A DNA stretch of 55,190 nucleotides. Source: Dehalococcoidia bacterium. Lineage in GTDB: Bacteria > Chloroflexota > Dehalococcoidia > Bin125. Below the pieces are notes generated by a model. The model was given only the letters and a program-made list of their open reading frames with translations, had not been told where the DNA came from and did no database searches. The DNA lies in assembly GCA_963555985.3 (NCBI GenBank), contig CAUVXV020000009.1:1-55190 (forward strand). The letters are read 5' to 3'. Position numbers and translations under genes: made by a program. Of this stretch, positions 1 to 55,190 are shown piece by piece; the first letter of the stretch is position 1; each line of letters begins with the position of its first letter.

Positions 1-269
1 TCGAAATCCGATCACCCTCCCAGTCGCCCGAAAATCAGCAAGAGCGCATGGAACTCTGGATGAGCTACGGCGTCCGCCTGGGCTGGCTGATCGATCCATT
101 CGAAGAAGCCGTCTGGATCTATCGCCCCGACCGCGAACCGGAGCGCCTCGACCGTCCCGCAACACTCAGCGGCGAAGACGTAATGGTCGGCTTGGAGGTG
201 GAGATGTCGGAAATCTGGGCATTGGTAGACGAAAGCAAGGCGCGCGGCGCTGACCAGGAGCGGCAATGA
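1..269 (+). CDS. Uma2 (DUF820) family endonuclease #1, 5'-truncated by window edge
   Basis: Frame open from base 3 reads EIRSPSQS...MELWMSYGVRLGWLIDPFEE...LSGEDVMVGLEVEMSEIW, the Uma2 C-terminal half. Confidence 0.9.
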   Translation, partial: EIRSPSQSPENQQERMELWMSYGVRLGWLIDPFEEAVWIYRPDREPERLDRPATLSGEDVMVGLEVEMSEIWALVDESKARGADQERQ

Positions 270-961
270 GCACCGCCCAGGCAAGTCCCATTGAAGAAAC
301 CGTTGCCGATCCACTGCTCGTCGCGCCCGAACTGCGCGACGTCTGCCTGCGCATCCAGTTGCCCGCCCCTCCCACCGACGAGGAACTGGAGCGGCTCAAT
401 CAGCTCAACGAAGGCTGGAAGATCGAACTCGGAGCGGATTGTGAACTGGAGGTGCGGATGATTGCTGGAGGCGATAGCTCAGACATCAGCGGCGAGTTGG
501 TGCGTCAAGTTGGCAACTGGCGCGCCGAGCGCGGAGGCGGGCGCGTCCGCGACCCGGACGGCACCTACAAGGTCTATCATCCCGACTTGGGCAGCAAGAC
601 GCGCGCGCCGGATGTCTCCTGGATCAGCCCGGCGCTGCTGGAATCGACGCCCAGCGCCGCTCGACCCAAGCGAGGCTTCTGGAGCCTCTGCCCCACCTTC
701 GTGATCGAGGTGCGGTCGCCGTCCGATTCGCTCTCGGCGCAGCAGCAACGAGTGCAAGAGTGGCTGCTCTTCGGCGCTCAACTCGGCTGGCTCGTCGACC
801 CGCTTGAGCAAACGGTCTGGATTTACCGACCGAATCAAGAACCTGAACAGATGGAACGCCCCACCACCCTCTCAGGCGAATCCGTGCTCGAAGGCCTGAC
901 CGTAGATCTGACCGAAGTCTGGGCCTTCGCCGGCGACGACGCAGGCTCGACGACAGGGTAA
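266..961 (+). CDS. Uma2 family endonuclease #2
   Basis: RAPDVSWI, CPTFVIEVRSPSD and GAQLGWLVDP motifs; start overlaps the stop of #1 (ATGA). Confidence 0.92.
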   Translation: MSTAQASPIEETVADPLLVAPELRDVCLRIQLPAPPTDEELERLNQLNEGWKIELGADCELEVRMIAGGDSSDISGELVRQVGNWRAERGGGRVRDPDGTYKVYHPDLGSKTRAPDVSWISPALLESTPSAARPKRGFWSLCPTFVIEVRSPSDSLSAQQQRVQEWLLFGAQLGWLVDPLEQTVWIYRPNQEPEQMERPTTLSGESVLEGLTVDLTEVWAFAGDDAGSTTG

Positions 962-975
962 AGGAGCGATCCGCG

Positions 976-2880
976 ATGTCTTCACGAATCATCCAGCCAC
1001 CGCTGGCAGAACTCGGCCGCTTGCCTACTCCACTCAGCGACGGTGAGTCGCTCGCGGTCAACTTTTTCCATGACCACCTACCAGACGGCTGGGAGATATA
1101 CGTCCAGCCCTTTCTCAATGGCAGCAGACCTGACCTCGTGTTGTTCAACCCCGAATGTGGCGTTGCAGTGTTCGAAGTGAAGCACTGGGATTTCGACTCC
1201 AAGGAGTACTACATCGACCGTATGGGCGGCAAACCGCAGCTCGCTGCCAGGGAGCATGGTGGTCGGCGTATACAGGTAGACGAGCGGATGAGAAATCCAT
1301 GCGCACAGGTTGAGAGCTACCGACAACAGATTCTAAAGCTGTATTGTCCGAGACTCCGAAAGAACTTCCGAGACGCAGCGAGCCAGCCTGTGACGGCCGG
1401 GTTGATCATAACCAGCGCGACGACTCAGCGCGTGCGTAGCTTGTTCGATCCGTTGCGAGATGGTGCGACGTTGTGCCAGCAGGAGCTCTTTCCGATCGCC
1501 GGGTTCAACGATCTTCGCCCTGAGCGCATAGCGGAGGTCTTCCCGTTGTATCAGGAGCCCGCGAGCCAACCCATGGGCGCTGACCTAGCCGAGGATTTGC
1601 GGGGTTGGTTGCGGGAACCGGCCTTTAGCCAGGAACAGCGCAATCCACCCGAGCTAGACGCGATTCAACGCAGGGTCGCGACCACGCGGACCAACACTGG
1701 CTTCCGCCGCGTCAAGGGGCCGGCAGGTTCCGGTAAGTCCGTCGCGCTTGCCGCGCGCGCTGCCGAACTGGCGGACACAGGCAAGCGAGTACTGGTTTGC
1801 TCGTACAACATCACGCTCCGGAACTACTTGCGCGACCTCACCCGGCAGTATGCCAGAACTTCGGGTAAGCAACGTCCGGAGATCGAGTTTGTCAACTTTC
1901 ACTCATGGTGCCAGCGGATTTGTGCTGACGCCGGTAGGAACGAAGAGCTGAAGAGACTTCGCAGTCAGCATTCACGCGACGAGCTCTTTGACGAGATCAT
2001 GCCAAACGTGGTGGAATCTCTGTTGAGTGCTCCGGCGCGACCTAATGAGTTACCCCGATACGATGCCATTTTGGTCGACGAAGGCCAGGACTTTCGGCTC
2101 AACTGGTGGAGCGCCTTGCGCGCTGCTCTGATTGAGGGCGGTGAAATGCTCTTGGTTGCGGACAAAACGCAGAACGTCTTCGGGACCGCTAAGGCTTGGA
2201 CCGAGGGAGCAATGCCAGGCTCAGGGTTCCCTGGAGGTGAATGGATGACGCTTGAGCGCAGTTACCGCCTGCCGCCCAAGATGATTCACCACCTAAGCGC
2301 CTACGCCGATGAGTTCTTGGTCGGCGAAGACGTGGACATTCCCGTGATCGAGCAAGCCGAACCCGATATGTATCCCGTATCACTTAACTGGATACAGACT
2401 GATCCGCGTCAGGCGGTCGACGCCAGCGTCGAAGCCGTTCTCGATCAATTGCGGGGTCTTCAGTCTCAAGCCGCCGCCGCCGACGTGATCTTCCTCGGCG
2501 GCAGGCAAGTTGGCGTAGAGGTTGTAAAGGCGCTTGAGCGCCTCAATATCCGCGTGCGGCACACATTCGATGACAGTGGGGAACAGGGTCGAGAGCGTAA
2601 GATGAAGCGACAGTTCTTCCAAGGAGCGGAACGCGTCAAGGCAACCACACTGCATAGCTTCAAAGGCTGGGAAGCCGTGCAACTCGTGGTCCATGTGCGC
2701 ACTGTCAGGTCAAAGGAAGACCGTGCAGCGCTGTATGCGGCGCTGACGAGACTGAAGCGCCGACCGGAGGGCAGCGCCCTGACCGTTGTCTGTTCTACGG
2801 CCGATCTGGCCGACTACGGTCGCACGTGGCCCAGCTTCAAGGAAACTGCGGTCAAGATGCCTATAGCTTGGCCAGATTAA
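976..2880 (+). CDS. NERD nuclease / superfamily-1 (UvrD-like) helicase fusion
   Basis: N-terminal RPDLVLFNP...VFEVK (PD-(D/E)xK-like NERD); Walker A GPAGSGKS; Walker B LVDEGQD; SYRLP, HSFKGWE and YAALTR SF1 motifs. Confidence 0.88.
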   Translation: MSSRIIQPPLAELGRLPTPLSDGESLAVNFFHDHLPDGWEIYVQPFLNGSRPDLVLFNPECGVAVFEVKHWDFDSKEYYIDRMGGKPQLAAREHGGRRIQVDERMRNPCAQVESYRQQILKLYCPRLRKNFRDAASQPVTAGLIITSATTQRVRSLFDPLRDGATLCQQELFPIAGFNDLRPERIAEVFPLYQEPASQPMGADLAEDLRGWLREPAFSQEQRNPPELDAIQRRVATTRTNTGFRRVKGPAGSGKSVALAARAAELADTGKRVLVCSYNITLRNYLRDLTRQYARTSGKQRPEIEFVNFHSWCQRICADAGRNEELKRLRSQHSRDELFDEIMPNVVESLLSAPARPNELPRYDAILVDEGQDFRLNWWSALRAALIEGGEMLLVADKTQNVFGTAKAWTEGAMPGSGFPGGEWMTLERSYRLPPKMIHHLSAYADEFLVGEDVDIPVIEQAEPDMYPVSLNWIQTDPRQAVDASVEAVLDQLRGLQSQAAAADVIFLGGRQVGVEVVKALERLNIRVRHTFDDSGEQGRERKMKRQFFQGAERVKATTLHSFKGWEAVQLVVHVRTVRSKEDRAALYAALTRLKRRPEGSALTVVCSTADLADYGRTWPSFKETAVKMPIAWPD

Positions 2881-2954
2881 TGATGCTGCCGGCGCTCCGT
2901 CGGATGCACCGTCTGCTCCACCGCCCGCTGACCGTTCGGATACACCCAGTCGTG
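2881..2954. repeat. 74-bp direct repeat, copy A (stranded copy of the nuoI 3' end)
   Basis: Identical by eye to 3698-3771; similarity extends with changes to about 2877-2966. Confidence 0.95.
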
Positions 2955-2990
2955 CCGAGATACTCGATGACCGCCGAGAGCGCCCGCCGA

Positions 2991-2996
2991 TAGACT
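2991..2996 (+). promoter_or_regulatory. Putative -10 box TAGACT for Uma2 #3
   Basis: TAnnnT hexamer followed by a GGGAGG RBS and the ATG at 3023. Confidence 0.5.
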
Positions 2997-3022
2997 GTCC
3001 CCAACGGGAGGACGGCACGCCA

Positions 3023-3697
3023 ATGCCTCAGACCGCAACGATGCCCGCGCCGACGGCGCATGAGCTGCCTGCGGTACCCGCGCTGATTCGGATTCCGCCT
3101 CCGATCAACGGTGCATTCGACGATGACCTCCAGCAGCGCCTCGACGCCGACCATCCAGGCTGGCGCTTCGAGGTCGGCTGCGATGGGGAGTTGGTGATCA
3201 ACATGGGCTCGGGCGGCGTCACCTCGGACATCGAGTTGGAACTCGCACGCTATCTCGGAGTCTGGCGGGCAACTGGCGGCGGCGGGCGCGCGCGAACCTC
3301 CAGCGGCGGCTACTGGTTGGGCGGCCGTCCGCAAGAGCCGCCCCGCATGGAACCCGACCTCTCCTGGATCAGCCCCGAGCGCTACGACAGACTGCCTGCC
3401 GAGCATCGAGGAGGCAGCGGCTATTGGACCGTTTGCCCCGATTTCGTAGTCGAGATCAAATCGCCCTCCGATGATGTCGCCAAGCAGCAGGACCGGATGG
3501 CGCTCTGGATACACTTCGGCGCGCGCCTCGGCTGGCTGATTGATCCGGACGCGCTGACTGTCTGGGTGTACTGCCCGGCGCTTGACCCGGAACTGCTGGA
3601 ACGCCCTGCAACCCTATCCGGTGAGGACGTATTAGACGGGTTGACCGTGGACATGACCTACGTCTGGCAGTTGGCTGAGGAAGCGCGGCGGCCCTAG
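3023..3697 (+). CDS. Uma2 family endonuclease #3
   Basis: MEPDLSWI, CPDFVVEIKSPSD and GARLGWLIDP motifs; stop overlaps the nuoI stop in CTAG. Confidence 0.92.
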   Translation: MPQTATMPAPTAHELPAVPALIRIPPPINGAFDDDLQQRLDADHPGWRFEVGCDGELVINMGSGGVTSDIELELARYLGVWRATGGGGRARTSSGGYWLGGRPQEPPRMEPDLSWISPERYDRLPAEHRGGSGYWTVCPDFVVEIKSPSDDVAKQQDRMALWIHFGARLGWLIDPDALTVWVYCPALDPELLERPATLSGEDVLDGLTVDMTYVWQLAEEARRP

Positions 3698-4179
3698 TGA
3701 TGCTGCCGGCGCTCCGTCGGATGCACCGTCTGCTCCACCGCCCGCTGACCGTTCGGATACACCCAGTCGTGACCTTCGAGGTACTCGTTCGCCAACTCGA
3801 TCAGGTCGTCCTTGTCCTTGTACAGCCGATTCGGGTTCGTCACCACGTTCGTGTACGAGCCGCCCACCTGGATCGCCTCGTAGGGACACGCCTCCGCGCA
3901 CAGACCGCAGTACATGCACAGCCGAAAATCGATCTCGTAGCGGTTGACGAGGAAGCTCCCGTCCTCGCGCGGCTCCGTCTCCACCAGAATGCAGCCGTCG
4001 GGACAGCTCTGCGCGCAGGTTGAGCAGCCCGTGCAGCGCTCCACGAACCAGACCAGATTCGTCCGCGCGCGCGGAGGGATGTCCCGCTCCTGCTCCGGAA
4101 ATTCGACCGTCACCGGCTCCTTGCGGACATGCTTGACCACCGTCAGCAGACCCTTGGCGATACCCTTGCCGAACACCAT
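3694..4179 (-). CDS. nuoI: NADH-quinone oxidoreductase subunit I
   Basis: VTVEFPE start; two CxxCxxCxxxCP ferredoxin motifs; YEIDFRLCMYCGLCAEACP. Confidence 0.93.
   Translation of the reverse strand: MVFGKGIAKGLLTVVKHVRKEPVTVEFPEQERDIPPRARTNLVWFVERCTGCSTCAQSCPDGCILVETEPREDGSFLVNRYEIDFRLCMYCGLCAEACPYEAIQVGGSYTNVVTNPNRLYKDKDDLIELANEYLEGHDWVYPNGQRAVEQTVHPTERRQHH
3698..3771. repeat. 74-bp direct repeat, copy B (within the nuoI 3' end)
   Basis: Identical to 2881-2954. Confidence 0.95.
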
Positions 4180-4217
4180 CTCGCGCCCCTCTCCGCTCTC
4201 CTCGGCTCCGCAACAGA

Positions 4218-4925
4218 CTAGCGGCTGCTGAAGAAGTTCTCGTCGTAGGGCAGCGCCCCCGTGCGCCGGTCGCGCGGCTGACCGTCCGCCGTCAGATACG
4301 GCGGGAACAACGACTCCAGCTCCGCCCGAATCGGATCGCCCTCAGGCAGCATCCGCGAGAAGTCGCCCGTCGGCTCCGGCCGCCGCCGCCGACCGCCGTG
4401 CTCGTGCTCCTCGTCGATCACCTGCTGCAACAGCATCAGCCCCGCCAGCAGCGACTCCGGCCGCGGTGGACAGCCCGGCACGTACACGTCCACCGGCACG
4501 ACGTTGTTCACCCCGGGCAGCGTCGAGTACCCATGCGCGAACGGCCCCCCGATGTTCGAGCACGACCCCATCGAGATCACCCACTTCGGCTCCGCCATCT
4601 GCAAGTAGATCCGCCGCACCGGCGGAGCCATCTTCCAGGTCACCGTCCCCGCCACGATCATCAGATCCGCCTGCCGCGGCGACGCCCGGAACACCTCCGC
4701 CCCGAAGCGCGCCAGGTCATAACGCGCGTTCGCCGTCGCAATCATCTCAATCGCGCAGCACGCCAGCCCGAACATCGCCGGCCACAGCGAAGACCGCCGC
4801 GCCCAGCCAAACACCTTGTCCACCGTCGAGACCAGCAACTGCGAACGCAGCTCGTCCTCGACATCCGTCACCGGGTCAAGCAGCGGAATCGGTGCTCCCC
4901 CGGTATCAATCGTGCGCTGGACCAT
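4218..4925 (-). CDS. nuoB: NADH-quinone oxidoreductase subunit B
   Basis: [29 protein letters not shown] and [10 protein letters not shown] motifs; start placed at MVQRT (4925). Confidence 0.95.
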
Positions 4926-4980
4926 GAGCCCTCCGAACCGTCCGCCCAAGCGGCCTCCAAAGGATACACGACGCCCAATC

Positions 4981-5036
4981 CCCGCTCCCCCCGCACTGCG
5001 GGGGGAGATGTCCCGTTGGGACAGAGGGGGGTGCCC
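4981..5036. repeat. REP-like palindrome (CTCCCCCCGCA-C-TGCGGGGGGAG ... GACAGAGGGGG)
   Basis: Hairpin with related copies at ~8800-8849, 11857-12020 and 36730-36767. Confidence 0.8.
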
Positions 5037-5044
5037 GCCAACCT

Positions 5045-5077
5045 CTTGCCAAGCCGCCCAGCCCATGCGAACGTATG
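5045..5077 (+). promoter_or_regulatory. Conserved element upstream of methyltransferase 1
   Basis: CTTGCCAAGCCGCCCAGCCCATGCGAACGTATG aligns to 12022-12055 with 5 mismatches and 1 indel; contains a TTGCCA -35-like hexamer. Confidence 0.6.
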
Positions 5078-5091
5078 CCCAAGGACACCCC

Positions 5092-6222
5092 ATGCCCAGA
5101 CTCAACGTCGACAACCGCACCATCTTCACCCGCGACAACCTCGACATACTCCGAGGCATCAACAGCGAGTGCATCGATCTGATCTACCTCGATCCCCCCT
5201 TCAACACCGGCAAGCACTGGCAAGCTCCGCTCGATTCCGGCGCCGTCGGCGCCGTCTTCGACGACATCTGGACGCTGGACGACATGAAAGAGGAGTGGGT
5301 CGCCCAGATCGAAGCCTCCGATCCCGCGATCTGGGCTGTCGTCACCGCCGCCGGACGAGCCTACGGCGAGTCGATGCAGGCCTATCTCACCTTCATCTGC
5401 GTCCGCCTCCTCGAACTGCACCGCGTGCTCAAGCCCACCGGCTCCCTCTACCTCCACTGCGACCCCACCGCCAGCCACTACCTCAAAGCCCTGCTCGATG
5501 CGATCTTCGGCAAGCAAGCCTTCCGCAACGAGGTCATCTGGGGCTACCGCGGTATGCCCTCCAAAGCCAGGAAATGGCAAGCCAAGCACGACGTCCTCCT
5601 CTTCTACGCGCGCGGCGACGACAACACCTTCAACGTCCAGCGCGGCGACTTCACCGAAGGCACCAAGCGCACCTACGAGAGCGCCAGGCGGCGCGGCTAC
5701 AACGCCAACCACAGCCGCAACATGGTCACCATCTTCGACGAACGGAAATACCGCCAGGCCGTCGCCGACGGCAAGATTCCCGCCGGAATGCGCGAGTCCC
5801 GCTACTCCGCCCAAGGCCCGCCCCTGCGCGACTGGTGGGACGACATCCGCATCCTCGGAGGCCCCGGCAACAAGGAGCGGGTCGGCTACCCCACCCAAAA
5901 GCCGCTCGCCCTGCTCGAGCGCATCATCGCCGCATCCTCCAACGAGGGCGACGTCGTCCTCGATCCCTTCTGCGGCTGCGCCACTACCTGCATCGCCGCC
6001 GAGAAACTCAATCGCCAGTGGATCGGTATCGACACCTCAGCCGCCACCTGGCCACTCCTCAACCAACGCATGACCGAAACCCCCGGCCTCAGCCGTTTCC
6101 ACGCCCACCACCGCACCGACCTACCCACCCGCACCGACCAGCTCACGCATTTCCCGATCTCTCACACCCCTCCCCAACTCGCTATCAATCAACCCAGAAC
6201 AGAGGAGCAATCAACCTCATGA
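5092..6222 (+). CDS. Site-specific DNA methyltransferase (N6/N4, beta order), lacking the HNH tail
   Basis: [16 protein letters not shown] and [10 protein letters not shown] motifs; ends shortly after the RTDLPTRTD linker. Confidence 0.9.
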
Positions 6223-6235
6223 AGCCCTGCCCGCG

Positions 6236-6295
6236 TGTTCCCGGGTTCGCCCAAAGAAAAAACTTCCCTGAACAAACCCGAACACCACCGCAATC
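6236..6295. repeat. Dispersed element fragment including 28-bp repeat copy A (6268-6295)
   Basis: TTCCCGGG..CGCCCAAAGAAAAAAC resembles 15182-15210; CTGAACAAACCCGAACACCACCGCAATC matches 7030-7057 at 27/28. Confidence 0.8.
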
Positions 6296-6932
6296 AGCGC
6301 CACACCCGACTCAAATCCACATCCAACCCCGGCAACACTTCCGCATCCCCGATCCGCATCGGACGCGCCAATTCCTCCGGTTCCTGCCCCGCTCGATACA
6401 CCCATAAACGCTCCTCAAACGGATCGATCAGCCACCCCAGACGCGCGCCGTTGGCGATCCACAACTCCATCTTCTCCCGTTGCTCCGACGGGTCGTCGCT
6501 ACGCGACTGGATCTCAATCACCAGATCGGGCGTGACTCGCCAGACGCCCTCATCGTCTTCGTCCACTTCGGACAATCGCTCCGGGCTCAGCCAGGCGATA
6601 TCGGGCGCGCGCCGATTGCCGTCGGGCAGGCGAAAGAGCGAACTGGCATCGAAGATGTCGCCGCCCGCTCCGGCGCCCGCCCAATTCTGAAGTTGGGTGC
6701 CGATCAGCATCCCTCGCCGCCCGCTCAAGGTGCCTGCCGGAGCCATAATCAGGAGCGCTCCTTCCGCGTCGGACTCGAAACGCCAGGTTTCGTTCCGCGC
6801 CCCGATCTCCAGCAGCAGGTCATCGCTTAGCGCCATCCCCTCAGGCATCACGAGCCGCAGGCAGCCGATGAACGTCGCCTCGTTCGTCGGGATCGTCGGC
6901 GTGGGAGCGGGCTGTACGGCGACTTCAGGCAT
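6294..6932 (-). CDS. Uma2 family endonuclease #4
   Basis: RRAPDIAWL, TPDLVIEIQS and GARLGWLIDP motifs. Confidence 0.92.
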   Translation of the reverse strand: MPEVAVQPAPTPTIPTNEATFIGCLRLVMPEGMALSDDLLLEIGARNETWRFESDAEGALLIMAPAGTLSGRRGMLIGTQLQNWAGAGAGGDIFDASSLFRLPDGNRRAPDIAWLSPERLSEVDEDDEGVWRVTPDLVIEIQSRSDDPSEQREKMELWIANGARLGWLIDPFEERLWVYRAGQEPEELARPMRIGDAEVLPGLDVDLSRVWR

Positions 6933-7029
6933 CGTTCGGCTCGCGGAGGTGATCGTGGCTGCTGTCGGCTGGCGCTCAGTTTAGCGAAGGGGCGCAAAAC
7001 CGCCCCACCTCCGGATAAGCCAAAGGTTG

Positions 7030-7057
7030 CTGAACCAACCCGAACACCACCGCAATC
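7030..7057. repeat. 28-bp direct repeat copy B
   Basis: CTGAACCAACCCGAACACCACCGCAATC; abuts the stop of Uma2 #5. Confidence 0.85.
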
Positions 7058-7695
7058 TACTCCGGACGCCAGATCCGCCGCAGATCCACCACCATCCCCG
7101 GCAACACCTCGTCGTCCGACATCTCCTGCGGGCGCTCCAACATCACCGCCTCGGCCCCCGGCCGATACACCCACACCCGCCGATCGAACGGATCCACCAG
7201 CCAGCCCAGCCGCACGCCATTGCGCAACCACAGCTCCATCTTCTGCTGCAAATCCTCGATATCGTCGGTCAGCGAGCGAACCTCCACAATGAAGTCCGGC
7301 GTCACGCTCCATACGTTGCCGTCGAAGATGTCGATTCCCTGGAGCCGCTCGCCGCTGACCCAGGCTGCATCGGGCACTCGTCGGCTCCCGTCCGGCAAGC
7401 CGAAGAGCGCGTCTGAGCCAAAGGCCAAGTCGCCCGCTTCCACGCTCATCCAATGGTGCAGCGCAACAGCGAACTCAAGACTGATCCAAGAGCTGGTCTG
7501 ACCACTCGGCAAGCCCACGATCAACGCCCCCGTCTCGTCCACCTCGAACGGCACGGCATCGTTCAGGCTGCAAAGCTCAAGTAGTTTCTCGTTGGTCAAC
7601 ACCCAATCGGGCGGCAGTCTGAGTTTCAGCGGCGCGCTGCCAAGAGCCGCGAGCAGCGCGGTGACATCTTCAGCCTCGGGTCGTGCGACAACCAT
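7057..7695 (-). CDS. Uma2 family endonuclease #5
   Basis: RRVPDAAWV, TPDFIVEVRS and GVRLGWLVDP motifs; TATGAT lies 6 nt before the ATG. Confidence 0.92.
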   Translation of the reverse strand: MVVARPEAEDVTALLAALGSAPLKLRLPPDWVLTNEKLLELCSLNDAVPFEVDETGALIVGLPSGQTSSWISLEFAVALHHWMSVEAGDLAFGSDALFGLPDGSRRVPDAAWVSGERLQGIDIFDGNVWSVTPDFIVEVRSLTDDIEDLQQKMELWLRNGVRLGWLVDPFDRRVWVYRPGAEAVMLERPQEMSDDEVLPGMVVDLRRIWRPE

Positions 7696-7785
7696 GTCGG
7701 CATCATATCCCGGCGAACTGCGGCAGAAGCTTGAACTGTCCCAAGCCCGCTACTCTAATCTCACCCGAACAGGAGACCCCCACCC

Positions 7786-8109
7786 ATGCCCGATATCACC
7801 TTCGCCTGCACCATGCAGGAGGGACAAATCCCCCAAGACACCCGTGACCAACTCGCCTGGGCCCTCGCCGGCGTCGCCAAAGAAGTCGCCGACCTCGACC
7901 TCGCCGGCGAAGTCCGCTTCACCGACATCCCCCAGGGCTTCGGCTTCCGCGGAGGCGAACTCTCCACCACCTCCCTCGTCCGCGGCGCCGTCCCCGGCGG
8001 CATCGATCAGGATACCCGCGTCGCTCTCATGACCCGCATCTGCGAGGTCTGGAGCGAAATCTCCGGCGCCACCATCGACGAACTGGTCGTCAGCGTCGCC
8101 GACGCCTAG
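7786..8109 (+). CDS. Tautomerase superfamily protein (short, divergent)
   Basis: Met-Pro start, AGGAG RBS and a beta-alpha-beta repeat pattern similar to the adjacent gene. Confidence 0.65.
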   Translation: MPDITFACTMQEGQIPQDTRDQLAWALAGVAKEVADLDLAGEVRFTDIPQGFGFRGGELSTTSLVRGAVPGGIDQDTRVALMTRICEVWSEISGATIDELVVSVADA

Positions 8110-8154
8110 ACTGTCCCCAACCGCCGCCGCCCGGCGCAAGAATCTGGAGCCCAC

Positions 8155-8568
8155 ATGCCCTTCTACCGCTGCGTCGTCCCCAAAGACTCGGTTCCCTACG
8201 AAACCCGCAAGGCCGTCGCCCTTGCCTTCACCGACGTTCACTGCGGCGCCACCAACGCTCCCCGCTCCTTCGTCCACGTCGTCTTCAACGAGTACGACGA
8301 GTCCCCCTGGGACGCCCCCTACTTCATCGACGGCGGCAACCGCGCCGGTCGCCCCCAGTCCAAGAAGGACGAGCTCCTCGAAGGCCTCCAGGCCGCCTTC
8401 GCCCACCACACCGGCATCCCCCGCGACCAGATCAGCGGCCGCATCACCGAAGGCCCTGCCAGTTGGTCGATGGAAGGCGGCATGGTCCTGCCCGAACCCG
8501 GCGAAGAAACCGCCGAGTGGTACGAGCACGACCAACGCATCGCCGACGCAGCCGCCGCCGGCGGCTAA
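8155..8568 (+). CDS. cis-CaaD-like tautomerase family protein
   Basis: Pro1, TDVH, FVHVVF, RAGR and MEGG match the cis-3-chloroacrylate dehalogenase-like pattern. Confidence 0.8.
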   Translation: MPFYRCVVPKDSVPYETRKAVALAFTDVHCGATNAPRSFVHVVFNEYDESPWDAPYFIDGGNRAGRPQSKKDELLEGLQAAFAHHTGIPRDQISGRITEGPASWSMEGGMVLPEPGEETAEWYEHDQRIADAAAAGG

Positions 8569-8596
8569 GCTCCCCCAACCGCCGCTTAGGCCGATC

Positions 8597-8849
8597 CTCT
8601 CCCCTCGCACTGCGGAGAGATGCTGCGCAGGAGACCCTTGCAGAACTCCCATTTCCGTCATTCCCGCGTAGGCGGGAATCCATACAGCGCATCGAGTGGG
8701 ATATAGATTCCCATTTTCGCGGGAGTGACGAAACGCGCAGATCGGCGAGTTGTGCAAAAGCCTGCCTCTGCGTACGCAGTAGGTCTATGCAGTAAGTTCC
8801 CTTCTCCCCTCTTGCGGGGGGAGATGCCGAAGGCAGAGGAGGGGTGCCC
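8597..8849. repeat. Cluster of REP-like palindromes
   Basis: CCGTCATTCCCGCGTAGGCGGGAATCC (8655-8681), an inverted degenerate partner near 8705-8730, and CTCCCCTCTTGCGGGGGAG...GCAGAGG near 8804-8845. Confidence 0.8.
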
Positions 8850-9950
8850 GTGACCACCCTCACCCCCGCCGAAGCCCGCAAACTCCGCTTCGCCGCCCAA
8901 GGCCTCAGCGGAACCCCCGCCGCGAACGCCCTGGACGCAACCCGAGCCAGCGCCGCAATCCAATCCCAAGATCGCCTCGGAGAACTCCTCGCCGTCCGAG
9001 TCCGCTCTGACGAACTCACCACCGAAGACCTCCGCCAAGCCCGCCTCCACGACCGTACCCTCGTCCGAACCTGGCTTCACCGCGGCACCCTCCACACCGT
9101 CCCCGGTACCGACCTCCGCTGGCTGCTCGAGTTGCTCGGCGCGGAAATGGACGCCAAAGCCCTCAAGCGCCGCGCCGACCTCGGTATCATCCCCGACGAC
9201 CACGCCTGCTCCATGCAGGCCATGCGCCGCCTCCTCGGCGAACGCGGACCACTCACCCGCCACCAGATCATCGACCACTTCCGCGAACAAGACCTGCCCC
9301 ACGAAGGCCAGGCCGTCCCTCACCTGCTCCGCTCCGCCTCCCTCAACGGACACATCTGCTTCGGCCCCGAAATCGGCGGCGAAGCCGCCCACGTCCTGAT
9401 CGACGACTGGCTCACCGAACCGGACAACCAGCCCGCTAATCCCGCCGCGAGACTCGCCGAAATCTTCTACCGCGCCTACGCACCCGCCACCCCCGCCGAT
9501 TTCCGCTGGTGGAGCGGACTCCCCGCCGTTGCCGCTCGCGCTGCCCACCAAGCCGTCGCCGACCAACTCACTGAAGTAGACGTCGACGGACGCCCCATGT
9601 GGATCCCCGCATCAACCGCTAACCAACTCGCCGACACCCTGACCCAACCCGAATCCGTTCGTCTGCTTGGTCCCTTCGACCCCTACATCCTCGGCTACGC
9701 CAAACGCGACCTCGGCGTTCCCGAAACCCAGCTCAAGCAAGTCAACGCCGGCGGCGGCATGATCCGCCCCACCATCATCGCCGACGGAACCCTGATCGGA
9801 ACCTGGCAATACCGCTCCACCAAAACCCGCGTCAACATCACCCTCCGACCCTTCGCCGACCTCAACGACCACGCCCAAACAGCAATCGAGCAAGAAATCG
9901 ACGACATCGCCCGCTATCTCAACCTGAACGCCCGCTGGTCAACCGCCTAG
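8850..9950 (+). CDS. AlkZ-like winged-helix DNA glycosylase (HTH_42 family)
   Basis: QSQ motif, RTWLHRGTLH, PATPADFRWWSGL, LLGPFDPYILGY and GTW motifs. Confidence 0.88.
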   Translation: MTTLTPAEARKLRFAAQGLSGTPAANALDATRASAAIQSQDRLGELLAVRVRSDELTTEDLRQARLHDRTLVRTWLHRGTLHTVPGTDLRWLLELLGAEMDAKALKRRADLGIIPDDHACSMQAMRRLLGERGPLTRHQIIDHFREQDLPHEGQAVPHLLRSASLNGHICFGPEIGGEAAHVLIDDWLTEPDNQPANPAARLAEIFYRAYAPATPADFRWWSGLPAVAARAAHQAVADQLTEVDVDGRPMWIPASTANQLADTLTQPESVRLLGPFDPYILGYAKRDLGVPETQLKQVNAGGGMIRPTIIADGTLIGTWQYRSTKTRVNITLRPFADLNDHAQTAIEQEIDDIARYLNLNARWSTA

Positions 9951-10597
9951 CTCTCCCGCGACGGCCACACCCGCGATAAATCGATCGCCAAATCGCCCGA
10001 TATCTCCTCCGCAACCAGCGAGAGCGGACGCTCAATCCGTTCCGCCGCCCGCCCCGGCCGGTACACCCACACCGCCTCCTCCCGAGGATCCACCAACCAA
10101 CCCAACCGCGCCCCCTGCGACACCCACATCTCCATCTTCGCCTGCAACACGTCCAGATCGTCAGTCGCCGACCGCACCTCAATGACGAAGTCCGGACAGA
10201 CCCGCCAGATGATGCGCTCGTCGCCCGCGATCGCCGCCAGCCGCTCGTCGCTAATCCAGGCGGCGTCCGGTGCCCGCCGCCAGCCGTTCGGTAACTGGAA
10301 CATTGAGGAGCCAAAGGCGCGCCCTCGATCGCTCGAGTGTCGCCATTGGCGAATCTGCGAACCGATCTCAAGCTCCCGCTCACCGCTCTCCGGACCAGGT
10401 GGCGCCATGATCAGCAGCCCTCCCTCGCAATCGGCCTCCAGATACCACTCCTCGTTCAGCGACCCCAACTCCAACAACCGCTCGTCCGTCAGCTCCCACT
10501 CCGGCGGCAGCTGCAACCGCAGCGGATACCCCGGCACCTCGGCCGCCGACGCCGCTTCCGCCCCAGGCGCATCCGGCGTCTGAGTCTCAGTCACCAC
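9947..10597 (-). CDS. Uma2 family endonuclease #6
   Basis: RRAPDAAWI, CPDFVIEVRS and GARLGWLVDP motifs; stop overlaps the AlkZ-like stop in CTAG. Confidence 0.92.
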   Translation of the reverse strand: MVTETQTPDAPGAEAASAAEVPGYPLRLQLPPEWELTDERLLELGSLNEEWYLEADCEGGLLIMAPPGPESGERELEIGSQIRQWRHSSDRGRAFGSSMFQLPNGWRRAPDAAWISDERLAAIAGDERIIWRVCPDFVIEVRSATDDLDVLQAKMEMWVSQGARLGWLVDPREEAVWVYRPGRAAERIERPLSLVAEEISGDLAIDLSRVWPSRES

Positions 10598-10621
10598 GTC
10601 GATCCCCCAATCGCGCGAACA

Positions 10622-11785
10622 TTACACCGGCGACAACGCCCGCAACCGCCCCACGATCTCAGGTACCGCCCCAGCCAACCGCTCCACCTGCTCCAACGTA
10701 TTGCTCTGACCCAGACTCAACCGCACCGCCGAGTGCGCCGTATCGGGATCCACCCCGATCGCCGTCAACACATGACTCGGCTCCGTGCTCCCCGTCGAAC
10801 AAGCGCTCCCGCTCGACGCCGCAAACCCCTCCATATCCAGCTGCAACAAAATCGACTCACCCTCCACCCCCGCAAAACACACATGCAAATTATTCGGCAG
10901 CCGCCGCTCCCAATCCGCCGGACCATTCAGCCGCAGCGGACTCACCCGCTCCCGCAACTCCCGCCACAACGCATCCCGCAACTCCCGCACATGCGCCGTC
11001 CGCTCCGACCGCTCGGCTTCCGCCAACCGCAGCGCCGTCGCCAGACCCACCGCCTGCGCCACCGACTCCGTACCCGCGCGCCGCTCCTCCTCCTGACCCC
11101 CGCCCAGCAAGATCGGCTCCAACGCCGTCCGCCGCCGCACATACAGCGCCCCAGACCCCTTCGGCCCGTAAATCTTGTGCGCCGTCAGCGACATCAGGTC
11201 CACCCCCAACACGTCCGGACGGATATCCACCGCACCCGCCGCCTGCACCGCGTCCGTATGCACCAGCGTCCGCCGATTCCGGGCCTTCACCGCCGCTGCA
11301 ATCTCCGCAATCGGCTGCACCGTCCCAATCTCGTTGTTCGCCGTCATCACCGACACCAAAATCGTGTCCTCACGCACCGCCGCCGCCGCCTCATCGGGAT
11401 CCACGAACCCCTCCCCGTCCACTGGCAGCACCGTCAACTCAAACCCCTCCCGCTCCAACGCCTCCAACGGATGCAGCACCGCATGATGCTCAATCGCCGA
11501 CGTGATCAAATGCCGCCCCGCAAACCCACGCGCCAGCGCAACCCCCCGAATCGCCGCATTATCCGACTCCGTCCCCCCGCTCGTCAGCACTACCTCACTC
11601 GGAGAACACCCCAACACCCCCGCAATCTCATCCCGAGCCCCGTCCAATATCCCCCGAGCAAACTGAGCCTCCCGATAAATCCCCGAAGGATTCCCCCAAC
11701 CCCGCTCCAAAACCGGCACCATCGCCTCCAACACCCGCCCGTCAAGCGGAGTCGTCGCCGCATGGTCAAAATAAGCCCGCTCCAT
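10622..11785 (-). CDS. iscS: Cysteine desulfurase (IscS/NifS type)
   Basis: YFDHAATTP, SGGTESDN, HTDAVQ, AHKIYGPKG and SSGSACS motifs. Confidence 0.93.
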   Translation of the reverse strand: MERAYFDHAATTPLDGRVLEAMVPVLERGWGNPSGIYREAQFARGILDGARDEIAGVLGCSPSEVVLTSGGTESDNAAIRGVALARGFAGRHLITSAIEHHAVLHPLEALEREGFELTVLPVDGEGFVDPDEAAAAVREDTILVSVMTANNEIGTVQPIAEIAAAVKARNRRTLVHTDAVQAAGAVDIRPDVLGVDLMSLTAHKIYGPKGSGALYVRRRTALEPILLGGGQEEERRAGTESVAQAVGLATALRLAEAERSERTAHVRELRDALWRELRERVSPLRLNGPADWERRLPNNLHVCFAGVEGESILLQLDMEGFAASSGSACSTGSTEPSHVLTAIGVDPDTAHSAVRLSLGQSNTLEQVERLAGAVPEIVGRLRALSPV

Positions 11786-11824
11786 ACCCACAGCCTAACG
11801 CCTCCGCCATCCCCCCGCCCCCTT

Positions 11825-12020
11825 CCGTCATTCCCGCGCACGCGGGAATCCATTCCCCTCTCCCCCCGCAGTGCGGGGGAGAAGTCGCGCAGCGACAGAG
11901 GGGGGTCCGCCCAGCCCCGCCAAAGAAATTCCGCCATGCCCGCTCCCCTCTCCCCCCTCTGCGGGGGGAGATGTCACGTAGAGCCTGCCCCCGCGCACGC
12001 GGGGGACAGGGGGGACTCCC
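11825..12020. repeat. Composite cluster of REP-like palindromes
   Basis: CCGTCATTCCCGCGCACGCGGGAATCC followed by two CTCCCCCC..TGCGGGGG-AG hairpins with GACAG(A/G)GGGGG tails. Confidence 0.85.
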
Positions 12021-12021
12021 C

Positions 12022-12055
12022 CTTGCCAAACCACCCCAACCCACGCGAACATATG
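12022..12055 (+). promoter_or_regulatory. Conserved element upstream of methyltransferase 2
   Basis: Homologous to 5045-5077. Confidence 0.6.
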
Positions 12056-12059
12056 AAGC

Positions 12060-13349
12060 ATGACCACCCCCAACTTCACCAACCGAACCCTCTTCCACGG
12101 CGACAACCTCCCCTTCCTCAAAGGCCTCAACTCCAACACCATCCACCTCATAGCCACCGACCCGCCCTTCAACAAAGGCCGCGACTTCCACGCCACCCCC
12201 GACAGTCTCGCCGCCGGCGCCAAGTTCGAAGACCGCTGGAGCTGGGACAAAGACGTTCACCAAGACTGGGTCGACGCCATCCAGGACGACTGGCCCGCCG
12301 TCTGGCAGGTGATCGAAGCCGCCCGCGCCGCCGCCGGCGAGGACATGGCCGCCTATCTCTGCTGGTTGGGCGTGCGCCTGCTGGAGATGCATCGGGTGCT
12401 GCGGGAGGACGGCAGCATCTATCTGCACATCGACCACACCGCATCGGCCTACGTGAAGGCGCTGATGGACGCCATCTTCGAGCGCAAGAATTTCCGCAAT
12501 GAGATCGCATGGTGCTACACCGGCCCGCAACGAGCGTTGCGGCATTTCCCGCGTAAGCACGACACAATCCTCTTCTACTCCTACCCGGACGCGACGTTCA
12601 ATAGAGACGCCGTTCGCGTGCCGTCGAAGTGGAATGAGCTAGGCGGCTTCAGTGATCCGGAGGTTGAACGAAAGAATCGGGGCAAGGTGCCCGAAGATTG
12701 GTGGCATATGACCTTTGGTCCAAATACACGCGAGCGTGTCGGTTATCCGACACAGAAACCGCTTGCTCTCTATGAGCGGATCATCAAAGCCTCATCGAAC
12801 GAGGGCGACATGGTCCTCGACCCATTCTGCGGTTGCGCGACGACCCCAGTTGCAGCCGAGCGGCTCGGCAGGCAGTGGATCGGTATGGACATCTGGGAGC
12901 AGGCGCACCGGACAGTTATTGACCGCTTGCAGAAGGAAAACCTTGCCGCCCTGGACGGCGACAGCGGAGGCCAGCTCATCACCTTCGGACAGATCGGCTA
13001 CAGCACTGTCGCCCCCGTTCGCACCGACGACAAAGCTGTAGCCGCGCCGCCGCTCAAGCTCAAAGTGCAGATCGCCGAACCGCCCGGCCCCAAGATGACC
13101 CGTGCTGAAATGGTGGACTTCCTGATCCTCCAACACGGGATGATCTGCCGAGGCTGCGATCGCCAGTTCGACGATCCGCTCTACCTCGAACTTGACCATA
13201 ACACGCCCCGCTCAGACGGCGGCCTGAACCACATCAGCAACCGCCTCCTCCTCTGCGGCCCCTGCAACCGCATCAAGAGCAACACCCTCACCCTCAGCGG
13301 CCTCCGCAAAGAAAACGCCAAACGCGGCCGCATGGCCGACGAGATCTAA
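12060..13349 (+). CDS. DNA methyltransferase (beta order) fused to a C-terminal HNH endonuclease
   Basis: TDPPFN, YPTQKP and DPFCGCATT motifs; CRGC...ELDHNTP...NHISN...CGPCNRIK HNH zinc finger. Confidence 0.92.
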   Translation: MTTPNFTNRTLFHGDNLPFLKGLNSNTIHLIATDPPFNKGRDFHATPDSLAAGAKFEDRWSWDKDVHQDWVDAIQDDWPAVWQVIEAARAAAGEDMAAYLCWLGVRLLEMHRVLREDGSIYLHIDHTASAYVKALMDAIFERKNFRNEIAWCYTGPQRALRHFPRKHDTILFYSYPDATFNRDAVRVPSKWNELGGFSDPEVERKNRGKVPEDWWHMTFGPNTRERVGYPTQKPLALYERIIKASSNEGDMVLDPFCGCATTPVAAERLGRQWIGMDIWEQAHRTVIDRLQKENLAALDGDSGGQLITFGQIGYSTVAPVRTDDKAVAAPPLKLKVQIAEPPGPKMTRAEMVDFLILQHGMICRGCDRQFDDPLYLELDHNTPRSDGGLNHISNRLLLCGPCNRIKSNTLTLSGLRKENAKRGRMADEI

Positions 13350-13352
13350 GAT

Positions 13353-14192
13353 TCATGTTGACTCAATCGCGTATTGAAATGTGAGCCTATGCCGATCGCC
13401 GCCACTCCTATCGTTGTCTATGGAGATGACCTCGATACGCGCATGACGCCCGTGAATGTTGCGAAGCACCGCAAATCTCCCAATGCCTACTGTACGCACT
13501 CGAGACGTATAGTTGAGTGATGCATCATCAAATTCGTCGGTAATGTCACCAGCAGTGTCGTCCAATGCGACGCCGTTAATCGATGGCGGATCATTATACA
13601 AGTAGATTTCTGTATCACCACATTGGGTCCAAGCAGTCTCGAACTCCATCGTGCCGTAGCCGATTGTGAATCGCCCGTTGTGGTCGCTGTAGTAGAAGGA
13701 AACCTCCTCAGCCAGCGATGTTACGCGGGGCGCTGGAACATCAGATGCCTTTCCACTGAGCGGCGTCACTCCCAATTTGCTCATGATCACGGCCGCTAGT
13801 TCATCCGGCCCGTACTGGTTTGCGTCGAACCATGCAAGTGAGTCCGGTAAGCCCGGTACTTCAGTGTCATCAAATCGTACAGGTATCACAAGCGCTTGAT
13901 CGTCGTTGACCATCCTGCTGAGAATCGACTTGCGCTCGTATGTCGGCCACGCCTTCTTCACGTAGTTGGCTGAGATAAACATCACAGCGATCGCGTTGCT
14001 TCGCTCGAACACGCGATTGAATTCTACTGTCAGATCGCGTCCTATGAGATACTCTTGCTCGGATCTGTCGTAGAACACAGCGATGCGTTGTGCATGCAAT
14101 CGGCGTGCAACATGTTCCACATAATCGCGTTCTTCCCCTGCGAAGGAAAGTGCAACCTCGAATCGCTTTTCTGAATCGCTTCCGCTGCTCAT
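13353..14192 (-). CDS. TIR domain protein with an uncharacterised C-terminal domain
   Basis: FEVALSFAGEER, VFYD, FISANYVKKAWPTYER and IPVRFDD TIR motifs; visibly lower GC than its neighbours. Confidence 0.88.
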   Translation of the reverse strand: MSSGSDSEKRFEVALSFAGEERDYVEHVARRLHAQRIAVFYDRSEQEYLIGRDLTVEFNRVFERSNAIAVMFISANYVKKAWPTYERKSILSRMVNDDQALVIPVRFDDTEVPGLPDSLAWFDANQYGPDELAAVIMSKLGVTPLSGKASDVPAPRVTSLAEEVSFYYSDHNGRFTIGYGTMEFETAWTQCGDTEIYLYNDPPSINGVALDDTAGDITDEFDDASLNYTSRVRTVGIGRFAVLRNIHGRHARIEVISIDNDRSGGDRHRLTFQYAIEST

Positions 14193-14247
14193 GCTTTTCC
14201 AATCTTTCCGGCTTGCCTAAGCCCTAAGACGATTCCAACTGTGCATT

Positions 14248-14607
14248 CTACGCCAGATCGTCCAACTTCCCCACCAGCCGCTCGACGTGCCCCAGGTAAA
14301 GCTCGACATCCTCTGCTGGTAGCCGCGCCTCGTAGAAGTTCATGTGCAGGCTCTCCGCGAGACCGAATTGTTCGCTCAATTCGTCATCGCCGGTTTCCTC
14401 GACAAGCTGCCGCAGGATGCGCCGCAAGAGGTAGTGCCCATTGTGGTCCAGCCCCCGCGACTCCGCCACCGCCTTCACCGCCAGCGCCGCCGCCCCCCAA
14501 CCCTTCTCCGACGCTTGCGTCAAATCCTCCTCCGCCAGATGCACCCACGCCTTGCGCAGATACCCCGCGCTCAACTCGCTGTAGTGGCTGGTCCGCGCAG
14601 TCGTCAT
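14248..14607 (-). CDS. PaREP1 family (HEPN-like) protein
   Basis: DLTQASEKGWGAAALAVKA and AESLHMNFYE signatures. Confidence 0.85.
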   Translation of the reverse strand: MTTARTSHYSELSAGYLRKAWVHLAEEDLTQASEKGWGAAALAVKAVAESRGLDHNGHYLLRRILRQLVEETGDDELSEQFGLAESLHMNFYEARLPAEDVELYLGHVERLVGKLDDLA

Positions 14608-14649
14608 GCCGCACAGCCTACCAGTCCGTCGTCGCAGACATACCGGCCG

Positions 14650-14919
14650 CTACCCGAACGCCAGAATGATCGCCGTCCACAACGCAATCGCCGCCAACAG
14701 AATCCAGAGCGCGCACTTCATCCGTTTCGCTAACCGCTCATACATCTCCTCCATCTGGCGCTCCAGTACTTCCGTCGCCAACGCGAACCGCTCAAACGGG
14801 TCATTCTGCAACTGTCGCTCGCGCGCGAGCCGCTCCACCTCAGCCTGGAAATCCGCGACCTGCTGCTCAACGTCGACCGTCGGCCACACCGCCTCTCGCA
14901 ACGCCGCGAAGATCGCCAT
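14650..14919 (-). CDS. Small coiled-coil protein with a C-terminal TM helix
   Basis: E/R/Q-rich helix followed by hydrophobic ALWILLAAIALWTAIILAFG. Confidence 0.6.
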   Translation of the reverse strand: MAIFAALREAVWPTVDVEQQVADFQAEVERLARERQLQNDPFERFALATEVLERQMEEMYERLAKRMKCALWILLAAIALWTAIILAFG

Positions 14920-15080
14920 CGCAACCCTCTTAACCCACCCCTAGCATACCCGCGCCGCCAACCGCCCCAAACCTGCTAAGCTAGAACAAACGCACGCCCA
15001 CCCGGAAACCGCCCAATGCAGACCCGCTCGCCAAGCCCAGAAATGACCCGCACGCCCCCGTCCACGCCCGCACACCGTCG

Positions 15081-15220
15081 CCCAAATCCGAACGCAATCG
15101 AACGAATTCGTCCAAAATCGTCCAAAATCGAACAGCGAAACCTGAACAAGCCTGAACATTTTCAGCCCCCATCCCCCGTTTTTCCCGGGACCGCCCCAAA
15201 GAAAAAAACTGCCCGAACAC
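15081..15220. repeat. Non-coding element with 10-bp-phased repeats
   Basis: cccaaatccg|aacgcaatcg|aacgaattcg|tccaaaatcg|tccaaaatcg, then cctgaacaag|cctgaacatt, then TTCCCGGG..CCAAAGAAAAAAAC. Confidence 0.7.
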
Positions 15221-15427
15221 CCCAACCACACACCTCAAATCTCACAAAACCCCGTAAAACACAGGCAATTCGCAAAACCGTCCCGCGCACGCCCCCTCAA
15301 AATCGCTGAACAGGACTAACCACGCGCTAACCATCCCTAACCGCCCGTCCCTCTGACGCCCCCGTTGCAAACCCGCTCCCGCCCGCCTGCTACAATGTTC
15401 CCGACTAGCCGCCGAAAGGACGCCGCC

Positions 15428-15811
15428 ATGACCTTCCAACTCACCGAAATGCTCGATGTCTCCGACCTCGCCGCCGAGAAGGCCAAGACCCTCCTCGTCG
15501 ACAAAGGCTTCGCCGAGGGCGCACTCCGCGTCTTCGTGGTCGGCGGCGGCTGCTCCGGCTACCAGTACGGCATGGCCCTCGCCCTCGACGCCGAGGCCGG
15601 CGACGCCGTGATCGAGAAGAACGGCGTCCGCTTCCTCGTCGACGAAGAGTCCGCGCCCCTCATCGCCGGCTCCCGCGTCGACTACATCGACGACGTCATG
15701 AAGCAGGGCTTCAGCATCTCCAACCCCAACGCCTCCCACTCCTGCGCCTGCGGCTCCAGCTTCGACACCGCCAACCACTCCGGCGCCGCCCAGGCCCGCT
15801 CCTGCATCTAG
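15428..15811 (+). CDS. Fe-S cluster assembly accessory protein (HesB/IscA/ErpA family)
   Basis: GGGCSGYQY and NPNASHSCACGSSF motifs. Confidence 0.93.
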   Translation: MTFQLTEMLDVSDLAAEKAKTLLVDKGFAEGALRVFVVGGGCSGYQYGMALALDAEAGDAVIEKNGVRFLVDEESAPLIAGSRVDYIDDVMKQGFSISNPNASHSCACGSSFDTANHSGAAQARSCI

Positions 15812-15824
15812 CCGCTGGAACAAC

Positions 15825-16694
15825 ATGACCCGCATCAGCGCCCTGCTTGAGGCGGGTCCCACCCTCTCCTTCGAATTCTCCGCCCCCCGCGACCCCGACG
15901 CGGCCGCCCGCCTGCGCCGAACCCTCCAACGCCTCGCCCGCCACCAACCCCAATTCATGTCCGTCACCTACGGCGCCGGCGGCGCCACCCGCGGCCCCAC
16001 CCGCGAGTGGGTCAACCACATCCGCAACGACCTCCGCGTCGAAGCCATGCCCCATCTCACCTGCGTCACTCACACCCGCAGCGAGATCGACCAAATCATC
16101 GACCAGTACCGAGCCGACGGCATCGACAACATCCTCGCCCTCCGCGGCGACCTCCCCCAACACGCCCTCGAAGCCGGCGAGCAACCCACCCAAGCCTTCG
16201 CCACCGCCGCCCAACTCGCCCAATTCATCCGCCAACGCGCCCACTTCGACATCGCCGTCGCCGCCCACCCCGAAGGCCACCCCTTGGCCCCCTCCCGCCA
16301 AGCCGACCGCGAGCACCAGGCCGCCAAGCTCAGCCAGGCCGACTTCGCCATCACCCAATTCTTCTACCGCCCCGAACACTACGAACGCTTCCTCGAAGAA
16401 CTGCAACAGCGAGGCGTCGCCACCCCGGTCATCCCCGGCCTCATGCCCCCCACCAACGTGGCCAGCATCGAGCGCATGTCCAAACTCAACAACACCGAGT
16501 TCCCAACCGAACTCCGAGCCTGCCTCGAACGCGCCCAAACCCCCGCCGAGCGCCGCCAGATCGGCGTCGAAACCGCCTCCCAACTCGGCCAAGCCCTGCT
16601 CCGAGCCGGCGCCCCCGGCCTCCACATCTACACCATGAACTTCGCCCGCGCCGCCGCCCAAGTCGCCGCCAACCTGGGCTGGCCCGCGTCCTGA
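15825..16694 (+). CDS. metF: Methylenetetrahydrofolate reductase
   Basis: SFEF, SVTYGAGG, PHLTC, LALRGD, AITQFF and LHIYTMN motifs. Confidence 0.93.
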   Translation: MTRISALLEAGPTLSFEFSAPRDPDAAARLRRTLQRLARHQPQFMSVTYGAGGATRGPTREWVNHIRNDLRVEAMPHLTCVTHTRSEIDQIIDQYRADGIDNILALRGDLPQHALEAGEQPTQAFATAAQLAQFIRQRAHFDIAVAAHPEGHPLAPSRQADREHQAAKLSQADFAITQFFYRPEHYERFLEELQQRGVATPVIPGLMPPTNVASIERMSKLNNTEFPTELRACLERAQTPAERRQIGVETASQLGQALLRAGAPGLHIYTMNFARAAAQVAANLGWPAS

Positions 16695-16705
16695 ACGAGC
16701 TCAGT

Positions 16706-17146
16706 TCAGACCCCGACCTCTCGCCGCAGACCGACCAGAATCTCCAAATCGCGCTGATGCGCCTCCCGCGCGATCAACTCCACGCTCAGCTCGCCCCGAA
16801 ACCGGTGCGAGGCCTGCCGCTCCCATTCCCACTCCGAGATCATCCCCAGTACCCCGCAAACCTGCTCGCGCAGATGCCCGAACTCCCGCAGCTGCTCATA
16901 CACGTCCGGCGTCCCGCTCTGCTCTAGCCACTCAAAGTCGTGCAGCGGCAGCGCCTCAGTCTCCTGGAACAGCAGGTGCGCCAGCTGCCAGGCCGCGATC
17001 GTCTCCCCTCGCCAGGCCCGCTCCACTCCCTCCACAGCCGTCGCCGAACCCGACCGCAACCCCGACATCAACAGCTCACGCAACTCCCCCGACGCCTCAT
17101 ACAGCGCCTTCACCACCCAACGACGGCCGCTGCGCCCATCTCCCAT
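16706..17146 (-). CDS. DinB-like four-helix protein (divergent)
   Basis: FGHLREQVCGVL...WER...H.FRGELSVELIAREAHQRD pattern. Confidence 0.5.
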   Translation of the reverse strand: MGDGRSGRRWVVKALYEASGELRELLMSGLRSGSATAVEGVERAWRGETIAAWQLAHLLFQETEALPLHDFEWLEQSGTPDVYEQLREFGHLREQVCGVLGMISEWEWERQASHRFRGELSVELIAREAHQRDLEILVGLRREVGV

Positions 17147-17211
17147 GCGCGACATTCTGCCACACGCTCACTTGATGGGCTGGCGCGCCCATGCCGCCGG
17201 CAACGCCCGCC

Positions 17212-17496
17212 CTAACCGCCCCGAGCGATCAACGCGCCCAAGAGTCCGCCGAACACCGCCGTCTGCGCGAAGAACAGCGCAAACAGCAGATTCACTTTGC
17301 CCTCCAGCGCCTGCATCCTGGTCTCCAGCGCTTGCTGACCAGCCCGGAGCTCCGCCAGTCCCAACTCCAGTTGTTCCCGCGTCACCAAGTGCTTGAACAG
17401 TACTTGCAGCAGACCTTCGGCTGCCGCGCTGTCGATGCCGGCGATCGCAGCCAGCTCGTCGCGGATCTCAAACTGAGTCGGCGATTCCGTAGTCAT
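17212..17496 (-). CDS. Coiled-coil protein with a C-terminal TM anchor (CCDC90/DUF1640-like)
   Basis: LVTREQL neck, heptads, then LLFALFFAQTAVFGGLLGALI; GGAGGG RBS. Confidence 0.6.
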   Translation of the reverse strand: MTTESPTQFEIRDELAAIAGIDSAAAEGLLQVLFKHLVTREQLELGLAELRAGQQALETRMQALEGKVNLLFALFFAQTAVFGGLLGALIARGG

Positions 17497-17597
17497 GGCA
17501 AGCATCCCTCCGTGCAGCCCCAGGATAACAAGCCAATCCACCCGATCTCGCCTGCTCCGGTACGATAGACCGGTACGTCTGTCGCGGGAGAGATTTG

Positions 17598-17810
17598 ATG
17601 CTCACCGAATTCTGGGAATCCGACGACTTCAGCGAGCGCAAGCAAGCGCTGCTCGACACGCTCGACACGGATTACCCCTGGTCCAAAGGCGATGTCTTGC
17701 GCTTCCGTCGCGGCGGCCGCGACGACCGCTACCGCGTCCTCCACGTGCAGGTCGAAATCGGCGACGAAGGCCTGCGCCGCGAGGTGCTCCTGCTCAAACT
17801 CGGCCGCTAG
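17598..17810 (+). CDS. Hypothetical protein
   Basis: GGGAGA RBS, TACGAT upstream and typical codon usage. Confidence 0.6.
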   Translation: MLTEFWESDDFSERKQALLDTLDTDYPWSKGDVLRFRRGGRDDRYRVLHVQVEIGDEGLRREVLLLKLGR

Positions 17811-17827
17811 CCGACTCCGCGCGGGCA

Positions 17828-18646
17828 ATGACCGAATCCGGCGCGCTCCCCTACTCGATCTTCCTGATCCTGCTCCAACTCGGCGCGGGCGGCGCGCTAG
17901 TCATGCACGCCGTCCACTTGCGCCGCCAGTCCACCCCCGGCTTCGTGCGCGCCACCACGATCATGCTCCCGGTCGTCTTCGGCCTGGCGCTCTGGACAGC
18001 GCTCTCGCTCGATGGCGACGTCGTCCAGGGATTCGCCATCAACGCCGATGCCCGCACGCCGCTGATAGCGCTTGTCGCGATCCTCACCGGCGCCTCCATC
18101 CTCCACAATGCTGCGCTCTACACCGGACGCGACCGTCAGGCCGTGCAGCTCGGCTGGATCATCAGCGGCGTCGCGCTGGCTGGTCTCGCTCTCACCGCCG
18201 TCACGCTTGCCGGAGCGCCAACCTGGCTGCTGGCCTTGACCTTGCTCACCGGCGCGCTGGCGCTCGGGCTCTCCGCCGTCGGACTCGCGCTCGGGCACTG
18301 GTACTTGGTCACCCCGCGCCTGCCCGCGCGCCCCCTGGTCGAGCTGACGACCGCATTCCTGATCGTCGTCGCGCTCCAGGCCGCGTTCTTCGCAGTCGCG
18401 CTCGTCGTCTCAGTCGAGACCCCGCTCGGCGGACGCGATTTGGCCCTTACCTCCGACCCGACCTTCTGGCTGCGCATCGTGATCGGCTTCGGCCTCACCC
18501 TCATCTTCGGCTGGATGGCCTGGTCAACCGCCCGCATCCGCTCCATGATGGCCGCCACCGGCCTCCTCTATCTCACCACCGCCGCCGTCCTCGCCGCCCA
18601 AATCGCCGCCGCCGCCCTGATGTTCGACTCCGGCCGCCCCCTCTAG
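17828..18646 (+). CDS. Multi-pass membrane protein (LGHWYL family)
   Basis: About 8 hydrophobic helices; LGHWYLV.P and AATGLLY motifs. Confidence 0.75.
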   Translation: MTESGALPYSIFLILLQLGAGGALVMHAVHLRRQSTPGFVRATTIMLPVVFGLALWTALSLDGDVVQGFAINADARTPLIALVAILTGASILHNAALYTGRDRQAVQLGWIISGVALAGLALTAVTLAGAPTWLLALTLLTGALALGLSAVGLALGHWYLVTPRLPARPLVELTTAFLIVVALQAAFFAVALVVSVETPLGGRDLALTSDPTFWLRIVIGFGLTLIFGWMAWSTARIRSMMAATGLLYLTTAAVLAAQIAAAALMFDSGRPL

Positions 18647-18694
18647 AAAGTGCTATCCGAGTTCCGACAACACTGTCACACCCACCGAAAACCT

Positions 18695-18725
18695 CCGTCA
18701 TACCCGCGCTTGCCGCGGGTATCTC
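18695..18725. repeat. REP-like palindrome variant
   Basis: CCGTCATACCCGCG-CTTGC-CGCGGGTATCTC, related to the 8655 and 11825 copies with compensatory changes. Confidence 0.75.
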
Positions 18726-18920
18726 GTCGTGACCAGCACCCAACGCCCCATTCCAGAACCCCTCTGTCAACACCAACACACCACACTCATCTCAATACCA
18801 GCTAATCTAATCGGAACAACAGTACATCAACGCGATAGAGATCCCATGCACCTTCCGCCCAAACGCTGCCGCTGAAATCGAGGCGAAATTCGAACCGCTC
18901 GCCTCAGAACTGGACAGCCC

Positions 18921-18980
18921 AACTGACCAAGACCATCCAAAATCATCCACAATTGACCACCTCGAAGAGACAATTCCCCA
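18921..18980. repeat. Non-coding element with 10-bp-phased repeats
   Basis: aactgaccaa|gaccatccaa|aatcatccac|aattgaccac, then CAATTCCCCA (also found at ~37014). Confidence 0.6.
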
Positions 18981-19048
18981 GCCAGGACAGGAGATCGACA
19001 ATTCAGAACAAAAGCAGGGGGACGTGGTAACTATCCACCCCGGCCAAC

Positions 19049-19952
19049 CTACTCCACCACGTCCTGCTGGCTCACGTCCAACTGCAACCCCGGCGGCAGT
19101 TCGGGCGTGTCAACCACATGAGTGCGCCAAGCCGGACGCGCCCGATCAAGCAACTCCGCCACCAACTCCACCGCCTCCCCGCTCCGCACGCCCCACCAGG
19201 TCAGCGCCTGCCCGTCGCAGAGGTACACATGACCTTCCCGCGCCGCCGTCAGCTCTTGCAGCGACGACAGCTCCTGCGCGTGACGCTCCCGAAATCGGTA
19301 CGGCTCGCTTGGCAGCAGCACGACTTCGGGGTCGGCAGCGATCAGCTCCCGCAACCCCACACGCGGGTAGCGGCCGTCCGCGCCAAGCTCCTCGAACACG
19401 TTGATCCCGCCGCAGACACGCAACAGGTCCCCGATATACGTCTGCCCCCCGGCAGCCATGTAGGGATTGCGCCAGATCAGGCAGGCCGCGCGAACGCGCG
19501 GGCGCAAACGCTCAAGGTGCCGCTGTTCCCTCCAGCGCCTGCTCCAGCGATTGCGACAGCTTCAGCGAGACGCCGCCCAACAGCTTCGCCACCCGCTCAA
19601 CCTCCTCGGCGCTCTCTGCAACCGTTCGCACCTCACCCACATAGACCGTCAACCCGGCCTTGCGCAGGGCCGCCACATCCTCTTCGCGGTTCTCCTCGCG
19701 GTTGGCCAGCACCAGCTGCGGCTCAAGCCCCACAATCTGTTCGGTGTCCGGGTTCTTCGTCCCACCGATCTTGCGGATCGGCGCGACCTCCCCAGCCGGC
19801 TCGACGCAAAACCGCGTCACGCCAACCAGACGCGAACCCAATCGCAGCGCGCAGACCATCTCCGTGAACGAGGGCACCAGCGAGACCACCGTTCGCGCCG
19901 GTTGCTCCAAGCGAACCTCGGTCCCGGTCGCATCGACAAGCGTGGTCGCCAT
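19049..19952 (-). CDS. BtuF-like helical-backbone metal/cobalamin-binding protein (one frameshift near 19510-19530)
   Basis: VVSLVPSFTE, GGTKNPD and ANREENR in one frame; TYIGDLL and LLPSEPYRF in the next. Confidence 0.8.
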
Positions 19953-20023
19953 GCCCACACGCTACCAGCGCGCTGGTACGATCCCCCTAGCTACCCGCTC
20001 CGATCCTGGAAAGCCGGCTCCGC

Positions 20024-20908
20024 GTGACCCTCGCTCCCATTCAAGGCGCCGACGTTACCTTCTCCGATGTCACCGTGGGCTATCCCTCGCAGCCCGTCTT
20101 TGAACATCTCGATCTCCACATCCCACCGGGCTCATTCACCGGCGTCGTGGGCGGCAACGGCTCAGGCAAAAGCACGCTGCTCAAGACCATTGCCGGTCTC
20201 CTCCACCCCACCACCGGCAGCGTCGCCATCGACGGACTCTCGCCCAGCCGCGCGCGCCCCTTCCTGGGCTACATGCCCCAAGTCTCCGATGTGGACTGGA
20301 ACTTCCCCGTCACCGTTCGTGAGGTGGTGGAGATGGGCCGCTACCGCTTTCGCTGGACCCAGCGCATCTTTCGCGGCAGCCGCTTTCGCGAAGATCGCGT
20401 CGCCGTTGACCGCGCGTTGGCGATGATGAACGTGGAGGATTTGCAACAGCGCCAGATCCACGAACTCTCCGGCGGACAGCGCAAGCGCGTCCTGATCGCG
20501 CGCGCGCTCGCACGCCAACCGCGCATCCTCCTGCTCGATGAACCTGCCGCCGCGCTCGATGCCGTCTCCGACAGCCAACTCTTCGATGTCCTCTGCGACC
20601 TCACCGAGTTCGGCGTCTCGGTCATCGTCTGCACCCATGACCTGGAGTCGGTCGTCGAGCACTACGGCCAGGTCATCTGCGTCAACTGCAACCGCGACGA
20701 CGGTTCCATCGTCGCCCAGGGCGATCCCGCTGAGGTGCTCACCGAGAGCGTGCTGCGCCAGACCTTCGGGCGGGAGCTGGCCATCCTCAGCGATCAGTCC
20801 CCGATCGCGAACGAGCGGCACTCGACCCGGCTGGGTGAGAATCTCCAACTCCTGCACGACCACGACCAGCAGGCGCACCAAGATCACGGACACGACGAGC
20901 ACACATAA
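20024..20908 (+). CDS. Zn/Mn ABC transporter ATP-binding protein (ZnuC-like)
   Basis: GGNGSGKS, VDWNFPVTV, LSGGQ and LLDEP motifs; His-rich tail. Confidence 0.9.
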   Translation: MTLAPIQGADVTFSDVTVGYPSQPVFEHLDLHIPPGSFTGVVGGNGSGKSTLLKTIAGLLHPTTGSVAIDGLSPSRARPFLGYMPQVSDVDWNFPVTVREVVEMGRYRFRWTQRIFRGSRFREDRVAVDRALAMMNVEDLQQRQIHELSGGQRKRVLIARALARQPRILLLDEPAAALDAVSDSQLFDVLCDLTEFGVSVIVCTHDLESVVEHYGQVICVNCNRDDGSIVAQGDPAEVLTESVLRQTFGRELAILSDQSPIANERHSTRLGENLQLLHDHDQQAHQDHGHDEHT

Positions 20909-20974
20909 CGTGACTCACTCGCCTCGGCGCACGAGGATGAACGCGGATGATCGGATTCCCACTGAGACCATCAC

Positions 20975-21758
20975 TCAACCGTTGCCGCCGGTTCCCTCAA
21001 GCACCCAGATCAATCGCCGCAGCAGCATCGAAAAGTGGCCCTCGGCGGCAGCGGCGTGAAGTTCCCCAAGCCAGTCGTCGAAGCGCCGCGCCCGCACACG
21101 CGCCGCCTCGATCACCAGCCAACGCCGCATCGTGCCCAACATGTCCCAGGCCAGCGCTCCCGGCTGGAGGCGCTCGCCGCGAAGCGTGACGCTGCCCCGC
21201 CGCCGCACCGACAATCCGGCCTCGGCTGCGCTGGCTGCGAGCGCTCCGGACAGTCCCAGCGGCGCCCCGGACGTGTACATCCGCGTCAGCTCCCGCCCCG
21301 TCTCAGCCTCCTCGCACTCGAACCAGAGCCCGTCCCAGTCGGTCTGCACGACCACGATCGGCCCGGCCGTCACCCGTCCCGCTTCGGACAGAGCAGCGCT
21401 GGGGTGCCGCAGCCACTCGAATACGTCCACCATCAGCGCCGCGCCGAATACGCCGTCCGCAAACGGCAGACGCGCCGCGTCGCCCCGCACCACTTCCCAG
21501 CCGCTCGGGCCCAGCCAACGCTCGCTGGGCGCTCGATCCAGGGCGACGCCATGCAACCCCGGTCCCGCGCGCGACCGCGCCCAGCGTCGAGCCGTCGCCC
21601 GCTCCCACATCCAGTGCAAGCCCGCTGCGTCGCGGCGATCTGCCGTCCAGCAAGAGGTCATAGATCGCGTCGTAGTGACTGCGCAGCTCCGCATGGATCA
21701 GCGGCGCTCCGGGCGAGCGCGCATCAACCGGCGGCGCCAGCGAGCGATGGTGCGGCAC
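20975..21758 (-). CDS. Class I SAM-dependent methyltransferase (frameshift near 21555)
   Basis: LDVGAGDG in one frame and GDAARLPFADGVF in the next. Confidence 0.75.
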
Positions 21759-22172
21759 CTAAGCCCACTCCGAGACGACAATCGGCTGACGCCCCGCGAA
21801 GCCATCCGCAAGCTCATGCCACCACATCACCGTCCGTTCGCCGGGCTGCCAGCAGAGATACACATCCCGACCCTCCCGCACCGCTACCCAATCGACCAAG
21901 CCCCGGCGCACATCCTTCACTTCCACCCCCTGCTCCTGGATGTGCTCCACCAGCATCCGCACTTGCCCTTCGAGCTTCGTGATCTCACCGCGAATCGCCT
22001 GGTCATCGGCGACAGCCGGCAATCCGTCCGTCGACGTCCCCCGACTCATTGAAGCGACAATCGCGTTCAACTCATCCAGCCGCCGCATCCGCTTGCGCAT
22101 CACTGTCACCACTGCCGCAATCGCGGGCAGCGAGCGCCGGGCCTGAGCCAACGTGAACCTGCGCGGAGGCAT
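21759..22172 (-). CDS. DUF2203 family protein
   Basis: [24 protein letters not shown] and WWH...GFAGRQP motifs. Confidence 0.88.
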
Positions 22173-22267
22173 AGGCGAAAGTCTAGCCCGCCAAGCGCCA
22201 ACCTAACTCCCCGGCCCCGACGGCGCGTGCGGCAGGAACCACCACTGACTCCGGCCCTGCCCGCGAC

Positions 22268-24288
22268 TCACGAACAGGGCGCGCACCACGCTCTCCTCCT
22301 CCTGGGTCGCAGAGGATCACCGCCAGGTCGTTCGCTTCCAGCATCACGTTTCCGCGCGGGATCACGACCTCGCCCCGTCGGTGAATGGCCGTGACCACAG
22401 CAGCTTCCGGCAGCGCAAGTCCCGCGACGGTCGAACCGGTGGCCGCCGATCCCGCCTCCACGCGCAGCTCGAGCTCGACCGCCGCCGGCCAGACGCCGCA
22501 CCGGCGTCGGCGCTGTCTGCGTTCCGCTCCGGTCTGTGGGTTGAGCCAATTCGCGCAACACGTCGCGCTGCGTCAACATCCCCAGCAGCCGCGTCTCGTC
22601 CCCGCGATCAACGACCGGCAGCTGACGCACATCATGCTCAACCAGCAGAGACAGCGCGTGTTGCAGGGTTGTCGTCGGGATGCACGGAGACGGGGGCCAC
22701 AACCGCGAGGTCGCGAGCGAGCCGATCCAACTCACCCCGTTCCACGGCCGACGCGACAATCCGTGGCGCTGACCAGTCCGAGGAATCGATTGTGTTGGTC
22801 GGCTACCGCTACCACGTTCCCGCGCGACTGGCTCATCGCATTGGCGAGGTCGCGGATCGACGCAGTTCGTGCGACAATTGGAGTATCGGTGCGCATCGTA
22901 GTCGCGACGATCACGTTCTCGAGCGCGCTCTGCTCTCGCTCTTCGCTCACGTTGAGTCCCAGCTCGCCGCAGCCGCACGTTGTAGATCGTGTCACGTGTG
23001 AGCAGTTGCGCGAGCGCCGTCGCCAGCGCCACCGCAGTCATCAGGGGTAAGATCAGCGCGTATCCGCTCAACTCGAAGACGATGAATAACGAAGTCATCG
23101 GCGCGCGCGCAGCCGCGGCGAAGACCGCCGCCATGCCGACTACGACATAAGGCCCAATCGAGGTCACCATCTCCGGGAGCGCCGACTCGAATCCCGCCCC
23201 CATCAGCGCCCCCAGCGTCGCGCCGGACGAACAGCAAAGGCGCGAACGCTCCGCCGGACGCTCCCGATCCAATCGTCAGCGATGCGGCGATCAGTTTGAG
23301 CACCATCAACACGGCAAGAGTCGATACAGCGAGGTCGCCCTGCGTAAAGGAGCGAATCTGATCGAGGCCCGATCCGAGGATCCCGCCTTCGATCAACGCC
23401 AGCGCACCGACGAGCAGCAGCCCGATGATCGGGCGTGCAGTGGGCGAGAGACCGACGAAATCAAACACGTCTTCGGTGAAAAACCGGGTCCGCACAAACA
23501 AGATGCCTGCGATCGCCGCGCTTACAACCCACGATGGCGTGCAGGAACAGCTCCAGCCCCGTCTCCGGTTCAAAGTCGGGCAGTTGCAACCCCGGATTCT
23601 CACCGTAGAACGCAATCGCAACCAGGTTCGCCACGACCGCGCTGACCACGACGATCGTGAAGTTGCGCACGTTGAATCGGCGCAGCACGACCTCAAGCGC
23701 GAAGAACGTTCCGGCAATGGGCGTATGGAACGTCGCAGCAATCCCGCCGGCCGCTGCCGCTGCGACCATCAACACCAGCATGTCGGACGGTTGGCGGGTG
23801 ATACGGCCAATCGTGGAGGCAAGCGAGGCGGCGATGAGCACGATCGGACCTCGCGTCCGGCTGCGCCGCCGCCGCCGAGCGTGAAGCCCGTCGCCAGCAG
23901 CTTGATCGGCGCCACAATCGGGCGGACGAAGCCGCCCGCCGTTTCCCCGCCACCATCACGTAGGGCACGCCTGCGCCGCGAGACTCGGCCGACAAGCGGC
24001 CAACCCATGAGCGCAACCGGGATGGCCGCGATCGCGGGCACGAGCATCAGCGTCCAACCGCCGGCCAGGTTGTCGAGCGACGCCGCCAGTTCGTCGAAGA
24101 GTTGGGTCAGTCCGTCAACGAGCGCCTGGAGCGCGACCGCGCCGAGTCCTGCCGCCAATCCCACCGCGACTGCGAGCAGCAGCGGAGCCAATTGCGCGGA
24201 ACCCGCACCCGCCTACGAGCGGCAGCCGCCAGAGCAGCCGTACCGGCCTCGTCCCAAACCTCCGCGCCGGACGCAACACCAGCGACAT
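22268..24288 (-). CDS. CLC chloride channel/antiporter with CBS and TrkA-C domains (multiple frameshifts; ends approximate)
   Basis: GAGVP, GGAAGRE, AAGGIAATFHTPIAG, GASGGAFAP and ARAPMT motifs; CBS QLPVVD; TrkA-C VVIPRGNVMLEAND, spread across frames. Confidence 0.8.
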
Positions 24289-24334
24289 CACGCCGCCTCA
24301 ACGATTAGCCGGTTTTCCCGCTCTAACGCTCACG

Positions 24335-25716
24335 CTATGCGCGTCGCCGACAGCGGGCAATGCCGCCAACCGCCCCGCGAGCATGACGCCTACTCCCCGC
24401 CTCCACCCGCAACGCCTCGCGCAGCTCACCGTCCTCGGTCACGAAGGTGAACAGGTATCGCGCCGGCTCGACTTCATCGGTAGCGAGACCCTCCACTACG
24501 ATGTCAGCCGCCCGTCGCCCGAACGATCCTCCAGCGCCACCCCGCTCACATCGGCGACCACAGCGTCCGGACCCGTGTACACGCGGTAGCCGTCGCCCTC
24601 TGACTTGAGCACGTAGAAGCTGCTCACGCAGCCGGTCTCATTGCAAGTGATCTCGCGAAATGAAATGTCGCGAATGCCGTCGCCTGTCATATCGGCGTCG
24701 CCCAACTGCACGAGCCCCTGAACTTCGCGGCCGTAAGCCAGGGCGTGGTCGTATGCGATTCGGTATCGGTCCGCGCGGCCGGGAACCGGGTCGTAGACGA
24801 CGAGGTTGCTGTACGGAACCGCAGCGCCGAACGAGTTCGGATTGGTGTAGACGATGGCCAGCGAGAAGATCCCATCCGCGTCCGTATCGATCAGGTAGAG
24901 ACGGTCGTGCCCGGCGGCTAAGGCCGGCATCGGCCAGGCTTTGAAGAGTTCGATGATCACATCGATCGCGGTCTCGCCGTGCAGCCAGGGCAGCGCCGCC
25001 GCGCCATACTGGAGGAAGTTCGAGGGTGGGTTGGGGATCGCCTCAAGAGTCTCGTCAATACCGGGTTGAGGGAACTGCTGAGCCGAGGTGACGGTCGGCG
25101 TCGCTACGGGGACCGCCACATTCGGTAGTTCGACCGCCGGCGTCTGAACGGACTCTTGCGCGTCCTCGTCGTCGGTAGGAGAATCAGCGGCGCCCTCGGA
25201 GTCCTCGCCGGTATCACGCGCGGCAGCGATCGTGGCTTCCTCCTCATCGTCACGCGGAATCAGCAGCACCTGCCCGACCTGCAACACATCGGGATTCTGA
25301 ATCCCGTTCAGGGTGATCAGATCGTCAAGCCGGACGCCAAGCTGATTCGCAATGCCAGCGAGCGTGTCGCCTGCCTGCACCACATATGTATCTGGATCTC
25401 CTGCGACGGTTTCTGCTTCGGCTTGAGCCGGCTCAGCCGTCTGCTCCTGCTCTTGTTCGCTCGGCGCAGTGGTGACGGCGACCGCTTCGGCGGGCTGCGC
25501 CTCTTGTTCCTCAGCGGCTTGAGCCGCCACAGCCGATTCCTCGGCTTGCTCGGTTGCGGTCTGTGAGGCGGACGCCGGTGGATCGACCACCTGCGGTTCG
25601 GGCTCGTCGTCTCCCCCGAACAGCCCACAGCCGCCGGCGATCAGCGCGACTGCGGCCAGCGCGGTGGCCAGCACAAGGAAACGACGCCATCGATGTAAGA
25701 ACATGAAATCCCACAA
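24335..25716 (-). CDS. LysM-domain lipoprotein (probable frameshift near 24500)
   Basis: Lipobox IAGGC; YVVQAGDTLAGIA...LQVGQVLLIP LysM; DxDxDG-like repeats. Confidence 0.8.
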
Positions 25717-25787
25717 TGCCGCGCCCGCCGCCAGTCTCCACTCTAACCGGATCGCAGATCGAACGCCTAGTACCGCTCACTGATTGC

Positions 25788-26160
25788 TTACAGGCGCGCA
25801 AGCTGCTGTCCCAGCCAAGCCGCACCCAACCCGCCCGCGCCGCTGACCAGCAGATTCGCCAGCGCCCAGCCCCAACGCCCCTCGTCAATCAGGCTGAGGC
25901 TATCGAAGGACAGCGTTGAGAACGTCGTGTACCCGCCGAGCAAGCCCACCGTGAGGCCAATCCGAACCGCCGCCGACACTGCAAACCGCTCTGCAAGCAG
26001 CGTTGCCAAGAGGCCGAGTGCGAGCGCGCCGCTGAGGTTGACCAGCAAAATGCCCCAGGGCAGTCCCGAAGGACGCCCGATCCAGACCGCGATCAGGTAG
26101 CGCAGCAACGCTCCGGGCCGCGCCGCCGATCGCCACCGCCGCCAGTGTGCCCGCAGCCAT
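25788..26160 (-). CDS. crcB: Fluoride efflux channel Fluc (frameshift near 26115)
   Basis: PWGILLVNLSG and GLLGGYTTFSTLS motifs. Confidence 0.88.
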
Positions 26161-27061
26161 TCAGCGCCCCGTTGAGCCGAATCCGCCGGAACCGCGTTCC
26201 GTCTCCTCCAGCTCCTCTACTTCCACGACCTCAGCCAGCGTCACCGGAGCGACGACCAACTGCGCGATCCGATCCCCCTGCACTATGCGGTAGCCCCCGC
26301 CCCGACGCGCCCCGCACCGACATGGTGACCAGCAATTCGCCCCGATAGTCGGCGTCTACTGTTCCCCAGGCGACTTCGACGCCGCGCCGCGAGAGTCCCG
26401 AACGCGGCCGCACTTGCAACTCGCAGCCGCGGCGGCGCCACTGCGGCGATTCCGGTCGGCACCAGTTGGGGTTGAGAGCCGAGCATGAGCGAGCCCCCGC
26501 TCTCGCTCAGCTCGGCGAACAGATCGAGGCCCGAGCTCAGCGCGGAGCCGCGTCGCGGGAGCGCCGCCGCCGGACGCAACCGTTTCACGCGCAATTCCTC
26601 CGCGCCGGGCGCAGACCTCAGCCAACGGAACGGCGGGAACAGATCTGACGACTCAGGCGAAGATGTGCGGGCCAACGCCGCCGCATCCAAGCCCGCCGAA
26701 CGGCGCAGCAACACCGCCGCATCCGCCACCATCGCCGACACGTCCACTCCCAGATACGACGGCGCATACGGCGCCAGACGCTCAATGCCCGACGAGAGCT
26801 TGATCCGTACCCCGCGAGGTCGATGGTGTCCCTGTCCAGTGGTGCAATCCCGCCGCTAGCAAGATCAACCCTTGATAGAAACGAGCGCAACGGACGCCGC
26901 TCCCGCTGCCAGACCTCTTCCCAAACCTCGTGCGCATCAAAGAACTCGCGCTGATCCCACTCCGCCGCGCCGAGCGCCAGCGTCGCGCGATCGTCTGCCC
27001 CGACCGTCGGCTCCAACGCCAGTTGCTCCTCCCGGCTGGGAACCTCGCGCACCCGCGCCAT
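26161..27061 (-). CDS. dut: DUF309-dUTPase fusion (frameshifted)
   Basis: [12 protein letters not shown] and YQGLI (DUF309); [32 protein letters not shown] and [10 protein letters not shown] (dUTPase motifs I-V). Confidence 0.8.
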
Positions 27062-27146
27062 CGTCGCTCCTCCCACACCTCGCAGTGACCGTTCTGCATT
27101 CGGTCGCCGCTTGCCCCGCCGCTCGCACTATCCGACACTGAGACGC

Positions 27147-27673
27147 ATGGCGGACGACCCCTCAGTTAATCCCGTAAACCCTCTGCCAACTGCTGCTGCC
27201 GCGGATCTGCTCAACGCTCTCGACGAGAACTTCAGTGAACTCCGGCAACAACTGGATCGCCTGCTCGACGACCAGCTCGACGCGCGTCTTGCCTCCTCCG
27301 AATGGTCTGTCAGAGAGATCCTCCTCCATCTGATCCACTCCGAGCGTTGGGTGCAGCCGCAGCTCTTGATGCTGCGGCGATCCGTCGCGCCGCAACTGCC
27401 GATACCCCAAGTTGGCGGCGTCACGCTTCCCGATACGGAGGCGAACGCCTCACTGGCTGAGCTTCGCTGGGGTATCACAGCAGTGCGCGAAGACACCCGG
27501 CCCCTGCGGCTGTTGGATCGCCTTTCCCACGATCAGCTTCGCGAGCCCGGCCAACATCGAGCTTGACGGCGACATCGTCGACACCTCAATCCGCACCCTC
27601 GCCTTCACCGCCGCCGATCACCAGCTGTTCCACGTCCCGTCAAATCCAACGCACGCTCGGTCTCCCGCCCTAA
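27147..27673 (+). CDS. DinB family protein (frameshifted 3' end; end approximate)
   Basis: EWSVREILLHLIHSE, and DHQLFH in a second frame. Confidence 0.7.
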
Positions 27674-27706
27674 TCGCCCTTTCGGCTCGGCCCATAGCGG
27701 ACAGAT

Positions 27707-30700
27707 TCAAGTCAAGGCTGCGGATCGTGCCAAACCAATCAAGCGGCGAGCCGCAGGGCTCCGTTGCAGTTCGATCCGACGCAGGAACCAGAGGAATGCG
27801 AGCAGATTTGCGGTAAAGAGCGCGACCAGCGCTCCGAAGAGCACGCCGACGCCCGGCCAATCGACGATGAACCGTAGCGGCGGCACGACATCGCGTCCGT
27901 CGGGTGTGAGCGCGAAGAAGTCGAGCAGCACGCCGCCGCCGAGCGCGCCCACCGCGAGCCCGGCGCCCAAGCCAATCACAATCACTGCGACCTGCTCCAA
28001 TGCGATCAGGCCCAAAATCTGACGCACGCTCATGCCTACGCTCTGGCAGACGGCAAATTCCACCCGCCGCGCCTGCGCAGTCACCGCCGTCAACACCATC
28101 AGCCCGAACGCCGCCGCCACTGCGACCGCCGCAAGCGCCCCGACGAACACCCCGTTCCACGCGGCAACGATCAGCGGGGTCGGCGGAGAGATCCGCTCGC
28201 GCCGACTCGATCGTGATCACCTCGTTCGCGTCCAGCGGCACTTCTGCGAGCGCCAACAACTCCGACCACTCGGCCAAGGGCGCGCTGACCCAGAGTTCGT
28301 CCAGCACCGCCAGTGCCGTCCCCGCAGTCGCGCTTGAGTACAGCGCGTCGAACAGCGCCGCTCGATCCATCAACACCAGCGGCGGGTCTCGTTGCGGATC
28401 GTAGGCGGGAAAGACATCGAACGTGCCGGCCACGATGAACGTCATCGGCATCGGGCCGACTCGGAGGCGCACCTTATCGCCGACGGCCAGCCGTCCCTGC
28501 TCGGCTGCCTCCTTCGAGAACAGCGCCGGCAGCGGCGAATACTCCGAGCGATAGCGCAGCCCGCGCAGCGAGGCCGCCTCGCCCGTCCAGCTAAACCTGA
28601 CCCCCGGTTCAGATTCCAACACCTGCAACGAGTCGACCGGCTCAATGCCCACTTCGAGCGGAAGCGGCTCCCATTTGCCTGAGTCGAACTGTGCAAGGAG
28701 AACGGTCTCGCCGCCGAACCGATAGGTCAGATCGCGCAGTTCAACCGAGCTCGATCGTCGGGCCAGAGCAATGTCAAGAGACATTAAGGTGAGCGGGGCG
28801 AAGGCGCGTTCCGCGACTCCAGGCCGCCAGCGAGTGCCGGCGCGCACCGGTCGCGCGCCCTCCGGAGCAAGCAGCACCGCCGGTCGGTCGGTCAGTTGGA
28901 TCGTCGCCTCTCGCCACTCTGTATCAGCCTCGATCTGCACATCGGCCTCCTCCAGTGTGTACCACCAGTAACGCCCATTCGCATCAAGCACTTTCACGCC
29001 CAGCGCATAGGGTGCGGCCGTCGCGCCGAGCTTGTAGCGAAGCGTCAGATAGCCGCCGAGCTCGGGAATCTCGGCGCGATCGACGGATGATGCCGGGGGG
29101 GCAATGCTCGCCAACAGCTCCGGATCTACTGCCCAATCCGCAGCTTGCTCCGCCAGTTGACCCGCAACCGCGGCCGCATCCAGCGCAGCGACGCCGAGCC
29201 GTCCTGATTCCTCGTCTCCGTCGAATGCGCCTGCAAGCCGTTTCACTTGCGCGGTTGACTGCCCGGTCAGTGTTTCGATTTCCTCGTATGCGACCAATTC
29301 CGAGACTGGCTCCAGGAGCCGCACCGACGCGCCTGCTTGATGGAGCGAGCGTGCCTCATACGAGGCGTCAAGAGTCGAGCGGAAGGACGCGGCGAAGACA
29401 GCGAGCGCGCCCGCGATGGTCAGTAACAGGACCGTGCGCGCATAGTGCGTCGGCGTGCGGCCCAGATACCAGGCGCCCAGCAGCAGCGTGAGCCAGCGCA
29501 GCGGCGCCGCTAGTCGCGCCAGCGCCCGCCATCGCTGTCGGAAACAGCCGCAACACCGCCAGTCCCACCACGAACAAGAGCACCGTCGGCGTGGCGACGG
29601 CGAGCCAGTCGAGCCGCGTCTCCCCCACGAGCGGCGAGTCAATCGGCTCGCCCGACCACTGCAACTCGAAGATCAGCAGCGCCCCGAGCGCCGCGATCGC
29701 GGCGTCGATCAGCGCTCGCTGACCCCACGACACCGGCGGGCGTCCGCGCGCCCGCCGCGTTGTCACGATCGTCTCACGGGTCGCGCGGTACATCGGCACC
29801 GCCTGCGCGATCAACGCCAGCGCGCCCGCGCCTAACGCGAGGTACCACGCCTCCAGCGGCAGCGCCGCCGGTAGGAACGGTCCCAAACCCGCCTCAGCCA
29901 GCGCCGCGTCGAACGGAGGCACCAAACCGAGCAGCGACACCAACCCCAGTCCGATCAACGGTCCGAACGCCACTGCCGGGGCTGTTAAGACTGCTGCTTC
30001 CACGATATGCAGCAGTGCGACATCGCTCCGCCGCGCGCCGCGCGACCGCAGCCAGGCTGTGTCTTCGGTGCGCTGCTCGGCCAGCATCGCGGCCGCGACG
30101 ACCGCGTAGACGAGCACTGCTCCAACGAGCTGGAGCACGACCATCAACAACGTGCCTTGAGCAAACGTGAAGCGCGCGCGGAAGCCCGTGAGCGCATTGA
30201 CCAACTGGGTCTCCTGGTTTAGTCCCTCCAGAGCCTGCGCCAGACGAGTCTGCATCAGCTCCAGTGCCGCCGCTGCCTCCGAGGCGGCAGACGCCGAGAG
30301 TCCCTCGAGGTCAACGCGCCAGCGCTGGAGCAACGTCAGCCGCAAGGTTGGCGACTGAGCGGAGAGCACGCCGAGCATGTCTTCGCGGTGCGCCCAGAGC
30401 CGGAGTTCCGTGTCACGCGCCGCGATTGGCCAGAACGACACGTCCTCGGTCGACCAACGCCGCTCGTCGCTGCCGGGCTGCACGATTCCGACGATCCGAA
30501 TTCGGCTTTCGTGTTGGTTGCCCAGCCAGAACGGTTGCGCCCAGCGTTCGTCGCCTACTGCCAGTCCCGAATCGCTCCGCTTGCGACTGCTCGATCGCCA
30601 CTTCGATCGTGCCTCCGGCAGCGCCTGCCTGCGGCATCGACCCTTCGTGCAACTCGGACTGCTCCGTCAGATCGGTCTGCCAGACAAACGTGCCGTGCGC

Positions 30701-31078
30701 CGCGCCGTCCGCCCCGAACTCCTCGGCGTCCCCGCGCAGGACGTAGCCGCCGGTTCGTCCCGCGCCCATCTGACCAACCAGCAACTCGCCTGCGGCCGTT
30801 TCGACCTCAGTCGCGATCAACTCCTCTACGTCCGCAACCGACTCGGCGTCGGCGGTCACGCCCGATTGAATGAAGCGCAGGTCGAGCTCGCTCGCTTCCA
30901 CCGAAGCGAGGGCTTGCCGTAAGCCGAGGTCGCGGACGGCTTCGATGAAGATCGGCGCGGCGCTGGCCAGACCGACGGCTAGCACGGCCCCCGCCAGCAG
31001 CACGGCCGACATCCGCGGCGCAGACCAGATGCGGCGCAACGCGAGACGCGCGAGTTCCGGCCAAAGATCGCCGCCCAT
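27707..31078 (-). CDS. FtsX/MacB-like ABC permease B (several frameshifts)
   Basis: Consecutive ORF pieces with LRSRGA, TM blocks and RRVEFAVCQSVGM. Confidence 0.8.
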
Positions 31079-34000
31079 TACTCACTCCCCTCCCGCAACA
31101 GCATCGCCGCATCACGTCCCGATGCCCAACGCGAAACCAGCGCCGTCCCAAAGAGTCCGCAAATCGCGATCACCGCTACGCCAAGACCTGCGACCAGCCA
31201 ATCTATCGACAACACAGTCGGCGGAGCCGCCGCCACACCTTCCACCGTCACATTGAGGAACGCCAGCAGCGCCCCGGTCACCGCCCAACCCAGGCCTAAC
31301 CCCACCCCAACTCCGGCGATCAGCACAAGTCCGACCTCGACCGCCGCCTGCAAGGCAAGCTCGCTCCGAGCCATGCCGATCGTGCGCAGCAGCGCGAATT
31401 CACGCGCTCGTTCCGTCGCCGCCGAAGCCAACGTCAATACGAGCGCCGCCGTGCCCACGATCAACAAGCCCAGAAATCCCACCAGAAACAGCGCCGAAAC
31501 CCCGCCGGAACGAAATGGATCCTCTTGCGCCGCGGTTGTCAGCCCCACGGCGTCGAACACCGCGCTCGACAGGTACACCTCATCCAGCAAATTCCTCACC
31601 GCGATCCGCCCCCCATCCGACGACACGCCCGCCCAGACCTCGGTGATCGGCAATACCGCCTGCTGCGATGAGACCAGAGACGCCGCCCGCAGCGCCAGCA
31701 GGTCCGCAATCACGAATCCACCTTGGGCCGGATTCAGCGTCGGAAAGTAATCGACGACAGCGGTAATCCGCACCGGCGCCGAAAAGTTCGCCAGCGCAAT
31801 TGGAATCACGTCGCCTAGGGCAAGCCCAGAAGCCTCGAACGAGGCCCGATCCATGGCAGCCGATACCGGCACATTCGGTGAGGCCCGCACGATCAAGCGC
31901 TCATCATTCGCAGCGAGCGAGGCCCAGTGGTAGGCGAGCGCGCTCTCGCCTTCTCGAGCCCCTTCGGATCCAAACTCCACTCGATCCGCACCGGCCCCGC
32001 CGGACGCCGTGAACCAGGGAGCATCAGCCTCGAAACCTTCCACCAACACTGAATCATCTTCGCGCTGGGCGCGCAGGTCGTCGATCCACATCACCCCGGT
32101 CGGCGCGCGCACCACTCGCGCTTGCGGTCGCGCGATCAAGGCGGCGAGCCGCAGCGGACCACTCAGCGTCCGCACCGACGCGCGCAACTCCTGCCATTCG
32201 CCGCTCAAGGTGCTGCCGGTTGAGTAGGCAAGCCGCCGCTCATGCGCCTGTCCGTAACGGTCGAGCACGCGCACGTGGAGTTCGAGGTTCGAGTTGCCAG
32301 GATCCGTGCGTGCCCAAAGCGACAGTCCTACCGTACCTTCGGGCAGTTCCACACCAGGGCGTCCGGGCTCGCGCGCAATCGCGCTGAGTAGCTGATCGGG
32401 CGGCAGACCCAACAGCTCCTCACGCAGCTCCACGATTTCGCCCAAGCGATCGGTCTGAACACCCAGCAGAATCACACGGCTGCCGGCCTTGTCGCCGCCG
32501 ATCGAGCCGATCCCTCGAAACGCCGCCGCAGACCCTGAGACATCCGCTCGCGAATCCAGCGGCTCGGTCACACGCCCGGCGGTCGAATTGCCGAGGTTGC
32601 TGCCAATCGACACGCCCCCGTAGGTCCGCACCCACGCTGTAGCGCACCCGCTCCGTCTCCATCTCACGGATGGTCGATGCATACGTCGCCGAGATCAGTC
32701 CCACCGCGGTCACGAACGCAACGAGCGCGGTCAGCAACATCGCGCCGCCCGGATTCCGCGCGGTGGTCTGCACTCCCAACAACAGCCAGGATGGCGTGCC
32801 CATCCGTGCCAGGATCGTTCCCATCGCGCCCCACAGCCGCGGTCCAATCCGCATCAACGCCAGCGCCGCTCCGAGCAGGAGCAAGCCCGGACTGAGCATC
32901 AACACGGGATTGATCCCCCCCGTCTCGAACGCTGCCAGCGCCCCGCCCGAGGCCTCACTCTCGAACTGCAGGAAGAGCACGCCCGCAAGCACCAACAGCG
33001 CGACATCGAGCCACGCGCGCTGGATCAGCGACTGCCGAACCGGTCTCCCGCCGAGCAGGCCGCGACGATCCACTCTGGATCCGCGCCGCGCCTCGAACCA
33101 GGCCGGAGCGGTGAAGGCAGCCCAGGCCAACAGCGCACCGCCGACCGCAAGCAGCCAGGCCTCCCAGGTCAGGCGCGTATCCAGCGGCTCGCCCCCGCTG
33201 ACTCTCGCCAGCGCTCCCAGTCTCCCCGAGTGATGCAAGGCAAACGCCGCCAGCGGAGCGCCCAGCGCCGCCGCCGGAGCCGCAATCCAGAGGCCGAGCA
33301 GCGCCTGCGCTGCTGCTTGCTGCCAAGCCTTCGCCCCGCGAGCCGCCAACCGCTCCCGATCCGGGCGCGTCCGGGCTGCAATCAAACGGCCGACGAGCGC
33401 CACTGCGAACAGTCCCGCAGCCGCAACCTGCAACCCGGCCAGCAGCGACTGTCCCGCCGAAAATTGCGCCCGCCGCTCAAAGTCGCGCAAGACGCGCTCG
33501 AGATAAATGCCCGACGACCCGCCTTCCAACCGGCTCAAAGATTGGCTGTATCCCGCCAGCGCTTCGATCGCCTCATCCACCTGGTCGGACACGAGCGCCG
33601 TCGGACTGAGTTTCGTCCTCAGGCGATGCGTCAGCGTCAACCCGGGCCACTGCTGCGCAACCGGGCCCAGCAGCGCGTCGCGCGAGACGAACAAGCCCAT
33701 GTACGGCTCTTCCGCCCCTCCGATGCCAACATCGATCTGTAGTTCAAACCACACGTCGGTGTAGTGCAACGCCAAGGATTGCGATGGATTCGCGAGTCGG
33801 CTCCACCAGCCCGACCACCTCGAGCGCCAATGAATCCTCGTTCAAGATCGTGCCGACTTCGAGCCCGACCTCCTCCGCCAATGCGAGCCCGGCCAGGACC
33901 GGCACCGCCCCGTTCGCGCTGAGTCCGTCCGAGGGCCAGTCACCATCGACGAGGCGCGCGCCTTCACGCAGCCCCTCGAACCACATCAGGTATGTCGGTA

Positions 34001-34376
34001 ACGACTCGGCATACCCCAGGTCAGCTCTGACATAACGGCCGGGGAACAGCGGCGATTCGACGATTGCGCGCGTATTGCCCAGCAGTCCATCGAACTCTGC
34101 AAGAAACGCCGCCTGCGCGGCGCGCGACGACTCGTAGACGGTATCCCAGTTCGCCTCGTCAGCCGGTCGCTGGGCGCGTGCGTGGTCGGCAAACTGCGCC
34201 GCTCGTGGACTCTGAGCGATCAACTCCCGCAGCGCGAGGTCGGCCGCGGTCGGGCGGTACACCAGCGGCGCGGCCGTGAGCGCCGCCGAGATCGTGATCA
34301 CCGCCGCCGCTGCGAGCATCAACCACCGACCGCCGCGCAACTCACGCAGCGCCGCAAGCCGCATCAGTCCGAACAT
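31078..34376 (-). CDS. FtsX/MacB-like ABC permease A (at least two frameshifts)
   Basis: LAARGA, RYSVGAD, VDYFPTL and RAREFALLRTIGM motifs. Confidence 0.8.
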
Positions 34377-34481
34377 GCGCTGGCCTCCCCGCCTCCTCGG
34401 CGGCAGTAGTTGGCGGTTATCCTACCGACGCTTATCATTTCAGTGACACGAACCATCTCCCCATGCTCAGGAGTATCCCCT

Positions 34482-35276
34482 ATGACCACTCAGACCGAGA
34501 CCCATACCTCGATCGACGTCACCGTCGCCGGCCTCAAAGTTCACGCGCTGCAAGACGGCTCCGGACCGAACATCGTCGTCCTCCATCACTCGACCGGCAG
34601 CCCGGGTTGGATCCCGTTCTACGACCACCTCGCCGAGAACCACACGGTGACCGTGATCGACATCCCCGGCTACGGCCAGTCCGAGCGTCCTGTTTGGGCT
34701 CGACACCCGCGCGATGTCGCCATTCTGATCCACAGCGCGATCCACAAGTTCGGCATTGAAGGCGGCGGACACCTCGTCGGTCTCGGTTTCGGCGGCTGGG
34801 TTGCGGCCGAACTCGCCTCCATGCACCTGCACGGCCTCGACAGCCTCACTCTGATCGGCGCAGCCGGCGTCCAGCCCGAGGAAGGCGAAATCGCCGATGT
34901 GATCTTCTACGAGTTCGAGGAGTACGTGAAGCTCGGCTTCTCCTCCGACGAGGCCTACGCCGAAGTCTTCGGCGACGAAGCCGCGCCGGAACTCAAGGAA
35001 CTCTGGGACTTCTCGCGCGAAATGACCGCGCGCCTGACCTGGAAGCCCTGGATGTTCAACCGCCAGCTTCCCTATCTCCTGACCGAGATGGAGACGCCGA
35101 CCCTGCTGCTCTGGGGCGAACACGATCGCGTCGTCCCGATCGGCGTCGCCGAGGTCTACGACGCTCATCTGCCCAACAGCCGTATCCAGGTGCTCGACGG
35201 ACTGGGCCACCTGGTCGAACTGGAAAATCCGCAGGCCGCTGCGGAGGCCGTGAGCGCCTTCGTTGCCAGCGTCTAA
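34482..35276 (+). CDS. Alpha/beta hydrolase fold protein lacking the nucleophile Ser
   Basis: DIPGYGQS, HLVGLGFGG, LLWGEHD and GHLVELE motifs; AGGAG RBS. Confidence 0.88.
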   Translation: MTTQTETHTSIDVTVAGLKVHALQDGSGPNIVVLHHSTGSPGWIPFYDHLAENHTVTVIDIPGYGQSERPVWARHPRDVAILIHSAIHKFGIEGGGHLVGLGFGGWVAAELASMHLHGLDSLTLIGAAGVQPEEGEIADVIFYEFEEYVKLGFSSDEAYAEVFGDEAAPELKELWDFSREMTARLTWKPWMFNRQLPYLLTEMETPTLLLWGEHDRVVPIGVAEVYDAHLPNSRIQVLDGLGHLVELENPQAAAEAVSAFVASV

Positions 35277-35361
35277 CCCACTGCGAGACAGCGGCGCACT
35301 GTCGTATCATGCGTGAAACCCGCCGCGAGCGGAGCCGAACCCCCGAGAGGACCCCCTGAAC

Positions 35362-36660
35362 ATGTTCATCGGCTATTTCACCGAACGCCCCTACCAAGAC
35401 TTCGACTCCGGTTGGGTTGGTGCCACCGGGCGTGAGATCGAAGACCTGGGTATGACCAACGGGGACTACAACCCCCGCATTGGCGCCGAGCTCTACAACC
35501 GCTACCTCGACGAGAAGGTCTACGCCGAGGAGATGGGCTTCGACGGCCTGATGCTCAACGAGCACCACTCCACGCCCTTCTGCATGGGCGGCGTGATGAA
35601 CGTCGAAGCCGCGATCCTTGCCCGCATCACCAAGCGCGCCAAGATCGTCCTGCTCGGCAATGTCCTCCCGATTTGGGAAGACCCGCTCTGGCTGGCCGAG
35701 GAACTCGCCGAGATCGACATGATCTCGCGCGGCCGCCTCGTCACCGGTTGGGTGCGCGGTACCGGGCGTGAGTCCGTCGCTCACAACTCACAGTCGCCCT
35801 TCAACTGGGAGCGCTTCCAGGAAGCCCACGACTTCGTCGTCAAGGCCTGGTCTACTCCCGGACCGTTCCGCTGGGAAGGCGAGCACTACCAGTACCGCTA
35901 CGTCAACCCCTGGGCTCGCCCCTACCAAGAGCCGCACCCGCAGATCTGGATTCCCGGCGTGATGTCGCGGAACACCGTCAAGTGGTGCGCCGAGCATCGC
36001 TACCCCTACGTGATGCTCGCCACCGAGATCGAGCCGACCAAGCAATCGTTCAAGTACTACGACGAGGTTGCGCAGGAGAACGGCTACGAAGCCTCGACCG
36101 AGCACCACGGCTACCTCTTCAAGGTCCACGTCGACGAAACCGAAGAGCTGGCCGAGCAAGCCGGCCGCAAGTACATCAGCGGCCCGGCCAACCCGTTCCT
36201 CGAGGGCAACCAGGGCAACGTCCGCGCCAACCTCCAGAATCTGCCTGGCCTGACCAGCCGCACCGCGCTGCTGCCGACCGTCACCACCTTTGCCGCCGCC
36301 GCACGTGGCCGCGAAGCCGCCCGCGAGGCCGCCCTGGCCGAGCAGGAAGCAGCCGAGCAGGACAAGCGCGACGCCGACGCCTTTGGCACCTACGAGGAGC
36401 AGGTCAACAAGTACTCGATCATCACCGGTACGCCGAAGACCGTCATCCCCAAGATCCGCCACGTCCTCGAAGAGCTGCGCCCCGGCAACATCTTCTTCTG
36501 GGACGGCGACGGCGCGATGAACCACGAGGACGCGATGCGCTCGCTCCGCCTCTTCGGCGAGGAAGTCATCCCCGCCGTCCGCGAGATGGGCAAGGAACTC
36601 GACCTCAAGGGCGCCTTCGAGGTCGACACCCAGACCGGCGCGCCCCTCAGCGGCGACTAA
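35362..36660 (+). CDS. Luciferase-like (LLM) flavin-dependent monooxygenase
   Basis: GFDGLMLNEHH, LAEELAEIDMISRGR, PYQEPHP and SLRLFGEEVIP motifs. Confidence 0.92.
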   Translation: MFIGYFTERPYQDFDSGWVGATGREIEDLGMTNGDYNPRIGAELYNRYLDEKVYAEEMGFDGLMLNEHHSTPFCMGGVMNVEAAILARITKRAKIVLLGNVLPIWEDPLWLAEELAEIDMISRGRLVTGWVRGTGRESVAHNSQSPFNWERFQEAHDFVVKAWSTPGPFRWEGEHYQYRYVNPWARPYQEPHPQIWIPGVMSRNTVKWCAEHRYPYVMLATEIEPTKQSFKYYDEVAQENGYEASTEHHGYLFKVHVDETEELAEQAGRKYISGPANPFLEGNQGNVRANLQNLPGLTSRTALLPTVTTFAAAARGREAAREAALAEQEAAEQDKRDADAFGTYEEQVNKYSIITGTPKTVIPKIRHVLEELRPGNIFFWDGDGAMNHEDAMRSLRLFGEEVIPAVREMGKELDLKGAFEVDTQTGAPLSGD

Positions 36661-36687
36661 CGCGCACCCGCCCGCAGTTCGCAAAAT

Positions 36688-36713
36688 CAGAGACCCGCTC
36701 CGGCGGGTCTCTG
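36688..36713. terminator. Hairpin, probable terminator after the LLM gene
   Basis: CAGAGACCCGC-TCCG-GCGGGTCTCTG; weak U-tract. Confidence 0.5.
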
Positions 36714-36729
36714 CACGTCTCTCCTTTCC

Positions 36730-36767
36730 TTCATTCCCGCGAACGCGGGGAGCGACAGAGGGGGTCC
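36730..36767. repeat. Hybrid REP-like element
   Basis: TCATTCCCGCGAACGCGGGGA joined to GCGACAGAGGGGGTC, as at 11825-11907. Confidence 0.7.
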
Positions 36768-36905
36768 CCAATCCAATCCACACTGTGATCCCCGCCACAC
36801 TTCACTCAAAGTCAGCCCGGCACAGAACGCCAGTCCGTATATGATCAACCGCACTTCACTCCACACGCGCAACAAACAGCTCCAGCCATGACCGCCGCAA
36901 CCCGC

Positions 36906-37025
36906 CTAGACAAATCAGGACACACTCGGATTAACATCTCTAATTCCGCTCTAACACCCGAACAATCCAGACGGATCTGGACGAATCTGGACTTTTCCGG
37001 ACTACCTGTCGCTCAATTCCCCACC
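36906..37025. repeat. Non-coding element with 10-bp-phased repeats
   Basis: aacaatccag|acggatctgg|acgaatctgg|acttttccgg|ac, then CAATTCCCCA. Confidence 0.65.
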
Positions 37026-37101
37026 TGCGGCTGCAAAGTCGCGGCGCCAGCCCAGAAATTCCCCCGTCCGGCACACGGGAAGGTCTGCGTATCCTGACCC
37101 C

Positions 37102-38727
37102 ATGACCCACTCCATCCTCGTCATCGGCGGCGGACCCGGCGGCTCCACCGCCGCCACCCTGCTCGCCCGACAGGGATTCGATGTCAAGCTCTTCGAGCGC
37201 GAGGTCTTTCCCCGCGAACATGTCGGTGAGTCGCTGCTCCCGGCCTCGATCCCCATCCTCGACACGCTCGGTGTCCTGCCCGAGATCGAAGCCGCCGGGT
37301 TCACCCCCAAGTACGGCGCGACCATGGTCTGGGGCCGCGATCCTGAGCCGTGGTCGTGGCGTTTCGCCGAAACTAATCCCCGCAATCCCCACGCCTATCA
37401 GGTCTGGCGGCCCGCATTCGATCTGATGCTCCTCCGCAACGCCCAACGCAATGGCGTCACCGTCCATGAGGGTTGTCGGGTGGTTGATGTCAATCTCGAA
37501 ACGGGTGCTGCCAAGACAGTGACCGTCGAGGCTGCGAATGGCGAAGCGCAGCTCTTCGAGGCAGACTGGATCGTCGACGCCAGCGGACAGAACGGCTTCC
37601 TCGCCCGCCGTCTCGACCTGCGAGTCAACGACGAGTTCTTCCGCAACCTCGCCGTCTACAGCTACTACCGAGGCGCGCAACGACTGCCCGAACCGGACGC
37701 CGGCAACATCTTCATCGAGGCCTACGAACACGGCTGGTCCTGGGCCATCCCACTGCCCGACAACGTGATGTCCGTCGGAGTCGTTGTTGACGCTGCCTGG
37801 GGCGGCGCGAAGCTCGCGGATGCGCCGACCGAAGAGTTCTATCGCGGCCAGCTCGCGATGACAGGACGTACCGCTCAAATGCTCGCCGGCGCGGAAGCAA
37901 TCGACGAGCCGCGCGTCATCCGCGACTGGTCGTATACATCCGAACGGCTTGTCGGCGACGGCTACATCCTTGTCGGCGACGCTGCCTGCTTCATCGATCC
38001 GCTCTTCTCATCCGGCGTCCACCTGGCGCTGTCGTCGGCAGTGCTCGCGTCCGCCTACGTCACCTCGGCGCTGCGCGACCCCGAAATGCGCAAGCCCGCC
38101 GCCGAGGTCTACACCCAGCTCTACATGCAGCAGTACCACCAGTTCCGCGAGATGGCCGCGCTCTTCTACGCCTCCAACCGTACCTCCGACTCCTACTTCT
38201 GGGAGGCGCGCAGGATCACCCAGACTTCCGATGACGTGTCCCCGCGCGAAGCGTTCATCGCCGCCGTCGCCGGACAGCCGCCGCAAGGCTACGAGCGGGT
38301 CGTCCTCGAACGCGGCGAAGCCCCGCCCGATTTCGTCGAAGGCGTCGCCGCCGTCGAGCAGGAGCGCGAGCGCCGCACCCGCGCCGCCGCCGGCTGGATC
38401 GATAGCGCCTGGCCCGACCGCAGTCCGATCCTCGAAATGATTCCCGTGCTCGCCAGCGGCGTCTCGCTCGAACGCAAGCCGGTGATCGGCGAGGGTCAAT
38501 TCGACTGGGGCGCGGTCATCACCTCAAGTTCGCGACCACAAGGCGCACAGGTCAGCACGGCAGTCGCCGCGCTGGTACACCGGATCGACGGTCGGCAGAC
38601 CGTACGGCAACTCCTGAATGACCTGCTCGATGGCGTCCCCGAGCCGACACGCAACCAACTCACGCCGGGTTTACTCACTGCTCTCCGCATCCTCTACATC
38701 GACGGCATCATTGAGCGTTGGACCTAA
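37102..38727 (+). CDS. Flavin-dependent halogenase with a C-terminal winged-helix-like extension
   Basis: GGGPGG, FPREHVGES, FTPKYG lysine, GWSWAIPL (WxWxIP), DWSY and GDAACFIDPLFSSGV motifs. Confidence 0.88.
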   Translation: MTHSILVIGGGPGGSTAATLLARQGFDVKLFEREVFPREHVGESLLPASIPILDTLGVLPEIEAAGFTPKYGATMVWGRDPEPWSWRFAETNPRNPHAYQVWRPAFDLMLLRNAQRNGVTVHEGCRVVDVNLETGAAKTVTVEAANGEAQLFEADWIVDASGQNGFLARRLDLRVNDEFFRNLAVYSYYRGAQRLPEPDAGNIFIEAYEHGWSWAIPLPDNVMSVGVVVDAAWGGAKLADAPTEEFYRGQLAMTGRTAQMLAGAEAIDEPRVIRDWSYTSERLVGDGYILVGDAACFIDPLFSSGVHLALSSAVLASAYVTSALRDPEMRKPAAEVYTQLYMQQYHQFREMAALFYASNRTSDSYFWEARRITQTSDDVSPREAFIAAVAGQPPQGYERVVLERGEAPPDFVEGVAAVEQERERRTRAAAGWIDSAWPDRSPILEMIPVLASGVSLERKPVIGEGQFDWGAVITSSSRPQGAQVSTAVAALVHRIDGRQTVRQLLNDLLDGVPEPTRNQLTPGLLTALRILYIDGIIERWT

Positions 38728-38780
38728 TCCATCCCACTACACTCTCCACGACCACCGCCTGCCACGGCAAGGAGCGCTTG

Positions 38781-39335
38781 ATGTCGACCGAACAACCGCC
38801 CCAGACCATCGGACGCATCGAACAGCTCAGCGCCTCACGCGGCGGCGTCCCCAAGCGAGCCGTCCCCGAAGCGGTCGTCAACGAATATGGCCTCACCCAG
38901 GATCGTCAACGCGATCGCCGCCATCACGGAGGACTGGAACGCGCCCTCTGTCTCTGGTCATCGGAGATCATTGACCAGCTCCGCGCCGACGGTCACGACA
39001 TCCGCGCAGGTGCAGCGGGAGAGAACGTCACCGTCCGCGGCATCGAGTGGAAGCGCCTCGTGCCCGGCTCTCGCCTCCGATTGGGCGACCAAGTGATCGT
39101 CGAGATCACCTCATATGCCTCGCCCTGTCGGATCATTGCCCATTGCTTCCGCGACGGCGACTTCAACCGAATCAATCACCAGACCCATCCCGGCCGCTCG
39201 CGGCTTTATGCGCGAGTCGCACGACAGGGGATTGTCCATCCCGGCGATCAGGTTGTCCTAGAGATCGACTCGGCTGCGGATCGGGGCGCGCGTGTGCAAC
39301 CCAAGACCACGCGTTGGCGACCGCCGAGCAACTAG
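38781..39335 (+). CDS. MOSC domain protein
   Basis: GGVPK, HHGG.ERALCL, GENVT, SPC and RLYARV motifs. Confidence 0.88.
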   Translation: MSTEQPPQTIGRIEQLSASRGGVPKRAVPEAVVNEYGLTQDRQRDRRHHGGLERALCLWSSEIIDQLRADGHDIRAGAAGENVTVRGIEWKRLVPGSRLRLGDQVIVEITSYASPCRIIAHCFRDGDFNRINHQTHPGRSRLYARVARQGIVHPGDQVVLEIDSAADRGARVQPKTTRWRPPSN

Positions 39336-39476
39336 GAGGCGTTTAGGCGACATTCGTGTGACGGGAGACTCGTTCGCAGCGCATGGGGTACTCCCGCCGC
39401 TGCGCGTGCGATGTTACGCTCCCCATTGCAATCGCTCGCGAAGGCATACGTTGTAGCTTCTGACCGGAGACAACCG

Positions 39477-40082
39477 ATGGCCACTGACGCATCCGCCCGC
39501 CAGGCCGCCCTGATCGCTCGCCGATACCCCAGTCGCGCCACCCTCCGCGGTGGTCGTGAAATCGATGTACGCCTGATGTCCCAAGCGGACAAGTCGCGAT
39601 TCCTGGCGTTTGCGCGGTCGCTTTCGCGCGACGATCTGCTGTATCTCCCCTGGGATATCACCGACGAGCGGGTCGTCGATCGCTGGTTGGAGAACATTTC
39701 CAACCACTCGACTACGACCGTGCTGGCGATCGATCAGGATCACATCGTGGGCGAAGCGTCGCTCGTGCATAATGAGGCCGGCTGGACTGAGCACATCGGT
39801 GAGATCCGCGTCACGGTCAATTCTCAGATCCGCGGCCAAGGACTCGGCCGCTTCCTGGCCGAGGAGATCTTCGCCATCGCCGACTCAATCGGCCTTGAGC
39901 GAATCTCCGCACGAATGACGCACGATCAGGGCAGCGCGCAAGCGGTGTTCAAGTCGCTCGGCTTTGAACCCGTCGCCACGCTGCCGGGATGGGTGGTGGC
40001 CCGCGATGGTCGTCTCCGTGACCTGGTGGTCATGGCGTACGACCTTCGCGCTCGCGGAGCCCCGACCAGCGCCCAGCGCTAG
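39477..40082 (+). CDS. GNAT family N-acetyltransferase
   Basis: IRGQGLGRFL and FKSLGF motifs. Confidence 0.88.
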   Translation: MATDASARQAALIARRYPSRATLRGGREIDVRLMSQADKSRFLAFARSLSRDDLLYLPWDITDERVVDRWLENISNHSTTTVLAIDQDHIVGEASLVHNEAGWTEHIGEIRVTVNSQIRGQGLGRFLAEEIFAIADSIGLERISARMTHDQGSAQAVFKSLGFEPVATLPGWVVARDGRLRDLVVMAYDLRARGAPTSAQR

Positions 40083-40219
40083 CCGCGACCAACTGCCGAT
40101 CCCATGGCGTAATCGATCGCGCACCAACTCACTGCCGACACCAAGATTTGTCGCCCCTTACTATGCACACGCACGCCGTCGTGCGCACGGGCAGGCGGCG
40201 ATCATCGACAGGAATCCGC

Positions 40220-41581
40220 ATGACGACTGCACCCGAACTCCGACAGCAATCGCTCGAACACCTCTGGATCCCCACCCAGTCCTACGCCGACCTCGCGGCC
40301 GACGATGGCCTGCTGGTCATTCGCAAGGGCGAGGGCATCTACCTCCACGACGACGACGGCAACGAGTACATCGACGCCATTTCCGGGCTCTTTCTGGTCG
40401 CGGTCGGTCACGGCCGCGAAGAACTGGCCGACGTCGCGCACGAGCAGATGTCACGCCTCGCCTACCAGAACACCTTCGCCTACGCCAACGAACCGGCAGT
40501 CAACCTCGCCACCAGACTGGCGGAAATCACGCCCAGCACGATTCGCAAGGCCGTCTTCGTCAACGGCGGCTCCGAGGCGGTCGAGAATGCGCTCAAGATC
40601 GCCAAGCACTACCACCACCTTCGCGGCAACTCGAAGAAGTTCAAGACGATCTCGCGGATGGGCTCCTACCACGGCATGACCGTCGGCGCACTCTCTGTCA
40701 ACGCCGCCGTCTACGCCAATCGCACTCCGTATGAGCCGCTGATGCCGGGCGCACTACACGTACAGAACGTCAACTGCGACCGCTGCCCGTTCGAGAAGAC
40801 CTACCCCGAGTGCGATGTCTTCTGCGCCCGCACGATTGAAGACGTGATCAAGGCCCAGGGCCCGGACACGATCGCGGCCATGATCGCCGAGCCGATCTCG
40901 ACCGCCAACGGGAGCTATGTCCCCCCGCGCGAATACTGGCGGACGTTGCGCGAACTCTGCGACAAATATGACATCGTCCTGATCGCCGACGAGGTCATCA
41001 ATGGCTTCGGGCGCACCGGCAAGTGGTTCGGCATGGACCACTTCGATGTCGAGCCAGACATCATGACGACGGCCAAGCAACTCAGCTCCGGCTACAGCCC
41101 GATCGCGGCCACGCTCGTCTCCGACAAGATCGCCCGCGCCTTCGAGGAAGCTGGCGCCGAAGGCGCGATCGGCGGCATCACCTGGGGCGCGAACCCGGTC
41201 TCCTGCGCCGTCGCCCTCGCCAATCTCGACATCATTGAGCGTGAGAACTTGGTTGAGAACGCCGCACACGTGGGCGAACACGTCCGCTCACGTCTGGTCC
41301 AACTCCGCGAGGAGCATCGCACTGTCTACCAGACCCGAGGCATCGGCCTGATGCACGCCATCGATCTGAAGAAGGACCCGGCCACCGGCGAGGACTTTGA
41401 CGAGGCCGATCAGCTCCCTCAGCGGATCACCAACTACATGCGTGAGGAAGGCGTGCTGGCCCGAGGCGGTGCGAGCATCAGCGTCTCACCGCCCTTGATC
41501 ACCAACCTCGAAGAGGCAGACGAACTCGTCAACCGCATCTCGCGCAGCATTGGCCGGATGGAGTCCGATCTCGGCCTCTAG
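40220..41581 (+). CDS. Class III (omega) aminotransferase
   Basis: GSEAVE, SYHGMT, LIADEVINGFGRTG and TTAKQLSSGY motifs. Confidence 0.92.
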   Translation: MTTAPELRQQSLEHLWIPTQSYADLAADDGLLVIRKGEGIYLHDDDGNEYIDAISGLFLVAVGHGREELADVAHEQMSRLAYQNTFAYANEPAVNLATRLAEITPSTIRKAVFVNGGSEAVENALKIAKHYHHLRGNSKKFKTISRMGSYHGMTVGALSVNAAVYANRTPYEPLMPGALHVQNVNCDRCPFEKTYPECDVFCARTIEDVIKAQGPDTIAAMIAEPISTANGSYVPPREYWRTLRELCDKYDIVLIADEVINGFGRTGKWFGMDHFDVEPDIMTTAKQLSSGYSPIAATLVSDKIARAFEEAGAEGAIGGITWGANPVSCAVALANLDIIERENLVENAAHVGEHVRSRLVQLREEHRTVYQTRGIGLMHAIDLKKDPATGEDFDEADQLPQRITNYMREEGVLARGGASISVSPPLITNLEEADELVNRISRSIGRMESDLGL

Positions 41582-41609
41582 CCGGCGCTCCGCGACCAAT
41601 CCCACACAA

Positions 41610-41642
41610 TTGCGCCGGCCCGATAGGTTCGGGTCGGCGCAA
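41610..41642. terminator. Hairpin between convergent genes
   Basis: TTGCGCCGGCCCGA-TAGGT-TCGGGTCGGCGCAA. Confidence 0.65.
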
Positions 41643-41659
41643 CACCCCACGCCTCAGAC

Positions 41660-41995
41660 CTAGAACGCGGTCAGCGCATCAGTACGCTCTTCGTGAATCG
41701 GGATGATCTCCGCGAAACCGGATACACGGAAGACTTCCTGAATGTGCTCCTGCACTGTGCAGAGCGCGAATCGGCCCTTTGCCTGGGTCGTTCGCTTCGC
41801 CGCCATGAGCAGGACGCGAAGGCCGGCCGAAGAGATGTAGTTGATCCCTTCAAAGTTCATCAGGATCTGCTTGTCGCCCGCAGCGATGCGGCCCAGCAGC
41901 GCCTCCTCGAACTCCTTCGCGTTGGTCCCGTCGATCCGCCCGAGTGGATTCAACACCAGAACGTTCTCGGAGTATTCCGGGTACAGGTCAACCAT
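41660..41995 (-). CDS. STAS domain anti-sigma-factor antagonist
   Basis: GRID, YISSAGLRVLL and VFRVSGF motifs. Confidence 0.92.
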   Translation of the reverse strand: MVDLYPEYSENVLVLNPLGRIDGTNAKEFEEALLGRIAAGDKQILMNFEGINYISSAGLRVLLMAAKRTTQAKGRFALCTVQEHIQEVFRVSGFAEIIPIHEERTDALTAF

Positions 41996-42019
41996 GACAG
42001 TCCTCCTCGATTTGCCGGA

Positions 42020-44062
42020 TTAGGACGATTCGCCGGAGCCACGCCGTTGACGCAGGGTGGTCACGTTGCGGTCTCCTTCGCGTGTATACGATACATCGTC
42101 AATCGTCGCGGCGATCAGTTGCAGGCCCCAGCCGCCAATACGGCGCTCCTCGATTCCTAGAGTCGGGTCCGACTTCTCCGCTTCCCAAGGATCAAACGGG
42201 TCGCCGTTGTCCTCATAACGGCAGATCGCCGAGTCTTCCTCGCGCCGCAGCGCCACGGTGATCTCGGCCTCCGACTCGCGTCCGATGAAGCCGTGTTCCA
42301 AGGTGTTCGTGAGCAGCTCATCCAAGGCCAGGTTCAGCCGATATAGGTCTTCGACGCTCCAGCCCTCCGCAGTTGCAAAGCGCTCAACGAAGGCCTGCAC
42401 TCGTTGCAGCGCCGTGTCTAGCACCGGCTCGACGTTCATCCGCCGCCACCCCGACGCTGTTTGCGGCTCCGCAGAAGCTTCTGCGTCCTCGCTCGGGACA
42501 GCCAGCTCGCCACCCTCAAAGCGCACTGCAATGCAGGTGATGTCGTCAAACTGTTGGGCATTGCCTGTGAACTGGTCAAGATCGGTCAAGATCGACCCGA
42601 TCAGCGCCTGCGGCCCTTCCTCGCGCGTGGCGACCAGGAGGGCCTCAAGCCGTTCTTTGCCGAACAGCTCGCCGCCCACATTCTGCGCTTCGGTAATGCC
42701 GTCCGTATACATAAACAAGGATGTGCCTGCTCTGATCGGGATCGTCAACTCCGAGTACGGCAGACCCGGCAGCACTCCCAGCGCGATTCCGCCGGTGTGC
42801 GTCAACTCCGTCGGTTGATCTGTCCCGTTCGTCATGTACGGCGGGTCATGGCCGGCGTTTACGTAAGTCAGCGTGCCCAAGCTGAGGTCGATCACGCCGA
42901 AGAAGGCGGTGATGAACAGTTCTTTGGGGTTCATTGAGCAAAGCTGGTCATTCGCCTCGGCCACGGCTGCGGAAGGATCGGGGAATTCGTTTGCGGCGCT
43001 TCGCAACAACGCCCGTCCTACCGCCATCAACAACGCCGACGCCACGCCCTTGCCTGAGACATCAGCGATCGCGAACGCCAAGCGTCCGTCGTCAATCATG
43101 AAGGCGTCGTAAAAGTCGCCTCCAACCTCACGCGCCGGTGTCATCGAGGCCGAGACCGATACGCGCGGGTCTTCCGGGAAGTCTTGCGGAACCAGCGCCG
43201 CCTGCACGGCGTGGGCCATGCTCAGGTCTTCCTGCAGGATTTTCTGCGCGGCCTCAAGCGCCTGGTTCTTCTCCGAGATCTCCTGTGTGCGCTCCTCAAC
43301 CAGCGCGTTCAGGCGAATCTCACGCGCGCCGACCTCCTGGGCCATGTCGATAAACACGCCCGCAAGAGTGCCGTACTCGTCGCGTGTCAGCGAGATACCG
43401 CGAAGGCCGGCCGTAACCGACGGCTCCGGCGCTCGTCCCGCCTCCACTGAGCGCGCCGCCCGCACCATTAGGCCAAGCGGTCGCGCCAACCGCTTGGCCA
43501 GGAACCAAGCAATCATCAACACGAGCAGCAACAGCCCGATCGCGCCGAGGATGTACTGCCAGCGGTACAGCTCCAGCGCAGTGCCAACGCCATTGAGGGA
43601 GAGCTCAATGCGCACCGCCCCCACCAAATCGCCGTTGCGATCAAGCACGGGCGCGGTACCCGAGTAGACGCCCGCTTCTTCGCGGTGCACGATTGTGACC
43701 GCGCCGCCGAGCACCTGGCGCGCCGTCACGATCTCTTCTCGGCCCACGACGCCCTCGGCAACCGACGTGCGCGTCTCCGGACGCGCCACCGCCCTTGCCG
43801 CGAGCCGTCCCTGTGCGTCAAACAGCCAGACGCCGCTCAACTGCGCCGACGAGCGCTCCGTTTCCAACGCCGCTTCCAGGTCGGCATCCGAGATCGAATC
43901 CAACGCCCCCAGCGAGCGAGCGAGCGACTCGGCCAAAACCGAGGTTGTCGCCTCAGCGGAATCCCGTTCCGATTCAACCGCGAGCAGCACAATTACAGCG
44001 CCAGCGCTCAGCAGCCCGGCGAGCGTAAAGATCGCGATCATCCCGATAATGCGGCCAGTCAT
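42020..44062 (-). CDS. Membrane SpoIIE/RsbU phosphatase with HAMP-like and C-terminal RsbW-like HATPase domains
   Basis: VGGDFYD, ADVSGKG, NAGH, YTDGITEA and DDIT motifs; LDELLTNTLEHG, DNGDPFDP and GGWGL. Confidence 0.9.
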   Translation of the reverse strand: MTGRIIGMIAIFTLAGLLSAGAVIVLLAVESERDSAEATTSVLAESLARSLGALDSISDADLEAALETERSSAQLSGVWLFDAQGRLAARAVARPETRTSVAEGVVGREEIVTARQVLGGAVTIVHREEAGVYSGTAPVLDRNGDLVGAVRIELSLNGVGTALELYRWQYILGAIGLLLLVLMIAWFLAKRLARPLGLMVRAARSVEAGRAPEPSVTAGLRGISLTRDEYGTLAGVFIDMAQEVGAREIRLNALVEERTQEISEKNQALEAAQKILQEDLSMAHAVQAALVPQDFPEDPRVSVSASMTPAREVGGDFYDAFMIDDGRLAFAIADVSGKGVASALLMAVGRALLRSAANEFPDPSAAVAEANDQLCSMNPKELFITAFFGVIDLSLGTLTYVNAGHDPPYMTNGTDQPTELTHTGGIALGVLPGLPYSELTIPIRAGTSLFMYTDGITEAQNVGGELFGKERLEALLVATREEGPQALIGSILTDLDQFTGNAQQFDDITCIAVRFEGGELAVPSEDAEASAEPQTASGWRRMNVEPVLDTALQRVQAFVERFATAEGWSVEDLYRLNLALDELLTNTLEHGFIGRESEAEITVALRREEDSAICRYEDNGDPFDPWEAEKSDPTLGIEERRIGGWGLQLIAATIDDVSYTREGDRNVTTLRQRRGSGESS

Positions 44063-44084
44063 GGCAGATAGGGTAGTGCCCCGA

Positions 44085-44891
44085 TCACGGGTTGATCAGC
44101 GATGCCGCCGAGCAGCCGCCGTATGCGCCTGTCCGATCGCCGAGAATCGCCTGAGCAGTCGCCAATCCGTCCTCCGCTCCCCGCGACACGACCTTGAGCC
44201 ACTGCCATTCCCCGATCGGCGGACGGTGCAGATACATCGTGATATCCGCATTCACGTAACCGCTGCGCCCCGGTTGCATATTCGCAAACGGGCTCACGAA
44301 ATCGGCGATCCCCGCTGCGCGCACGGCCCCGGACAGTTCACAGTTGGCGACTACCGGCGCGTCAGCCTGGATCCAGACGATCGGTGGAGATTCGCCGCCC
44401 GGCGAAATGACGTGCCGCATCTCTAGCGTGCCCGGATAAGAGACCCAGCGATTGCCGGCTCGATCGACTCGATTCGGACGCGCCGCCTCGGGACCGGGCG
44501 GCACCGTCGTCCCGAACTGCGCCCCTACGGACCCGCGCTCAGCCTCTGCACGGAGGCAAAGCGCCGTCGCCCGGGTCAGTACTTGTTCCGAATCTGCAAC
44601 GCTGAGCTCGAACAGCGCGAGCCGCCGTCCTTCACGCCTCGGCTGAATCTCGACAAGTAGCTCGCCGAACGGTACCGGCCGGAACAGATCGACCGTCAGA
44701 CGCGCGAGCCGCATGCCCTTGGCAGCGGAGCCGGCCTCAGCAAGGCGTTCCTCCGCGCAGTGCGCGATCAGCGCCGCCACCGGACTGCCGTGAAGCGCAT
44801 CCGGAGTCCAGGGACCGCGCGCGCGATCCGTCGGCGCATAGCCGCGCCCCGACCGCTCAAACAACGGTTCCGTAGGCAGCTGAGCCGTCAC
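44085..44891 (-). CDS. Acyl-CoA thioesterase family (double hotdog)
   Basis: GPW...LHGSP, RLTVDLFRPVP and VNADITMYLHR motifs. Confidence 0.85.
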   Translation of the reverse strand: MTAQLPTEPLFERSGRGYAPTDRARGPWTPDALHGSPVAALIAHCAEERLAEAGSAAKGMRLARLTVDLFRPVPFGELLVEIQPRREGRRLALFELSVADSEQVLTRATALCLRAEAERGSVGAQFGTTVPPGPEAARPNRVDRAGNRWVSYPGTLEMRHVISPGGESPPIVWIQADAPVVANCELSGAVRAAGIADFVSPFANMQPGRSGYVNADITMYLHRPPIGEWQWLKVVSRGAEDGLATAQAILGDRTGAYGGCSAASLINP

Positions 44892-44912
44892 TGTATCTCT
44901 GTCGCCGCTGGG

Positions 44913-45233
44913 TTACTGAATCGGTGAACGCGGCGTCGCCTCCAGCCGCTTCACCGAGATCGAGTCGCGGCTCATCATCTCCGCGACTTGCGGCCCGATT
45001 TCGTCGCGCCAATAGTCGGTGTTGTAGACCGAGTCGTACAGCCGCTCCCGCTCTGCTTCGGAAGCGAAGCGCCGGATCCAGACGTAGGTATTCTCGTCCT
45101 CTTCCGAGATGAACGAACCCAGGATCACCATCCCCTGTTTGGTTTGGAAGGGAATGATCTGTTCCTCCATCAGCTGCACGAATTGCTCCCGATAGCCGTC
45201 GTTGATCGTGTATTGGCGCAGTTCAAACAGCAT
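44913..45233 (-). CDS. NIPSNAP family protein
   Basis: FELRQY, YVWIRRF and L.ATPRSP motifs. Confidence 0.88.
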   Translation of the reverse strand: MLFELRQYTINDGYREQFVQLMEEQIIPFQTKQGMVILGSFISEEDENTYVWIRRFASEAERERLYDSVYNTDYWRDEIGPQVAEMMSRDSISVKRLEATPRSPIQ

Positions 45234-45433
45234 CGTCGGCTCCATTCCTGTTTGTCGGAATCTGCAATCCGCAGCCTAACCCAGATCAAGCCGCAGTTGT
45301 CGGCGTCCTGGCGCGCGCTGTGGAGTCGCGGAAGGATGGGACCTTCGCTGGCCCACACCTAGGCGAACGGACAGCAAGCGATTGACAACGTTGGCAACCC
45401 TCGAAGACGCGCCGAGGGCGAGACTTGCTCGAC

Positions 45434-46087
45434 CTACGCCTCTGAGGGCGATCGCCCGCCGAAGGAGCTGAACGAAGTGGTCGACGAAATCCGCGGGGGA
45501 ACGCCGGTGCTTGGCGCCGGTGTCTCCGCCTCAGCAGGCGCTGCGCTTGGAGTCGCCGCCTCAGCCGGTTCCTCGGGAGCGCCCGCGGGTTCGGAAGTCG
45601 CGGGGGCAGATGCCGTTGGCGCGGGTTCGGCCTTACTCGCTAGCACCCAGCGATTCCGGCCCGTATTGCGAACCTCGCCTGTTTCCTTCATCCGCTGCAG
45701 GGTCGACTGCAAGGTCGGCATTGGCTTCTCGCTCTGCGGAGCCGCGCCCTCGGACTCGAGATACTGCAAGATCCGGGTGGCGTGGACCGGCTCGCTCTGA
45801 CGCTGTAGGTACTCACGCACCTTGTTCGTGATCAGCCCTCGCGGCCGGCGGGTGCGGCGTCGTGAGGGTTGCGCGGCTGCGCGTCCCGCAGGACGTTCGC
45901 GCAGTGCGGCACCTGCCGCCGGTAGCGCTGCGCCCGCCGACGCGGAGTCGTCATCGCCGAGGCTATTGATCAGTGCGTCAATCTGGTCGCGGACTGCCAT
46001 CTTGCGTTCAATGTCGGTTTGAAGCCTGGCGCGCGCTGCTTTCAAATCGCCGCGCAACACACCCAAACCCAAGTTTTCGTCAGCCAT
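45434..46087 (-). CDS. Coiled-coil plus winged-HTH (HARE-HTH-like) protein
   Basis: N-terminal coiled coil, basic linker, VREYL...PVHATRILQYL...TLQSTL...TGRNRWVL, disordered tail. Confidence 0.65.
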   Translation of the reverse strand: MADENLGLGVLRGDLKAARARLQTDIERKMAVRDQIDALINSLGDDDSASAGAALPAAGAALRERPAGRAAAQPSRRRTRRPRGLITNKVREYLQRQSEPVHATRILQYLESEGAAPQSEKPMPTLQSTLQRMKETGEVRNTGRNRWVLASKAEPAPTASAPATSEPAGAPEEPAEAATPSAAPAEAETPAPSTGVPPRISSTTSFSSFGGRSPSEA

Positions 46088-46184
46088 CTCAGCACTCCGT
46101 TCTGCCGACGCTGCGGGCGAACGTTGTACCGCAGCCCGTCTATATCGTACAGCCGACAATATATAACACACCTACAGTGTGATG

Positions 46185-47126
46185 CTACGCAGAACCGCCC
46201 CGCACCGAGCCAAGCACAATCGCATCCTCGATCATCTGCGCCAGCCCGTCTTCGATGAGCGATTCCAGCGCCCGCTCCACGCGCTCGCGATCACTCTCGC
46301 CGGCATCACGAACGTGTTCGATCAGACGTTCCCGCTGTAACGGCGTCCGGCGCGCGCGCAGTTCTCGCATGATGATCCCCCGCAGTTGGCGATCCGACCC
46401 TTCGAAGCGTCCCTGGGCACGGACAGGCGCTGCAATTTCGCCCGCCGCAAACCGCTTCCGCGCCGCACAGAGAGGCGACAGCGGGCAGATCGCGCACTTT
46501 GGCCGAGGCGAGCAGATTGCAGCGCCAAAGTCCATCACCGCTGGATTCCAGAACAACGGCTGTCCCGCCGGTGCAAGTCGATCGGCGGCCCACCTGATAT
46601 CCGCCGCCCGCGTCTCTCGGGCCGGCTGAAGATCGCCGAAGAGTAAGCGACCCAGCAGCCGGACTACGTTTGTATCAATCGCCGCCGAGTCGAGTTGGAA
46701 TCCGAAACAGCGTACGATCGCAGCTGTGAACGGACCAACCCCCGGCAATTGCAGCAGCTCAGACTCGTCGTACGGAATCTGACCCTCATGCTCCTGTACG
46801 ACGATCTCCGCGGTTCGGCGCAGATATAGCGCGCGCCGCGGATATCCGGCGCGGTCCCAAACACGCAGCGCATCCCCGTCCGAGGCGGCTGCCAGGCTGT
46901 GAAGCGTAGGGAACGCCTGCATCCAACGTTCATAGATCGTCAACACACGAGGCATCTGCGTCTGTTGCGCGCAGACTGCCGCCACTAGCGCCGCATACGG
47001 ATCCGCAGCTGTGCGCCAAGGGAACGGCTGCTCATGCTCCGCGTACCACTGAAGCAAACGCCGCCGGATCGCGCCCAGGCGCTGGGGGCTGAGCGGTCGC
47101 GGCATTCGCGCTTCGGAGTCGGTCAT
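46185..47126 (-). CDS. MutY-like HhH-GPD glycosylase with an Fe-S cluster (variant active site)
   Basis: FPWR, QQT, GYPRRA, LPGVGPFTA, DTNV and CSPRPKCAICPLSPLC motifs. Confidence 0.85.
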   Translation of the reverse strand: MTDSEARMPRPLSPQRLGAIRRRLLQWYAEHEQPFPWRTAADPYAALVAAVCAQQTQMPRVLTIYERWMQAFPTLHSLAAASDGDALRVWDRAGYPRRALYLRRTAEIVVQEHEGQIPYDESELLQLPGVGPFTAAIVRCFGFQLDSAAIDTNVVRLLGRLLFGDLQPARETRAADIRWAADRLAPAGQPLFWNPAVMDFGAAICSPRPKCAICPLSPLCAARKRFAAGEIAAPVRAQGRFEGSDRQLRGIIMRELRARRTPLQRERLIEHVRDAGESDRERVERALESLIEDGLAQMIEDAIVLGSVRGGSA

Positions 47127-47151
47127 GCGTCTCGCAATGTCAGCTATACAA

Positions 47152-47445
47152 TCAGGTCAGGCCGCACATGTCATCGTAGTAGTCACGTCCGACCGGCGTC
47201 ACGTAGACCCGAAATGCCGTGTCGCTCGCGCGGGTCAGATCGACCAAGCCATGCTCGGCCAGCTTTGCCAGAAGATCGGGGTGATACCCGCTCCGTCTCA
47301 GCGCGGGCCGGAAGACGAGTCCGCTCTCGCTCACTTCATCATCGACGACCACTACCTCAGATTGCGGTGGATCTTGCTGCTCCATCAGGTCAGCGAGCAG
47401 TGCGCAGTGATACTCATTCAGACGAACGTGCCGAAACTGGATCAT
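47152..47445 (-). CDS. Small hypothetical protein, winged-helix-like C-terminus
   Basis: LAKLAEHGLV...VYVTPVGRDYY; coupled to the HEPN gene. Confidence 0.6.
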   Translation of the reverse strand: MIQFRHVRLNEYHCALLADLMEQQDPPQSEVVVVDDEVSESGLVFRPALRRSGYHPDLLAKLAEHGLVDLTRASDTAFRVYVTPVGRDYYDDMCGLT

Positions 47446-47446
47446 G

Positions 47447-47878
47447 TCAGCGCCAGGCTACTCCCCCCACTAACCTCCGCTCGACGAAACCCTTTACGTC
47501 CTCCGCGATCGCAAGCGCCCGCGCTGAGTCCGTCTCGTCATACGCCTCGTGCGGCACGCCGCCGGGCAACCCCGTTGGATATCTGGTCGGAAAGTAGTAC
47601 TTGTCCAGCAGCATCGCCACCGATTTGATCACGTCAAACGTCTTATCCAAGGCCATCGCATCCTCGCACAGATCCGACAGCGCATGTCCCCAGACCCGCT
47701 CCGCGCCCCGCGCGAAGAGATACGCCGAGACACTCTTCTCTGCGGCCTGCTGCGCCAGAAAGCAGGCGAGCGCGTGATATCCGCCTCCCGCCGCGTACCG
47801 GCCGGCAGCTAGGTCGTGATCCACCTGCCGCAACCAGCGCGACGACTCCGCAGCCGCGCGTTCATGCTCGCTAGACAT
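47447..47878 (-). CDS. HEPN domain protein
   Basis: ACFLAQQAAEK, WGHAL and LDKYYFPTRYP motifs. Confidence 0.9.
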   Translation of the reverse strand: MSSEHERAAAESSRWLRQVDHDLAAGRYAAGGGYHALACFLAQQAAEKSVSAYLFARGAERVWGHALSDLCEDAMALDKTFDVIKSVAMLLDKYYFPTRYPTGLPGGVPHEAYDETDSARALAIAEDVKGFVERRLVGGVAWR

Positions 47879-48209
47879 AAACCGGATCCCCTAACGAGAT
47901 CGCCTCCCGAATGATCGGATCCATGTCTTCGAGTGCGTCGAACTCGGCAGGCGTGTAGACCGTGAAGCGCGTGCCGACGCGGGGGCGGAGGTGGGTCTGG
48001 AAGAAGTCGGAGCGACGATGGAACGGCTCGTCCATCTCACGGACGATCACCAACTCCAGTTCAGAGTCTGGGCCGACACGTTCGCGGGCGAGATCGCCGC
48101 TCAGCCAGAAGCGCTGGGCGCCGAGTTGGTTCATCTCCCCGGCCATGCGCAGGAACTCGGCTTCGAGCAGTTGTCGCCGCTGCCTGGCGAAGCTGAAGAC
48201 CATAGGCAT
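47871..48209 (-). CDS. Minimal nucleotidyltransferase (MNT)-like protein, degenerate
   Basis: WLSGDLAR...DSELELVIV, PFHRR and VYTPAEF; overlaps the HEPN start. Confidence 0.7.
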   Translation of the reverse strand: MPMVFSFARQRRQLLEAEFLRMAGEMNQLGAQRFWLSGDLARERVGPDSELELVIVREMDEPFHRRSDFFQTHLRPRVGTRFTVYTPAEFDALEDMDPIIREAISLGDPVYV

Positions 48210-48249
48210 CAGGTTTGCCGCTCGTACCGTCTCAGGTGAGATTTGCGAG

Positions 48250-49275
48250 TTAGGTCGTCATCAGAGTCGGCGCGCGCAGTTCGGACATAATCTGGTCTTC
48301 GTTGAGCGGTTCGGCATCCTTGCGGTAGACCTGCACCCGGTGGGATCCGAAGTCGCAGATGTAGAGCAGCCCGTCCTGGTAGCGGACGCCCTGCGGGAAG
48401 CGCAGCAGTTTCTGCGGCTCCAGTGAGGTCATCTCGCGCAGGCGCAGCGTCTTCTGGTTGGCGCGGATGTACTCGCGCCCCATCTTTGAGAGTGTGGCCG
48501 AGCCGTAGAACGACTCCACGTAACGCCCGCGATGGTCGAACATCACGACGCGGTTCTTGTCGCGTTCCGCGACGTACAAGTCGCCGTGCTGGTCGACCGC
48601 AATCCCGCAGGGACGAGTCAGATGCTGTCCGTCGGGCATTGCGCCGAACTCGCTCAGCGGCTCGCCGCCTTCCGGGCCGAATTTCTGCACCCGATCGTTA
48701 CGCCAGTCGGAGACGTACATGTCGCCTTCGCCGTCGAACGCGATTCCCCAGGGCATGTTGAACTGCCCCGGCCCCGCGCCGAACTGTCCGAAGCCGCCCA
48801 GGTACTCGCCTTCGGCGCTGAACTGCTGGACGCGATGGTTCAGCGTGTCGACGATCCAGAGGTTCCCCGCCGGGTCGAAGGCCATCCCCGCCGGACGATC
48901 CAGCTGACCCGGCTCCGAGCCGTGCTCGCCCCATTGGCCGAGCTTCTCGCCTTCAGGTGAGTACGTGGTCACGTTGTGCGCGCCCTCGTCAAGCACCCAG
49001 AGGTTGCCGTCGTCGGAGCGCAGCAGCGCGACCGGCCAGGTGTGACCCGTGTCGGCCATCGTCCCGAGGTCGCCGTGCGAGACATGCCCGTTCAGATGCT
49101 GGTCGTTCAACATGCACATCCGGATGTTGCCGCCGACCCCGAGCTCGGTCCGACCGATCACGTACACCCGGTCGTCGCCGATGGCGATGTCGACCGGGAA
49201 GCTGGTTACTCGGCGCATTCCGATCACGTGGCTGTAGGGGTAGCCGGCGCGAAGCATGGCGTGTGGGAACGGCAT
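48250..49275 (-). CDS. NHL-repeat (6-bladed propeller) protein
   Basis: Repeated GQ(L/F)..P.G(M/I)A.D..G..(Y/W)V.D..N.RVQ.F units. Confidence 0.9.
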   Translation of the reverse strand: MPFPHAMLRAGYPYSHVIGMRRVTSFPVDIAIGDDRVYVIGRTELGVGGNIRMCMLNDQHLNGHVSHGDLGTMADTGHTWPVALLRSDDGNLWVLDEGAHNVTTYSPEGEKLGQWGEHGSEPGQLDRPAGMAFDPAGNLWIVDTLNHRVQQFSAEGEYLGGFGQFGAGPGQFNMPWGIAFDGEGDMYVSDWRNDRVQKFGPEGGEPLSEFGAMPDGQHLTRPCGIAVDQHGDLYVAERDKNRVVMFDHRGRYVESFYGSATLSKMGREYIRANQKTLRLREMTSLEPQKLLRFPQGVRYQDGLLYICDFGSHRVQVYRKDAEPLNEDQIMSELRAPTLMTT

Positions 49276-49356
49276 GGTCTCTGTCTCCTGCGGGGCGGCT
49301 CGGCGGCCGCCCCCTGCTGCCAGTGGTTCCAACCCTCTGTCCGGCGCGAACCGGCG

Positions 49357-50511
49357 TCAGTTGGCGAACATGGTCCGCTTGAACGGCTGGATCTGTTCGA
49401 AGTTGCCAACCACGATCTCTTCCGGCTCCACGCCCATCCACTGTTCGAGCATCGTGCCGTAGATGCCGCGGAAGTCGATCTTGTGCTGCAAGTCTTCGCC
49501 GTTGAGCCAGTCCTTCGGCGCGACCGACGGGTACTCGGCGTAGAGGCCGCCCTCAACGAGGTCGCCGACGATGAAGGCGCCGCCGCCGGAGCCGTGGTCG
49601 GTGCCGGAGCTGTTGTCCTTCATCCGCCGCCCAAACTCGGTGAAGACCAGGACCGAGACTTCTTCGGCGGCATCGTGCTCGCGCAGGTCGGTCATGAAGT
49701 CGTCCAACGCGCCTGAAAGCTCCTGGAGCAGCTTGGGATGCACAGGCGGCTGGTGCGAGTGCGTGTCGTAGCCGGCATGGTTCGTGTAGAACACGCGCGT
49801 GCCGACACCGGCGGTGTGAATCCGCGCGACATCGCGCAGCGCCTTGGAGATCGGGTTCGAGCCGTACTCTACCGACGAGCTGTACTGTCCCGGAACATCG
49901 GCCAGTACGTCCGCGCCGGCAAGCGAGTCGGTACCGGTCTGGCGCAGATAGTCCATCACCATCCCCGCTCCGACTGCGGGCGTGTACATCCGCTTGAAGA
50001 TCTCGAGGTCGCGGTTGCGATCTTCTTCGGCGGCGATGTCCGGCATCAGGCCGTAGTTGTCAAGGTCGCCAACCGAGGTTGCGGTCACGCCCGCCTTGAC
50101 CATCGCGCGCGGCAACCCGCGCCCGATGTTCACGCCGGTCAGCGGATTCTCTTTGTGCGGGTCCAGCCGTTCGATCAGCTTCGCCACCCAGCCCTCGGTC
50201 GAGATCCGGTCAGGCTCGCAAGTGTGCAGGATGTCCATCCCGCGGAAGTGCGAGCGCGACGAGTTCGGGTAGCCGATGCCCTGCACGACGGCGACATCGC
50301 CCTTGTCGTACAGGTCCTTCAGCCGCGAGGCGGCCGGGTTGAAGCCGAGTTGGTCATTGATCGGCAGCACTTCGTCCTGCGGGACGTTCACCAGCGGCCG
50401 CGCGTCGTAGTAGTGGCCCTCGTTGTAGGGGACGAGCGTGTTCATGAAGTCGTTCCCGCCCGTCAGCTGGACGATGACGAGGACGGGGTCTTTGTGACCG
50501 TTGGAGCTCAT
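49357..50511 (-). CDS. DUF1501 domain protein
   Basis: VQLTGGND, GYPNSSRSHF, GYDTH, TEFGRR and GTDHG motifs. Confidence 0.9.
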   Translation of the reverse strand: MSSNGHKDPVLVIVQLTGGNDFMNTLVPYNEGHYYDARPLVNVPQDEVLPINDQLGFNPAASRLKDLYDKGDVAVVQGIGYPNSSRSHFRGMDILHTCEPDRISTEGWVAKLIERLDPHKENPLTGVNIGRGLPRAMVKAGVTATSVGDLDNYGLMPDIAAEEDRNRDLEIFKRMYTPAVGAGMVMDYLRQTGTDSLAGADVLADVPGQYSSSVEYGSNPISKALRDVARIHTAGVGTRVFYTNHAGYDTHSHQPPVHPKLLQELSGALDDFMTDLREHDAAEEVSVLVFTEFGRRMKDNSSGTDHGSGGGAFIVGDLVEGGLYAEYPSVAPKDWLNGEDLQHKIDFRGIYGTMLEQWMGVEPEEIVVGNFEQIQPFKRTMFAN

Positions 50512-50606
50512 GCGATGTTTCCTGTCCGTTGGCTGCCACTGATGAAGCGCGTTCGTAGCTTCTCCTCTGCGGCAGATTACTTGTTCCTGTCCGTCCAGAA
50601 CGCCGC

Positions 50607-52016
50607 TTAGGCGAACTGATACTCGGGCGACGCGATCACGAGGCGCAGCGCCTGCGCCGCGCGTTCGCCGGCATCCTCACGACCCTCGTCGCTGCTCAGA
50701 TCCAGTTCACCGCCCGCGCCGGCGGCCTCGAGCAGGGCGTTGCGAGTGTTTTCCGAGACGTCAAGCGGTCCTGCGAATTCGAGCGCCGCATCGATCAGCG
50801 CCTCGGGCGAATGCGCGTCCTGGGAGTCGAGGTGATTGATCAGCTTCTGGACGCCGGGCGTCGTCGGGTCCGAGACGAGCTTGGAAGCGAAGTTGATCCG
50901 CTCCATCAGGGTGCCGCCGTCGATCCACTCTTTGCCCGTGTGCCAGCCCTCGACGGAGGGCGGATCCATCAGGCTCTGGCCCATCGCGCCCATCGTCATG
51001 TGCAGGTTCCACATCTCAGGCTGCGGCATCGAGAGCAGGCCGGAGAGCTTGTACGCGGCCGCGACCCACTCGGCCGGGCACTTGACCCGCTTGTAGATGC
51101 TCTCCTTGAACCACGAGGCGTTGAACAGCACCCGCATCACCGCGCGAATGTCGCCGTTCGATTCGGCGAAGGCCGAAGCGAGCTCATTCACCGCGGCCGG
51201 GTTGCGCGGGTCGGTCACGCTCCAGGCCGAGACGCCCGGCTCATCCTCAACGAAGAAGTTGTAGAGGTGACGCCCGATGAACCGTCCTGTCGCCGGCTGC
51301 TGCACGATGATGTCGATGATGTCATCGCCGTTCCAGGCTCCGGTGTGGCCGAGGAACGTCTTCTCGGAGTCGTCGTGCAGGTCGTCGCGGTAGACGAAGT
51401 GGGCCGGGTAGCCGCCGTGCGGGTAGAGCGGGATCGGCTGTTCAAACGTCCAGCCCGTGAACGAGTAGGCCGCCGCCTTGATATCGTCCTCGGTGTAGTT
51501 GCCGACGCCCATCGAGAACAGCTCCAGCAGTTCGCGTCCGTAGTTCTCGTTCGGCGCGCCCTTGACCGACTCGACATTATCCAGCCAGTAGATCATCGCC
51601 GGATCGCGCGAAAGCTGTCCCAGCAGCACCCGCATGTTGTCGAGGCCGTAGTCGCGGAACATCTGAATGTGCGGCGCCACCGAGGGCCCGTGCTCGGACT
51701 TGAACCAGGCGGTCGCGAACACGTGATGCCAGAACAGCGCCATCTTCTCGCGCAGCGGCGACTCCGAGTTCGCCATCCAGTAAATCCAGCGTCCACTCCA
51801 AGGCCACGGCGTATCGCTGTTCGCGAGCGCTGGGAAGTAGCGGAAAACTAGGTCGTCGTCCTGATCGACCACTTCCGGCGGATTGATCAGGTCCTCCACC
51901 AACTCTGCATAGGGCCGCTCCGCGAGCCGATCCAACTCATCCGGAGTCGCGCCGGCCCCCGCGCGCCGCATCAGATGAGCGACTAGCGCGCGTTGCTCAC
52001 TGCCTGCGTCGGACAT
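50607..52016 (-). CDS. DUF1800 domain protein
   Basis: HLMRRAG, EKMALFWH, DPAMIYWLDN, PNENYGRELLELF and SPEYQ motifs. Confidence 0.9.
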   Translation of the reverse strand: MSDAGSEQRALVAHLMRRAGAGATPDELDRLAERPYAELVEDLINPPEVVDQDDDLVFRYFPALANSDTPWPWSGRWIYWMANSESPLREKMALFWHHVFATAWFKSEHGPSVAPHIQMFRDYGLDNMRVLLGQLSRDPAMIYWLDNVESVKGAPNENYGRELLELFSMGVGNYTEDDIKAAAYSFTGWTFEQPIPLYPHGGYPAHFVYRDDLHDDSEKTFLGHTGAWNGDDIIDIIVQQPATGRFIGRHLYNFFVEDEPGVSAWSVTDPRNPAAVNELASAFAESNGDIRAVMRVLFNASWFKESIYKRVKCPAEWVAAAYKLSGLLSMPQPEMWNLHMTMGAMGQSLMDPPSVEGWHTGKEWIDGGTLMERINFASKLVSDPTTPGVQKLINHLDSQDAHSPEALIDAALEFAGPLDVSENTRNALLEAAGAGGELDLSSDEGREDAGERAAQALRLVIASPEYQFA

Positions 52017-52283
52017 ATGTGACACCCTTCCCGCACGTCCCTGGACGGACATGCACTGCGCACAGACAAATTCTCAATGCGCAATATACGCGATCACAGC
52101 GCCATAGTGCGCGCCCTCACGACCACCGCGAAGACTGTTGCAAGAATCCTATCCTCGCTTCCCCGCACGGGAGCGAGGGAGGCGAGCCTCTACCTGAAGC
52201 CGCTCCGAGGTGGCTCACCAGACCTCTCGCCTTATACTGCCCACCGGCGTCAGCAATTTTGCATCCCGTCCCTGGAGCGCTCC

Positions 52284-54038
52284 ATGAGTCTGCACAAGAC
52301 ATCCGGCAACGGCGACAGCGGCAAGTCCCCCGCCTACATGGATCGCACAACCGCCGCCGCCTACGACCGCTACCGCGAGACCGTCGTCGAGCGCGACAAC
52401 GCCTCCGCCCTGCACCAGGCCTTCGACCTGATCAGGGACGGACGCCCGACCACCGAGATCCTCTCCGAGACGATCCGCGCCCACGCGCCCTACACGCACG
52501 TGCCCTACCACCAGCGGATCGACGCCGGCATCGTCCGCTTCGTCAACAACGACCATTGCCTGCTCTCCGCGCGCGCCACGCTGGGCTTGCAGAACCTGGT
52601 CTCCGAGGAGCTGCGCCACCTGCCCTTGAGCCAGACCGCCTGGTACGTGCCCACCGGCCTCGACATCTGGAACCAGCTCAAGGGCCGGATGCCGGGCCAC
52701 TACTCGCGCCGCACCTACGACCCGGCCAAGTACCCCGACGGCCCCGCCCCGCCCGCCGCGCACTGGGACGACCAGGAACCGGCCGACTGGGACGGCTCCC
52801 TGGAAGAAGGCCTCAACGACTGGCTCACGCTGGTCCAGTACGGACACGTCAACGAGGAGTACTCACTCTTCCTCGGCCTCTGGCACAAGTTCCCCGAGCG
52901 CCGCGAAGAGATCCTGGCTCAGTTGATGTTCGCCGGCCTGATCGACGTGCAGGACAGAATGTTCTGGAACCGCTCCTACACCACCGGCCACAAGTCCTTC
53001 CGCGCCCGCTCCACGATCCAACTCGGACGCGCGATCGGCTGGGACAACGCCCAGCACGTGCTCTACGCCGGCGTGCCCGACCTCGCCGTCGGCCCGCGCT
53101 GGTACTCGCTCTACGAGTCCGCCTGCCAGATCATGATGTACCACCTCGAAGAGGAGCCGCCCGCCTCCTCGCTCAACGCGACGGCGGATTCCACCCGCGA
53201 TGTCGAACTCTTCCGCAACCGGCTCCCGCTCTCGCCGCCCGAGGCCGAGGGCCTGATCCGCGCGATCATCCGCGAGCCGGAGGAGTCCTACATCGAGGAC
53301 ATCGTGGCCCTGCTCAAGGCCGGGCGCTCGCCCAAGTCGATCCTCGACGCGATCCAGATCGCGGCCGCGCGCGTGGTGCTCGAATGCGGCCTGCCCGCCA
53401 ACTTCTCGATGCCCCAGCACGGCTACGAGTACACCAACATGCTCGGCTGGTTCTACCAGCACTTCGACCACCCGCACAAGACCAAGCTGCTCTTCATCGC
53501 GGCCAACTTCATCAACCAGTGCGCCCACTGGGTGACCAACTCCAAGGGCAACAAGACCCGCGGCGCGGCGACCTACTTCGCCGGTTACGCAATGGACGAG
53601 GACGCCCCGCCGATGTCGCAGGGCAAGCTGCTGGGCGAGCTCAACGAGGCGATGCTCGCGCTCGACGCCGAGCAGTCGGTCTTCTGGGTCGAGCACTACC
53701 TCAAGCAGGGCTACGGCGACGGGCCGCTGGTCGAGACCCTGGCCGACGGCATCGCCAAGCAGGGCAACGATCCCCACAACCAGGAGATCGGCCTCTGCAT
53801 GTTGGAGGACTACCGCCGCACCACGTCCGAGCTGCGCAACACGCTGCTGCTCTCGGCCGCCCACCACACCGCCGGTCACATGAAGTACGGCGACCAGTAC
53901 CAGTCCTACCGCTACTTCGCCGACGCCTTCGACATGCAGGTCGAGGACGGCTGTCTGGGCGAGACCCCGGTGCTCGAGAACCTCGCCGACGATGTTGAGG
54001 CCGAGCTGCTGGTCTCGGATCCCGCCAAGGCGACTTAG
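52284..54038 (+). CDS. Hypothetical 584-aa helical protein with repeated His motifs
   Basis: Strong C-ending codon bias and GGAG RBS; NNDH, TGH, PQH and DPH motifs. Confidence 0.8.
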   Translation: MSLHKTSGNGDSGKSPAYMDRTTAAAYDRYRETVVERDNASALHQAFDLIRDGRPTTEILSETIRAHAPYTHVPYHQRIDAGIVRFVNNDHCLLSARATLGLQNLVSEELRHLPLSQTAWYVPTGLDIWNQLKGRMPGHYSRRTYDPAKYPDGPAPPAAHWDDQEPADWDGSLEEGLNDWLTLVQYGHVNEEYSLFLGLWHKFPERREEILAQLMFAGLIDVQDRMFWNRSYTTGHKSFRARSTIQLGRAIGWDNAQHVLYAGVPDLAVGPRWYSLYESACQIMMYHLEEEPPASSLNATADSTRDVELFRNRLPLSPPEAEGLIRAIIREPEESYIEDIVALLKAGRSPKSILDAIQIAAARVVLECGLPANFSMPQHGYEYTNMLGWFYQHFDHPHKTKLLFIAANFINQCAHWVTNSKGNKTRGAATYFAGYAMDEDAPPMSQGKLLGELNEAMLALDAEQSVFWVEHYLKQGYGDGPLVETLADGIAKQGNDPHNQEIGLCMLEDYRRTTSELRNTLLLSAAHHTAGHMKYGDQYQSYRYFADAFDMQVEDGCLGETPVLENLADDVEAELLVSDPAKAT

Positions 54039-54092
54039 AGGAAGCGTCCCAGTCGTCACCGCCTGTCCTTGTGAGTGGTACGATCTGCTGAT

Positions 54093-55166
54093 ATGGCAAC
54101 CGCCGACGCCTCCAGCCACGCAACCAGCGACGAGCCAGAGCCGCCACATAACGTGGTCCGGCTCTCCGACGGCCGCGCGCTGAGCTGGGCCGAGTACGGC
54201 GATCCCACCGGCGCGCCGCTCTTCTTCCACCACGGCATTCCCTCCTCACGGCTCGCCGCCGCTGTCTTGGCCGACGCCGCGCTGCGCAACCGCGTCCGTC
54301 TGATCGCGCCCGAACGCCCAGGCTTCGGCTACTCCGATCCACTCCCGGACCGACGAATCACCGATTGGCCAAGCGACCTCGAACAGCTCGCCGACCATCT
54401 CCGGCTCGACACCTTCTCGGTCACCGGCATCTCCGCCGGACTGCCCTACACACTCGCCTGCGCCCTGCACATGCCCGAACGCCTCGATCGAGTCGCGCTT
54501 GTCTCCGGTCTTGGCCGGATCGACGACGCCGACATCCTCGAGGGCATGTCTTACGAGTGGCGTCTGATTTACACCCTCTTCCTCAAGTCCCGCCGTCTCG
54601 CCTCACTCTGGATGCGCGGCTACGGGCGCGCGGCTGTCAAACACCCCGACCGCGTTGTCGCCGAACAGATCAAGCGCATGCCCCCGGTTGACGGCGCCCT
54701 CCTCGGCTTGGAGCAAATCACTGCCAATCGGATCGCCGACCTTCGCCAGGCCTTCCGCCAGGGACCGGCCGCGGCCGGCATCGAAGCACTCCGCCACATG
54801 GAACCCTGGGGCTTCGATCTCAGCGAGATTGACTTCCCCGTCCTGCTCTGGCAAGGCAAGCTGGACGAGTCGCATCCAATCCGCATGGGCCGCCGGATCG
54901 CCGCCGACCTGCCCAACTGCCGCCCTATCTACGTCGATGGAGTCGGCTCACTTGGCTTCATCACCCACGCCGACGCGATCTTCGCCGCCCTCTTCCCAGA
55001 GCGCGCCGCCCCCAGCAGACCATCCTTCGCACGCCCGGAAGCAGCCTCTCTAGAGGACGTTTCCGGCGCAGCCGGAGCGGACGGCCTCGAAGGACTGCCG
55101 GAACTGCTGGACGCGCTCCAACTTGATGTCCTGCCCGACCCCCTCCCCGGCGACCCGGGCCATTAG
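54093..55166 (+). CDS. Alpha/beta hydrolase
   Basis: HGIPSSR, ERPGFGYS, GISAG and WQGKLD motifs; the C-terminal ~55 aa are low-complexity and uncertain. Confidence 0.85.
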   Translation: MATADASSHATSDEPEPPHNVVRLSDGRALSWAEYGDPTGAPLFFHHGIPSSRLAAAVLADAALRNRVRLIAPERPGFGYSDPLPDRRITDWPSDLEQLADHLRLDTFSVTGISAGLPYTLACALHMPERLDRVALVSGLGRIDDADILEGMSYEWRLIYTLFLKSRRLASLWMRGYGRAAVKHPDRVVAEQIKRMPPVDGALLGLEQITANRIADLRQAFRQGPAAAGIEALRHMEPWGFDLSEIDFPVLLWQGKLDESHPIRMGRRIAADLPNCRPIYVDGVGSLGFITHADAIFAALFPERAAPSRPSFARPEAASLEDVSGAAGADGLEGLPELLDALQLDVLPDPLPGDPGH

Positions 55167-55190
55167 GGCACACTCGCATTGCCCAAACCT

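Follow-up and report, generated by a model that had tools for sequence, protein, structure and literature searches.

Expanded sets of Uma2 genes (DUF820 or TT1808; PF05685, COG4636) have been described, with 15 paralogues in Thermus thermophilus (PMC1274311) and 15–17 in some Thermosynechococcus strains (PMC9403480), and the family has been presented as one of predicted endonucleases whose context is conserved in cyanobacteria and which elsewhere show signs of mobility (PMC3424549); the accessible portions of these three reports give neither a function nor a mobility mechanism for Uma2. The orphan immunity gene arrays of Vibrio T6SS and the Rhs orphan arrays are described, in the part of the source available to us, as arising by sequential insertion at a conserved anchor through homology-facilitated illegitimate recombination (HFIR) (PMC5361080). 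HFIR combines a homologous end with an illegitimate one and works without a dedicated recombinase (PMC3240628). Experiments have demonstrated it in Acinetobacter, Streptococcus, Pseudomonas and E. coli.

The locus described here lies in a 55,190-nt stretch of DNA (the window) from an uncultured Dehalococcoidia-class lineage, in which six genes pass the Uma2 family model and keep its PD...E-x-[K/R/Q] signature. The Uma2 expansion of this genome differs from the known ones in its host lineage and in lying chiefly in tandem arrays and in islands that interrupt a conserved operon. As in the Vibrio cholerae T6SS effector–immunity arrays and the Rhs/CDI orphan arrays, divergent strain alleles appear to have been stacked at a conserved anchor with anchor remnants left behind, but in those arrays the anchor is the constant 5′ region of a toxin gene, whereas in the present locus it is the 3′ end of nuoI, a convergent gene of housekeeping type. 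The visible stacking events number no more than one or two, and HFIR is read from the scar that it would have left. We know of no toxin–immunity relation for Uma2.

An ancestral operon with two variable junctions

The 10.6-kb region is an ancestral, tightly packed minus-strand operon of iscS-like, nuoB-like, nuoI-like and nuoG-like genes, two intergenic junctions of which have become strain-variable islands in one subclade of uncultured Dehalococcoidia-class Chloroflexota (Table 1). The four genes are contiguous in loci L017, L018, L021 and L022; the iscS-like gene lies immediately upstream of nuoB in more distant relatives and in all eight of loci L107–L114, and the nuoG-like gene immediately follows nuoI in six of these eight (L107–L109, L111, L113 and L114). 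In closer relatives variable genes occupy both junctions. The anchor gene nuoI, which scores 97 bits with TIGR01971, under the cut-off of that model, is 73–97% identical in amino acids across 47 relatives.

Table 1. Features of the Uma2 region, in window coordinates
Feature	Coordinates	Strand	Support
Uma2#1, C-terminal fragment cut by contig start	3..269	+	PF05685 E 1e-11
Uma2#2, 231 aa	266..961	+	PF05685 E 2.7e-29
NERD + UvrD-type helicase, 634 aa	976..2880	+	Pfam NERD, AAA_19, UvrD-helicase
77-nt repeat copy 1, non-functional antisense duplicate of nuoI 3′ end	2878..2954	+	76/77 to 3695–3771
68-nt leader of Uma2#3 with GGGAGGA ribosome-binding site	2955..3022	+	sequence
Uma2#3, 224 aa	3023..3697	+	PF05685 E 1.2e-28
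NuoI-like 2x[4Fe-4S] ferredoxin subunit, conserved anchor gene	3694..4179	-	Fer4 families
77-nt repeat copy 2, real coding 3′ end of nuoI (nuoI on minus strand)	3695..3771	+	
NuoB-like subunit	4218..4901	-	PF01058; NF005012 at 236 bits, over cut-off
N6/N4 DNA methyltransferase, island gene	5104..6222	+	PF01555 E 1.4e-44; PADLOC MTase_II
28-nt repeat copy after Uma2#4 stop	6268..6295	-	holds dispersed TGTTCGGGTTTGTTCAG motif
Uma2#4, 212 aa	6294..6932	-	PF05685 E 4.4e-30
Spacer/leader between Uma2#5 and Uma2#4, GC hairpin	6933..7029	-	folding vs shuffles
28-nt repeat copy after Uma2#5 stop	7030..7057	-	
Uma2#5, 212 aa	7057..7695	-	PF05685 E 8.3e-30
Two tautomerase-like genes	7786..8109, 8155..8568	+	PF01361/PF14832 in second gene only
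AlkZ-like DNA glycosylase family gene	8844..9950	+	PF06224 E 1.9e-61
Uma2#6, 216 aa	9947..10597	-	PF05685 E 1.4e-29
IscS/NifS-like cysteine desulfurase, first gene of ancestral operon	10622..11791	-	PF00266 E 2.2e-71

The islands hold diverged Uma2 (PD-(D/E)xK-fold) paralogues together with DNA-modification, repair and defence-type genes: two N6_N4 methyltransferases, one of them fused to HNH, the NERD–UvrD helicase and the AlkZ-like gene, which overlaps the stop of Uma2#6 by 4 nt and occurs in the same island in many relatives. Homologues of the tautomerase-like genes adjoin nuoI in loci L019 and L020. Profile matches bear out an earlier reading of the letters alone (the sequence-only reading) in naming NuoB-like, NuoI-like ferredoxin, IscS-like class-V aminotransferase, methyltransferase and AlkZ-like neighbours; the helicase had gone unnamed there. 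Like defence islands and hot spots, the region has strain-variable content and a helicase that matches the PADLOC model C3a187 ('NERD+UvrD', E 1.5e-113), and the two methyltransferases match PADLOC type II/III models. The five Uma2 proteins scanned all match PADLOC PDC-S03 (E 3e-9 to 6e-5), but, as a difference from defence islands, these matches are weak and cover the C-terminal part only, and the PADLOC scan recognised no complete known defence system in the region.

The window (contig C10) corresponds to positions 1814007–1868865 of contig C1 in the same metagenome-assembled genome, to which it matches at 96.8–98.7%, and contig depth in run X2 is about 3 in the helicase region against about 22 in the shared parts; C10 is therefore the haplotype of a minor strain. 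The haplotypes differ by insertions or deletions of whole non-Uma2 genes, the NERD helicase being found only in C10 and a 571-aa ORF being an extra gene in C1, and island gene content differs between co-occurring strains. Uma2#1 is full-length on C1; Uma2#2, whose ATG overlaps the Uma2#1 stop (ATGA), is only 85% identical in nucleotides and 87% in amino acids between the haplotypes.

All six Uma2 genes match PF05685 above its curated cut-off of 27 bits (45–105 bits; E 1e-11 to 4.4e-30), as do 38 of the 39 Uma2 matches found in the 3.3-Mb genome. PD is present in all full-length copies, and E148 and S151 are invariant in an alignment of seven sequences with a mean column identity of 49%, in agreement with the earlier description of six diverged copies with PD and E-[VI]-x-S motifs; the PD-(D/E)xK-type signature is thus retained in a family of predicted endonucleases. 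Orthologues of Uma2#2 (58–73% amino acid identity) adjoin the nuoG-like gene in other genera, those of Uma2#5 (63–73%) lie upstream of nuoB in 11 of 47 related loci, and those of Uma2#6 (60–70%), which starts 25 nt past the iscS-like stop, immediately follow iscS in other genera. Because their orthologues hold the same positions in other genera, these three are old residents. In a genome-wide Uma2 tree the groups {#1, #2, #3} and {#4, #5, #6} form two separate branches with support of 85–90%, each including other Uma2 genes of the genome, and tandem Uma2 arrays, with gaps of 9–48 nt and adjacent members 45–89% identical, are common in five relatives. We conclude that most Uma2 copies are old residents derived from local tandem duplication, the usual route of expansion of the family in these relatives.

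Uma2#3 and Uma2#4 are lineage-specific at their sites. Uma2#3 is 47–50% identical to its neighbours and at most 58–59% in amino acids to anything else found, with 58% for its top match from another genome, and it is probably an addition at the helicase/nuoI site. The best match to Uma2#4 in the protein comparison is 54%, and in none of the 47 relatives does the Uma2#5 orthologue have a tandem partner.

The duplicated nuoI 3′ end around Uma2#3

Uma2#3 is bracketed by a 77-nt direct repeat that equals, on the opposite strand, the last 25 codons and the stop of nuoI, and we therefore rejected its interpretation as anonymous target sequence; there are no further copies elsewhere in the genome. Copy 1 begins at the helicase stop (TAA) and copy 2 at the Uma2#3 stop (TAG). 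Copy 1 retains a TTAA stop-overlap junction with the helicase, as seen between helicase and nuoI in genome G018, and the real nuoI has CTAG with Uma2#3. On C1, which lacks the helicase, the stop (TAG) of the Uma2#2 counterpart (Uma2#2′) directly joins copy 1, and one boundary of the haplotype difference is the start of copy 1. Over 80 positions copy 1 agrees with the nuoI tail of the window at 77, compared with 56–66 for the nuoI tails of seven other genomes, and the duplication is therefore recent and derived from a near-identical nuoI. The leader of Uma2#3, for which we found no homologue outside the two haplotypes, adjoins copy 1 at 2954|2955, which we take from the sequence to be the illegitimate junction.

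The sequence-only reading had proposed a layout of repeat, short leader with a -10 box, Uma2 and stop-anchored repeat. The repeats stand but the -10 box is not confirmed: a sigma-70 scan of positions 1–11000 returned no sites where shuffles led us to expect 1.5, and by eye each leader shows only a bare TAnnnT hexamer. The contrast between closely matching repeats and much more diverged proteins is well founded, since 76/77 and, for a second pair of 28 nt, 27/28 identical positions accompany amino acid identities of 47% (Uma2#3 and Uma2#2) and 46% (Uma2#4 and Uma2#5). Suspicion that the repeats are metagenome assembly artefacts, such as chimeric joins of two strains, might arise from the two haplotypes in the assembly, its contamination of 7.5% and the start of C10 inside a Uma2 gene. 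Both repeat pairs are nevertheless present in both independently assembled haplotype contigs, and Logan contigs span the helicase/copy-1 junction (run X2, record 2) and, in a different sample, the copy-1/leader junction (run X3, record 10); assembly joins, which the earlier reading had named as fatal to its proposal, can be dismissed for practical purposes.

A related arrangement lacking Uma2 is found in other genera. In L012/L115 (one genome, G018) and in L074 the NERD helicase, 58% and 78% identical in amino acids to that of the window respectively, converges on nuoI, the two stops overlapping by 4 nt, with no gene, Uma2 or other, in between. The empty-site alleles that had been called for are thus present as an arrangement in relatives, but the contigs of four runs showed no empty allele from the same species, and a different island history explains the arrangement in other genera equally well.

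We consider it probable, though well short of certain, that alternative strain alleles were stacked by HFIR, with the conserved flanks as anchors, on top of ordinary tandem Uma2 arrays. The starting alleles would have been one in which the helicase converged on nuoI and one in which leader and Uma2#3 did so. DNA of the second would have paired homologously within nuoI while its other end made an illegitimate join 77 nt into the tail of the resident nuoI, leaving both alleles stacked and the old nuoI tail as a pseudo-copy; the repeat would start at a stop codon simply because the alleles are no longer homologous beyond the end of the conserved gene. In a later step the pseudo-copy may have served as a homology anchor for a swap of the segment on its left, giving the C1/C10 difference. 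The scar itself is of the kind that allele stacking leaves, in that a duplicate of the nuoI tail whose identity ends at the stop codon brackets divergent DNA.

What we reconstruct rather than observe is the sequence of events, the allele that acted as donor and the mechanism of recombination. The arrangement proposed for the helicase parental allele occurs in L012/L115 and L074; the donor, with Uma2#3 converging on nuoI and no copy 1, appeared neither in our collection, in which the genus is represented by this genome only, nor in two metagenome scans. The polarity could run either way, as insertion here or as deletion between repeats in the relatives, and recombination from copy to copy would bring back the 'empty' form. 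The identity of copy 1 could also be maintained by gene conversion from nuoI. Three genes (the helicase, Uma2#2′ on C1 and Uma2#3) end exactly on the nuoI-type stop, which is tidy for an illegitimate end. A 4-nt stop overlap is, however, the commonest spacing of convergent pairs (29/431, 6.7%), and this background together with recombination inside the repeat can explain the shared stops.

An alternative explanation is that a unit of leader, Uma2 and 3′ flank was duplicated in tandem in place and diverged over a long time, with the repeats preserved by selection on a functional 3′ motif or by conversion of the pseudo-copy from the nuoI tail. Tandem arrays with such gaps and identities are the rule in relatives, window neighbours share branches of the genome-wide tree, and the 3′ part of Uma2#3 with copy 2 aligns with the 3′ part of Uma2#2′ with copy 1 over 297 unbroken nt at 72.7% identity; the core of the 28-nt repeat is moreover dispersed, and follows the stop of a Uma2 paralogue at C1:2699208. 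However, Uma2#3 is absent from the site in genera that have Uma2#2 orthologues, and since those orthologues are closer to Uma2#2 than Uma2#3 is, the duplication would predate these genera. So old a non-coding 77-nt copy should have decayed, and only conversion would hold it at its present identity. There is also no similarity between the leaders, and in the window haplotype copy 1 is joined to the helicase and not to a Uma2 gene. We regard in-place duplication as an unlikely source of the repeats; the earlier dismissal of old tandem duplication as their source is reasonable for the 77-nt repeat, although such duplication is how the family normally expands in relatives.

Scars without Uma2 and proposals of dedicated mobility

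The stacking of alleles by recombination in conserved flanks would not depend on Uma2, and similar scars occur without it. The genome has 44 short-range direct repeats that stand isolated, and three non-REP cases among them have the same design and no Uma2. The 3′ end of a beta-lactamase-family gene (136 nt, 97%) brackets 119-aa and 114-aa paralogues that are 52% identical, with similarity ending within a few bases of the anchor stop; that of a MIP-channel gene (63 nt, 92%) brackets 168-aa and 169-aa paralogues that are 53% identical, with similarity extending about 10 nt beyond the stop; and that of a SAM-methyltransferase gene (71 nt, 100%) lies beside an unrelated 109-aa ORF, with similarity ending about 20 nt before the stop.

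These scars bear on the proposal that Uma2 nucleases cut at or near the stop codon of a neighbouring gene and that the break is mended, in a homing-like manner, by copying in a single Uma2 unit, which duplicates the target. In a test for stop-anchored repeats covering 24 Uma2 genes, scores of at least 18 were reached only by Uma2#3 in both haplotypes and by the window copy of Uma2#4 (the C1 copy scored 13), and by none of 596 sampled control genes. At face value this is an enrichment at Uma2, as had been predicted, but it is confined to 2 of 33 Uma2 loci in the genome, the other 31 having no such repeats. It is in keeping with Uma2-driven mobility that the two flanked genes are exactly those without positional orthologues, that the catalytic-type motif is intact in all copies, and that, among the named genes in the invaded operon junctions, Uma2 recurs most often, coming first after nuoI in 10 of 47 related loci. 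Against this, none of those 47 loci has a duplicate of the nuoI tail, the units that vary between haplotypes are non-Uma2 genes, and there are no near-identical Uma2 copies at different loci of the genome, the closest paralogues of Uma2#3 and Uma2#4 being 50% and 51% identical, whereas active copy-and-paste would leave recent copies. To our knowledge homing normally proceeds without target duplication, which we also count against it. A cassette system driven by Uma2-initiated breaks, the central proposal of the sequence-only reading, is thus very improbable: the scars are not specific to Uma2, the insertions and deletions are of other genes, and Uma2#2, Uma2#5 and Uma2#6 are old residents.

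Integrative elements typically have direct repeats by which the 3′ end of the target gene is rebuilt, and we count this, with the single-gene unit of 817 bp between the repeats, in favour of a small element moved in trans by a site-specific recombinase, for which the 77-nt repeat would be an att site rebuilding the nuoI 3′ end in the way known from the ends of tRNA and other genes, or of an integron-like cassette. Integron cassettes are likewise promoter-poor single-gene units lying head to tail at one place, but there is no nearby integrase of the tyrosine recombinase family and no attC-like folded site, and its repeats are copies of the end of a neighbouring gene rather than a cassette-borne site. 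A search of the whole genome for tyrosine recombinases (PF00589) gave two, at C1:962692 and C1:1448131, none on C10 and both at least 407 kb from the C1 allele. Folding of the 77-nt repeat on both strands and of the 28-nt repeat is no better than in shuffled sequences (z = +0.68, +0.36 and +0.51), the repeat search found no inverted-repeat pair flanking either unit, and an att site with no other copy in the genome also argues against such an element, which we regard as scarcely plausible. A transposon or insertion sequence was rejected as well: flanking inverted repeats are lacking, the duplications of 77 and 28 nt compare with an expected 2–15 bp, and no transposase families are among the scanned genes of the region.

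The suggestion that units are added at gene 3′ ends without an integrase, by HFIR, fits the evidence: an empty-site arrangement occurs in relatives and the repeat is the duplicated 3′ end of the anchor, tyrosine recombinases are distant, and three scars of this design have no Uma2.

The 28-nt repeat behind Uma2#4 and Uma2#5

Each copy of the 28-nt repeat abuts the stop of Uma2#4 or Uma2#5. Its 17-nt core, which also follows the C1:2699208 paralogue, is a dispersed motif with 32 genome sites at up to 2 mismatches, where an arithmetic estimate gives about 0.5 by chance. The 11 bases preceding the core have only local copies, the two in the window and their C1 counterparts, at up to 5 mismatches. 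The repeat is either a smaller scar like that of the 77-nt repeat or a retained piece of a tandem duplication, still recognisable because it is part of a dispersed genomic motif. The spacer between Uma2#5 and Uma2#4 has insertions or deletions between the haplotypes and, taken together with the 28-nt repeat, folds better than most shuffled sequences (z = -2.95; 1 of 200 shuffles as good).

Gene content and haplotypes of the locus

A Pfam search bore out all six Uma2 (PF05685) genes named by the sequence-only reading, here Uma2#1 to Uma2#6, and the PD and E-[VI]-x-S motifs are kept in every Uma2 copy aligned, with a mean column identity of 49% in the protein alignment. The source is a 3.33-Mb MAG of 11 contigs (96% completeness, 7.5% contamination), of which the window is contig C10 in full, and a NuoI search finds relatives among uncultured Chloroflexota, most of them labelled Dehalococcoidia.

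Features of the locus and associated sites (window positions unless contig C1 of the same MAG is named)
Feature	Position	Strand	Remark
Uma2#1	3..269	+	Pfam; truncated at contig end
Uma2#2	266..961	+	Pfam
NERD+UvrD helicase	976..2880		
77-mer copy 1	2878-2954		begins at helicase stop
Uma2#3	3023..3697	+	Pfam
NuoI-like gene	3694..4179	-	
77-mer copy 2	3695-3771		begins at Uma2#3 stop
NuoB-like gene	4218..4901	-	
REP-like elements	4975-5032, 8596-8826, 11818-11979		palindromic
N6/N4 methyltransferase	5104..6222		
28-mer pair	6268-6295, 7030-7057		after stops of Uma2#4 and Uma2#5
TGTTCGGGTTTGTTCAG core sites	6268-6284, 7030-7046, 15142-15158		29 more on contigs C1, C2 and C8
Uma2#4	6294..6932	-	Pfam
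Uma2#5-#4 spacer	6933-7057	-	
Uma2#5	7057..7695	-	Pfam
AlkZ-like gene	8844..9950		
Uma2#6	9947..10597	-	Pfam
Tautomerase-like genes (n=2)			among the Uma2 genes
IscS-like desulfurase	10622..11791	-	
Methyltransferase-HNH fusion	12060..13349		
Methyltransferase-HNH module	12018-15346		paralogous module at C1:2749753-2752786
Non-collinear segment	13306-14907		differs between haplotypes
1.3-kb repeated stretch	35359-36641		
~300-nt repeated stretch	36736-37073		
Non-Uma2 scar loci L035, L036, L037	C1:17394-18844, C1:2765721-2766541, C1:863987-865152		

The window contig (C10) aligns to C1:1814007-1868865 at 98.7% identity over 40.3 kb and 96.8% over 10.4 kb. In sequencing run X2 contig depth is ~3-5 over the helicase segment and about 20-25 over shared segments bearing the C1 letters, and C10 therefore represents a minor co-occurring strain. 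As it is a second haplotype of the C1 region, the MAG has both strains and gene counts double-count this region; this includes the 39 Uma2 hits, which reduce to 33 distinct loci after removal of six haplotype doubles. Contigs of runs X3 and X4 leave the helicase part uncovered and those of X5 cover it sparsely and at low depth; gaps in such contigs are not proof of absence.

Both repeat pairs are also present in C1. The helicase is found in C10 only, and C1, the major haplotype, carries instead an additional 571-aa ORF between Uma2#1 and its own copy of Uma2#2, Uma2#2' (fetched locus L001:13898-15613, minus strand), so that gene-sized strain differences involve non-Uma2 genes. Uma2#2 itself is only 85% (nucleotide) and 87% (amino acid) identical between haplotypes, compared with 95-100% amino acid identity for its neighbours. 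One haplotype boundary falls exactly at the start of 77-mer copy 1, and the TAG stop of Uma2#2' is the opening triplet of that copy. The N-terminus of the 571-aa ORF is hydrophobic and by eye resembles a signal peptide; no family matches the ORF above cut-off, BiPBP_C staying below its own at 22.6 bits. Together with the genes downstream of it, the methyltransferase-HNH gene shares 77-90% identity in pieces with the paralogous module elsewhere on C1, and the non-collinear segment is another variable one.

The 77-nt and 28-nt repeats

Both repeat layouts drawn in the sequence-only reading, with a repeat, a leader, a Uma2 gene and a second repeat at the stop codon, are as found in the sequence. 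The two 77-mers are identical at 76 of 77 positions. Read from the opposite strand, copy 2 constitutes the final 25 codons and stop of nuoI, which makes copy 1 a pseudo-copy of that gene's end. Copy 1 matches the nuoI tail of the window at 77/80 positions and those of seven other genomes at 56-66/80, and the 77-mer has no further occurrence in the genome.

In more distant relatives (loci L017, L018, L021 and L022) iscS, nuoB, nuoI and a nuoG-like gene are all contiguous, and in loci L107-L114 iscS lies immediately 5' of nuoB in 8/8 and the nuoG-like gene immediately after nuoI in 6/8; closer genera have variable genes at both the iscS-nuoB and nuoI-nuoG junctions. We scored the first gene after nuoI across 47 related nuoI loci, and it is nuoG-like in 13, Uma2 on the opposite strand in 10, the NERD helicase in three, a methyltransferase in one and another ORF in 19, with nothing called in one; none of the 47 has a duplicate of the nuoI tail. 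In other genera, orthologues of Uma2#2 (58-73% amino acid identity), Uma2#5 (63-73%) and Uma2#6 (60-70%) are found at the corresponding positions, and Uma2 paralogues stay for long periods at the opened operon junctions. No orthologues of Uma2#3 or Uma2#4 were found at their own sites in the relatives' loci, and homologues of their leaders are lacking from all fetched loci and from the rest of the genome. An empty-site arrangement, which the sequence-only reading proposed to look for, occurs in relatives: in L012/L115 (one genome, G018) and L074 the helicase and nuoI converge directly, their stops overlapping by 4 nt. The TTAA junction of the window helicase with copy 1 has the same 2-nt stop-overlap form as these relatives (TTAG in G018), unlike the real nuoI end with Uma2#3, which reads CTAG. 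Three fetched loci carry single ORFs of 439-447 aa (L019:3967-5286, L020:17105-18427 and L015:802-2145) scoring ~284-314 bits against the Uma2 profile, probably two fused Uma2 domains; that of L019 abuts the nuoI stop.

The 28-mers are identical at 27 of 28 positions. Their 17-nt core, TGTTCGGGTTTGTTCAG, has 32 genomic sites at up to two mismatches, where by our arithmetic ~0.5 would be expected by chance, and one lies directly after the stop of a Uma2 paralogue at C1:2699208. The core belongs to a dispersed family of GTTCRGG-rich repeats, several of its sites lying within longer near-identical repeat units, and the family could possibly represent MITE ends, binding sites or terminator-like elements. 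This membership weakens the 28-mer as evidence for a scar or a tandem-duplication relic alike, and it is absent from every fetched locus of relatives. The '-10 box' read in the leaders is not supported by a scan limited to the sigma-70-like type, which gave 0 sites in 1..11000. The Uma2#5-#4 spacer has an unusually stable fold (-29.5 kcal/mol with DNA parameters, z = -2.95, 1/200 shuffles as good) with a GGGGCG/CGCCCC hairpin, and could be a terminator-like or regulatory element.

Specificity of the repeats and competing explanations

Stop-anchored repeats around Uma2 genes had suggested a cassette system, with homing-like breaks initiated by the nuclease as one of two mechanisms. Genes called greedily from ORFs with a length of 100 aa or more and GC3 of 0.74 or more numbered 2451 and included only 25/39 Uma2 hits; for a second, unanchored test the Uma2 ORFs were redefined directly from profile hits, making 37/39 testable, with the two contig-start Uma2 genes of the window outside the flank tests. 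Among 24 Uma2 genes in the stop-anchored test only Uma2#3 (scores of 78 and 77 in the two haplotypes) and Uma2#4 (25 in the window, 13 in C1) are conspicuous, the maximum among 596 sampled controls being 15. Five Uma2 rows score at least 20 in the unanchored test (Uma2#3 twice, Uma2#4 twice and one recent tandem pair), or 3/33 distinct loci compared with 42/2403 controls, the latter mostly REP-like elements or tandem paralogues. One of the three loci is the recent tandem pair, and we do not take this nominal enrichment as evidence for a mechanism.

A scan free of gene calls identified 44 isolated direct-repeat pairs (at least 22 nt, spacing 250-4000 nt), and three non-REP pairs show the design of the Uma2#3 scar without Uma2. 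A copied beta-lactamase-family 3' end (136 nt, 97%) brackets 119-aa and 114-aa paralogues that are 52% identical, a MIP-channel 3' end (63 nt, 92%) brackets 168-aa and 169-aa paralogues that are 53% identical, and a SAM-methyltransferase 3' end (71 nt, 100%) brackets a 109-aa ORF. Relative to the stop of the anchor gene, the similarity ends no more than a few bases away in the first, ~10 nt beyond it in the second and ~20 nt before it in the third. A 4-nt stop overlap is the most frequent spacing of convergent gene pairs (29/431), so that a duplicated gene end naturally looks like a repeat starting at the stop codon. The REP-like elements, GGGGGGAGATGTC...GACAGAGGGGGG and ATTCCCGCG...CGCGGGAAT, occur genome-wide and account for most of the isolated direct repeats in the scan.

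With scars at non-Uma2 loci and haplotype differences in non-Uma2 genes, we consider a Uma2 cassette or homing system highly unlikely. Also against a dedicated mobile system, there is no tyrosine recombinase within 407 kb (the genome has two), no attC-like folding is seen in the repeats (z = +0.68, +0.36 and +0.51), the repeat listing has no inverted repeats flanking the bracketed units, the 77-mer is at no other genomic site, and the genome has no recent Uma2 copies at separate loci, the closest paralogues of Uma2#3 and Uma2#4 being 50% and 51% identical. Reads were checked as Logan contigs, which drop rare variants, from four runs of one study; none of them skips from one 77-mer to the other (817) or between the two 28-mers (762), and there are no back-joints indicating circles. 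A joint in run X4 going back 665 (731 to 67) was rejected as a circle; it has 39 foreign letters between its sides, and we attribute it to a different Uma2 paralogue or organism. Metagenome scans with Uma2#3 peptides and a 30-nt piece of the nuoI tail gave no match.

The main rival is duplication in place with conversion, which we regard as unlikely. Five relatives have 148 Uma2 hits, and tandem arrays are common across the 30 loci fetched from them, with gaps of 9-48 nt and neighbours 45-89% identical; tandem duplication is therefore the default growth mode of the family. In a genome-wide Uma2 tree, Uma2#1-#3 and Uma2#4-#6 form two separate branches (85-90% support, long branches), with other Uma2 genes within both. 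Uma2#3 is only 47-50% identical to Uma2#2 and Uma2#2', a divergence older than the split from genera with Uma2#2 at 58-73%, yet the repeat copies match at 76/77, and tandem duplication thus fails for the 77-mer. The argument of the sequence-only reading that old tandem duplication does not explain the repeats is fair for the 77-mer; the 28-mer may be a tandem-duplication relic or a shorter scar of the 77-mer kind.

A proposed history of the locus

Our best account, which we consider probable, is that alleles were stacked in a strain-variable island through anchored illegitimate recombination, and it coincides with the second mechanism of the sequence-only reading, homology-facilitated illegitimate recombination without an integrase. 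Two alternative nuoI-nuoG spacer alleles, one with the helicase and one with the leader and Uma2#3, each convergent with nuoI, would have been joined by one recombination event. One end would have been homologous, within nuoI; at the other, an illegitimate join 77 nt inside the resident nuoI tail, between positions 2954 and 2955, would have left that tail behind as copy 1. Copy 1 could afterwards have provided homology for exchange of the segment on its left, giving the C1/C10 difference, which has its right border exactly where copy 1 begins. Gene conversion may also have contributed, as may deletion between the repeats. The proposed stacking parallels models published for orphan immunity and Rhs arrays (PMC5361080).

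It is quite unlikely that the nucleases drive this process by nicking or cutting at compact stop-codon junctions, increasing local break repair and so the stacking of divergent Uma2 alleles, although this would explain both the recurrence of Uma2 at split junctions of a conserved operon and the flank duplications at the only two lineage-specific copies here. A milder form, which shares that low probability, likens the arrays to orphan immunity arrays, as conflict-system modules that keep old alleles after each replacement.

The passages of PMC3424549, PMC1274311 and PMC9403480 on Uma2/DUF820/TT1808 describe a predicted PD-(D/E)xK endonuclease that is expanded in cyanobacteria and Thermus, assigning it neither a function nor a mobility mechanism; no title among the 'Uma2' and 'DUF820' literature matches listed concerns Uma2 mobility. 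This nuclease family is large and unexplained, and its lineage-specific expansions are striking; for it, the locus offers a clean natural history of accumulation, in which junctions of a conserved four-gene operon were opened, island alleles were exchanged among co-occurring strains, and short copies of gene ends probably record the stacking of alternative alleles. It points to ordinary recombination and strong allele diversity, rather than a new mobile-element mechanism, as the driver, and suggests a place for the family among conflict or defence genes. The result serves mainly as a correction: it removes a tempting 'new cassette system' reading and supplies testable alleles.

Further along the window, the ~300-nt repeated stretch has more than 40 dispersed copies in C1 at 68-80% identity, and 4-5 copies of the neighbouring 1.3-kb stretch occur at 71-80%; these are probably a repeat or IS family.
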